Shown: piece by piece, positions 1-64,000 of the stretch
How the letters are laid out: each line of letters opens with the position of its first letter
Numbering within the stretch: the stretch's first letter is position 1
Assembly (NCBI GenBank): GCA_030390025.1
Contig: CM059432.1
Span: forward strand, 100,628,001 to 100,692,000
Direction: 5' to 3'
DNA from: Squalus acanthias
Taxonomy: Eukaryota
DNA length: 64,000 nucleotides
Translations under genes and position numbers: made by a program
Notes under the pieces: model-generated
The model's input: only the letters and a program-made list of their open reading frames with translations
Databases searched by the model: none
What the model was told of the DNA's origin: nothing

Positions 1-184
1 AAAGTTTGACAATATTTGAGCTACAAGATCTAGGCAGTTTCCTCGAAAATGGATAAGACATATTTTAGCACATTGTGCATTCTGGGTAGGGGCATCCACC
101 ATTATCCCCCAGAATCACAGATTTCCTATTAAGATGGGGGCTGGAGAGAATCTAATTCCACTCTCCATAATCTTTAATGTTTCT

Positions 185-720
185 CTTTTTGGTAGCTTGT
201 CCAAAAGTGTTTGGAATCAGCACGGTATCAAGGTGGCCACTAAACTGAAGGCTTATAAGGCAGTTTTCCTTACCAATCTCCTGTATGGATGTGAAACATG
301 GGCGCTCTATAGAAAGCACACTCAACCTTTGATGGAAAGGTTTCATCAAAGGCACCTTTGCATCTTACATTTTATTAGATAGCAGGACAGGATTACTAAT
401 AACAAAGTGCTGGAACGTGCTGACAGCATCAGCATTAAGGCTCAGCTCTGTCGGGCTGGACATATTGTTAGGATGGACAACGTACAGTTGTCGAAGCAAC
501 TGCTTTATGGAGAACTTGTGGTTGGCAGAAGAAAGCATGGCGACAACAAAGATGCTACAAAGACATGCTGAAGATTCACTTGAAGCAATGCAAGATGGTC
601 ATTGACTCTTGGAAAATTTGGCTACCCGCAGACAACAAAAACATGCTGAAGTGATAGAAGGAGTGGAGGCCTTTGAGTTACAACCCTGTGCCAGTGTGGA
701 GGCAAGACATGAGCAAGGTA
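185..720 (+). mobile_element. RTE-clade LINE, degenerate C-terminal ORF fragment
   Basis: TKLKAYKAVFLTNLLYGCETW...RFHQRHL...*QDRITNNKVLERA...GHIVRMD...KQLLYGEL, typical RTE post-RT motifs, with stops and frameshifts. Confidence 0.8.
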
Positions 721-3145
721 AGAAGGATCAACATAAGAACACCCCAGAGCTTGTGGTAGGCCATATCTAGCATGTATTGGCCTACATAGTTATCAACGCA
801 CCCATCTACCATGAATTTATGCTCCCTTCTTTGTTGGCATTGTGATCCTCGAGTATGACGAACACAGCACATGTGGAAATGCAATGAATGTTTTACCACT
901 AAATGATGACACTAGCCTCTCAGCCTGAATTCCTTTGACCCACTTTTGATAGTTTGGTAATAATTCAACGGTCCTTAAGACTTAAGCAATAAAGCTGGAC
1001 ACATTGAGGCTTGTCAGGTTTTAATGCTCTGTACAATTGATTTTTATTTTAAGCCCATCTGATTTGCTATGCATGTCCTAAATGCTTCATTTTTGTCCTT
1101 ACTTTTTAACTAGCATTTTATTTATTAAAGATTATCGACATCCCAGTAAAGCTAGAAAGTTTGTTTATGATGGATTCATGGTGGCTTACAGGCTCAACGC
1201 AACACAGTGTAGGACTCAAAAGTTTCTCATTTCGAAGGAGGTCTCTTGCCTTGCCCGTGCGGACTCTTTCCCTGCACCTGTTTTACAGTAGCCTGTAAGA
1301 TCCCGGCACCTAACAATGACAGGTTGCAGCACAGTGGAGGGCACAAACATTTCTCATTTAGAAGATGGTCTCTTGCTTGGAAAAAAAAATGCTTTGAGAA
1401 ATTTGAAGTTAACATGAAATCCCATGAGATGTAGTGTTTACTGCTGCTCAGCAGAGCTGCCCTTGGCTGGTGCCCAGCAGCATCTTGGAATTCAATCTCT
1501 TGGTCTAAGACTTGGAAGGCAGCTATTAATTCTTTAAGAGCTGAGAGAATAGTTTGACACCAACATTTAAGTTAAAGTATAGGGTAGGGTACACAAATAA
1601 GTCTCACAGCACTGTTCCAATAGGCTGAGAAGAGCTGTAAAACCCATGGGAGATGCAGCTTCATTTAACTTCAAATTACATCATTCTTTTGTGTCAGAGC
1701 TGCTGCTACAAAGCCAGCAATGTCACATGCAGCAACTGGAAGTACTTTTAGCAATTAAAATGAGAAAGAAACTACACATTTTCTATCTCCATAACCCACA
1801 GGACAATAATAAACACAAAGTTGAGTGCTTGTCTGGGTGTTAGTGCACTGAGGATGTATCAGCATTGTACTTGCCACCCCACATTTGAGCAAGAAACCCC
1901 GGCAACCCATGAAATCACCCTGTAATCATTTTCTGGGTTATCTCTTCTGTGTATGCACTGAAACATTGTGGATGCACAGAAGAGATAACACACAATGGAT
2001 AATGAAGCAGCTTAAGAGCGATTTAATTTGTCCACAGGTCAGCATGTTTTTGAGCAAGCAGTGCAAGAGGTGGCCAGAAATGCATACTAGCCACACAGGA
2101 CATGGACAGTAAGCAACTATGTTGCACATACAGCCCTTAACTGTCAAAGAGAGCAGACTTTCATCCAAACGTCTTGGCTGGATTCAAATGTAGGGTCAAA
2201 GAAGAGAAGACAGTACAATGTGCCACCCAGAAAACATCCATTAGAATAACTTTAAATATCTCCAACATGGACAACATTGGTAAATGAGTTAGTGATGTAG
2301 ATCTCAATTAATTCTTTCATATTTGTATAATCAAGATAAAAAGATAATTTGATGGTGGTATGGCTGTTTAATTACCTATACATCGACAGCTGAAAGGAGT
2401 CGGTATTGAATGAAGCAGTATGCAATGTAGTGAGCGGCTCGAGAGAATACAGGCAAATTATAGCCTAACATACAGTAAATATTTCATTTGAATGAAGAAC
2501 AACCACAAGTTAGTGAGCTGCTGCAACCCATGGAGATGCTCTCTATTCAATAGCCAAACACACAGAGAGAATGAAAGAAGCAGCTGTACAAGGCACTGAG
2601 CTGCAGCAGCCTGTATCATAGCAAATAGAAAATAATACTCCTGCCGTCAGCTTGGAACAGGTTCAGGGACAACATAAGCCACTGGAAAGATTTATTAAAT
2701 TGACCAAAATATGTTCAATTCATCGAGCAGCATGAAAGCAACGATGCAGCGAAAGAAAAGAAAGAATGAGAAATTTAATACATGGCTTCTTACCAGAAAA
2801 TAAATGAGGGAAGTTCAAAAAATAGCCTAGCTACAGGACTTGAAAGCTATCTGTCACAATCTTATTTTGTCAGCCTTGGGTTAAAAACTGGGTAAGATTT
2901 GAACTTGACAGCGACACTGCACATTGGCAATGTGAGGAGATTTTAAGGTGTAATAACAATATGCAGGCAATTTGCTGCTTGAATGGCCCATTATAAAGTA
3001 ACATGAGTGACACAAAACAAATTCATTTTTGAAAGGTTATAGGAAGTCTGTCAAATTTTGTACACTGTAGAACAACATGGATTGTAAGTCAAATTCTGTG
3101 AGAGAAATTAAAATAAAAGTTTGGCGGAGTATACAAAATTGAAAA

Positions 3146-4230
3146 AAGTACAAGTAAATCGCTGTTTCACCTGGAAGGAGTGCTGGGGCCCTGGACAGCG
3201 AGAAGGGAGGAGGTAAAAGGGCAGGTGTTGCATCTCCTGCGCTTGCACGGGAAGGTGATGTGGGCAGGGGAGGGGGTGTTGAGGGTGATAGAGGAATGGA
3301 TCAGGGTGCCATGGAGGGAGCGGTTCATTTGGAATGCTGAAAAGGGAGGGGAAGGGAAAATGTGTTTGGTGGTGGGATCACGCTGGAGGTGGTAGAAATG
3401 GTGGAGGATGATCCATTGAATGTGGAAGCTGGTGGGGTGGAGGGTGAGGACAAGGGGAACTCTATTGTGTTTCTGAGAGGGAGGGGAAGGGAAGAGAGCA
3501 GAAGTGCAGGAAATCGAACCGACACGGTCGAGAGCCCTGCCAACCACGGTGGAGGGGAATCCTCGGTTGAGGAAACAGGAAGACATATCGGAAGCACTGG
3601 TATGGAAGATGGCACCGTCAGAACAGATGCCATGGAGATGGAGAAATTGGGAAAATGGAATAGAGTCCTTATAGAAAATGGGGTCTGAGGAAGTGTAGTC
3701 AAGGTAGCTGTGGGAGTCAGTGGGCTTATAGTGGATATTGGTCAATAGCCTATCCCCAGAAATGGAGACAGAGACAGAGAAATCGAGGAAGGGAAGGGAA
3801 GAGTCGGACGTGGACCATGTGAAAGCAAGGGAAGGGTAGAAATTGGAAGCAAATTTGATGAAATTTTCCAGTTTGGGGCGAGAGCAGGAAACGGCACCAA
3901 TACAGTCATCAAGGTACTGGAAAAAAGAGGAGGGAGGGGATCTGAATACGACTGGAACAAAGAATTTCCACATATCCCACGAAAAAGCAGGCACAGCTAG
4001 GACCTATACAGGTTCCCATAGCAACAACTTTTATTTGGAGAAGTGAGTGGAGTCAAAGAAGAAGTTGTTCAATGGAGAACAAGTTCAGCCAGGCAGAGGA
4101 GGGTGGTGGTGAATGGGGTCTGGTTGGGCCTCTGTCCATGGTGAAATGGAGACGGTTAGGGCCAGGAAACTGGAAACTGTTAAAGTGATAGAAGGCATTG
4201 GAAGAGTCGCAGATGTAGGTAGGAAGAAAA
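3146..4230 (-). mobile_element. Penelope-like element (PLE) RT/thumb/linker fragment
   Basis: ORF 3167..3994: YLDDC, LPFLD, HYKPTDSHSYLDYTS, SIPFSQFL, RVPLVLT and a CKRRRCNTC linker, which precedes the GIY-YIG domain in PLEs. Confidence 0.9.
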
Positions 4231-4959
4231 AGGCTGCCTGTTTGTGGTCATTAAGGTGAGGCATTCGTTTTTTGGGAATGGGTGATTTTTTCACATTTTG
4301 CACCCAGTGTCAGCTCACATGATCAAGTGTAACACAGGTTAGATGCAGAGTAAAGCTCCTTCTATACCCCAGCCTCAGAAATGATTGCACCAGTGTGTAT
4401 TTTTCCTTTCCCCGCTAGTTAACCAGCCATGAATGAGATTACCAATTTAACAGCAATTTCCGTCACACCACATGCTCACTGCTAATAAGGCTCGACAGTG
4501 GGAGCCAAGTCTCTCAAAATTACACCTCTCCTCTGTAGCAACAAAATTGGGTGACTTGATTTCTGACTTTCCCTCCTATCTCATGAGAAGTTTTTAGATT
4601 TTGCTCACCAGATTCCCATAATAACATAGCCATGATCAGCAATTCACTACTGTAGATTTTTAAATCAGACATAAGCAGCGGCAGCAAAGTCTGGGTGTAA
4701 AATGGGCATTATCAATTGCAAAATTGAGAAGAGATCCATAATGTTGGAAGTGCACCCATTTTGCATATCACATGCAATTCCGGTGCTAAATTAAATGGGA
4801 GTAGGAAGTTCTGGCTTGAAGCAAGTGGGAGCTTTATTGTAATATTGAGGTTATAGTGAAGTTATGATGCTATCACTTTGATATGCATGCAATTTCCTGC
4901 TGTTTATGCGTGCATTATACTGAGTGATCTAACTGCTTACATAAAATGGGTATCCAGGC

Positions 4960-6040
4960 GTGCTAGGAACATGGCATGCTCCTCCTGCACTATGTGGGAA
5001 ATCAGGGACACTTCCTGTGTCCCTGACGACCATGTGTGCGGGAAGTGTATCCAGCTGCAGCTACTGGCAGACCGCATTGCAGCGCTGGAGCTGCGAATGG
5101 ATACATACTGGAGCATTCGCGATGCTGAGGACGTCGTGGATAGAACGTTTAATGAGTTGGTCACACCGCAGGTAAAGGCTGCACAGGCAGGAAGGGAATG
5201 GGTGACCGCCAGGCAGAGTAGTAAGCGCAGGCAGGTAGTACAGGGGTCCCCTGTGGCCATCCCCCTCTCAAACAGAAATAACGCTTTGTATATTGTTGGG
5301 GAGATGGCTTATCAGGGGAATGCAGCAGCAGCCAACTTCCTGGCACCATGGGTGGTTCTGCTGCACAGGACGGGAAGAAAAAGAGCGGGAGAGCTATAGT
5401 GATAGGGGATTCAGTTGTAAGGGGAATAGATAGGCGTTTCTGCGGCCGCAAACGAGACTCCAGGATGGTATGTTGCCTCCCTGGTGCAAGGGTCAAGGAT
5501 GTCTCGGGGCGGCTGCAGGGCATTCTGGAGGGGGAGGGTGAACAGCCAGTTGTCGTGATGCATATAGGTACCAGCGATATAGGTAAAAAACGGGATGAGG
5601 TCCTAAAAGCTGAATATAGGGAGTCAGGAGGCAAATTAAAAAATAGGACCTCAAAGGTAGTAATCTCAGGATTGCTACCAGTGCCACATGCTAGTCAGAG
5701 TAGAAATAGAAGGATATTTCAGATGAATACGTGGCTAGAGGAATGGTGCAAGGGGGAGGGATTCAAATTCCTGGGACATTGGAACTGGTTCTGGGGGAGG
5801 TGGGACCAGTACAAACTGGACGGTTTGCACCTGGGCAGGGCCGGGACCGATGTCCTAGGGGGAGTGTTTAAACTAAAATGGCAGGGGGTTGGAAAGGGAA
5901 GCAAGGATAGAAACAAAAGACAGGAAGGAGAAAAGCAAAAGTGGAAGGCAGAGAAATCAAGGGTGTAAATCAAACAGGTCTACAGTAAATAATAATTCTA
6001 AAAGGACTAAGAGTGTTAAAAAAACAAGCCTGAAGGTTTT
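4960..6040 (+). mobile_element. CR1 LINE 5' part: ORF1 (CxxC/leucine-zipper region plus SGNH esterase), frameshifted
   Basis: CSSCTMWE...CGKCIQLQLLADRIAALELR, then VIGDSVVR...CCLPGARVKDV...VMHIGTSD...DGLHL in ORFs 4878..5399 and 5348..5968. Confidence 0.9.
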
Positions 6041-7646
6041 GGGGGAAAAATTGAACTTCGCCGGGGCGCTACTTTTAGCGCCCCATTAATATTAGCGCCC
6101 CCGCGCCGGAAATTGAGTGGTTGCGCCCCAAAAGGGGAGCGAGGCGCATCCCTCTTGGGGTGCTGCGAGTCAATATCGTGGCACTACGTGTTGCAGCGCC
6201 AGGCGCTGCGGCACGTCGCACCGCGGTATTGCAGGCCTTCCTCCCCTTCTTAAAGGGGAGGGGCCTTGCACAGCGTGAACCGGGGCCCGGCTGGGCCCCT
6301 GGGGATCGGGAGTGCCGGCAAAAGAGAAGTGCTGGGCTCTTAGGGGTAGAAATTAGGTCGCGCCCCATTTGGGGCGCAAATATCGTCCGGACGCAAATAT
6401 TAGCGCCTGGCGCTAATTATCGACACTGACAGGAAACTTCACTTTTACCGCCCCGGGAGGTGAGTGGAGCGCTAAAGCAGGCGCTGCACACCTCTCTTAA
6501 GGCGCAAAGGGCGAGCAGTGAGGCGCTAACTCGGAGCGCTGGCGAAGCTCATGTAATGTCAGTCAGCAATGGAACACACACACAATGGCACGGGCCAGTT
6601 CTTAAAGGGGATGGTTAATCTTGCTTTCCATCCACATCCTGTTCATTGCAGCCTTGAATCTCGGCCTGGAGAGACTTGCACATCAAATGTGCTGGAAAGT
6701 ACAATGGAGAGTACCAGGCAAAGAGCTCAGAGTGCAGCTCCCACAGTCTCTGCTAAATCGATACAAGGAATGGCAAATCAAAATGAACCTGCAAAGTGCT
6801 GCTCAGTACCCAAAACTCCTTCACACAACGTTGAATCTCTCCAGAAGTCTCTCCCTCTCTCTCTCAGAATGCGTAGTTCAAAAATGCCACCAACAATAAA
6901 AGACAGGAAGAGGCCCCCTTTAAATAGCGCCCCCCCCAGCCCCACAGCGATTGATAGCGTTCCAGTCTTCTGGTCGTTGGAAGCGCCAGGCGGTAAGGCA
7001 GGGGGCGCCACTCAATTTCTGCTACGGGGCGCCACAAGGGCGTTGCACCATGGAATGACGTCACAATCTGCGTGCGCAGGTGGTCGCAGCGGTAAGTTTT
7101 AGCGCCGCCGCACAATCTCAAGTTAAGTTCTCGAGCGGCGCAAACATCGCTGCGCCCGGGCGTTAGCGGCTTTGCGCCCCATTAGCGCCCTCTTAAGGCG
7201 CTAACGGGAGGTGCAACCAAGTGAATTTTTACCCCTTAGAGCGCAGTCGGCACTTCGCGGGGGGGGGGCTTCACGGGGGCCGCGGACAGCAACGGGGGCA
7301 GGTGCTGGCAGGCGGCCAGCAACAAAAATGGCCGCCCACCACCTCCCCTTTAACTAGCACCGCCCCGGCCGCAGGTAGGCCCCCCTGACCCCGTCGGACA
7401 TAGCGTCCGGCGGTAAGTCAAGGGGCACTACCGAAGATCGCGGCCGGAGCGTGAGCGGGGCACTGCGCACGGCGATGACGTCATCACCGGCGGCGCAGCG
7501 CCACAGGGCACTACCGGTTAGCGCCGCCGCTAACCTCCCGCTGAATTTCGCGGGAGATGCCGCACCCGGTCGCTAGTTGCTTTGCGCCCCATTAGCGCCC
7601 TCTTAAGGCGCTAACGGGAGGCACAAACCAACTGAATTTTTCCCCC
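6041..7646 (+). mobile_element. GC-rich Harbinger-type MITE (family A), inserted in CR1 and itself interrupted
   Basis: TIR GGGGGAAAAATT...AATTTTTCCCCC. TSD TTT (6038-40, 7647-49). Excision restores CR1 ORF2 KTSLKVLCLNARN. Confidence 0.9.
6343..7235 (+). mobile_element. Harbinger-type MITE (family B), nested in family A
   Basis: TIR GGGGTAGAAATT...AATTTTTACCCC. TSD TTA (6340-42, 7236-38). Second copy at 28535-29422. Confidence 0.9.
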
Positions 7647-10532
7647 TTTGTGTCTTAATGCGAGGAACATTTGTAATAAGGTGGATGAATTAGCTGCGCA
7701 AATAGATGTAAATGGATATGATATAATTGGGATTAAGGAGACATGGCTCCAGGGTGACCAAGGCTGGGAATTCAACATCCAGGGGTATTCAATATTCAGG
7801 AAGGACAGGCAAAAAGGAAAAGGAGGTGGGGTAGAATTGCTGGTTAAAGAGAAGATTAACACAATAGTAAGGAAGGATATTAGCTCTGCTGATGTGGAAT
7901 CTGTATGGGTAGAGCTGAGAAATACCAAGGGGCAGAAAACGTTAGTGGGAGTTGTATACAGACCCCCAAACAGTAATGCTGAGGTTGGGGATGGCATTAA
8001 ACGGGAAATTAGAGACGCGTCCAATAAGGGCACAGCAGTTATCATGGGTGACTTTAATCTACATATAGATTGGGCTAACCAAATTAGTAACAATACTGTG
8101 GAGGAGGAATTCCTAGAGTGTATACGGGATGATTTCCTGGACCAATATGTCGAGGAACCAACCAGAGATCAGGCCATCTTAGACTGGGTATTATGTAATG
8201 AGAAAGGATTAATTAGCAATCTTGTTGTGCGAGGCCCCTTGGGGAGGAGCGATCATAATATGATAGAATTCTTCATTAAGATGGAGAGTGAAGTAGTTGA
8301 CTCAGAGACTAGGGTCCTGAATTTAAATAAAGGAAACTAAGATGGTATGAGGCACAAGTTGGGGAGGATTGATTGGGGAATGTCACTCAAATGGTTGACG
8401 GTGGATAGGCAATGGCAAACATTTAAAGATTGCATGGATGAACTACAGAATTTGTTAATCCCTATTTGGCATAAAAATAAAACAAAAAAGGTGACTCAAC
8501 CGTGGCTAACAAGGGAAATTAGGCATAGCATAAGATCCAAGGAGAGGACATATAAGTTGGCCAGAAAAAGCAGCAAACCTGAGGATTGGGAGCAGTTTAG
8601 GATTCAGCAAAGGAGGACAAAGGCATTAATTAAGAGGGGGAAAATAGAATATGAGCGTAAGCATGCAGGGAACATAAAAACTGACTGTAAAAGCTTCTAT
8701 AGATATGTGAAGAGAAAAAGATTGGTGAAGTCAAGCGTAGGTCCCTTGCAGTCAGAATCAGGGGAATTTATAATGGGGAACAAAGAAATGGCGGACCAAT
8801 TAAATACATACTTTGGTTCTGTCTTCACAAAGGAAGACACAAATAACCTCCCAGAGATGTCGGGGAACATAGGGTCTAATGAGAGGGAGGAACTGAATGA
8901 AATCAGTATTTGTAGGGAAATGGTGTTAGGGAAATTGATGGGATTGAAGGTCGATAAATCCCCAGGGCCTGATAATCTACATCCTAGGGTACTTAAGGAA
9001 GTGGCCCTAAAAATAGTAGATGTATTGCTGGTCATCTTCCAAAATTCAATAGACTCTGGAACAGTTCCCATGGATTGGAGGGTAGCTAATGTAACCCCAC
9101 TATTTAAAAAAGGTGGTAGAGAGAAAATGGGGAATTATAGACCGGTAAGCCTGACATCGGTAGTGGGAAAAATGCTAGGGTCCATTATAAAAGATGTAAT
9201 AGCAGAGCACTTGGAAAACAGTGACAGGATCGGACAAAGTCAACATGGATTTACAAAAGGTAAATCATGCTTGACTAATCTACTGGAATTTTTTGAGGAT
9301 GTAACTGGTAGAATAGATAAGAATAGAATAAATACACCAGTGGATGTGGTGTATTTGGACTTTCAGAAGGCTTTCGATAAGGTCCCGCATAAGAGATTAG
9401 CGTGTAAAGTTAAAGCACATGGGATTGGGGGTAAGATACTGACTTGGATAGAGAACTGGTTGGCAGACAGGAAGCAGAGAGTTGGAATAAACTGGTCTTT
9501 TTCCGAGTGGCAGGCAGTGACTAGTGGGTTACCGCAGGGATCGGTGCTAGGACCCCAGCTATTCACAATATATATTAATGATCTAGACAAGGGAACTTGT
9601 AATATCTCCAAGTTTGCAGACGACACAAAGTTGGTGGGCGTGTGTGCTGTGAGGAGGATGCAGAGAAACTCCAGTATGATTTGGACAGGTTGGGTGATTG
9701 GGCAGATGCAGTATAATGTGGATAAATGCGAGGTTATCCACTTCGGTGGCAAAAACAGGAAGACAGATTATTATCTGAATGGCAATAAATTGGGAAAAGG
9801 GGAAGTGCAACGAGACCTGGGTGTCCTTGTGCACCAGTCGCTGAAGGTAAGCATGCAGGTGCAGCAGGCGGTTAAGAAGGCAAATGGTATGTTGGCCTTC
9901 ATAGCGAGAGGATTTGAGTACAGGAACAAGGATGTCTTGCTGCAGTTGTACAGGGCCTTGGTGAGACCACACCTTGAGTATTGTGTGCAGTTTTGGTCGC
10001 CTTATCTGAGGAAGGATGTTCTTGCCATGGAGGGAGTGCAGCGAAGATTCACCAGACTGATACCTGGGATGGCAGGAATGACGTATGAAGAGAGATTGGG
10101 TCGATTAGGCTTATATTCGCTAGAATTTAGAAGAATGAGAGGGGATCTCATTGAAACTTATAAAATTCTAACAGGACTAGACAGACTAGATGCAGGAAGG
10201 ATGTTCCCGATGGCGGGGGAGTCCAGAACCAGGGGTCACAGTCTAAGGATAAGGGGTAAGCCATTTAGGACTGAGATGAGGAGGAATTTCTTCACCCAGA
10301 GAGTGGTGAACCTGTGGAATTCTCTACCACAGAAGGCAGTTGAGGCCAATTCATTAAATATATTCAAGAAGGAGTTAGATACATTTCTTAAGGCTAAAGG
10401 GATCAAGGGATATGGGGAGAAAGCAGGGACAGGGTACTGAATTTGGATGATCAGCCATGATCTCATTAAATGGCGGAACAGGCTCGAGGGGCCGAATGGC
10501 CTACTCCTGCTCCTATCTTCTATGTTTCTATG
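7647..10532 (+). mobile_element. CR1 LINE ORF2 (APE endonuclease plus RT) and 3' UTR, disabled
   Basis: EN ORF 7648..8340 (ETWL, GDFN, SDH). RT ORF 8347..10440 (QHGF, YLDFQKAFD, PQGSVLGP, FADD). In-frame stop at 8338-40. 3' tail ttctatgtttctatg. Confidence 0.95.
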
Positions 10533-13500
10533 AACTTAGCTATATACACAAGTTTATTTAAACAGTCTAGTAAAAGTATTTAGCAAACAATTCACTTCGG
10601 CACTGTTTATTTTGCCCTATTTATGTTATTATTCAGGTTTTCAGGAGCCTTAATAGCAAATATGCTGGTTCCTTTTTTTCCAACACCTCAAATACTGCCT
10701 TAACCTTCCCTGACACTAGTTCACTTGCGGACTTAGTTGTTGCTCGCTTCCAGCCTGTGGCAGACCGTAGTATTTTCCCTTGCTCGCTCCTGGTCTGGCC
10801 TCCCCACCCACTACCTCCCAGCCCTAAGTATCTCCAATTCCTCCATTTGCTCACACTTGGCTCCATGTACCTCCCTGCTCATTCATTTCTGTTCCTGGCC
10901 TTATTACAACTTCTTTCTGTCAGTCCAGGCTCCCCTTTTGTCTCTCCTGGTCTGAAAAGAAACATGGAGGCCAGGCCTTGTACTGGGATGCATTGGGTGG
11001 GGGTGTCTAGGTCTAGGACATGTCTACAAATGTAATAAAAGGCACATGCCTGGCCTCTCACTCCCAGAAGGATATACAATCTTTTCTATGCTATCAGAGA
11101 ATTGAAACTCCAAGCAGATCTGTAGGTCTCCCAGAAGGTGAGAGGAAAAGGAGAGATTGAGAGACATGTAGAAGCAAAATGAAATGCTTGAGGCATACAG
11201 AGGAGAACATATACAGCGAGAGACAGCGCGTGAGACGATTAATGGGGGCAGATATAGACAGCAAGAAAGACATAAAAGTGATGCGAGAGAATGGGAAGCA
11301 TAAAATGGGAGGCGGCGGTGGAAAGAGATAGGCTTGCAGAAAGAGTGAGAAGAATAAAAAAGAAACAAAGAAGCAGAGATATTAATGAGAGTGCATGGGA
11401 AACAAATGGAAAGATAGCTGGAAAAATACCAGAGTGTAAAACTAATAAAACAAAAGTTAGAAGAATACAATTTTTTTCTTTGTTGTTAGAAATGTCACAG
11501 AAAATCAACAAACCTATTTTTTAAAAGCTGCAAAGAACTTTGACTGGTAAGTAATTAATGGTTTTTGCTAAACCAAATTCTAATGCATGAACAATAAAAT
11601 AAAGAATTTGCAGGAGAGAAACCAATGTGGAGCAGCAACAAAAATAAATCAATCACAATTGGACGTTCATCATGCAGATGTTCAATTCAATTTGTTTACT
11701 CCAGACCAGTGAAGTAAGAATAATACAGATAAAATCACCTGAAGGCAATTTAGAGTCTGGCCAGGGAACCTGACTTGAAAACAGAACTAACAGCTACTTG
11801 GCCACTCTTAAAACGCCTGTAGCCTACAAATGGAATGGCATCTCTGGTCTCAGTAATGGACAGAAATGTAGAAAGGAAACAGAGAAGTGCAAAGTCTCAC
11901 TCACCAGGAGTGCTTATCAGGAGTTCAGGCATGCACGCCTCACAATTTTCCATCCATTTATTTAAATGGACTAAAAATCACAGTGTGGAGTGTCTGATAT
12001 GTGGTCCCAACCAGTGAGGCTCCACACCAAAGTGCAATCTTACAAAATTACCCCTATGGTGACAATGGGAGAGCAAAGAACGCATCACTTTTAATCAAAT
12101 TAAAGCAGCTAAAACATTTAAAACACTCCTTGCAGAAGGTAAAAATAAAAGGGGCGATACAGAATTCTAGTAGCTTGTCACAGTTAGTTCACATTTTATT
12201 GCATTGTTAACGAGCTGTAGATTTTACTGGTACTAATAGCATAGATGCATTTAAGGGGAAGCTACATGAGGGAGAAATGAATAGAAGTAGATGTTGATAG
12301 GGTGAGATGAAGTAAAGTGGGAGGAGGCTTGTGTGGAACATGAACACCTGCATAGACCTGTTGGGCTGAATGGCCTGTTTCTGTACTGTAACATTCTACG
12401 TAATAAACTAGAGATTCAATTTTTATCTTGCTGTACTAAATTATTCCTCCTATCTGGAGTGAATCATTGGACAATCACCTCAAACACATCTGTCCTGTAG
12501 GAGGTACTGTACACTGCAAAAAAAAAGAACTGAAATGTATCGTAGTTTCCTGCATATCTGTGATACATTGTGTAGAAAAAGCAGTCATTTTTCTGTGGAT
12601 GTTCTGATCACTGACAATAAGTTTTTGTTGTTAGAATCTCACAGGGTCTGGTTTGTAAAGATCGTAGGGTACAAATTCTACAGCACCATTGTGCAACTCA
12701 AGTGTGGCAAGGTGGAACTTCTACTTGCCAATTTGACCTGGCTGTGATCCCTTCCTAAATTCCAAGGAAGGCTCATTTAAATAATAGGGGTGGCAGCCAC
12801 ACCTGTAGCAGTGCAACAGGGGCATTCAAGGACTGAAATGGTAAGGAACCATAATGCTCTTCTGAGTGCTGCCCTGTGACCTTGGCGCTTTTTCCAATGA
12901 CAATCAATCCGTCTGGGATTGACTGCTGTTACAATGTCAGGGACTACTTTAGGCCTAGTACGGAACCAAACAGTTCTTCTCAGTAGATGTAGGTCCCACT
13001 GGTCCAATCAGAAGCACATCTGTCGGGATTGCTGGGTTAGGTAAGGAGCTCCTTCAGACCCGGCCTCAAACCGGTGCCAGATCGTGGGGGGTGGCAGGGG
13101 AAGGGGCAAACAGAAGAAGCCCCGCATTACCCCTATACCTTTCAGAAGGGGTGGAACCACGGCAGAGCTGGGTTTCTTACCTCTTTTTTGCCCCTTCCCG
13201 CCAAAAAGAATTGCTCAATTTCTCCCCGTGTGCCTTGAAAAAACTGCTTTATTTATTAATAGAGAGATGCATAATTGATGATGTGATAACTTCACTTTTG
13301 TTTGTTTTGCTCAGAGTTTCAATTAAAAAGGACAAAATAATATATTGTACAAATCTCCACGAATATGCACTTGCCTGTGGTGTTGTCAGCAGGGAGGGCT
13401 GGAACCATTTTCTGTGGCCAACCTCTCCTCCTCAATTAAATAGGGTCCCTGCACAGGAAGTCTGGACAGGAGCACAGTTGGCTGGGGCTCTAAAATCTGG

Positions 13501-13739
13501 CCAGGGAACAACGGTTAAAGTGCTGTTGCTTGCCGTTAAAGGGGAAGGTAACTTTTGGTGCACAAAGGTAAAATCTTTACTGCCAAAAGAAATAAATGTG
13601 TAGAGAAATGTGATGAAAAATAAGGTTTTAACTCGCGCCCCCGCCGCCAACCCACCTCCCGACCTCCTCTTGCCCATCGGGACGGGGGAGGGCGGGAGCG
13701 CGGTGGTGGTGGTTAATATCAAGGCCAATGGTTCTGAAG

Positions 13740-15475
13740 AACTCAGGGTGGATAAGTCACCGAGCCCTGATAACATGCACCCTAGGCTGTTTAAGGAAAT
13801 CAGAGTGGAGGTAGTAGATGCTTGTGGCACAATTATTCAATGCTCCTTAGATATGTAAATTGTGCCCGAGGGCTGGAGAGTAGCCAATGTAATACGTTGG
13901 TTCAAGAAGGGACAGAAGGATAAGTCAGGTAGTTACAGATCAGTTCGTGTAATGTTAGTTACGGACAAACTCTTAAAATCCATCATTCAAGATATAATTA
14001 GTGAGCATTTAGAAATGTATGGGTTAATCCAGAATGGAATTCTCTAAGTGTTAGACAAATTTGGAAGTTTCTGAAGTAGTTAGCGATTGGATAGAAAAAG
14101 AAAATACAGTGGATACAGTATATATATATGGTTTTCAGAGGGCATTTGATAAGCTGTGTCACAAGAGTGTTGCTAGAAAAGTTCAGGCATATGGTGTAAG
14201 AGGAAATGTAGTAGCATGGCTAGAGGGTTGATTGACGGACAGGGAACAAAGAAATAGGATAAATGGGTGTTGCTTAGATTGGAACAGAGATGGAAGTGAT
14301 GTACTCCAGGCGTAGTGCTGGGTCCACTTTTGTTCTCAGTATATCTGGATGATTTGGACTTGAAAATAGGAGACTAAAATTTCAAAATTTATGGATGGCA
14401 CAAAAGGAGGGTGTTCAGCAAACCGTAAGGGGGACTGCAACAGACTTCGCGAAGACAAAGCTAGCTGAGTCGAATGGACAAACGGGTACAATTTAACACA
14501 TTTTGGGAGAAAAGACTAAGGGGGAGAAATTCATTATCGCCCCGTTTGGGGTGCTAACTTTTAAAAGTTGAAAAACTTAGCGCCAGGCACTAATGTTTCT
14601 CAACTTTTAAAAAATTCGGTTTTGCGCTCCAGGAAGGAAGTGGAGCGCTACATCAAGCACTTCACTTCCTTCCTGGAGCGCAACAGGCAGGGCGGTAGGT
14701 GTGCAGCGCTGCACAATGGGCCGTGCAGCGCTGCCGCGTTGGAAGGCTCCTTCCCTCTCTTAAAGGGTAGAGCCATCGCTGCAGGCTCTGCAAGAGGGAA
14801 ACTTACCTGGTCCCGGACGGCAGCCACAATCCAGCCCGATGCACTGCAGCAGAGTGCCAGGCTGATCGAGAGCTGGGGAAAAAAGGAAAAAAAAAACAGA
14901 AAACGAGCATTTGATAATTTTTTTGCCTACCTCGGCCACCTCGCCTTTAAGTATCGCGCCTGAAGCGCCCGGCCTTCCGAGCAATGCCTCCAGCAGCTGC
15001 CGGTGTTGTCGCTGGCGATGCTGCAGGGGGCGAAACTGAAGTTCGGGCCCGGGGCACAACCGAGGCGATGACGTCACGATCTCTGGGCGAAGGAGATCGG
15101 GGCGTAATGCTGTACCGCCGCCACAAACCTCCCGGCGAATTTAGCAGGAGGCAATATTCTCGCCGCGCCCAGGCGGTAAGTGGTTAGCGCTCTATTATCA
15201 CCCCCCGGAGGCGATAACGGGAGGTGCAAAGGTACCCAATTTCTCCCCCAAGGAATGGTAGTGTACACTAATGCAAAGACACTGAAGATTATGGATGAAC
15301 AGAAAGATGTAGAGGTTCAAATACATAATTCTCTGAAAGTGCGAGTGAAAGTAGATAAATCCATTTAAAAAAAGGCCAGGAGCATTTTTCGTTTTATAAA
15401 TAGGGTCATTGAATGCAAGGGTAAGCAGCAATAAAATATTTGGAGAACTGTGCACAGTTTTGGGCACCCCATGAC
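13740..15475 (+). mobile_element. Old degenerate CR1 RT fragment split by a MITE
   Basis: LRVDKSPSPDNMHPRLFKE and VPEGWRVANV, with further decayed RT motifs to ~14515, resuming after 15250. Confidence 0.8.
14520..15249. mobile_element. GC-rich Harbinger-type MITE related to families A/B
   Basis: TIR GGGG(G)AGAAATT...AATTTCTCCCCC. Probable TSD AAG. Shares ttaaaggg, atgacgtca and cctttaa motifs with A/B. Confidence 0.85.
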
Positions 15476-15609
15476 AAGAAAGAAAGAGACAGACAAACAG
15501 ACTTGAATTTATAAAGCACCTTTCACAACCTCAGGATGTCCCAACGCGCTTTACAACCAATTAAATACTTTTGAAGTGTCTTCACTGTTGTAATATATAA
15601 GGATGTTTC

Positions 15610-16200
15610 TGTCGTCAGACACTACCTGAACATGAGTTAAATGGAAGCCCTTTCAGTTCATGTAGGCCATAGGATTAATGTGAGAAGCTCTGGTGCCCAC
15701 ATAGGTGCCATCTATGATGCTCTGGACTGGACCCTTGGGTAGTCCATCATACAGTCAAGGTTCAGTGGTCTTTTAAGCTAATGGTTCTTTTCTACAGGGA
15801 AAATTATGAAGCTATTAACTCTTGCAAACATTGCATCTGTATCTTACTTGATACATGAGTGCAATGCAGACTAGCTGGTTTGACAGATGTAATTTGAGAG
15901 TAGCATAAAAGCATAACCTTCACTCCTTTGAGAAGAGTCATCCCTTTTCAAGAAGTAGCATGCAGGTTGGATGCAGTAATAGAATAATTCTGTCATCCTC
16001 TCTTGTGAAGAAGAGGTGGTGAAGATAGGTGTCCTCTGACATGTCCAAATAGCTGCGGCCAGTTCTGTAAACACAAGTCCTGGGGTCATAACGGATGTGG
16101 ACATAATGCTGTAGGTGTCAAGGCACCTGCATTTGTTGTCCCTGGATGAACTCTTCTCCATATCTAGATCATGCAGTACTATTAGACCCCTGAAGGAGTT
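15610..16200 (-). mobile_element. Highly degenerate Harbinger transposase relic
   Basis: Minus-strand fragments VYRTGRSYLDMSEDTYLHHLFFTRE and VQSIIDGTYV...YMN*KGFHLTHVQVVSD, which parallel the 34289..35137 transposase. Confidence 0.65.
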
Positions 16201-17364
16201 CCCAGCCTCACCCACTTTATTTGCTGAATTGTATAAATATTGTAGACAAGTATTGTCAAATATATTGCATTGCCAAGCAACAATACTGTAGGAATGTATT
16301 ACTAAAAAAAAATACAAAATATCACAATCTCTAGCAACAAAAACTAATGCAGGGAACTAAACTGGTAAAAGGATCTCACAATTTCGACTCCATGCCGTCT
16401 GCTGGAGCATGAATAAGCTGCATCCTTCTGAAGGCAGCAAAAATGTTGGGAGTCGAAGTTCCGTGCAAGTTTTGCCAATCATTTGCTGTAACTTCGTCAG
16501 AAGATCCATGAAAACCCAGGAGAAATGTCATAAGCGCCGTTTGCGCCATTTCTCCCGGGTTTACGTGGACCTTCCGCTGAAGTTACATCCGACGATAGGA
16601 AGCACCACCATGGGAATTCTACCCCGTTCTTTTCAGAGAAGGCTACTCTTCGGTACTCCCAAGTACTGACCTGGCCTGAAAAATCCCTTAATCTATCATC
16701 CATTCGTCATTGCTTTGGTCATGGTTTTGCATTCTTCCTGCATTTAGATAGTGTGGGCATTAACACATTATAAAAAAAGCAAGTACTTTGTTGCTGTGAG
16801 TGACTACTTGTTATTACTTGCAGGCCAGTGTCTTCCCTGAGTCTGAGAGTTGTTAATGCAAAATTGTGGTACTCGTGCAGCAAATTGCAGGATTCGTTAC
16901 AGCAGTGTGCACCACACCAAATCACTTGTCTTATCTAAAAGTAATCAAAAATATATTTTATGATTATAGTGATTAACTGCTTCAGTTTCAGTGAATTTTT
17001 GGACAAACTCAAACTCCAACCTTTAGATGCTAAACAGAAAATCTAATCTTCAGCTGTGGCTGCTAAATTAAGTTGCTTTCTTCAGCTATCAATCATAATG
17101 TAATTATCTGGGTGATAATTATGTTAGAAGCAAACATGCATAACAGATTAGCAATTAGTAGAAAACTATCTTGCTAATTGACTACATCTTGACTCAGTGG
17201 GTCATCAAATGGAATTGAATAATTTCAAAAATTTCAGAAAACAATATTTAGTATTTAAATAATAAAATGCAGTAAATAAACACAATTCATGGAGTACAGT
17301 CTCACTTTGAATTGCAATCATTGACTGAGCTAATTGTGCCTAAATTAATTTAGAAACCCTTTGT

Positions 17365-17735
17365 GCCAGTTTGGCTCTATTGGTTGCACTTGTGCTGCAG
17401 GATCTAAAGATTTGCAGGGTTCAAATTCCACATTAACAGTTGAGTGCATAATCTAGACAGACACTCCAATGCCATCCTCCAGATGAAATTTTAAATTAAG
17501 GTGCTGTTAAAGTGGTATTTGGCCAGGCACTGTTTGAGAAAGAGTTGAGAGTTCTCCCAGCATTCTGGCCAACCTTCCTCCCTCAACCAACACCACCAAA
17601 ACACCTGTACTGGGCATTACCTCTTATGGTATCTTGCAGAATAGCTTCCACATTCTCGACATAGCTGCAGGCACTGCATTATGATCATTAATTCTGAGTG
17701 GAGTGCTTTGATGCACGAAAAGGTGCTATCTAAAT
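17365..17735 (+). mobile_element. DeuSINE-type SINE, degenerate
   Basis: tRNA-like head (ggttcaaattcc), then ttgagtgcataatctagacagacactcc and gagttctcccagcattctggccaac, homologous to 52240-52645. Tail ggtgctatctaaatgcaa. Confidence 0.65.
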
Positions 17736-18159
17736 GCAACTATTAATTCTTCTAATTTGGTAAACTGTCAGGACCATTTTAATAAAACAACTTAGAGATA
17801 TCTAAATAGTGCTGCAATTTGTGAATTTATACATTAGTTTCTGACCTTAATTGAACAGTTTCTGAGAGATGATGGGGAAATGAGACGCTTCACCAGAGAA
17901 CAGGACAAACAATTCAAGTATTGGTCAAAACATCCCATTTTGCAACTATTTCACAAGCAACACTGGGAGAGGCATGAGAGAAAGAAACTGGAATGCTTTA
18001 TGTGAGCTGCGATGGTAACGTGGCTGTAATTACTTACCAAACTGAGATGAAACCTGTGCAGTTAAAAAGATTTAGGTAGCACAACGCTGTGACATGATGA
18101 TACTTATTATATCCTGGGGCTCTGCATTGCTTGTAGTTGTTCTAGTGGGGTGAAACAAT

Positions 18160-18902
18160 GGCCCAGAAATTAAACACTGAGTGTTCACGCGGGGGTAAGG
18201 CTTCCCCGCGATATCTCACTCCGCGCCTACCTTTTTCCTCCGGGCCCACACGAACTTTAGTTTCAAGGCTGCAGCTGTGCAGTGCTTGCGTGACCCAGAG
18301 ACGCAATTAGTTCGTGCGAGCTCTGGGATCACGTGATTCAGTTACAGCCAATGGCAGCACACCATCTTTCATTCATAGTTTTGACAGGAAGACCTGTCAA
18401 AGCTATGAATACTATACCCCCCCAAAAGAACAGCTAAACCTCAATTAAATTTTAAAAAAGCCATCACATTAATAAAATAAGTATAGTTAAATAAATTAAC
18501 CACTTTAAACAAAAAATTAAATTTTTGAAAAAATTTAAAATCTTTTTAAAAGTTATAAAAATAAACTTACCTTTCTTTAAAGTCTCTAAAAAAGATAAAC
18601 CTGTTGAAAAAAATTTAAAATAATACTTAATTAACTACTTACCTTGTTAAAAGAGGGTCTTACGCCTCCTTTCTTTATGTGTAAAATCTTCCATGCTTAC
18701 CTGCGCATTCAAAGCACTAAGTGCACTGCGTGCGCGCAGCCTGTAGCGCGCACGCGGTTCACTTAGGAACCGCCCCCTTTTGAATTCACGAAGTGCCGGT
18801 TTCCCGCGCATGCGCAGTGCATGCTGGAAACCGGCAATTGGAGACCTAAAACGCGAGAGTACACAGTGCGTACTCTCGCGTATTAGATCTAATTTTCGGG
18901 CC
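18160..18902. mobile_element. Harbinger-type MITE with AT-rich core
   Basis: TIR GGCCCAGAAATTA...TAATTTTCGGGCC. TSD AAT (18157-59, 18903-05). Confidence 0.85.
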
Positions 18903-19479
18903 AATGTCCTCCAATATCTATCTACTTGGTTGATAGGCCTCAGTGGAGGTCATCCAGCCAAATCAAAGTGAGGAGCAGCTACTCTTTTCTGTGATTTTGC
19001 ACCTAATTAATGCCATTACTATTATAAATATAGTGCAAAAATTGTAGTATTAATGGAATGACCATAGCACTGTGGGGGATATGCAGCGTGAAGCAAAATT
19101 ACTTTAAAAAAGAGAAAAACGTAAGTACAAGCTATAAAAGATGTACAGCCCGTCATCCAACTTACGTGGGATTGAAGTTCAAAATAAAAGTGGTTCTTAT
19201 ACTAAAAATGTCACTTACTTTAGTTTGAAGATAACTGTTTTAGAAAGTGATTAATATTTCATATCAAGTTGTATTTCTAAGTTGTAGTAATGCAATGCTT
19301 ATTTCAGCCAATTAACAACAACTTGCATTCATGTAGCTTGTTTAACAGAGAATAACGTCCCAAGATGCTTCACAGAGGCATGAGAGAAAATGGATGTCGA
19401 GCCAAAAATAGGAGAAAATAGGAGGGTGACCAAAAGCTTGGACAAAGAGATGGGTTTCAAGGACGGTCTTAAAGGAGAA

Positions 19480-19635
19480 TAAAACACACAGTAGATCTGT
19501 CAGAACCTTGAGAGAGGAAATATGGTTTAATAATTTGGTGTAGACCTGGTCTGGTAAAGGTTCTACACCCAAAAAAACCTCGTCTTTTCTCTCTGCAGCT
19601 GCTAACAAAACTGCTGTTTATTTCCAGTATTTCCC
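19480..19635. mobile_element. Old inverted Penelope terminal-repeat remnant
   Basis: Loose dyad: acacagtagatctgtcagaaccttgagagaggaaa...ggtgtagacc versus ggttctacacc...tttctctctgcagctgctaacaaaactgctg. Decayed ctggtaaag...ccaaaa core. Confidence 0.45.
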
Positions 19636-19662
19636 ACATTAATTTTACTTTTTAAGAGGCCA

Positions 19663-20474
19663 AGGAGGCGATTTCGCCAATGGGGGCGCGCTGGTGATGG
19701 GACTGCTGCTTGTCGGGTCGATGTCCCGCTCCATCGATTTGTGGCCAACCCACGCTATTTTCCCTTGATTGACCTTGTTAAGCCCGCCCAGCGGGCTTAG
19801 CAGGCCAATTAAGGGAAAGCCGGTTACAGAGAGCGTCAGTGTATGACGTTTCATCTGTCAAAAATTTTTGACAGATGAATTGTCATCGTTTGACAGCTCT
19901 GTGAAGCTGACATTTTCTGTAGTTTGATGAGTTCTTGAATTCAAGACTCATCAAACCTCTTTTGCAGAAATTAGATGGTTGTTGCATTGGAGAATGCAAC
20001 AACCATTTGTCATCTCTGCCGCGGAGGTGCGAGACTCTCTGCATACCCAACGATTGAAGCCTGCAGGAAGAAACAAAGGTAAGTAAACTTTTACTAACAC
20101 TTTCCACTTACCTCACATACTCACCTCTCCACACTTGCACCCATCACTTACCTTCACAGCGCACTTTTGCACCCCGCAGACCCACTACTCGCCTCCGTGA
20201 CCCTGGCGAGGTTCGCAGCCTTCGGGAAGCCTGCACTTGTGTGGGTAAAATGGGGACAATTCTCTTATCTGCCTGTTAACTACCTGTTAACAGGCAGTTA
20301 AGTGGCTGTAATCCCCTTCCCGCCTCCAAGGAGACGGGACTCAGCGCGGGTCGGCTACCCGCCTCCTGGCAAGATGGCACGGAGGCGGGTTGGGGGCCTA
20401 CCCCCAGATTCTGCCACTTTCCCAGCAGTCCCACCTCGATACCTGCCTCCCCAGGGCTGGCAAGATCGCGCCCC
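19663..20474. mobile_element. Harbinger-type non-autonomous element
   Basis: Imperfect TIRs GGAGGCGATTTCGCC / GGCAAGATCGCGCCCC. GC-rich subterminal arms resemble those of the 25252 and 53379 elements. Confidence 0.55.
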
Positions 20475-21104
20475 TAGTTGCAGACTAACGTCTTATGCCA
20501 TGATTGAAAATGCATGATTAAATCAAAACTCCTATCAGCTAGTTTGAAACAGAGATGAAAAGTGATATCCAGATGTTATTATTTTTGTGAAAAACAAGAA
20601 ACAACAAACACTGTGGATATACCTTCAGATGACAGCCAGTACTATATGAACACAATATTAAAGTGATAATTAATGCACTTGTAGCACTCAGATTGAATTT
20701 CTGTTTATTTAATAGGGCAAGAGCGTGAACCACAAAAGCTTGCAGTTGTGCATCATTTTCCAAAAAAATATAATTCTAATCCTTAACGAAATACACATGG
20801 CTTTGTTGTTCCTTTTCGATTCTTCTTTTCCTCATATTGCAATGAAGTGATCTTTTCAGCTTTCCCAAGCAAACTAGATTGTGTGACCACGAGGCCTACC
20901 ATCTGAGGCACTTGCACTGGTGCCTAGATTGCCTGTAAGTAGGTGATTATTTCACCATCACTTAGAATGTTTTTTTCTCTGTGTGTAAAGTTAAAGGAAC
21001 ATTCTTTTACTGAGCTGTCAATTGTTTATAATGACAGCTCCGCAAAATAATTTTTCTTTGGCTTTCCACACAGAGGAATATAAACCTACCACCAATTTCA
21101 GACC

Positions 21105-21725
21105 TGATGCAAATGCCACCAATTTTAACTCTGGACGAGAGTCAGGTGGGCAGGGACCGAGGCGGGCGGCAAAACATCCTAACCTCGGCAGTGTGAAGCC
21201 CAGGAGATTTTAACTACCCGGCCTCATCTGCATAGCTTCAGTCAATCTCTTGCCTAAAACTGATGGGAGGCAACAGGTGGCTGGTGGGCGGAAGCATAAT
21301 ATCGGCATAAGGTTGCTGTCACGGACTGAAGGTACAGTCCTCAGCACGCAGATAAGTTTCAGGGAGGGGGGTAGGCTGAGTCTCATGAAGGGTTGGGGGG
21401 GAGGGGGGAAGCCCATGCCAGTACAGGCCTAAACTTTTCTTGTGGGACCTGGCAGTCCTGCTCCTTCAGGCCCCACAAAGAAACTCAAAAAATAGCAAAA
21501 AGTCTTAGCTTTTTGGGCCTATTCTGACTGCGACATCTCTTCACATTGGACGACTTGGTGGGAAAGCCACAATGGCCATCCTGCGTAGGCCTCCGGCAGT
21601 CGGGCCCCACAGGGCAGCTTAAAATTGGAACATGTGGGATCAGTGTGGCAAGTCCCATAGGCGATTTTAACACCCCGCCCACCCACTAGTTTCTGCCGGA
21701 TGGGCAGGGTTAAAATTTCATCTTC
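21105..21725. mobile_element. Probable MITE
   Basis: Terminal dyad aattttaactctg / cagggttaaaatt around a GC-rich body. Internal gctcctNcaggccccacaa motif also seen near 45510, 46650 and 63220. Confidence 0.5.
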
Positions 21726-22183
21726 AGATTTTAACCCATGTCTCCTGGTGCAAGGCACCATGTTATAATGCACTCTCCTGAATATGATTCCACAGTGCCA
21801 GACACCCTCTGGTACCTCACCCAAGAGGCCATTCTTCATGCTTCAACCTAGAAAGTGAGTGGTAGCAGGCTATATGCTTGCAGGGGCATCACAAGTAACC
21901 CATATCCTGTTCTTACCCAACTTCCACAAACCCCAACAAGGATCATTAGATTCCAGCGATAAACAGAAGCAATGGCTGATTTTCTCTTCCCTTACCCAGA
22001 GCTGCTGATTGCAGTTATAGCACCCTTACTGTTTGGTAGCCTGAAATCACTTACCTTAGCGTGGACGTTCCTGGTCTGTATGGCTCAACTATTCGTTGCC
22101 ATCAACACATGAGCCTTGGTGGAGCTGATAGTATATCTTTAACAGCAATAAAGTACATTATTTTGAAGAATGAAAAATAATTA

Positions 22184-22369
<186 letters not shown>

Positions 22370-22547
22370 TCAACACAAAATCACAACTGACATTCAAATT
22401 GCATTGTGATAAACATGGGCTTATTTTGAATTTCACAATGCAAACAGACTTTATTCTGATGCAAATCTTTCAATCTTTTGTTCCTTCTCCATTCCATTTT
22501 CTGAGGTACTTTTTTCTTTGCAGTGAACTTTGAAGGTAAGGATCAGA

Positions 22548-23320
22548 GGGGGAAAAATTCAGCTGCTTGCGCCTCCCGTTAGCGCCTTAAATGGGCGCTA
22601 ATGGGGCGTAAAGCAGCTAACGCCCGGGCGCAGCGCCGCCCACGCCTCCCGAAAAATTTAGTGGGAGGTTAGCGGCGGCGGCAGCCGGTAGCGCCCTGTG
22701 GCGCTGCGCCGCCGGCGATGACGTCATCGCCGTGCGCAGCGCCCCGCTCGCGCCCCGGCCGTGATCTTCAGTCGCGCCCCCTGATTTACCGCCAGACGCT
22801 ATGTCCGACGGGTTCAGGGGGGCGTACGTGCGGCCGGGGCGGCGATATTTAAAGGGGAGGTGGCAGGCGGCCATTTTTGTTGCTGGCCGCCTGCCAGCAC
22901 CTGCCCCCGTTGCTGTCCCCGGCCCCCGTGAAGCCCCCCCACCGTGAAGTGCCGGCTGCGCTCCAAGAGCCCGGCACTTCTCTTGAGTGCCGGGCTCTTT
23001 TGCCGGCACTCCCGATCCCTGGGAGCCCAGCTGGGCCCCGGTTCGCGCTGCGCAAGGCCCCTCCCCTTTAAGAAGGGGAGGAAGGCCTGCAATACCGCGG
23101 CGCGACGTGCCGCAGCGCGTGGCGCTGCGGCACGTAGCGCCAGGATATTCACTCGCAGCGCCCCAAGAGGGATGCGGGGTGCTTCCAGTTGCGCCCCGCT
23201 TCCCTCTTGGGGCGCAACCACTGAAGTTCCGGCGCGGGGCCGCTAATTTTTTCGGGGCGCTAAAAGTCGCGCCCCGGCGAGGTTAGCGCCCCAAATGGGG
23301 CGCGACTCAATTTTTACCCC
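22548..23320 (-). mobile_element. Uninterrupted MITE family A copy
   Basis: TIR GGGGGAAAAATT / AATTTTTACCCC. TSD AGA (22545-47, 23321-23). Reverse complement of 6041-6342 plus 7239-7646. Confidence 0.9.
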
Positions 23321-24901
23321 AGAGTCTTTGCAAGGGCACTTTTTAAAATAGAACATGTGCTGCAACCTATGCACCACATGATACTCCAGGAAAGGGTGGA
23401 GTATTGCAGGCTTATCAGATAAACTTAAAAATTGCTTACACCTGTTCCAAAAAGGGACATTGTGTGCGCTTAAAAAAGAAAGTTCTCTCAGCCTACTAAT
23501 TATTTTATGCCTGTGATGCACCATTTGAGGAGGTTTCCACTCTGATATATATACGGAATCCCAGTGCAATGAAGATTATTATCCCTCAGTTATTTCTGGG
23601 ACTAATTGGATAGCTCTTTCAAAGAGCCGGCACAGGCACGATGGGCCGAATGGCCTCCGTCTGTGCTGTATCATTCTATCATTGTATGATAGCAAGAGAA
23701 AGCTGCAAGAAAATGCAAAATCATATGAAAAGTACATTTATAAAAGCATACAATTTGGACTTGAAAATTTTATTATTCATGTACATTACTAGTTGCTAAA
23801 AGCATGCTGTGCAGTGCTAGCTAGTGACAAATCAAGCAGAGTTAATTGCACTGCCAAAGCAAGTAATATACAGTAGGTGATAATTAGAATTCCTATGACA
23901 AAAAGAGACAAAGCAAAGCCTCAGTGAACAAGTGGAACCACATTACCATCCCGTATTGCTAATATTTTGTTGCAGTGAAATGGCATAGAAACTGAAAATA
24001 AAACAACAAATCTTGACGTGAACATATTTGAGCTTTAAGATATGTAATCTATCTGCAGTGTACTTTACGTTGCATCTGAAACCGCTTGTCTTGCTAATGC
24101 ATTGCAAAAATAAATAATAAATCAAGGTTTAGTGTTCCATTAAAATGAACTCGGTTATTTTTAGATTGGCGTGGAAAAAAATCAAAAAATATTATTTGCA
24201 CATCCACACAACAGTATACTTAATAAACATCGATTCATGTTAATAGTGAAGATAACAGTTAGTTGAGTATTCATTGCTTTGTAGGTTTTAGATTTCTACT
24301 GTATATGTTTTTATTACTTCCCTGTGCTAGAACAGGCCCAAAATTAACTGAATAACACAATCATCACTGTAAAGAGTTTATGTATTCACTGTTCATCATA
24401 TTTCCACCACATAATCAATCAGTCCTAACAGTGAACTATCTCATCACCAAAGATAAAGGATTGTTGTTTTATACAACCTGCTATCCACTTGTCAATGGCA
24501 GGATGCCACTAGTATATCGACTTCTTCCTCTGTGCACTTCAACATGTGTTTATTATTTTCTTTGTCTACAATCCTATTTAAGAAGAATCATGATTCTCAC
24601 TATAGGGAGAGCATCCAATTCCAACCTTTTTTTTGTTTAAACCACCAAATCACCCGCAGATTTGATCGTGGTTAATTTTATGACAACAGTAATACTCTAC
24701 CATGGGACACACCACGGACCCGAAAAACTGCAGGGAGGGGGAAGAGAATCCCAGCGTAAGGGCTGAGATGCCCCCACTCGGGTCCTCTCCCACAATACCC
24801 CTGTGAAGGTTTGTGGAGTTGGTTGAGAACCTGTGTTTTACATGTCAATGATGGGCAGCTGCAGCACTGGAGATGTATCTGGGGAACCCACTACAGGAAA
24901 C

Positions 24902-26960
24902 AGGCCAGAAAATTTGGTGGAGATTCTCACCCCACCATCCTCGAAACAAAAGGAAACAGCCTATTAACAATGAAAACATATAGATTTTTGATTCTGATCT
25001 GGACCCTCATTTGGGGCCCACCTCTGCCCTTTGGTGGACTGATATGCCTGGTCTGAGCAGATGTGCCACCGCCGATGCAAAAACAGGTCCTTCTGAGGGC
25101 CAGAAAAATGGGAACCCATGACAGAGGGAACCTACCTCCAGTCCTTCCTATATCCTCCTGCACCGATGCCCTTGTTTCCTTGTTTGAGGTGAGCAGAGGC
25201 TCCATCTCGAACAAGCCATTCAGGAAACACCTGGGGAAGGCCAGGGCCTTGGGGGGGAATTTTTCAGGGGGTTCACGAACGCGTTCAGTGGCGGGTCGGG
25301 TGGGGAAAAAAATGTTGACAGCGGGTCAGGAACCCGCTGTCAACCCGTCGCCACGCAACTTTCCCAAATGTCGGGTCTATCAGGGCTGAACAGACTCGAC
25401 ATGCAGCGGCAGGGGAGGCAATTCAGGTCATGATGACCTTGTTAACAGCCCATTAAAAAGTATTTTGAGCTCACTGTACCATTTTACGAGGTCGCCCATG
25501 GGGTCCACGTTGCTCAGGGATCACGTCAGGTAAGGAGATCGGGAGTTGTATGACCATGGGATCATCTCATTACTTGACAGCTGCAAATGTGGTATAAAGG
25601 CTCCCATCTCACAGCTGTTCACTTTCCAAGCTCAGAAGCTGTTGCTTACTGCATTTGGAAGACAGATTGAGCTTCATGCAGGTTGCAAGTGTTTGGAGCA
25701 AACTCTCTATCCAGTGTCACCTCATTGGAACAACCTCTCTCACCATTGACAGATCGCTTCTGTCATTTCAAATTCACCTGCCATCTATTCCATCAGCATC
25801 GGTGCCATTGAAATTATCTCACCTAGGTCCTCAGAATCCCACCACAATCAGCCCCAACACCAGCATCACCGGGCACACCAGCAGCACCAACAACAACACC
25901 AACCTTCTCTGCAATCAACTGATGCTGCATAGGACAGAGGGCATTAACACCTGACCACATTGCTGCCTGGGAGGCCACACCAACACCATAAAGCATCCCT
26001 ACAATGCCCAAGCCATTCCTTTCACACTCATCGCCATTGCGGGGGGTACCGTTATGTCTCACCATTCACTGCAACTCACTAAGCTACTTCCAAAGGTGCA
26101 CACAAATCTGTCCAAGAACACAAAGTGTTGAAAATAAAGATTTCAATGTTTGACAGCACATTAACAGAAACTTTACATGAACATTGGCTAAAACACACAA
26201 GTGCCAACCCTTGCATGTTGTTAGTTGATATGAGTGGACTAGGATGAGGGTGCGTGTGAGGGGTGGCTAGTGAGATGGGGAAGTGATAATGTAGATAGAG
26301 AGTGATGGGTGGAGGTGCAAGGTAAGTTGGTGTAAGGATGTGCAGGAGTAGGATAGGGAGGTCAGAGTGATGGGGATGTAATAAGTGGCACAGCAGGAGG
26401 AGGTTGAGTGTGGCTTTGCAGTAACGTTTCCTGATCTACTGAGATCATTGAAAGGTTTGCGCCACTGCAGCCTGGTCCTCCTGACGACATCCCTGCTTGT
26501 GTCCTCCTGTGCAATGTGCAACCAGGCTGTGTTGGTCTCCTGGGGAAGTCACTTCCGCCCATTGGAAGGGAAGAGAAACTCCCTGCGTGCTGTGACCCCC
26601 CTCCATAAGCATATGGAGGGAGTCAGGGGAAAGCCTGGGTGGAGCCGTGCACCTCCGTGCAGTGCTTGTCAGTGTTTGCAGCACCTCAATGCTGTAGAAC
26701 ACTGACAGCACAACTGTCAAAATCAATGTGGCCGTAGTCCCTTTAAGGAAACCTGCTGATGACGCGTCATCAAGTGACGTCATCAGACCCGCTTCCTTCA
26801 ATTGGCCGGCAAACGCGCTGGGCGGGCTTAACAAGCCCCATCAACGTAAAATCATTCTGCAGAGCGGGCTGGAGCCAGCAGCGGGCTCAGGACCTGCCAC
26901 CGACGTCGGCCACCACAGACTCGCCAAGGTAGGGGAAATCGCAGCCTTGATTTCTGGCCC
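24902..26960. mobile_element. Outer MITE interrupted near its right end by the 25252 element
   Basis: Ends AGGCCAGAAAAT (24902) and ATTTCTGGCCC (26960). Only ~11 bp of it remain to the right of the nested insertion. Confidence 0.55.
25252..26946 (-). mobile_element. Non-autonomous Harbinger carrying a decayed Myb/SANT-like exon
   Basis: TSD TTG. Minus strand reads APPRLSPDSLHMLMEGVTARREFLFP...AWLHIAQE...RRTRLQWRKPFNDL (frameshifted). Co-linear with 53379-55142. Confidence 0.8.
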
Positions 26961-27687
26961 TTTTTGTTGCACTCCCTCCAGAGCTATGGCAGAAGTGTCC
27001 CAGAAGGGATGTCGATTTTTGGTCCTCCAAATATTACTTTGTTGCTAAGATGGCCAAATTACGAGGGTAAAAAAAAAATCCAGTTGCTGTAAATAAGTAC
27101 AAACCTGAGGTCAATTAGAATTTAATTGGTGTTAGTGAGGGAAGTTTGCAGATTGGAAGATGTTTGTAAACTTCCAACTCTTGGTCAGCATGAAAGGGTT
27201 TCCGCCAATCTTCCACCAATGTTACAGTAGGTGATCGGGAGAAGCCCAACAGAAATTACTGCTGTATATCTTAGAAGAATTTTGGGAAACAAAGAATTGA
27301 ATTTATCTACCCTTCTTATTTTCTGTGGACACTGTTAGTTCAAAGCAGGGAGAAGATACAAATGCCATGGAACATAATACATTATGGGCTAAAACTTTGT
27401 TTGCCCCCAAATACGGGCACAGGGATCATGATGCGGGATCAATCCACGCCCGTTCAAAGTAATGCAGGCAGCACACAAACTTTGTGCTGCCTGCTAATTA
27501 GAATGATTGTGGCATGCAGCCCAGCACTGAACGTGCTGCTGAGTGACTGCACGCTCAGCAGGGGGTCCAAGTTTATGCGAGGCTAGCACCAATTAAAGCT
27601 AGCCTGCACTTCTTAAAGGGGAGGTGCATTCTGGCTGCAGCAGGAGATTCAACTGGCTGGGGAACAGTGTGAGCAGGAAGAAGTTCA

Positions 27688-27927
27688 ATGGCACAAAGGG
27701 GGAAAGAGCGTGCTCCAAGTTTCTCGGATGCAGCACTGGAGGCATTGGTGCAGGAGGTGAACAAGAGGAGAGAAATCCTGTATCCACAGGGGGCCAGGAG
27801 GCCCTCCAGGCAAATGCGGAAATGGCAATGGGAGCAGATAGCTATCGAGTTCAATGCCAGCAGTGTAGCCCCGAAGACCTGGATGCAGTGCCGCAAGAAG
27901 TTCAATGACCTCACACGAGTGGTCAAG
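27688..27927 (+). pseudogene. Harbinger Myb/SANT-like DNA-binding protein, exon 1 (later exons ~28193-28346 and ~32252-33025 carry stops)
   Basis: MAQRGKERAPSFSDAALEALVQEV...WEQIA...KTWMQCRKKFNDL. Donor AAG|gtcagt. Phase-0 acceptor cttgcag|GACAAAGTG (DKVTHNRR*). Confidence 0.8.
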
Positions 27928-28371
27928 GTCAGTGAATTCATCTTCAAAGCCATATCCTTACAACTGAACCACTAGCCTCAATTCACCACACCCCCTTCAC
28001 TCACCTACCAACAATCTCTTTCAATCACGAATCAGACCATACATTTTTATCTTCACCTCACCCTCACACACTTAGCACTGCTACAAGCCTCACACCCACA
28101 TCTCACAGCTTGCAGACATTGCCAGCTATTCAACCATGATAGGCACATCCCAAACACATTGCACCACAGACACACTTCCATCTCTCTTGCAGGACAAAGT
28201 GACTCATAACCGCAGGTAGCAGGAGCTACCCGCAGGGAGACAGGCGCACCTGCATAACCTTACCCTAATGGAGGAGACACAGCTGGAGATCATTGGAGCA
28301 GCCATTGCTGAGCCTAATGGCAAGCAACGTGGCCGATACTCTGCAAGTATCTTTATACCTAATACTCCTCA

Positions 28372-31300
28372 GTCATAGAGTCACAACGGCATAGAAGGAG
28401 GCTATTCGGCCCATCGAGTCTGTGCCGGCTCTCTGTAGAGCAATCCAGTCAGTCCCATTCCCTCACTCTATCCCCGTAACCCTGCAAGTTTATTTCCTTC
28501 AAGTGCCTATCCAGTCTCCCCTTGAAAATATTGAGGGGGAAAAATTCAGTTGGTTGCGCCTCCCGTTAGCGCCTTAAGAGGGCTCTAATGGGGCGCAAAG
28601 CATCAAGCGCCCAGGCGCGGCGAAGTTTGCGCCGCTCGCGAAATTAACTAGACATTTTGCGGCGGCGCTAAACACTACCGCCACGATCTCCTACGTCGGC
28701 AGATCGTGACATCAGTCGAGTGCGCAACGCCCCGGAGCGGATATTGAGTGGCGCCCCCTGCCTTACCGCCTGATGCTAGCAACGACAGGTTGAGGGGAGC
28801 ATTCTCCAGTCATGAAGGGAAAGGGGGAGCGCTATTTAAAGGTGACCGCTTCCTGCCTTTTATTGTTGGTGCCATTTTTTAACTACGCATTCTGAGAGAG
28901 AGAGAGAGAGAGAGAGACTTCTGGAGAGATTCAACGTTGTGTGAAGGAGTTTTGGGTACTCAGCAGCACTTTGCAGGTTCATTTTGATTTGCCATTCCTC
29001 GTATCGATTTAGAAGAGATTGTGGGGGCTGCACTCTGAGCTCTTTGCCTGGTACTCTCCATTGTTCTTTCCAGCAGATTTGATGTGCAGGTCTCTCCAGG
29101 CCGAGATTCAAGGCTGCAATGAGCAGGATGTGGATGGAAAGCAAGATTAACCATCCCCTTTAAGAACTGGCCCGTGCCATTGTGTGTTTGTTCCATTGCT
29201 GACTGACATTACATGAGCTTCGCCAGCGCTCTGAGGTAGCGCCACGCTCCTCGGCCTTTGTGCCTTAAGACAGGTGTGAAGCGCCTGATTTAGCGCTCCA
29301 ATCACCTCCAGGGGCGATAAAAGTCAAGTTTGCAGTCGGTGGCGATAATTAGCGCCAGGCGCTAATCTTTGCGCCCGGCCGATAATTGCGCCCCAAATGG
29401 GGCGATACTGAATTTCTCCCCCTGAGTGTCTCCGCTTCCACCACTTCCATTGGCAGCGAGTTCCAGGTCTTCACCACTCGCTGCGTAAAAATTTTTTCCT
29501 CACATCCCCCCTGTATCTCTTGCCCAAAACCTTAAATCTGTGTCCCCTAGTCCTTGTACCATCAACTAGTGGGAACAGCCTTTCCCCATCTAGCCTATCC
29601 AAACCCGTCATAATCTTGTATACCTCTATCAAATCACCCCTCAACCTCCTTTGCTCTAATGAAAACAAATCCAGCTTCTCCAACCTGTCCTTGTAGCTAA
29701 GGTCCCCCATCCCCGGAACCATTCTGGTAAATCTCCTCTGCACCCTCTCAAGTGCCTTCACATCCTTCCTAAAGTGTGGTGACCAGAACTGGACGCAATA
29801 CTCCAGTTGTGGCCTAACCAACGATTTAGAAAGGTTCAGCATAACTTCTCTACTTTTGTACTCAATACCTCTATTTATGAAGCCCAAGATCCCATATACT
29901 TTGCTAACCACTCTCTCAATATGTCCTGCCACCTTCAGGGACCTATGCACATTAACTCCCAGGTCCCTTTGTCCCTGCACACTCATTAAAACTGTGCCAT
30001 TAAGTGTATATTGTCTCTCCCTGTTCCTTCTACCAAAATGCATCACCTCACACTTCTCTGTATTAAATTCCATTTGCCACTTGTCTGCCCATTCGGCTAG
30101 CCTTTCTACGTCCTGTTGCAGTCGATTAATATCATCATCACTGTTTGCCACACCCCCAAGTTTGGTGTCATTGGCAAATTTAGAAATTCTACTCTGTATT
30201 CCAATATCCAGGTCATTTATATATATCAAAAAAAGCAGTGGCCCCAGCACTGACCATTGGGGAACACCACTGTCTACCATCCTCCAGTCTGAAAAACAGG
30301 CATTTACCACAACTCGCTGTTTTCTGTCCTTAAGCCAATTCCTTATCCAAGCTGCCACTGACCCACCTATTCCATGAGCCTCAATTTTGTTAACCAGCCT
30401 TCTATGTGGTACTTTGTCAAATGCCTTCCTAAAATCCATGTAGACAACATCCATTGCATTCCCTTCATCAATCCTCCCTGTTACTTCATCAAAAAATTCA
30501 ATTAGATTAGTCAAACACAATCTGCCTTTTACAAATCCGTGTTGGCTCTCCTTAATTAGCTTAAACCTCTCCAAGGGCCCGTTAATTTTTTCCTTGATTA
30601 TTGTTTCTAAAACTTTACCCACCACTGATGTTAAACTGACCAGCCTGTAGTTACTAGGATTGTCCTTACACCCTTTCTTGAACAATAGTGTCACATTTGC
30701 CACTTTCTAATCCTCAAGCACCTCCCCCGCATCTAGGGAAGAATGGAAAATTATGGCAAGCCCTTCCGCTATCTCCTCCCGCAATTCCCTTAGCAACCTG
30801 GGATGCAAGCCATCTGGACCAGGCGACTTATCCCTTCTAAGCACACCCAGCCTTTCTAGTATATCGCCAATATCACCACTCTATAGCTCTTGCATATCTC
30901 TGCAATTTCCCTGCAGATTTGCTCCTCTACCTCCCTCTCACTATTTGGAGGCCTGTAGAATATCCCCAATAGCGTGATCATACCCTTTTTGCCCAACTCT
31001 AACCAAATGGATTCTGTCCTTGTCCCCTAAAGAACATCCTCCCTTTCAAACACTACAATGTCTTCCTTAATCAGCACTGCCACCCCACCTCCCTTTTTTC
31101 CTTCCCTATCTTTTCTGAACACCTTGTACCCTTGAATATTAAGTGCCCAGTCCTCACCGTTTTTAAGCCACGTTTCCATTATTACCACATCATATTGCCA
31201 CACGGCTAATTGTGCTTGTAGCTCACCAACCTTATTCACCACACTTTGTGTATTTAGGTACATGCATTCGAAACCCATTTTTTAATTTGTCGTAGTCTTT

Positions 31301-32110
31301 CTTAGTCTGCTCCTATCTAATATGGTACTACTTCTGCCTCTAGTACTACTTTCTTCTCCAGTACTATCCAACACACTCATTCTTTTATGCACCTTATTCC
31401 TCTTTTCTACTCCTATATGCTGGTGCCCATCCCCCTGCCAAGCTAGTTTGAATCCTCCCCAACGGCACTAGCAAGCCTCTCCGCGAGAATATTGGTCCCG
31501 GCTCTGTTGAGGTGTAAACTGTCCGGCTTGTACAGGTCCCACCTTCCCCAGAAACGGTCCCAATGCCTCAGGAATCTAAAGCCCACCCTCCTGCGCCATC
31601 TCTCCAGCCACGCATTCATCTGTTCTGGCCTCCTATTCCTGTACTCACTAGCACGTGGCACCGGGAGTAATCCGGAGATTACTACACTACCTTTGAGGTC
31701 CTGCTTATTAATCTCTTTCCTAGCTCCCTATAGTCTGCCTGCAGGACCTCCTCCCTCTTTCTGCCTATGTCGTTGGTACCGATATGGACAACGACCTCTA
31801 GCTGTTCACCCTCCCCCCTCAGAGTGTCCTGCAGCCGCTCAGTGACATCCTTGACCCTGGCACCAGGGAGGCAACATACCATCCTGGAGTCACGTCTGCG
31901 GCCACAGAAATGCCTATCTGTTCGCCTAACCAATGAATCCCCTATCACTATTGCTCTTCCACTCTTCTTCCTCCCCCCGTGCAGCTGAGCCACCTGTGGT
32001 GCCGTGGCCTTGGCTCTGACTGCTCTTCCCAGAAGAGCCATCACCCCCACCAGTTTCCAGAACTGTGAACTGGTTATTGAGCGAGATGCACTCTGGGGAT
32101 TCCTGCCCTA
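28372..32110 (-). mobile_element. CR1 LINE (ORF1 esterase, internally deleted ORF2, 3' tail) inside the Harbinger Myb intron
   Basis: ORF1 esterase 31443-32050, EN start 31027-31278, RT 29471..30703 (FAND, PQWS mutations). Deletion junction ~30865. Tail near 28372. Confidence 0.9.
28535..29422 (-). mobile_element. MITE family B, second copy, inserted in CR1 3' end
   Basis: TIR GGGGGAAAAATTC / GAATTTCTCCCCC. TSD TGA (28532-34, 29423-25). Core nearly identical to 6550-6900. Confidence 0.9.
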
Positions 32111-33025
32111 CCTGCCTGGTCCTCCTTCACACATCCCACTTCCCCCCATCCCACAATCTCTTCTGATTTACAAGCTGCAGATGCTGTGAGCATCTCTTGC
32201 TTTCCCCCCTCCCCTCACAACAACCCTACCTTTGTGACTTTCTCCTTTCAGATAGCCAATAACTCCAACCTGGCCAGGCAGTGGTGGAACAGCACGAACT
32301 GCAAGAGGAAGAAGGCAGTGATGCTGAAGACACAGCAGCGTCACGGGATTTCACACTCGCAGCCACCAGCTCAGATACTGACACTGTGCCTACTTTAGAG
32401 GGTAGCATAGAGGCAGGATCTGCATGAGGTGAGAAACTGAGCACAAGTGAGCTGCAGCCAGGGCAGGGGGAAATGGTAGCTCAGGTGCCAGCTCCCTGGA
32501 GGGCGAGGTTGCTCACGAGTTCTGCTGCACAGGACTCAGATGAGGACTTCAATGGAGTGTCCTCCAGAAGAATGCTGATGGGTATACAAGAGACGTTTGG
32601 TGCATTGGCAGGCCTGTCAGAAAACCTGAATGCAATGTCAAGGAGCATGGAGGAATCTGGCACCAAACTTGCACAGGGCTTTGTGCAGAGCTTGGAGCCC
32701 AGCCTTTCCAGCGTGGAAGTGGTGGGCAAATCCAGTAGTGCACCTGTGGACCCAACCATGATGTAGCATCTGACGGCCGATGTCTCAGCTTCCAAATGTC
32801 TGAGGGCTGCACTGGAAGCTCAGACTGAAGTCATGCAAGCTCAGCTTGTTGCCACGCAAGCAAAGACTGCTGCCATCATGGCTGTGGTTACCAGTGGTGA
32901 AAGGGGCTTGCAGGGTGTCACAGCAGTCCAGCAATCGGTCCTCCAACAGATTGGTAGGATTGCTGAGGCGCCGCCCCGGGGGAGTGGCAGTGGGTCTGTG
33001 GAGGACGAACCTGCTGTCCTCTCTC

Positions 33026-33775
33026 AGGCTGCAGACAGGTTGAGAAGGACGAGGAGGGATAGTTTACCATTGTCACAGTCACATAGGATGTCATTTGTGG
33101 CTTTGATAAGAGCCGTTTCGGTACTGTGGCAGGGGCGGAAACCTGATTGGAAGGATTCAAACATGGAGATCCGGGAAAGATGGGCACGGATTTGGGAGGC
33201 GACAACACGTTCAAGGTCTTTGGAGAGGAAGGGAGGTTGGAGATGGGATAGGAGTTTGCAAGGATGGAGGGATCAAGGGTTGGTTTGTTGAGGAGAGGGG
33301 TGATGACAGCAGATTTGAAGGAGAGGGGGAGAGTACCTGAAGAGAGAGAACCGTTAGCAATATCAGCTAACAGGGTAGCCAGAAAAGGAAGTTGGGTGGT
33401 CAGCAGTTTAGTGGGAATAGGGTTGAGAGAGCAGGAAGTGAGTCTCATGGACAAGATGAGCATGGAGAGGTCATGAGGAGAGATCGGAGAGAAACTCGAG
33501 AAAGATGCAAATTCAGGGCTAGGGCAGGGTGGAACCTCAGAGGAAGTTTGGCCCGGTGGGCTAGATGAAGGAAGGGAAGTGGCAGGAGCAGCTGATCAGA
33601 TGGTCTCAATCTTAGGGACAAAGAAGTCCATAAGCTCCTTGCACTTGTTGCTGGAGGTGAGGGTGGAGGAGACAGGGGAGAGGGGTTTAAGAAGATGGTT
33701 TGCAGTGGAGAATAGAAGCCGCGGGTTATCTTTGCATTCCAGAATGATCCTGGAATAGAGTGCAGTTTTGGCAGA
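33026..33775 (-). mobile_element. L2-clade LINE RT fragment
   Basis: CSLNPIPTKLL...[27 protein letters not shown]...PISNLP, and KDNPRLLFSTANHLL. Confidence 0.85.
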
Positions 33776-34242
33776 CGTTAAGTGCATATCCAAGTGCTTT
33801 TTAAATGCGATCAGTGTTTCGGCTTCTACCACCCTTTCAGGCAGTGAGTTCCAGACCTTCACCACCCTCTGGGTGAAAAAAATTTCTCAACTCCCCTCTA
33901 ATCCTTCTACCAAGGTTATTGACCTCTCTACTAAGGGAAATAGGTCCTTCCTATCCACTCTATCTAGGCCCCTCATAATTTTGTACACCTCAATTAAATC
34001 TCCCCTCAGCATCCTCTGTTCCAAAGAAAACAACCCCAGCCTATCCAATCTTTCCTTAGAGCTAAAATTCTCCAGTCCTGGCAACATCCTCGTAATTCTC
34101 CTCTGTACCCTCTCTAGTGCAATCACATCTTTCCTGTAATGCGGTGACCAGAACTGTACGCAGTAATCTAGCTGCGGCCTAACTGGTGTTTTATATAGTT
34201 CAAGCATAACCTCCCTGCTCTTATATTCTATGCCTCGGCTAG
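33776..34242 (-). mobile_element. CR1 ORF2 C-terminal fragment
   Basis: RGIEYKSREVMLELYK...YCVQFWSP...LRGDLIEVYKIM...VKVWNSLP. Confidence 0.9.
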
Positions 34243-34244
34243 AT

Positions 34245-35074
34245 GCATGCTGCACATGTGTGCTTGGGTTGCACACCAGAGTCATGAGCTAGGTGGTCAG
34301 TGGATAGCCCTTGTTGCCCAGTAGCCACCCTCTAGTTTGTCGTGGTGGCTCAAATGCGGATGGTACAGCAGACTGTAGCAGAATGAAGGCATCACGACTG
34401 CTGCCAGGATACCGAGCATTGACTTGCATGATGCGCTGAGTGTGGTCGCACACCAGCTGGACATTGAGGAAGTGGAATCCCTTCCGGTTGCAGTACATTT
34501 TCGAATTCACATGCGGCGCCCATAAAGCAACGTGTGTGCAGTCAATAGCACCCTGCAGAATGTGGAAGCCTGCTATCCTAGCAAAGGCACGTGCTTGCTC
34601 CACCTGCTTCTCTCTGGCAAGAGAGAATGAAATGTATTCATCTCTCATTGCATACAGAGTCTCAGTGACCTCCCTTATGCAACTGTGCACGGTGAACTGG
34701 GAGATGCTGGAAATATCGCCTGCTCCAGCCTGGAAGGAGCCCAACACATAAAAGTTCATGGCCACGCTCACCTCAACAGCCATTGGCAATACTGTCCTCG
34801 TCCAGATCTGAGGCTGCAGTTCAGCCTGCAACAGGTGGCAGATTTCAGTGAGCATCTTCTTAGTGAAGCGGAGACGTTGCACACACTGTTCCTCACTGAG
34901 GTTGAGGTCGGAGAATTGCTCCCTGAAGACCCTGGGTGGATATAGCCTCCTGCTGAGAGCCCTTCTACCCATCCTCTTCCTCCCTCTTCGAGCAACTTGC
35001 CCTCCTCCACATCGCCTGCGCTCATCCTCCCTGTCATGCTGCAGGCCAAGGGGGATACAAACTACTGCACACAT
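34245..35074 (-). pseudogene. Harbinger (HARBI1-like) DDE transposase, 3' truncated
   Basis: ORF 34289..35137: LSEEQCVQRLRFTK, GAIDCTHV, YCNRKGFHFLNVQLVCD, ARYPGSSRDAFIL, LLGNKGY (expected GDxGY Asp replaced by Asn). Confidence 0.9.
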
Positions 35075-35974
35075 GTCTGGGAGCAACTGGCCTGAGCAGA
35101 ATTCTTGAAGTAACCTGCCACGCCACTCCCTGGACACTTCAGCAGCTTCAAATAAGACACCAAACCAAGAAACACCTCTACAAGCTCAGCAAGAGCCAGT
35201 AGAAATCAGTCAGCAACTGACTTGAAAGCAGGTGATGATCCCTTTAAATAGCGTGGGTGAGGGGGTCCTTCCTGCTGCTGAACACATGTTCAGCTGTGCA
35301 TAGTTAAGCGAGGGCGTTAGCTCCAGCATTGAGGTCGAAAATGGCAGCGCTGATGTCAAATCATACATGCTGATTGACGTCATGATCTGCATGCTCTGCA
35401 TAATTCCAGCACCCGCGCTAATGATCTACCCACAATGGTGTCAGGCGCGGCCCGCGCCAGAGGTGTGCGCACACTCCTTGCAGGCCAAATTGGGCACTAC
35501 AGAGCCGAATTTAGCGGCAACTGACTTCACCCTGTAGGACGACCCCTTTCAAGACTTCCTGGGGTGAATGCAAGCTGAGGATCTGCAATGTCATTGGCTG
35601 CAATTGTTTTGTGAAGTCAGTGAAGTAAATGATATTTCAACATAACTATAATCATTATCTTGACTGATGTGAAATAACAGAGAACTATGAACATAACATT
35701 AAAGTGAGTTAACAATGCTTTATTAATGGAGCTGCGCTGTTTTTAAAGTGAGGGAGTTTGAGCTCACACAAGCTTTAGTGAATAAGCCATAGATGGTGAA
35801 GAGGACACGTTTTAGCAGTTTCTGCCAGATCTTAAACAGACTGGAGAAGAATGAGGACCAATTACATTGGCGTATAAATTTGTCTTGGGCAGTGGAGCAA
35901 AACAGACGATAGTGAATCATCAGCATGTTTCCATTGAAGTCAATGGGAAAGAAAATTGGGCGGAGTGATAATGC

Positions 35975-36396
35975 CAGGGATGAGGGAGTTCAGTTATGCG
36001 GAGAGATTGGAAAAGCTGTAATTGTTCTTCTTAGAACAGAGAAGGCTCAGGGGAGACCTAATAGAGTTAGGTAGGGAGAAACTATTTCCTCTGGCAAGTG
36101 GGTCGGTAATCAGAGATCATAGATTTAAAATAATTTGCAAAAGAACTAGAGGGGAAATGAGGAAAAATTTCTTCACACAGAGCATTATTAAGATTTGGAA
36201 CGCACTACCTGAAAGGGTGGTAGAATCAGATCCCACAGGAACTTTTAAAAGGCAACTGGACCTGTACTTGAAGTGGACTAATTTGCAGGGTTGTGGGGAA
36301 AAAGCTGGGCGGTGCGACTAAATTGGACAGCTCTTTCAAAGAGCCGGCACAGGCCTGACGGGCCGAATGGCCTCCATCTGTGCTGTAAAATTCTAT
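35975..36396 (+). mobile_element. CR1 3' end fragment
   Basis: FFLEQRRLRGDLIE...NFFTQ...WNALP, then 3' UTR gggccgaatggcctcc and ttctatg tail. Confidence 0.85.
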
Positions 36397-37200
36397 GGGG
36401 GGGATTTTAACCTAAAAAAACAGGTGGGTTGGGGTCATGTGGGAAGTTAAAGTGTTAAAAATCTGAATGACGACCAGAACCCGCCTCCAACCTGCCCACT
36501 TCCGGTTTTAACGGAGTTGGGACGGGGCGGGCAGCCAACCTGCTCCCTGGAGACGGGTCATCCATTTAAATATTATAATGAGGCTGAAAGCCTCTGCTTT
36601 AACCTCCATTTTGAATTTAACTTTAGCTGGTTGGGTTTTGCACGCCTTGTGAAACCCGCCAGCTAATGCAAGGCGAGGACTGCTGGATCCAGGAGGTAAG
36701 TGTCTTTACGCTTACCTCCTGGATCCAGTGTCCCTACCGCCCACGATTGGAGACCCCGCACGAGGCCTCCTATTCACCCCCCAGGCCTCCGATCCCAGCC
36801 ATGAGGCCTCCACCCCTCCCATGCTCCTCCGGCCTCCGATACCCACCCAACCCACACCACCGCCCACCGCTCCTCCGGCCCCCAATCCTCACCTGAACCC
36901 ACGCCCGCCAAGTGCTGGTCCCGGCCCCCGATCCTCACCCCTGCTCCTCCGGCCTTCCCTCTCCCCCCACCCCCGTCTCCTCCAGCTGCCCCCGGCCCCC
37001 ACACGATCTCTCCCTCCCTCTGCGGCCTAGTGCCGAAGGCCTACCCGCCCGCAGCCAGCCAGCCTCTCAATCTGGGTGGCTGCAGGTGGGAAACAGGTTT
37101 CTCATGCAAATCAGGCCCTGCCATTAAATTCGGCAGGGCCTGCGGCAAACCCATTCTCCCAGGTTTCCCAACCGCTTCAGAGCCCCCCGCTCCCAACCTA
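36397..37200 (+). mobile_element. MITE-like element with C-rich core
   Basis: Starts gggggggattttaacctaaaaa. The first ~330 bp are inversely homologous to 40720-40993. Confidence 0.6.
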
Positions 37201-37660
37201 TCATAGAATCATATAGCACAGAAGGAGGCCATTTTTGGCCCATCGTGCCTGTGCTGGCTCTTTGGTAGAGTTATCCAATCAATCCCACTTCCCTGCTCTT
37301 TCCTCATAGCCCTGTAAATGTTCTCCCTTCAAGTATTAATCCAATTCTCTTTTGAATGTTACTATTGAATCTGCTTCCACCACCCTTTCATGCAGTGCAT
37401 TCCAGATCACAGCAACTCGCTGTGTAAAAAAATATTTCCTCATGTCTGCTCTGGTTCTTTTGCCTATCACCTTAAATCTGTGTCCTCTGGTTACCAACCC
37501 TTCTGCCACTGGAAACAGTTTCTCCTTATTTACAAAATCAAAACCAGTCATGATTTTGAACACCTCGATCAAATCTCCTCAATCTTCTCTGCTCTAAGGA
37601 GAACAACCCCAGCTTCTCCAGTCTCTCTACATAACTAAAGTCCCCATCCCTGGTACCAGT
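37200..37660 (-). mobile_element. CR1 3' end fragment
   Basis: IEVFKIM...RGHRFKVIGKR...FFTQRV..WNAL, with tail catagaatcata. Confidence 0.85.
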
Positions 37661-37713
37661 CGAGAAAATCTCCACTACATTTGCCCCATATCTGTTCCCT
37701 CCTCAAAGAACTA

Positions 37714-38068
37714 CAGGAAACTCTTTCGTATCCGGCACCGACGGGACCGGGATGGTGCCGGTTGATTAAAAATTCCGGATAACGGAGAGGTGTATCTACC
37801 GAGGCTATTTTTAACAAACAAAAATAAAAAAATCAAGAAATGTGCAGTATAATTGGGTACGCCCCTACAGAATGTTGTGTTAAATGGATGGTGGAAGATG
37901 CTTGATTAAGTACAGTAAGGCCAGTTGAAGGTAATCCATAACTCTTTAATTACTTAACAGTAAAACAAAACTTATAAACGACTGTATACTGTAATTTTCG
38001 GAGTATGAATTCTGCCGGTTATTAGAGAATTCCGGATATTTAGGTGCCGTTTAAACGAGAGTTTCCTG
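37714..38068. mobile_element. Tc1/mariner (Tigger/pogo-like) MITE
   Basis: TA TSD on both sides. TIR CAGGAAACTCTttcgtAtcCGGCACC versus CAGGAAACTCTcgtttAaaCGGCACC. Confidence 0.8.
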
Positions 38069-39053
38069 TATCAGGTTTGTCAAACACAATCCATCTTACT
38101 TCCTGACCACAGACACCAAACAAAAGGGTTTGGACTGGAATAGATGAGAGATGACAAATGCTCAATCGAAGAGCTATGTTTTAAGGAGGCTTTTAAAGGC
38201 ATGGCAGACAGGCCTAGGAAGTGACTTTCAAACATTTGGTCTGTGACAGTTGATAACTCTTCCGCCAAATTAGGAGTGATGGGAAGGGAATCCACAGGAA
38301 GCCACAGTCAGAGGACCGTAAGCCATGCAATGGGATGTCGGGCTGGAGGAGGGTTGTAATGGAATGGTCCAGTAATGCTGTGGATTCTGAATTCAATGTG
38401 TTGGGAGACAGGGAGTTATTGGAAGTTGGTAAGGATTCTAGTGATAATTCACAGTTTCTGCTACTGATTTGCCAATCAAGGGAAACAATCATTTCATCAG
38501 GTTGACTGGATCACAGGTATCCCTCATTGTGCTCCAAAGACTCCAACAGAGGTACCAGCAAATTCACACAGGTGGAGATTCTGTTTACCAGTCCTCACAT
38601 TCAAGATTGGGAGTGCAGTCTTCCCAAAGAGACACACCACACTAACTTAATCCCAGAGAGCTCAAGCACAGGTTAGCAGTCGTCAAGGCTTAAGGGACTC
38701 CTCCCCACCCCTGGAGTGTACACAGGGGAACTGCTGGAGTTTAACAGAAGAGCTCCTCAATACAGAGCACTGCTGGGCTTCCCATCACTTGTGCAGGCAG
38801 GACCAGCTATCAATGAGGGAACTGCCTTGCTGGATCTGATTGGGAAGAATCCCAAACACCAATAATATGCATTTGTTGAATGCTGTCCAGCTTAGTTGTG
38901 CCCACATAGCACCAGCAAATTTTAAAAACTGATAAACCTAAGTAAAGGGGCCAAGGGCCGTGGTTAGCAGCTAGTTCTCACTCAAATCAGTTTGTTACCA
39001 TCAGGTTATGGAAGTCCAAATAAGACTTGGGTATACAAGGAACTACTGCTGGG

Positions 39054-39224
39054 CAATGTTCCCTGTAATCTGCACAGCCGTGCGGCGCAGTGATGGGAAG
39101 GGTCCCGCGCAGGCTGCTCACCGGCTTTTACATTGGAAATACTGGGCACGCGCAGAAATTTAAAGGGATCGCATATTAAAAGAAACAGGCCGCGCAGAAC
39201 AAAGCGCAGCTTACAGAGGACATG
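39054..39224. mobile_element. hAT-type MITE, degenerate copy
   Basis: CAATGTTCCCTGTAA start and decayed ttacagaggacatg end. Similar termini and length to 42008-42177. No TSD recognised. Confidence 0.5.
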
Positions 39225-40237
39225 CCTTCCCCAGTAAAACTCAGCACTATGATTCTATGATAAATCGGGCTACTGAGTTGCTATCGCCCATTCTGCTCTA
39301 CCATCTAAGATGAATTTATACCCCATTGGGTCCTACCTACCAAAGTGCACACACTCCTGATCTTCTTCAAATCATTTCATCTTACAATTTTAGATTGGAT
39401 CAAATAGTTCCAGATAAAGCAATTATTACTATAAGTTCTTAACTAATTACCTTTCTTAATTAATTTACTCTTTTACTAACGAGTTAAGAAACATTATTGA
39501 CTTTACATGTTTCATTTACGCTTATATTTTTGCTGAATATATGTCTTTAAATAAATGAGTTCCAATCATATCACCAGGAAACTAGCTTGGAGCACTTACA
39601 AGCCTGATAGCATGAGGGAGCTGAATTAATATCAGTGGAGATCAATCATTAATACAGGCTGCCTCAATGCTCATGTCATTTCGAATGTGTGTGGTAATTT
39701 ATTTCCTTCAAATTTCATTTTTCATATTGCTAAATTTTAAAACGTAGCATGATTAATTGTGCAAGAGCTGACTGAAGTTGTTGTCATCTTAGTGTATTAA
39801 TGAACAGGGCGGGGGGCAAAGTGTGCTGACGTGATGTTAAAGAGGAAGCATCAAAAACAACAACAACTTGCATTTATGTAGCACCTTTAAAGTAGAAAAA
39901 TGTCCTAAATCACTTCACAGAGGAGAAATCAGACAAACATGGATGCTGAGAAATGTATTTCCATAAATACACCTTTTAAAATTGAACAGTTGTGAAGAAT
40001 TATGATTAATCATAAACTTCCTCACAGAGAGTGCTGATACCATCATGGGAGAAAATCAGTTTGGAGGAGTTACCGAGTGCAACTGTGTGAGGGTATTAAA
40101 TTAAGTAAGTACACCTAAAATGACATGATCAATAAAACACTCTGGTAGCTGTCTTCAGCACAATAATTAGCTAAATAACTTCTTCAAGTCTATCCCCCAC
40201 CTTCATATTGACACCATTATTATTAATTAACAAAAGT

Positions 40238-40700
40238 AGGACCGGGGGGGGGGGAGGGGGGGGGGCAGAGAAGATCGGGGACATCGAGGGACCTGGATTG
40301 GGGGGGGGGGCGGCAAGATCGAGGGACCTGGGGGGAGGGGGGAGGAGAGAGAAGATCAAGGACATCGAGGGACCTGGGGGGAGGGAGGAGAGAGAAGATC
40401 TGGGACATCAAAGGACCTAGGTGGGGTGGGGGGAAAGATCACTTCGGGACCATACACGAGAGGATTGTGGCCGGCCTCAAGATCATTGGGGGGGGAGAAC
40501 ACTTCGGGGCCGGTCACCAGAGGATCGGGGCCGGCCTTAGGATGATCGTGCGGGGGGAAACACTTTGGGGCCGGCCACCAGAAGATCATGGCCAGCCTGA
40601 TGCTGACTGCGGAGGGGTTGGGGGGGGGGGGGGGGAGAAGGAAGATCGGGGCCGGCCACCAGAGTATTGTGGCCAGCCTCAGGATGATCGTGGTGGGGGG
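40238..40700. repeat. G-rich imperfect tandem repeats inside a MITE-like element (element to ~40993)
   Basis: About 4 units of agaagatc..gacatcgagggacctgGn, followed by about 4 units of ggggccggccaccagaNgatcNtggccNgcct, with G runs up to ~14. Confidence 0.75.
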
Positions 40701-41688
40701 GTAGGCTAGCTAGGGACCCTGGATCCAGGAGGTAGGTATAAAGGCACTTACCTCCTGGATGCAGCAGTCCCTGTCTTGCTGTAACTGCCGGGTTTTACAA
40801 AGTGTGTAAAACCCGACCAGATGCAGTTAAAAACAAAATGGAGGTTAAAAAAGAGGCTTCCAGCCTTATTCGAATATTTAAGTTGACATCCTGCCTCCTG
40901 GAAGTGGGCGGGTTCAAGTCGGGAATCCGATTTTTAACAATTTAACTACCCCCATGCTCCAAATCCACCCTTTTTTAGGTTAAAATTCCCCCCATGATCT
41001 CTGTTTCAATCACTAATTCTGGTAGTGAATTCCAGACTCACAATCCTCTGTGTGAAGAAGTTTTTTCCTGCTTTAATCTTATTGCTATATCCCCTTATTC
41101 GAGACTCCTCAATTTGTTTTTATCTACTTTGTCCATTCCCTTCATCATTTTAAACACCTCGATCAAATTACCTCTTAACCTCCCCAAATAGTCAAATCAA
41201 TCTTTGTATTTGTATGTCCTTATACCAGGCATCCTCCTAGTGAATCTGTGCTGTACCCGCTCTATTCCCTCAACATCCTTCCTATAATATGGAGCCTAAG
41301 ACTTCAACTGTAAATATAATTCTTTGCAACTAATTCTTAAACGAACTGATGATTAAACTCCCATATTAAGGTGCATTCATTTGTGTTTTATCTAGTTTTG
41401 CACTGTATATCTAAATAATTAAAGTTTACAATTACTGGTTGACCTACACACTACAAAGCAGAAATCAACTAATCGTTTATTTGCTGTAGTGTTTAAAACA
41501 CTTCAACTTGTCTATTTGCTCCATTTCCCAAACATTACTGAGCATGCTTCTGTAATAACAAAACAGCAGAAAATTGCACACACCAATTATTGTTAACAAT
41601 CTTCACGTTGTAGAACTTGTTTATGGTAGAACAAAACTTGCTACTACTGCAACTACTTATATATAATAGAATTTTGAAGTTTAAATCA

Positions 41689-41892
<204 letters not shown>

Positions 41893-42007
41893 TTAAAAAG
41901 GGATAAATTATTTATAATAATAATGTTAGCTTACTTGCTGCGATTTAAAAAAAAATAAAACATGTCTTGTGGGACAAACAGCCACAAAAGTCCCAAGTAC
42001 TCGTAAC

Positions 42008-42177
42008 CAATGTTCCCTTTAAAATTTTGTTGTTGTGTGCGGCCAGTTTTTTTCAATGAGTGGTACCTTTAAATTTGTTGCGGTATTTGCGGACGTGAAC
42101 CTAGAGAGATGAGAGCTTGTGAACGTCCTGCTCCGTACCTTCAAAGTTGCAGCGTGCACAGCTTAAAGAGAACATTG
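42008..42177. mobile_element. hAT-type MITE, 170 bp
   Basis: TIR CAATGTTCCCTTTAA / TTAAAGAGAACATTG. Perfect 8-bp TSD CTCGTAAC (42000-07, 42178-85). Confidence 0.9.
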
Positions 42178-42417
42178 CTCGTAACTTATGATGGAACTTT
42201 TGTTTGTATTCTATTACTATTTGCAGCGAGTCCTTCGAAAGGGAGCTAGACGAGTGGAAGACATTTTGGCCCGGAATTTCCCGGATCACACTTATGCCGG
42301 TTTCTGCACCCAAATATCCTATGGAGCTCATTTACCAATGCTAGAATGTAAAAGTGGCATCTCAATCTCAGAGCATCTTGTCTCTGCTGTTCCTCTTCCT
42401 CTTCCATTATTATGTAG

Positions 42418-42630
42418 TGATGTGGAGATGCCGGCGTTGGACTGGGGTGGACAAAAATGAGAAGTCGCACAACACCAGGTTATAGTCCAACAGATTTATT
42501 TAATTTTACAAGCTTTCGAAGCAGTTCGCTCCTTCGTCAGGTAACCTGACGAAGGAGCGAACTGCTTCGAAAGCTTGTAAAATTAAATAAATCTGTTGGA
42601 CTATAACCTGGTGTTGTGCGACTTCTCATT
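42418..42630 (-). mobile_element. Penelope terminal-repeat insertion forming a perfect palindrome
   Basis: Arms 42456-42542 and 42544-42630 are exact reverse complements. Flanking duplication CATTATTATGTAG at 42405-17 and 42627-39. Homologous terminus at 45657. Confidence 0.85.
42506..42544 (-). ncRNA. Minimal type I hammerhead ribozyme motif (PLE-type); mirror copy on + at 42542-42580
   Basis: UUAC-CUGACGA-A-GGAGC(GAACU)GCUUC-GAAA-GCUU-GUAA: core boxes, 5-bp stem II, 4-bp stem I, palindromic AAGCUU in place of stem III. Confidence 0.7.
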
Positions 42631-44624
42631 ATTATGTAGAACAAGGGTTTGCTCATTAGGAAGGCCATTCCAGTTACTTAGTCCTCCTCCCCTTAAAACC
42701 CAACTTCCGGCTCAGCTTCACTTGGCAGCTGATGGATCTCCCCCTGCCCCCCACCCACCCCCACCCCAAATGGCGAGCTGCCAGTGAGCACTGGTACTAC
42801 ACTTGCAGCTCACCGTTCATATTGAAACAAGGCCTGGCCCTCAAAATGGCTCAGGCCTCTCAGTAAGGACTGTGGGTGAGTGGCACAAGCACTCCTCCCA
42901 CCGCGTTGCAGAAGTCCACTCAAAGCCTAAACCGCCTGACATATATTAAGTGCAGGGGAGAATTTATGCTCTCCTGAACCCCCACCGTAACTAAGACAGA
43001 AGAGCAACGGAAACCCTGGAGAAACAGCATAAATGTCCCTTTTTAGCCATTTACACCGATTCTCCAGGGTTCAGCTGATCTACTGCCAGTGAACCCTGGT
43101 GGAAATTGCAGGCGTATATATTGATCGCAATTATCATATTCATGTGGCGAATGGATTGAACCAAACAGAGACCTAAACCAGAAAAAAATATATATATCTT
43201 TTGGAAATCATCAGTGTAACTGAATGATTCCACAGATCAATAACACAAATGAAAAATTGGTGGCGGGACAGAATATTATTGGAATAGAACTTTACATCGT
43301 CATATCAGAGGAATTCTGCACAATGTCTGCCCTCAGACTACCACTAGTCGTCAGTTTTAAACATAAAACAAGGGGCAACTGAGAGACATTGATATGTACA
43401 AATATCTTTCTTCAAAGCAGGAACTGTGCAGCAGTTCACTTGAATACACTTCTCCTTTGAGCAATTTCTATTGACTTTTCCTCTCCAGAATGTCAGGAAA
43501 CAAATGCCTCACTGGGGAAGCATAACAATTTAAAAAAAAACAACCTTTATTTAAATAACTTCCTGCTAGATCACTATTTATCATTTTGATAATACCAGAA
43601 GCCTGTGATTATGGAAATATGCAAAAATTGTGGAAAGTGACAACAGGCACAATTATCGCCTGCTGCCTGCCCTATTTATGGGCCATCCGGCAGTTGAAAA
43701 TGGCAATGAAACAGCGCTTGCTACTTGGACGAGAGTTGTTAGGACATGGAGTGCCCCCCTGGAACAGCAACATAAACAGGATTCATGACAGCTTTTAAAA
43801 GGGAAATGGATAAATATTTGAGCAAGAACATTTTAAAGGGCATGGGGATAGAACAAGTGAATGGAACTATGGGCATATCTTGTTCTAAGAGCCAGTCAGG
43901 CACAATTGGCTTAATGACCTCTTTCTCTGCTTTACAATTTATGATTCCATGATTTTACATGTCCATCATTTCATTAAAGTAATAGTTACATCAATAGTTC
44001 CAAATAAACCAAGAAGTCACAATTTTGCTAAATAAATAGCAAATGTGTCCAATATTTGCAGATTCCAAATTCATTTTGGTTCATTTATCATCATAGTTGG
44101 TGCGAATGATGCAGGGTGTTGTGAGATGCTGGCTTGTCCTGGGCCATTAGCTGGTAGGCTGTTGAACCAGGTCTACACAACGGAAGAGGAACATATGCTT
44201 CAAACTGACTGCAGGCCACTACTTGAAATGGTGAGTGAGTGAGTGTGAGAGTGAAAGTGAATCATACTTTATCAAGCATGACTTCAAAGACAGCATCCTT
44301 GAATGTGGAGGCATGGGGTGAGAATACTTAATTTTACAGGGATAGTGCAGCTTTAATTTCTTTGCCTTGTCAGGCAGGTGACAATGTGGCCCTTCAAATG
44401 GCTGCTGCAGCACTTTAAAATTCCTGTCAGCTGTGCTCCTTCAGGTAGTTCACCGTGCAGATGAGTGTGTGTTCTGATTACTGCTCATGCCAAATTTCTA
44501 TGGGGAGCAGAAAAATGTCCCCTCATCAGACTATTCCCACCCAAACTGTGCCCCAACAAGAATTTCTGCCTTAGTATTGCAAATATACCTCCAGCAATAA
44601 TGTATTTAAGACAATTCAGACAGT

Positions 44625-44920
44625 GTAAGAAAGAACCTGCATTTACAGAGCACAACTTCAAGATGTCTCAAAGTGCTCCACAACAGATGACTTTTAAAGT
44701 GCAGTTATTGTTGTTATTGTGGCAAACGCCAAAGCCAATTGGCACACGGCAAGGTCCTGCAAACAGCATATGAATGAATGACTGGTGGTATTGCTTGAGA
44801 GTCGAATATTAGTCTGGACATATGAGACTGTCGGCTCTTCTTTGAATAGTGCCACTGGATGTTTTATTTTCACCTGAATGGACAGACCTGGCCTCAGTTT
44901 AACATCTAATCCAAAAGCTG
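44625..44920 (-). mobile_element. DeuSINE-type SINE, degenerate
   Basis: Similar to 52240-52645 (ctcttctttgaatagtgcc, cacctga, ggcctcagtttaacatct). Confidence 0.65.
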
Positions 44921-45159
44921 ATATAACATTTGATTCATACAATATCATGTAAACCATATTTATTTGCAAATTTAGGAGCGTTTTTATACTACTGGTACCA
45001 GTCTCAGACAGAGTTATACTAACAGTTACAAGCTGCAGTTTATCGAAGGGAAAAAGAACTCCAAGCATGAGGGTAAACACAAGCTTTTCTGTGCAGTGGC
45101 TTAAATTTTAATATTTGGATAGAGCCAGCATGCACTTGCTGCATTAACTATTAAGTTAG

Positions 45160-45642
45160 TGACAAAATCCCCGATTCTAACACCCCGCCGCCTGGCAGAA
45201 ACCGGGTGGGGGAGCAGTCAAAAATGAGGGCAGTCACTTACCTTACCTCCCGTGATCCTGCTGCCTTCTCACTGTGTCGCGATCTTAACCTGTTCTTTTG
45301 AGCAGGCGAGTGGGACACCTGCAGGAAGGAAGCAGGGTCCTTCTTTAAGTATGCAGATAAGGTCCTGATGATATCATCGGGACTCAACTGCGATATTAAT
45401 TGGAGGCCCGAGCGGGGGAGCTGCGACGGCTTCCTTGTTAGGTCAGACCTGCCGGGAGGCAGATTGTGGAATCTGAAGAGGCCCAAGTAGGCAATTTTAG
45501 GTTTTCTTGTGGGCCAGGAGGAGCAGGAGTGTTCCTCCAGACCTCACAAGAAAGCTTTGAGCCTCTCTTGCCTGGGCTCCCCCCACGATCGCCTCCAGAG
45601 CCTGCAAGCATCATACCCACACCCTCATTTAAAATCAGGGCC
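45160..45642. mobile_element. Probable MITE
   Basis: ccccgattctaac / tttaaaatcagggcc terminal dyad around a GC-rich body with the gggccaggaggagcaggagt motif. Confidence 0.5.
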
Positions 45643-45656
45643 AAAGTATATGTATG

Positions 45657-45860
45657 TGATGCGGAGATGCCGGTGTTGGACTGGGGTGGACAAAAGTGAG
45701 AAGTCGCACAACACCAGGTTATAGTCCAACAGCTTTATTTGAAATCAAAAGCTTTCGGAGCGCTGCTCCTTCGTCAGGTGAAGTGAAGAAATACAAATGG
45801 GCACAGCATATATAGACAGAGAACAATGCCTGTGCAGAGAACAATGCATATGTAGAGCTG
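45657..45860 (-). mobile_element. Penelope terminus, second copy (single arm)
   Basis: tgatgcggagatgccggtgttggactggggtggacaaaa...gttatagtccaacag...ccttcgtcaggt is homologous to 42418-42542. Right boundary uncertain. Confidence 0.8.
45745..45781 (-). ncRNA. Minimal hammerhead ribozyme motif (PLE-type)
   Basis: UCAC-CUGACGA-A-GGAGC(AGC)GCUCC-GAAA-GCUU-UUGA. Perfect stem II; stem I has a mismatch next to the core. Confidence 0.6.
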
Positions 45861-47179
45861 AAACCTGTAATTGTACCTCCGCGTACAAAAGCTGCAGCAC
45901 TAGTGACACATAGCTTTCAAAAATCAATTGGGGGAGAAAGTAAAATCAAGAGATGCACAATACACAAATGAAGTGTGCGCTTGAGAGGATTGATTGTGTT
46001 GAGTCATATAATAGGATGACATTAGAAAGGTGTAAGATATCCAACACATTAATTGTAGTACAGCTGATGACATTAAGGAAACACCCAAGCATGGTAAAAA
46101 GCTTAGAGTAAATGACTAAGATAAGGATTAGTCATTGCATGGACAATAATCCTTTACACTGATGGTGTTTGAAAGCATCATTAATTTATTCAGAATGGTT
46201 ATTTTACAGAACGACACAGGAGTAAGAAATATGTGTAATTAATTTACTATTGGCAGTATATAATCCTCCATTCTATCGAGGTGCGAGAGGTAGAATCAAG
46301 AAACTAACTGTACAAATTTGTCAATAGAAAAAAAGCAATTACATTTCAGTTAATTTTATAACATCGGGCTAAATTTTGCAGCCTCCTACAGAAATGGAGT
46401 GGCAGTGGCCTGAAAACCATGGGGAAAGAATTAGCACCCTGTTCCCATCGTCACTGTGGCCATGGCAATCCTCCTACCAATGAGCGGCTGGAGTGCTTCC
46501 CTGAGTCAGGCGGTAGGCCCATTTAAAATGCAAATCAGGTTCCTATGGTGTACATGGGACCCCAATTACCTTTTTAGGGGAAAACGGCACGTGTTTCACC
46601 AGCATTGTACTTGAATAGGACCGGTAAAGGTAAATTTCACATAACCTTTGTGGGACCAAGAGAAGCAGAAGTTCCCTTCCAGGACCCACAAAAATACAGC
46701 AGCCCACTGCCAGTCCTCCCCCCACCCCATCAGCCTCGCCTCCGCTCCCCTTCCAGGACCTCCTATGGCTGTGTTGGGACGCCCGTTTGCTGACTGTAGC
46801 TCGCTGGTCGGATTCAAATGAAGCCTCAAAAGTCGCAGCTACCCCAAAAGTCGAAATCTACTCCATGGTGTCTTCATACATAAGTCACATTATTAAATTA
46901 GGACGGTAACATAATGAACAGTAACTGCTAGAGGCTAATTTTTTCTTTTCCTCATATGGGCAATAATCTGGCGGAGCGGATCGCTTGTCTGTTATAGAAG
47001 CCACAGATTTTTCATAATGGTCAGGCAATCCGCCACGCCAGATTCCTGCCCGTGCTGTGAAGATGAAAATGTATCCCCTTCGTTTCTGTACCTCTACCAA
47101 TAGATTCCAATATACAACAGGCAATGGTTATTGTGTGTGCTGTCACAAATCAGCAATGTACTATTTTGCACAATAACCT

Positions 47180-48480
47180 GAGGGTCAATTTTAGTTTTCC
47201 AGCAAGTTGATGAATGGGCAAGAGGTGGCACATATGGAGTGCACTGGCCTGCCTGCCAGTGAACCTGCACACAATGTCAGAAAGCATGGAGGTGTCCAGC
47301 TCCAACTTGAGTGCTGCCTTTGCGCACGGCATCGAGTCAAACATGGAGTGAGTGGTCAGCTCTATGAGCACTGTGAGGAGCTTTACAGTGAAAGAGCCTC
47401 TGGTGACAGCTCTGTCACCTTTGATGGAAGCCGAGACTGCTGCCATCGTGGCTCTGGACTTCGGCATCTCCTCTGGCTTGTATAGCCTGAAGGAGAACAT
47501 AGATAGGGGCTTTGAGAGACTTCTGGCAAGCCAGCACTCTGTTCTCACACAAAGCAGGGAAAGTGGCATTGGCTCGATGAGAGAGGCACATGCCATCCTC
47601 TCTCAGGATGAGAGCACACCTGCTTTTCCACCAGCCTCTCAACCAGTGCTCTTGCTGGTACCAGACAGCCAGCTGGATGAGACAGTCCTGGCCCAAGCCG
47701 AATCTGCAGCCAGGTCCTCGATGGCCACAGTTCTTCAAGGTTGTCTACTTGGTCATCTCAAGTGCCCTCAGCAAATGTTCAGCAGCAGAAGGTACTGAAC
47801 TGTTGACATCTCGCAAACTGTGCATCAGTGACCTGCCAGATGGCCGTGTGCACAGCCAACTGACTGACGTTACTGATATCACCAGAAGCAGTTTGGAAGG
47901 AGCCAGAGGCATAAAAGTTTAGAGCCACGGTGATCTTCACTGCCACAGGCAGTGCAGCGCATGCCCTGGTGTTGGGCTCAAATTCTCACTCCAATGGGTG
48001 GCCCAGGTAAGTGATCATCTCGCCGTTAAAACACAGCCACCTTACACAACTGCTCATCTGAGGCTCAGGTATGATGTTCTGTTCCTGAATACCCACATGC
48101 TGTAATGCCTCCTGTGCTCTTGGCTCCTTCACCGTCTTCTTGCAACCTGTGCAGCTCTTTGCTGCCTTCCTGCTCCTGACATGGGAGTCTCTTGGGTAGG
48201 CCAGCACCATTCCCACATTCAACAATTCAGAACAAAGTCTGCAAAAGTTTATCTTGGATAAACACTTGCCAAAACAGCCAAAATCATGACCCAATAGCAC
48301 CCTAGAAGCCTAAAACAACTAGCCAGAGATTTACCTAATGGAGGTGAGGATCCCTTCAAATACCACTTATTAAAGCTGCTTGCCAATTGTTCCCACCATG
48401 ATTTGCTGGGCGGATTAAAGAAGCAATGTTTCAGTCACACACGGACACCCATTTCACAAAAAGGTCCAGACTTAGGTGCA
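47180..48480. mobile_element. Decayed Harbinger relic (Myb-gene 3' exon +, transposase 5' part -)
   Basis: ETAAIVAL...RGFE...AILSQD resembles 32833-33025. Minus-strand remnant resembles the transposase N-terminus. gatcccttcaaata matches gatccctttaaata at 35238. Confidence 0.5.
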
Positions 48481-48589
48481 GCACCCTTACTAACATATTT
48501 AAATGATGCATCTGTTTTAGGCAGCCGCCAGTGTCTATGGTTCTGATAATTGGTTTATAACAACTGACTACTAATCAGAAAATAGTGGA

Positions 48590-50950
48590 CTTGTTTTTGG
48601 CCGGCTGTTACGAGTGGGGTGTCGTAAGGATCAGTGCTGTGCCTCGGTGATTTACAATCTATAATATTTTTAAATGATGAGAAACTATTAAATTTGGTGT
48701 TCAGAGGGATTTGGGTGTCCTTGTACACAAAACACAGAATGTTAGCATGCAGGTACAGGAAGCAATTAGGAAGGCAAATGTATGTTGGCCTTTATTGCAA
48801 GGGGGTTGGAGTACAAGAGTAAAAAAAGGCTGGCTGTACTTAAAGTTGATAAGTCACCAGGACCGGATGGGATGCATCCTAGGATGCTAAGAGAAGTTAA
48901 GGAGGAAATCGCGGAGGTACTGGCCATAATCTTCCAATCCACCTTAGATATGGGGGTGGTGCCAGAGGACTGGAGAATTGCAAATGTTAAACCCTTGTTC
49001 AAAAAAGGTGTAAGGATAAACCCAGCAACTACAGGCCAGTCAGTTTAACCTCGGTAGTGGGGAAGCTTTTAGAAACGATAATTAGGGACAAAGTTAACAG
49101 TCACTTGGACAAGTGTGGATTAAGTAAGGAAAGCCAGCACGGATTTGTTAAAGGCAAATTGTGTTTAACTAACTTGATCGAGTTTTTTGATGAGGTAACA
49201 GAGAGGGTTGATGACGGCAATACGGTTGACGTGGTGTATATGGATTTCCAAAAGGCGTTTGATAAAGTGCCACATAATAGGCTTGCCAGCAAAGTTGAAG
49301 CCCATGGAATAAAAGGGACAGTGGCAGCATGGATACAAAATTGGCTAAGTGACAGGAAAGAGAGAGTAGTGGTGAACTGTTGTTTTTCGGACTGGAGGAA
49401 GGTACACAGTGGTGTTCCCCAGAGGTTAGTACTAGGACGACTACTTTTCTTGAGAAATATTAATGACTTGGACTTGGGAGTACAGGGCACAATTTCAAAA
49501 TTTGCAGATGACACAAAATTTGGAAGTATAGTGAACAGTGAGGAGGATAGTGATAAACTTCAAGAAGACATAGACAGGCTGGTGAAATGGGCAGACACCT
49601 GGCAGATGAAATTTAACACAGAAACGTGCGAAGCAATACATTTTGGTAGGAAGAACGAGGAGAGGCAATATAAACTAAAGGGTACAATCCTAAAGTGGGT
49701 GCATGAACAGAGAGACCTGGGGGTATATGTGCACCAGTCATTGAAGGTGGCAGGGCAGGTTGAGAAAGCGGTTAAAAAAGCATACAGGATCCTGGGCTTC
49801 ATAAATAGAGGCATAGAGTACAAAAGCAAGGAAGTATGATGAACCTTTATAAAACAGTGGCCTCAACTGGAGTACTGTGTCCAATTCTGGGCACCGCACT
49901 TTAGGAAGGATGTGAAGGCCTTAGAGAGGGTGCAGAAAAGATTTATGAGAATGATTCCAGGGATGAGGGACTTCAGTTTTGTGGATAGACTGGAGAAGCT
50001 GGGGTTGTACTGCTAAGAGCATAGAAGGTTGAGAGGAGATTTGATTGAGGTGTTCAAAATCATGATGGGTCTAGACAGAGTAGAAAGAAACTGTTCCTAT
50101 TGGTGGAAGGATCGAGAACCAGAGGACACAGATTTAAGGTGATTGGCAAAAGAACCAAAGGCGACATGAGGAAAAAGTTTTTTATGCAGCGAGTGGTTAG
50201 GATCTGGAATGCACTGCCTGAAAGGGTGGTGGAGGCAGACTCAATCGCGGCTTTCAAAAGGGAATTGGATAAGTACCTAAAGGAAAAAAAATTGCAGGGC
50301 TACAGGGAAAGGGCAGGGGAGTGGGACTAGCTGAAGTACTCTTGCAGAGAGCCGGCACGGGCTCAACGGGCTGAATGGCCTCCTTCTATGCTGTAACCAT
50401 TCTATGATTCTATGAGTAAGGAAGTCTTGCTGCAATTGTACAGGGCTATGGTGAGACCACACCTGGAGTACTGTGTACAGTTTTGGTCTCCATACCTCAG
50501 GAAGGATATACTTGCCTTACAGGGTGCAACGAATGTTCACTAGATTGATTCCTGGGATGAGAGGGTTGTCCTATGAGGAGAGATTGAGTAGAGGGCTTGA
50601 CAGGGTAGATGCTGAGAGGTTGTTTCTCCTAGCTGGAGAGTCTAGAACTGGGGGGGCGGGTGCATAGTCTCAAGATAAGGGGTGGACATTTAGGAATGAG
50701 ATGAGGAGAAATTTCTTCACTCAGAGGGTTGTGAATCTTTGGAACTCTCTACCCCAGGGGGCTGTGGATGCTCAGTCGTTGAATATATTCTAGGCTGAGA
50801 TCGATAGATTTTTGGACTCTAAGGGAATCAAGGGATATGGGGATCATGTGGGAAAGTGGATTTGAGGTCGAAGATCAGCCATGATCTTATTGAATGGCGG
50901 AGCAGGCTCGAGGGACATATGGCCTACTCCTGCTCCTATTTCTTATGTTT
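48590..50950 (+). mobile_element. Host CR1 3' fragment interrupted by a second CR1
   Basis: MLAFIARGLEYKSK stops at 48822 and resumes as gagtaaggaagtcttgctg (SKEVLL) at 50414. Tail atttcttatg near 50945. Confidence 0.85.
48823..50413 (+). mobile_element. 5'-truncated CR1 (RT to 3' tail) nested in CR1
   Basis: RT ORFs 48782..49839. Tail attctatgattctat. TSD GAGTAA (48817-22, 50414-19). Confidence 0.9.
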
Positions 50951-52239
50951 CTTATTGTTCATTAAGCCAGTGCAAATCTCAAGTCACCTTTCAAAATGGG
51001 TTTAATAGAATAGATGACATTTTACCACCAGTGCACTAAAACAACAATTGAGTCAACGGATAGGGGGTGAATTCAAATAACTGAAGTAAGACACTATTTT
51101 CTGATATTATTACTGAGACTACAGTTGTACGACACTACTGGTCTAAGACGGATAGCTATAGAATGCAAAGCACAGGCAGCAACAGTCAAGTTATATTGCG
51201 GGTTGGGCTTGGTTGTGAATCACACTGTGTGCCTGTTTACAGTCATGCGCAGATGCCAATTCTCTTAGCGACTATATTTAAATTTAGGAGAGCATGGGCA
51301 AGAGCTGCAGTAAATTTAGTAAGTTCAAATGGACTACCTGCTCCATTTCTAAACCTGGCTTCATACACACTAAAGTTGTATTCAACTTGGGGCCAAGCCC
51401 AAGTAATCTGAGATGACTTTCTGAAAGGGTGTTAGAGTGTTCGGGAGTCAGATCAGTACGTGGCTCTTGAGTTATTTTGCTGTGTTTGTGTCGAGGTTCA
51501 GCCAAGATCACTTTGTGATATAATAATGCCCGACCCACAAAACTGGCCACACCCCCAGGATGAATTAATCAGCATGGCGAGTTTCTGCCAATTGTGCCCA
51601 TGTGCGGCATTTCAAGGAGGCTCTTAAAATTAAGCTGGCTTTTTAGGCTTATTAAAAAATATTAAATTTACCAAGAAACTGACTAATGCACACCAATGAA
51701 ACTAGTAAATGGTTCTGTATAGTTTTTTTAAGTCATTTCCAGTCATTTAAAATTGGGTTATTCCCAGGCGGTGGACTACACACTCTGATTAAACCCATTT
51801 TCAGCTGTATTAATAAAACTGCACCAGGTTACCAATCTTAAATACATCAAGGAATATCTTTTAATGGAAGGCAAAAAAAAACTACTGGCCGATTGCGTTG
51901 GTTCATGGACGACTTTCCGTCAGAGCTTATGCAAATTAATTTTTGTGGAAAATTGAACCATAACTTCACTTCTGAAAACTAGCACAATTTGCGCCCGGAT
52001 TACTGAGGTAATCTTTTTTTATGTCTGTAGACATAGGTACAAACAATATTAGAAAATAAATCATGGCCTGTAGTGTCAATTGTATTGAATGTAAGATACA
52101 AAATAGTTATTGAAATTAGGTATTAAAATTAAATGTATTTGATTGGTTTAGATATTCCTAGGACCCAGCTTCTGAACTACGGGAGGACATGTCACTCAAA
52201 AGATCCTCCACAGGTTGATACACTAGAATGGGAGGCACA

Positions 52240-52645
52240 TCAGAAAGAAAAAATAAATTCTTGCATTTACATAGCGCCTTTCATGACCACCGGACGTCCC
52301 AAAACGCTTTACAGCCAATTAAGTACTTTTGAAATGTGGTCACTGTTGTAATGTAGGAAATGCGGCAGCCAATTTGTGCTCAGCAAGCTCCCACAAACAG
52401 CACTGTGATAATGACCAGATAATCTGCTTTTGTTATGTTGATTGAGGGATAAATATTGGCAAGGGCACCGGGGATAACTCCCCTGCTCTTCTTCGAAATA
52501 GTGCCATGGGATCTTTTACATCCACCTGAGAGAGCAGACAGGGCTTCAGTTTAACATCTCATTCGAAAGATGGCACCTCCAACAGCGCAGCACTCCCTCA
52601 GCACTGCACTGGAGTGTCAGCCTAGATTTTTGTGCTCAAGTCTTG
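52240..52645 (-). mobile_element. DeuSINE (SacSINE1/AmnSINE1-like) SINE, 5'-truncated
   Basis: Minus strand: ctaggctgacactccagtgcagtgctgagggagtgctgc...gtggatgtaaaagatcccatggcactatttcgaagaagagcagggg...ggcgctatgtaaatgcaag, matching the recalled Deu domain and L2-type tail. Confidence 0.8.
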
Positions 52646-53378
52646 GGCTGAAAATTAAACAAAAGAACTCATAGGTACCACAACTCCTGCAGCACAGTCA
52701 TCCATTTTGATCCAGGTTCTTATTGTTTGCAAGACTGGGTCATTCTGGTAGTGCAAATGCTAAGAAGCATTTTCCAACGTGGGTTTAACACCTAGTTCAT
52801 AGTAAATCACAGTTCCCATTCCCTATACAAGTCCCCTGGCCAGATGTGTCACTTTCTATAGCTATTTTGCTTTCGTTCTTATGATGATCCAATGACTGAG
52901 CACTCAATTTTGTGGACTGATCTGTGGAGAGATAAAAGACCGTTTACATTATTAGATTTTGAATTATGCATGATGTTTTACTGTATCTACAAGATTGTTG
53001 AAAAGAAACAACACCGCTATTTAACTTGATTTACTTGGATCACAATACATGATGATGGACTCAGGACAATATTGACTAAGGATTTACAAGAATTTACTAC
53101 ATATTTTAGCATACAGATTAAAGAAGAGTTTATAAACATTATGCATTTATAAAGATGGCAAATATACTGATATCACTTACCAGAAACAGCAGACTCTGAT
53201 GAGGAGAGGTTGATATCTTTCCATCTTCAGTTTAATAATTGTGCCATTGTCTTCTCTGGTTATCTAAGAAACTTCCTTGATGACCTTTGATTTTCCTGTA
53301 TAGTATTTTGCTGTTTCTGTTAAAATGAGGTTTCAGTGTAGCAACCTTTTTCAGGTCAATTATCTCCATAGTTTTTTA

Positions 53379-55142
53379 GGCCGCGATTTTGCCAGCGCTC
53401 AGAGTGGGGGTTTGGAGGCAGGTCCGCTGTAAAAATCAAAATGATTGCCAGCAGGTTGGGAACCCGCTGCGAACCCGTCTCCATGTAAGTTTCCAAGTGT
53501 CGGGTCTGCGATTTCAGAACAGACCCGACATCAAGCGGCGGGAGAAGCATTTAAGATACTTAACTACTTGTTAAGTGCTTATTTACTAATATTTTTCCAG
53601 CCTTTTTCTATTTTATCACATTTTTAACGGGGTTCACGTCGTTCGGAGATCACGTCAGGTAAGTAGCTTTGGTTCTCTATGTCTCCCCATTGCTGTGAAT
53701 AGGTGACAGCTGCAAAAGTGGTATTAAAAGCTACCATTTCACAGCTGGTCACTTTCCAATGTCAGAAGCTTGAGCCTTCAGAACTTGGAAGACACTTTTG
53801 AGCTGTATGCAGTTTGGAAGTGTTTGGAGTAAACTCTCTCTCCACTGTCACCTCCGTGGAGCAAGCTCTCTCACCATTGACAGAGCACTTCTGTCATCTC
53901 AACTTCAGCTGCCATCTATTCCAGCAACATCGGTGCCCTTGAAAAAACCTCACCTTGGTCCTCTGAATCCCTCCACGATCAGCCCCGAACATCAACATCA
54001 CCAGGCACACCAACAACACCAACCTTCTCCGCAATCACCTGATGTTGCATAGGATACAGGGCATCAGCACCTGACAACATTGCTGCCCAGGAGGCCAGCG
54101 ATGGCATCACCATGGCCAGATTTACTTCACGTGACACTGTACACCCTGGCTGCCACATGATGCGTCAGGTTAACACCACCCCACACCATCACCATAAAGC
54201 ATTCCTACAATGACCAAGTCATTCCTATTACACTCATCACCATTGCAGGGGACACCGTTATGTCACACCATTCACTGCAACTCACAAAGACACTTCCAAA
54301 GGTGAGCACAGATTTATACAATAAGGCAAAGTGTTGAAAATAAAGATTTCAATGTTTGTCAACACATTAACAGAAACTTCACATGAACATTGCATAAAAC
54401 ACCCAAGTGCCTACCCTTGTGTGTTGTTAGTCGGTATGATTTGACTAGGATGAGGGTGAGTGTGAGGGGTGGCTAGTGAGATGGAGAAGTGATAATGTAG
54501 ATAGAGAGGGATGGGTGGAGGTGCAAGGTAAGTTGGTGTGCGTAAGGATGTGCAGGAGTAGGGTAGGGAAGGCAGAGTTATGGGGATGTGATGAGTGGCA
54601 CAGCAGGATGAGGTTGAGTGTGGCTTTGCAGTAACGTTTTGTGATCTACTGAGATCATTGAAAGGTTTGCGTCACTGCAGCCAGGTACTCCTGATGACAT
54701 CCCTGCTTTTGCCCTCCTGTGCAATGTGCAACCAGGCTGTGTTGGTGTCCTGGGGAGGTCTCTTCCGCCCTTGGAAGGGAAGAGAACCTCCCTGTGTGCT
54801 GTGACTCCCTCCATAAGCATATGGAGGGAGTCATGCGAGAGCCTGGGTGCAGCCATGCACCTTTGTGCAGTGCTTGTCAGTGTTTGCAGCACCTCAATGC
54901 TACAGAACACTGGCAGCACAACTGTCAAAATGAATGCGGCCATGGTCCATTTAAGAAAACTGGCTGATGACATGTCATCAGACCCGCTTCCTTTTAATTG
55001 GCCTGGAACCCCGCAGGGCGAGCTTAACAAGCCCTATTAACGGAAAATCCTTTTTACAGAGCGGGTATGGCCGGGAGCGGGACTGGAACCCGTCAACTAC
55101 CTTTCCCTCTGCGAACTCGCCTCCGCTGGCAAAGTCCAGCCC
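53379..55142 (-). mobile_element. Non-autonomous Harbinger with Myb remnant, second copy
   Basis: TIR GGCCGCGATTTTGCCAGC / GCTGGCAAAGTCCAGCCC. TSD TTA (53376-78, 55143-45). AAPRLSHDSLHMLMEGVTAHREVLFP. Confidence 0.85.
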
Positions 55143-55397
55143 TTAATATCCACCAACTTTTTTCAACATTAATGTGCTGTGCTTTTGACAGTCTCTGTCA
55201 TTAGCAAACTGGTTCCTCTTATTACTTATGTTGTGCTGCAGATATGAGAAGTTCCATTTTGGAAGCATGGGCATTCAGTGATATTTTCCACCCTTTATCT
55301 CGATCAACATAATAAATCATGTCACCTTCAAATTTACATGGTTACTTTCCCTAGGTAAATGCAGTGAGTTTGATTGACTTCAATGTTACAACATTAT

Positions 55398-55518
55398 GGG
55401 GTAGATTTGAACTTTTACTGCCAGGCGGAAAGCAAGAGGTAGCAATCGACAACTCGTTACACATCCTGCCCAATTTTCCATTCCAGTTTTCAGCCCGGCA
55501 GTAAAAGTTCAAATCTAC
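55398..55518. mobile_element. Tiny hairpin MITE (~120 bp)
   Basis: Perfect 22-bp IR GTAGATTTGAACTTTTACTGCC at 55401-22 and 55497-518. Confidence 0.7.
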
Positions 55519-56509
55519 TATGTCTGTTATATATCACATTCAGTACATTGGGCACGCATTTCATTTTAAACTCACGATAAATGTCTAGTATATGTTACTC
55601 CTGTAGATGGTGTTAAAATCAGCCGCGTTAATGTTAAAGGTGTGACCCTTAATAGCTACCATTTTATAGTGAGAGTGTAACACCTTATGATTGCACAATC
55701 TGGCCACTGGATTCCCACAAATTGCTCAAAATGCTTTCTGGAATTTTTTCAATGCAATTTTTTTCATAACTAAAATTTTCAATATTCAACATATGGGGTT
55801 AAACAAAACAAAAAATGATAACATGATTACATTTATTCACTGAAATTTTCTTTCTGTCTTTTAGTGTCTCAGTAAGATTTTCCTTGGAGGTCTCAGCCCC
55901 TCCCAAAAGCCTGGGATTGGATTTGAAATTGCGCCGAATTTTGGTGTAGAAATAATGATGAGGCTAATATCGCTCACTGTTATTTACATGGAAATTGGAC
56001 AGCAACTTCCAGCGACCGCACATGCGCAGTTAAATGCAAAAATCAGGAAGTAGCTGATCAAGATGCCCTGCTTCTCCAAAAGCTGCGCTACAATGATATC
56101 TCACTGTCAGACTCACCATTCAAATACATTCAACGATGTGAAGTTGCTGTATTTACCTCACAGATACAAACTAAACTCACCAGAAAAAGTTAGGGCTTGT
56201 CCATTCCAGTGTAACTATCCTTTTAATGGCGTGCTAAGTCTTGACTACTGCCAAACAACCTCTCTGGCACTGGAAATTAACTTTACAAGTGTGGAGTCTC
56301 ACTCCTTCAGATTTTAATTATTGTTGAAGATTTTTTTTTTAATTCTTTCTGTCTCTTATCTCCCTCTCTTAATCCCATCTTTCTTTCCCTCTTCTATTTC
56401 TCTTTTTGTACCTGATTTGACATTGAATTCACTATTCTAACTGACACTTCCTGCTTCAGACTGCGCTGCTCATAAACAATTCTTCAGTTTGATTGGTTAA
56501 GGAGATACA

Positions 56510-59500
56510 CATAGGATTACATAGGATATACAGCAAGGAAACAGGCCATTCGGCCCAACCAGTCCATGCCGGCGTTTATGCTCCACTCGAGCCTCCTCCC
56601 GTCTTTCCTCATCTAACTCTATCAGCATAATCCTCTATTCCCTTCTCCCTCATATGCTTGTCTAGCCTCCCCTTAAATGCATCTATACTTTTCGCTTCAA
56701 CCACTCCCTGTGGTAGCGAGTTCCACATTCTCACCACTCTTTGGGTAAAGAAGTTTCTTCTGAATTCCCTATTGGATTTCTTGGTGGCTATCTTATATTG
56801 ATGGCCTCTAGTTATGCTCTTCCCCACAAGTGGAAACATTCTCTCTGTATCCACTCTATCAAAACCTTTCATAATTTTAAAGACCTCTATTAGGTCACCC
56901 CTCAGCCTTTGTTTTTCAAGAGAAAAGAGACCCAGCCTGTTCATCCTTTCCTGATATATATACCCTCGCATTTCTGGTATCATCCTTGTAAATCTTCTCT
57001 GCACCCTCTCCAGTGCCTCTATATGCTTTTTATAATATGGCGACCAGAACTGTACGCAGTGTGGTCTAACCAAGGTTCGATACAGGTTTAGCATAACTTC
57101 CCTACTTTTCAATTCGAAATCTCGAGAAATAAACCCGAATGCTTGGTCTTTTTTTATGGCCTTGCTAACCTGTGTCGCAACTTTTAGTGATTTGTGTATT
57201 TGTACTCCGAGATCACTTTGTTACTCTACCCCACCTAGACTCGCACCCTCCATAGAAACATAGAAGATAGGAGCAGGAGTAGGCCATTCGGCCCGTCGAG
57301 CCTGCTCCGCCATTTAATGAGATCATGGCTGATCATCCAAATTCAGTACCCTGTCCCTGCTTTCTCCCCATATCGCTTGCTCCCTTTAGCCTTAAGAAAT
57401 ATATCTAACTCCTTCTTGAATATATTTAATGAATTGGCCTCAACTGCCTTCTGTGGTAGAGAATTCCACAGGTTCACCACTCTCTGGGTGAAGAAATTCC
57501 TCCTCATCTCAGTCCTAAATGGCTTACCCCTTATCCTTAGACTGTGACCCCTGGTTCTGGACTCCCCCGCCATCAGGAACATCCTTCCTGCATCTAGTCT
57601 GTCTAGTCCTGTTAGAATTTTATAAGTTTCAATGAGATCCCCTCTCATTCTTCTAAACTCTAGCGAATACAAGCCCAATCATCCCAATCTCTCTTCATAC
57701 GTCATTCCTGCCATCCCAGGTATCAGTCTGGTGAATCTTCGCTGCACTCCCTCCATGGCAAGAACATCCTTCCTCAGATAAGGCAACCAAAACTGCACAC
57801 AATACTCAAGGTGTGGTCTCACCAAGGCCCTGCACAACTGCAGCAAGACATCCTTGCTCCTGTACTCGAATCCTCTCGCTATGAAGGCCAACATACCATT
57901 TGCCTTCTTAACCGCCTGCTGCACCTGCATGCTTACCTTCAGCGTCTGGTGCACAAGGACGCCCAGGTCTCGTTGCACTTCCCCTTCTCCCAATCTATTG
58001 CCGTTCAGATAATAATCTGCCTTCCTGTTTTTGCCACCAAAGTGGATAACCTCGCATTTATCCACATTATACTGCATCTGCCATGCATCTGCCCAATCAC
58101 CCAGCCTGTCCAAATCATACTGGAGTTTCTCTGTATCCTCCTCACAGCACACACGCCCACCCAGCTTTGTGTCGTCTGCAAACTTGGAGATATTACATCT
58201 AGTTCCCTCGTCTAGATCATTAATATATATTGTGAATAGCTGGGGTCCTAGCACCGATCCCTGCGGTACCCCACTAGTCACTGCCTGCCACTCGGAAAAA
58301 GACCCGTTTATTGCAACTCTTTGCTTCCTGTCTGCCAACCAGTTCTCTATCCAAGTCAGTACCTTACCCCCAATCCCATGTGCTTTAACTTTGCACGCTA
58401 ATCTCTTATGCGGGACCTTATCAAAAGCCTTCTGAAAGTCCAAATACACCACATCCACTGATTCTCCCTTATCTATTCTACCAGTTACGTCCTCAAAAAA
58501 TTCCAGTAGATTAGTCAAGCATGATTTACCTTTTGTAAATCCATGTTGACTTTGTCCGATCTTATCACTGTTTTCCAAGTGCTCTGCTATTACATCTTTT
58601 ATAATAGACTCTAGCATTTTCCCCACTACCGATGTCAGGCTTCTCTCTACCACCTTTTTTAAATAGTGGGGTTACATTAGCTACCCTCCAATCCATGGGA
58701 ACTATACCAGAGTCTATAGAATTTTGTAAGATGACCAGCAATGCATCTACTATTTTGAGGGCCACTTCCTTCAGTACCCTAGTACTCCAAGTAATAAGTG
58801 ACATGCCTATGCTTCCGACCAAAATGTAATACCTCACATTTATCTGTGTTGAACTTCATTTGCCAATTGTATGCCCATTCTACAAGTTTATTAATATCCT
58901 CCTGTAATTTGTTTCACGCCTCCTCAGTATTGACTATCCCTCCCAATTTGGTGTCATCCGCAAATTTAGAAATTGTGTTTTTGATTCCAAAGTCTAAATC
59001 ATTAATATAAATTGTGAACAACAGTGGTCCCAGCACTGATCCTTGTGGAACACCACTACCCACCTTCTGACACTGTGAATAGCTACCTTTTACCCCTATT
59101 CTCTGCTTTCTGTCTTGAAGCCAGCTAGCTATCCATTCTGCTACTTGTCCCCTAACTCCGTATTCTCTGACCTTGTTCATCAGTCTATTATGGGGTACCT
59201 TATCGAAGGCCTTTTGCAAATCTAGATAAATTACATTGTCTACTCTCTCTTTTACCTCTTCAAAAAATTCAATGAGGTTGGTCAAGCAAGACTTTCCCTT
59301 TTCAAATCCATGCTTACTATTCATTACTATATTTTTGGTTTCTAGATGTTCTTCTATGTTCTCCTTTATAGGGATTCCATTATTTTTCCTACCACCGATG
59401 TTAAGCTGACTGGTCTATATTTCCCTGGACATGTTCTATCCACCTTCTTAAATATAGGTATTACGTTAGCTATCCGCCAGTCCTCTGGCACTACACCTTT

Positions 59501-59930
59501 TTTCTAACGGATTATTAAATATGTGTAGTAATGCCTTTGCTATCTCTTCCCTAGATTCTTTTAAAATGTGTGGATGCAATCCACCTGGACCAGAGTTTTA
59601 TCCTCTTTGAGTTTGATTCGTTTATTTAATATATCCCCTCTTTTTATTTTAAATGCACTTATCTCATTACTAATCTCATCATCCAATGTCATGTCCACCT
59701 GTTCTATCTCCCTGGTAAATACTGAAGCAAAACAATGATTTAATATTTCTGCAATCTCTCTATTGTTACCTGTGGTATTATCCTGTCTATCCCTTAATGG
59801 CCCTATTCCCATCTCAACCTTCCTTTTTTTTATTAATGTGCCTGTAAAATATTTTACTATTTTGTTTTATGTTCCTTGATAATTTAATTTTGTAGTTCCT
59901 CTTTGCCTTCCTAATTGCTTTTTTTATACA
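56510..59930 (-). mobile_element. Host CR1 ORF2/3' end interrupted by a younger CR1
   Basis: ORFs 59561..59812, 58914..59324 and 56609..57112. Tail cataggattacataggat. Confidence 0.9.
57251..58783 (-). mobile_element. Young 5'-truncated CR1, same subfamily as 7647-10532
   Basis: ORFs 57679..58653 and 57343..57678 are nearly identical to 8347..10440. Tail catagaaacatagaa. Possible short TSD ctcca. Confidence 0.92.
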
Positions 59931-60739
59931 ATTGCTTGCCCCATTCACACACATCCCAGGTGCCCTGTAGAGGGTGCTGCGCTGTTTGTCTCTCTCTCTA
60001 ATTTACAGTAAGTGCCAGTGCAAGATCCCATAGAAAGTCTATGGGCAGGTGCAAGTGTCGTTCATTTGCCACTGAGAACAAGATTCGGCCCATTATTGCC
60101 CAGAGCTGCGACTCTGTGAGCTGAATTTGGATTTTGTGGTCTGAGCATGTGCAATATGCCTAATTTCCCAAGCTACATCAGTACCGTTCCGTCAGCAGCG
60201 TGAAACTAGTTTTTGTTTAGCTTCCAGTTCTTTATACACAGAAGCTTTTCTTCAAATAATGTTGGGAAAAAAGAGTCTGGTTTCAAAAGCTTTATGTCGG
60301 TAAATTTATATTGAATTTTTTTTTTAAAAAGAGAGGCTGTATTGTAAGAATGAGTGAGAAAAAAATGACAAGCTTCTTTTAAAAAAAAAGAACACCTACA
60401 TTTTTAGGGTCAGCAAGTGACAATTATTCTCTCTGAAACATACTGCAACAATTCGTATATGGAAAATAACAGTCCTTCACTTGGCATAGTTGGGATCAAA
60501 AATGCTGCATGTCAGGAAATCATAGGGACAGGTGAAATAAATATTAAACCACATTATGACTTATTGCATTGGGAAGAAATGCATCAATCCAATATGTTGT
60601 CCTTAAAAATTAACTATACACATCATCCTACATTCTTAATATTAATTTGCTATTTATCAGTAATTTACTTTGAATTTGCTGAAAGGTGCTTTGACAAAAA
60701 ATGGTCTAAACCCTGTGGCAATTTCATAAATAGCAAGAA

Positions 60740-62280
60740 AGAAAGCATGGCCGCCAAAATCGATAACTCCCGAAAACGGGCACAAGGTTTTGTGATTAAC
60801 CCGTGCCCATTGAGTCTGATGCAGGTAGCACGGCAACTTCGTGCTACCTGGTCATTCAAATGATTGTAGCGTGCAGCCAGCGCTAATCGCGCTGTTCATT
60901 GGCTGCACACATCAGCAAGGGGCCCAAAATCGTGAGAGGCTAGCACCACTTAAAGTTAGCATGCACTACTTAAAGCCAGCCTGCACCTCTTAAAGGGGAG
61001 GTCAACTCCATTAGCACACTTGTGGACCCAACCATGATGCAACGTCTGATGGCCGATGTCTCAGCTTCCATTGCAGCACAAGCAGCAGCCACCCAACGTC
61101 TGAATGCTGCAGTGGAAACTCAGACTGCTGTCATGCAAAGTCAGCTTGCTGCCATGCAAGCTCAGACTGCTGCCGTCATGGCTGTGGATTACAGTGTGCA
61201 AAGGGGCTTGCAGGGTGTCACAGCAGTCCAGCAATCTGTCTTCCAACAGATTACTAGGATTGCTGAGGTGCCGCTCCGGGGGAGTGGCAGTGGCAGTGGC
61301 TCTGTGGATACGAACCTGATGTCCTCTCTCAGGATGACAGCATTTGTCCTCCCACCCCTGCCACTGTGCCAGTGCCCTTGCTGTTGCTTGTCAGCCAGCC
61401 AGCCCAGACTGCTGCCGCCCATGCCGAGATGGTGCAGTCCGCAGCTGGTCCTTCTAGGTCCACAGCTGCTTGAGGTCGTCTTCCAAGGCCATCTGCAGTC
61501 TCCTCCACTGAAAGTCAGCAGCCTTCCACCAGCCATGCTGCAGCCATTGGGGTAGCACTGCATAGGAGCACTAGGAGAGTCAAAGGCATACGAAGGACAG
61601 GCACTAAGGGAATGCACAAGAGTGATTCGATTACGTTTGTATACAATATGGCATACTTTGATATATAAACTTTGTTTGGAATATTTATTTAGTATTTCTG
61701 CATTTTGACCAAGTGGACGCTGTGATGGTCAGTGATAGAGGGAAGGTAAGGTGTGGGACTGTTGCTCGGATGAGTTCTTCACGGACAGCCTGGCCAGAAA
61801 GGGGCTATCTCGGTTGCCTCCTCCCTTCCGATTCCTCCTCCTCCTGCTCCTGAGCTGCTCGCCATATAGCTGGTGGCAAGTACTGTGCCCTCATGACGGC
61901 GAGCTTGTGCAGCATGCAGCAGACCACCACAACTCTTGGCACCCGCTCTGCTGAGTACTGCAGGGCTCCTCCAGAGCGGTCCAGGCAGTGAAAGCATTGG
62001 TCTGCTCTATCACATTTTGTGTGGCAACATGGCTTTCATTGTATGCAGGCTGCGCACGTGTGGATAGCTCTTGTCACTCAGTAGCCACCTTTTGGTTTGC
62101 TGTGATGGTTCAAATGCAGATGCCACAGCGGACTGCTGCAGAATGAAGGCATCTTAACAGATGCCAGGATATCGGGCATTGACCTGCGTGATTTGCTTTC
62201 TATGGTAGCACACCAGCTGGACACTGAGGGAATGGAATCGCTTTCGGTTGCGGTACATCTCAGAGTTGACATGCTCCTCG
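60740..62280. mobile_element. Internally deleted Harbinger relic, related to 27386-35518
   Basis: VDPTMMQRLMADVSAS...RGLQGVTAVQQSV (+) matches 32746-33025. Minus strand YRNRKRFHSLSVQLVC...VNARYPG..DAFILQQSAV matches the transposase. Confidence 0.8.
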
Positions 62281-62576
62281 AGTGCCGGGCTGCTGGCATG
62301 GCACCCCGGTAGTGCCCCGCAGAGTTGTGGGCTTGGGCCTTCCCCTTTACTGAGGGGAAGAGCCCTTCCATGCAGGAGCTCTACATGGCCCAGTGCATAG
62401 CACTGCAGAATGCACCACCCCGATATTCGGGGTTAGCTTTCTACGAAGGAAGTGGAGCGCTTGAATTAGCGCTCCACCTCCCTCTTGGGGTGCTAAAATT
62501 GAAGTTAGCGATCGCCGGCACTATTTTTCGCCGGGTGCTAAATTTCGCACCCAGGCAATACCGAATTTTTCCCCCC
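62280..62576 (-). mobile_element. Family-A-like MITE terminal fragment
   Basis: Ends GAATTTTTCCCCCC followed by TTA. Body resembles 22985-23320. Confidence 0.65.
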
Positions 62577-62850
62577 TTAGTCTTTCATTGAGTTTGGTTG
62601 GGAGCTGAACCTTTCAATCGCCACCAATGTAAAGTTGTACTGCCTCGATAAAGTAAACAAAGACCAGCAATTTGCCCCTTTCAATACCAATATCTGTTCA
62701 AAGAACAATAATTATTTACTTGCATTGGATTTAATTACATGACACCAATAATCATGTGTTAAAATTGCACCATAAGCATTTCAACTGAGAAAATACATAA
62801 TCATTTTGTTTTCATTAACAGGGGTTGTACTATTACATAACCAGAGACTA

Positions 62851-63105
<255 letters not shown>

Positions 63106-64000
63106 CTAATTCTATGAGATTGATGCAGTATTAACAGCATTGTACAACCTGGGATATATCAAGACTGAGAAAACTGGGTTTACAATCTGTATTTGGTGGG
63201 CTCAAGCGAAGAACTCCTGCTCCTCCTGGCCTCACCAAAAAGAAATTAGACATTTCCTGAGCCGTTTTGTGAGCGGCCACCAGCGGTCCCTCAGAGGACC
63301 GTTGATTTAGCCGTTCACTGCCTGGTACAAATAAGAGCGTGTACAACTCACACTTCGCCCATTTGTAATGGAAAATCGGGGTCCTATGACTGGCGAAGGG
63401 CCACGATATACATATTTAAGCAGCTTCCCGGCTGTTTCAGGCGGGTGGCTGCTTGTCCATTTACAGGCCTGCCTGAAAATGGCATCAGGTGGGCCTATGG
63501 CATTCTCCGATTTTAAATTGCCGACCATCCATTTTTCAGACAAGAAACGGCGGTTGGCAGCTGAAAATCGCCCTTTGTTCTATGGTGAGTGAAATACAGT
63601 ATTTTAATGCAAACCTTTATAATGACAACAATGCGTTTGTGGGGCAGTGCAACTGATTTTAATTGAATTGCTGGTTGTAAAGTATGTACTATTTTAATGT
63701 ACAGTTGCCTATTTGCTCTCTGTTCAACTTGCCAAGTTGTTGCTCTTAACAATGTCAGTGCCGCAGGTACTTTAAGATAATAACTGCATATGAAGTTAAC
63801 GTATGAATAAACAACATGTTGCTAAAATATGTTGGGAATTTTCAATAAAAATTCACGATGAATTCTTCATTTTCCCACACCAGCCATTCTTGTGGGGTCT
63901 GAGTGAAGGTGGCAATTAGTGTTCATCGATGGTCAGTTTTGGCTGTGGGATCCCATCTGTTGAGAACCAGGCTTTTAAAATATAATGTTTCAATGAATTA

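Follow-up and report, generated by a model that had tools for sequence, protein, structure and literature searches.

The recent insert described here very probably consists of two head-to-head, ribozyme-bearing ends of an abundant and most likely Penelope-like repeat, and integration probably left it behind as a dead-end by-product, with hammerheads that are predicted to be inactive passengers. The insert measures 209 bp and contains no open reading frame (ORF). Inverted-repeat analysis of the window (the whole 64-kb stretch of DNA that was analyzed) revealed that its two arms are complementary at 87 of 87 positions around a single central base, A42543 (Table 1), with the second-longest perfect inverted-repeat arm in the window reaching 21 nt. 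The insert is flanked by a 13-bp direct repeat, CATTATTATGTAG; exact 13-mer repeats within 300 nt begin at just 44 of the 63,680 window positions. The right copy of this duplication shares four nucleotides (CATT) with the right arm, and because CATT is assignable to either the target or the element, the duplication is 9 to 13 bp long. An unpaired tail of 38 nt is present on the left side only. Thus, the perfect palindrome, the 1-nt spacer, the 38-nt tail, and the 13-bp duplication overlapping the arm by 4 nt, all of which had been reported in the initial annotation, were re-found base by base. The central A was probably templated by the source element; the loose-end consensus at this point is weak (five contigs, agreement of 0.55), and the exact palindrome centre is known from the assembly alone. 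In addition, the target DNA at 42397-42408, to the left of the duplication (CTTC-CATT), resembles the tail-less end of the element at 42619-42630 (CTTCTCATT).

TABLE 1 Coordinates of the focal insert, its relatives, and other features in the window
Feature	Position	Strand	Basis or remark
Left target-site duplication copy	42405..42417	+	Present once in X1 record 1 and X2 record 8 (empty site)
One-sided element tail, 38 nt, 3' end in element sense	42418..42455	-	Unpaired; loose contig ends pile at 42418
Left arm, 5'-truncated element end, sense = CSMD3 strand	42456..42542	-	87% identical to second copy at 45657-45790
Centre base A	42543..42543	.	Inverted-repeat analysis; loose-end consensus behind 42544
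Right arm (inverted, without tail), sharing its final 4 nt with duplication	42544..42630	+	Repeat and palindrome analysis
Right target-site duplication copy	42627..42639	+	Direct repeat, empty site
Minimal type I hammerhead motif, 4-bp stem I	42506..42544	-	Motif scan; cut predicted at 42510/42509
Mirror hammerhead motif, stem I with A.A mismatch	42542..42580	+	Motif scan; predicted cut before 42577
Second family copy, non-palindromic, 5'-truncated	45655..45847	-	87% identical; hammerhead motif at 45777
CSMD3-like Sushi exon downstream of insert	41694..41885	-	Pfam Sushi, E 9e-8
Degraded PLE reverse-transcriptase fragment	3167-4226	-	53% identical to Chiloscyllium (bamboo shark) protein, best match
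LINE with long EN and RT frames	7636-10440	+	Open reading frames
Partial LINE copy, 94% identical to 7636-10440 LINE	57251-58782	-	Sequence comparison
LINE RT fragments	29471-30706, 48991-49839, 56609-57220		

Contigs of four sequencing runs, out of at least 24, were compared with the window over 41600-46300. Two of these runs (X1 and X2) represent organism A, in two samples from two studies, and the other two (X6 and X7) represent organisms B and C. Results revealed that X1 record 1 (2,138 nt, depth 15) and X2 record 8 (2,458 nt, depth 4.2) both pass from 42404 directly to 42627, with the insert absent and the duplication present once. The letter differences from the window amounted to 10/1,777 in X1 and 18/1,996 in X2 versus 27 to 29/818 (about 3.4%) in organisms B and C, and this low divergence suggests that organism A is probably the window's own species. 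The contigs of organisms B and C end at 42417 and resume at 42627 with 7 to 8 unaligned letters, which is compatible with an empty site whose gap is unbridged. Because the site is uninterrupted in two other samples of probably the same species, where the duplication sequence occurs once, the palindrome represents a recent insertion rather than a fold-back of local DNA, and it is probably polymorphic. The proposal of a very recent, ORF-less insertion of about 210 bp was therefore upheld, with a measured length of 209 bp and an empty allele in both X1 and X2. The filled allele was found in none of the contigs listed for the four runs, contigs being able to show presence but not absence. This result, which extends to the exact centre, would also fit an assembly or read fold-back artefact imposed on a single-arm insertion; such an artefact is extremely unlikely given that the right arm ends at the duplication, near the second recurrent end of the family, that the flanks are not mirrored, and that similar joints occur in two independent runs. 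The base-exact empty site is new for this insert, and no description of this shark family or of its polymorphism was found in the literature, the supplements of the cited papers being outside the scope of the search.

The insert is a member of a very abundant repeat family. In all four runs, the summed depth over the element, for both window copies, was 1e5 to 1e6, compared with about 4 to 20 in unique flank bins, although this depth does not represent a copy number. A second, non-palindromic copy lies 3.2 kb from the focal insert in the same intron and is flanked by a 7-bp duplication, ATATGTA (45648-54 and 45848-54), and its empty site is present in X6 record 20 and X7 record 25 (organisms B and C). 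A 13-nt internal direct repeat was also observed at the truncated end of this copy. Loose contig ends accumulated at the tail end, both at 42418 (52 in X1 and 65 in X2) and at position 45657 of the second copy (110 and 127). A further 21 contigs ended close to the tail-less end, at 42452, and 42418 and 42452 mark two recurrent ends of the family. Moreover, at least seven left-arm-to-right-arm joints at other positions represent other fold-back copies, all seven without a complete core; these joints were taken, by support, from the best 15 of 264 joint rows and the best 12 of 83 between-letter rows. Near mirror symmetry (within 7 nt) was observed for six of the seven joints in this support-selected subset (p of about 5e-4 under independent uniform ends). 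The two-hammerhead palindrome looks like one truncation outcome among many and not like a designed unit.

The palindromic unit itself might alternatively be a non-autonomous mobile element (a hairpin SINE or MITE-like) that was re-mobilised whole. Some fold-back junction contigs have depths of 10 to 25 times those of their flanks, and although this is not a copy number, one junction may accordingly recur at several loci. However, self-complementary motifs, such as 42499-42583 with its TTAA centre, can give rise to the same junction more than once without common descent, the fold-back centres vary, the duplication length varies (9 to 13 versus 7 bp), and the inverted repeat is not terminal, with a tail on one side, all of which makes re-mobilisation of the whole unit very unlikely. 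In MITEs and other derivatives of DNA transposons, the terminal inverted repeats abut a duplication of fixed length. A derivative of this kind was rejected as a candidate, as 38 nt of tail lie between the left arm and its duplication copy and the duplications of the two window copies differ in length.

A motif scan revealed the arrangement CUGACGA-A-GGAGC-GAACU-GCUUC-GAAA-GCUU on both strands of the palindrome. The minus-strand motif has a 4-bp stem I, UUAC/GUAA, and the plus-strand motif carries an A.A mismatch in stem I. The scan and the sequence agree with the earlier report of hammerhead cores on both strands and of a full UUAC/GUAA stem I in the left arm. By the criteria of PMC4209133, the motif contains the core boxes, the 9/10.1 bulge, G10.1-C11.1, a palindromic 15.2-16.2, and a stem I of 4 to 5 bp. 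It is therefore similar to the minimal hammerheads of metazoan Penelope-like elements (Cervera and De la Pena 2014, PMC4209133) in its CUGANGA and GAAA boxes and 4-bp stem I, as well as in the extra nucleotide between 9 and 10.1, the G10.1-C11.1 pair, and the palindromic 15.2-16.2. Unlike the hammerheads described there, the focal motif has a 5-bp stem II with a G.U pair favouring a competing fold and no Rfam match, and the two putative focal cores start 6 nt apart and base-pair fully with each other. Dual hammerhead motifs on opposite strands are described in Schistosoma at distances of 100 to 700 bp (PMC4209133).

The check proposed in the initial annotation, a search with hammerhead models, failed to provide confirmation, in that none of the Rfam hammerhead models matched the insert at the gathering level or at an E value of ≤10; such a miss is weak evidence for minimal hammerheads, which are without helix III. 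The hammerhead call consequently depends on the motif and its context. With respect to covariation, stem I reads UUAC/GUAA in the focal insert, its 5' side reads UCAC in the second copy, and its 3' side reads GUGA in a loose-end consensus of 15 contigs. Taken together, the two window copies and this consensus show a single compensatory pair between subfamilies in stem I and, in stem II, a change on one side only.

The parent repeat is most likely a Penelope-like retrotransposon (PLE). PLE insertions have been described as a truncated copy with an adjacent inverted copy and a one-sided tail of 30 to 40 bp (PMC8557442), and head-to-head PLE palindromes with target-site duplications of 8 to 10 bp have also been described (PMC3846280). 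The focal insert matches this anatomy in its truncated end with an adjacent inverted head-to-head copy, in a tail that falls within the 30- to 40-bp range, and in short duplications of variable length (9 to 13 bp, and 7 bp in the second copy) with empty sites. In particular, it resembles the insertion unit of endonuclease-bearing PLEs (PMC8557442, Fig. 2 legend; PMC3846280), with its head-to-head truncated and inverted copies and palindromic junction, the tail being 38 here versus 30 to 40 bp there and the duplication 9 to 13 here versus 8 to 10 bp there. It differs from that unit, as far as the latter is described in these sources, in its length of about 200 bp, in the lack of an ORF remnant, and in arms that are equal apart from the tail. 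The earlier assignment to a Penelope-like type with minimal type I hammerhead motifs gained support from the empty site, the abundant family, and the compensatory stem I change. Non-LTR retrozymes (bioRxiv 10.64898/2026.07.22.740005) are likewise short, non-coding, and PLE-derived and carry a type I hammerhead, but they occur as head-to-tail tandems capable of dimer formation, whereas a single head-to-head unit is present here. Since a retrozyme, as described in that source, needs at least two head-to-tail units with complete hammerheads, the single inverted focal unit was not assigned to this class.

The window contains a degraded PLE reverse-transcriptase (RT) fragment (Table 1), located 38 kb from the focal element and unlinked to it. 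The CxxxxCxxC motif at the end of this fragment resembles the linker of Neptune-type PLEs, and no Pfam family was found for the fragment. Pattern, protein, and profile searches identified no PLE reading frame tied to the exact focal family. An exact 24-nt family pattern yielded 0 matches in viral, metagenome, and prokaryote genome collections, and a DNA profile built from the ends of eight relatives did not match the focal element. The sole phmmer match to a 30-aa in-frame translation of the second copy, P0019, is a repetitive protein without similarity to PLEs or to the window and was discarded as a chance match.

Eighty loci related to the RT fragment of the window were compared, 41 of which were scorable, that is, had enough sequence past the ORF end. 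A hammerhead-like core follows the ORF in 29 of these 41 loci, at a median of 162 nt downstream, and a tail motif ends 109 to 127 nt after the core in eight loci. The corresponding distance from hammerhead to tail end is 123 and 121 nt in the two window copies. The ORF-linked relatives carry a CCGACGA core variant; a strict hammerhead scan of the 80 loci returned seven motifs, and the CCGA variant was recognised only after alignment. Inspection of 21 short palindromes from the inverted-repeat list of the relatives yielded four pattern matches and two further ones by eye, and fold-back stubs that lack an ORF and carry up to two hammerhead-like cores, or none, were observed at L072, L028, L003, L051, L017, and L073 (for instance, L073:1396-1581, L028:1085-1223, and L072:1417-1499, on contigs of another host). 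By analogy, the layout shared by these PLE RT-related loci would lend indirect support to a PLE origin of the focal family.

A plausible model for the formation of the insert is provided by PAc, a Poseidon element of Anolis (Frangieh et al. 2024, PMC11167929). The purified PAc protein nicks both strands of its target, extends them, and prefers ATT, its reverse transcription begins at two internal sites bounding the tail with uncut RNA as the template, and cleavage by its hammerhead requires protein (PMC11167929). PAc-like priming accounts for the outer ends of the focal insert and hence for the tail on one side, the tail-less other end, and the ATT-containing, AT-rich target. Both systems also share two ends that are a tail length apart and a cDNA that reads through the uncut hammerhead. 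Two differences from PAc as described in that paper were noted. Reverse transcription proceeds there without target homology, whereas the inner end here pairs at 8 of 9 positions, perhaps by chance; and the ORF begins at stem II there, whereas here an ATG is likely located at the tail end according to a weak loose-end consensus.

Following this model, the GIY-YIG nuclease of the element would make nicks staggered by 9 to 13 bp in an AT-rich, ATT-containing target, and the top-strand end would serve as the primer for reverse transcription from the outer start site, which would yield the tail plus one arm. About 40 nt deeper in the element, at the inner start site, the bottom-strand end would then be joined or act as a primer, possibly aided by imperfect pairing between the target end and the element. 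Finally, both copies would stop about 30 nt past the predicted ribozyme cut and be joined head to head. Because the arms reach about 30 nt beyond this predicted position (42510/42509), the template RNA would have been uncut. The pairing between the bottom-strand target end and the inner end of the element covers 8 of 9 positions, with one wobble, and represents a single case in AT-rich DNA.

For the last two steps, two primed cDNAs are slightly favoured over fold-back copying of the first cDNA, in which the 3' end of that cDNA would be self-primed, copied back, and joined at the ATT-containing inner site. Fold-back copying, which competes at the level of mechanism only, is a serious though somewhat less probable contender. 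The arms are identical and their ends lie within 1 to 2 nt of each other, and the near symmetry of six of the seven support-selected joints argues against fully independent cDNAs; self-priming has been proposed in PMC3846280, and the 8/9 pairing between the inner end and the target fits as well, though it serves either model. Against fold-back copying, a 1-nt centre provides no priming stem, and PAc uses both nicked strands as primers in vitro (PMC11167929). Moreover, the inverted match is confined to the 3' portion of the main copy in L023, L028, L033, L036, L040, L045, L057, and L080, eight loci with unequal arms that were chosen for carrying an ORF. Two separately primed cDNAs remain the slightly preferred origin of the arms.

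With regard to the host gene, the named homologues of the Sushi exon were mostly CSMD3, with a top identity of 96% to a skate CSMD3-like protein, and "Sushi" was the sole annotation returned by the ESM Atlas. Together with the bamboo shark protein that best matches the RT fragment of the window, this skate homologue points to a cartilaginous fish as the likely host. The distance from the acceptor of this exon to the insert is 532 nt, and together with the Pfam Sushi match and the CSMD3 homologues, this agrees with the proposed location in a CSMD3 intron about 530 nt upstream of the Sushi exon. Exon-like CUB-domain stretches were recognised at about 62.9 kb and 22.3 kb by motif scan and translation, and in combination with the Sushi exon they suggest an intron of about 21 kb in a CSMD3-like gene. 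On the CSMD3 strand, the right arm (42546-42590, minus) is pyrimidine-rich and ends in CAG, resembling a possible cryptic 3' splice site that the hairpin is predicted to bury. On the opposite strand, the palindrome centre resembles a splice donor.

RNA folding was predicted at equilibrium for growing transcript lengths, not kinetically. A CSMD3 pre-mRNA that carries the insert would contain a hairpin of 87 bp with the ribozyme buried in it. For an intronic hairpin of this length, ADAR editing or use by Dicer is plausible. The probability of G10.1-C11.1, the closing pair of stem II, in the palindrome was 1e-18 to 1e-23 at every transcript length tested, being 2e-18 or less once the core was complete and 2e-23 thereafter. 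In a lone arm, the probability of this pair was about 0.12, with a competing hairpin preferred. At 42521-42536, the G.U pair of stem II (G-C in the second copy) creates a competing CGAAG/CUUCG hairpin that uses core bases. The hammerhead motif of the focal copy may consequently fold poorly even alone. The folding z-scores of the lone arm were not significant (-1.1, -1.1, and -0.2), and co-folding of two lone arms showed no pairing through the AGCU motif.

On either strand, the complementary arm is transcribed ahead of the core, and as each transcript carries one of the two cores, a dimer cannot form in cis. The suggestion that the RNA could alternate between a long hairpin and a ribozyme fold was not supported by these results, the complement being transcribed first and the closing pair of stem II being so rare. 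The core is predicted to be buried by the hairpin, no cis dimer is available, and single minimal hammerheads are inactive in PMC4209133, leaving the switch idea unsupported. The idea that the insert acts within CSMD3 pre-mRNA as a functional switch or regulator, with the hairpin competing against an active hammerhead, could draw on the complete minus-strand motif in the sense of the host gene and on a second same-strand motif 3.2 kb upstream in the same intron. Its likelihood is nevertheless minimal, given that the insert is absent from other samples, that the closing pair has a probability of about 1e-23 in context and about 0.12 alone, and that single minimal hammerheads were without cleavage in the experiments described in PMC4209133. 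A microRNA precursor was also rejected, the Rfam miRNA and SscA matches being those of a generic hairpin and all below the gathering threshold.

As one among very many similar stubs, the single element matters little. Its value lies in a clean comparison of the site before and after insertion, for a class of retroelements in which some integration steps have yet to be defined, and the empty/filled pair is evidence of family activity recent enough for probable polymorphism. Many such pairs could discriminate between two-primer and fold-back origins of PLE palindromes and show whether the template end is ever set by the hammerhead. A broader reading would be that the family remains mobile in a present-day cartilaginous fish and that its filled/empty pairs preserve a base-level record of PLE integration, including pairing of target and template where the tail is missing, a coupling of the arm ends, and some fold-backs whose inner end coincides with the hammerhead cut. 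If true, the latter fold-backs would be the genomic trace of RNA that had been cut by the hammerhead and then used as a template in vivo. This reading is rather unlikely. One to two of the seven joints, landing at 42577 and 42578, fall within 1 nt of the cut, which is a weak lead not beyond chance, and hammerhead-cut RNA as a template was not detected in the Anolis RNA reads described in PMC11167929.

Besides the LINE sequences listed in Table 1, the window contains a frame at 34289-35185 (minus strand) resembling a Harbinger-type transposase. Imperfect short palindromes, several of them inside repeats and none matching the focal family, were also observed at 14559-14683, 18842-18890, 19843-19886, 19922-19956, 22700-22743, 23091-23235, 36683-36728, 54802-54833, and 1931-1995.
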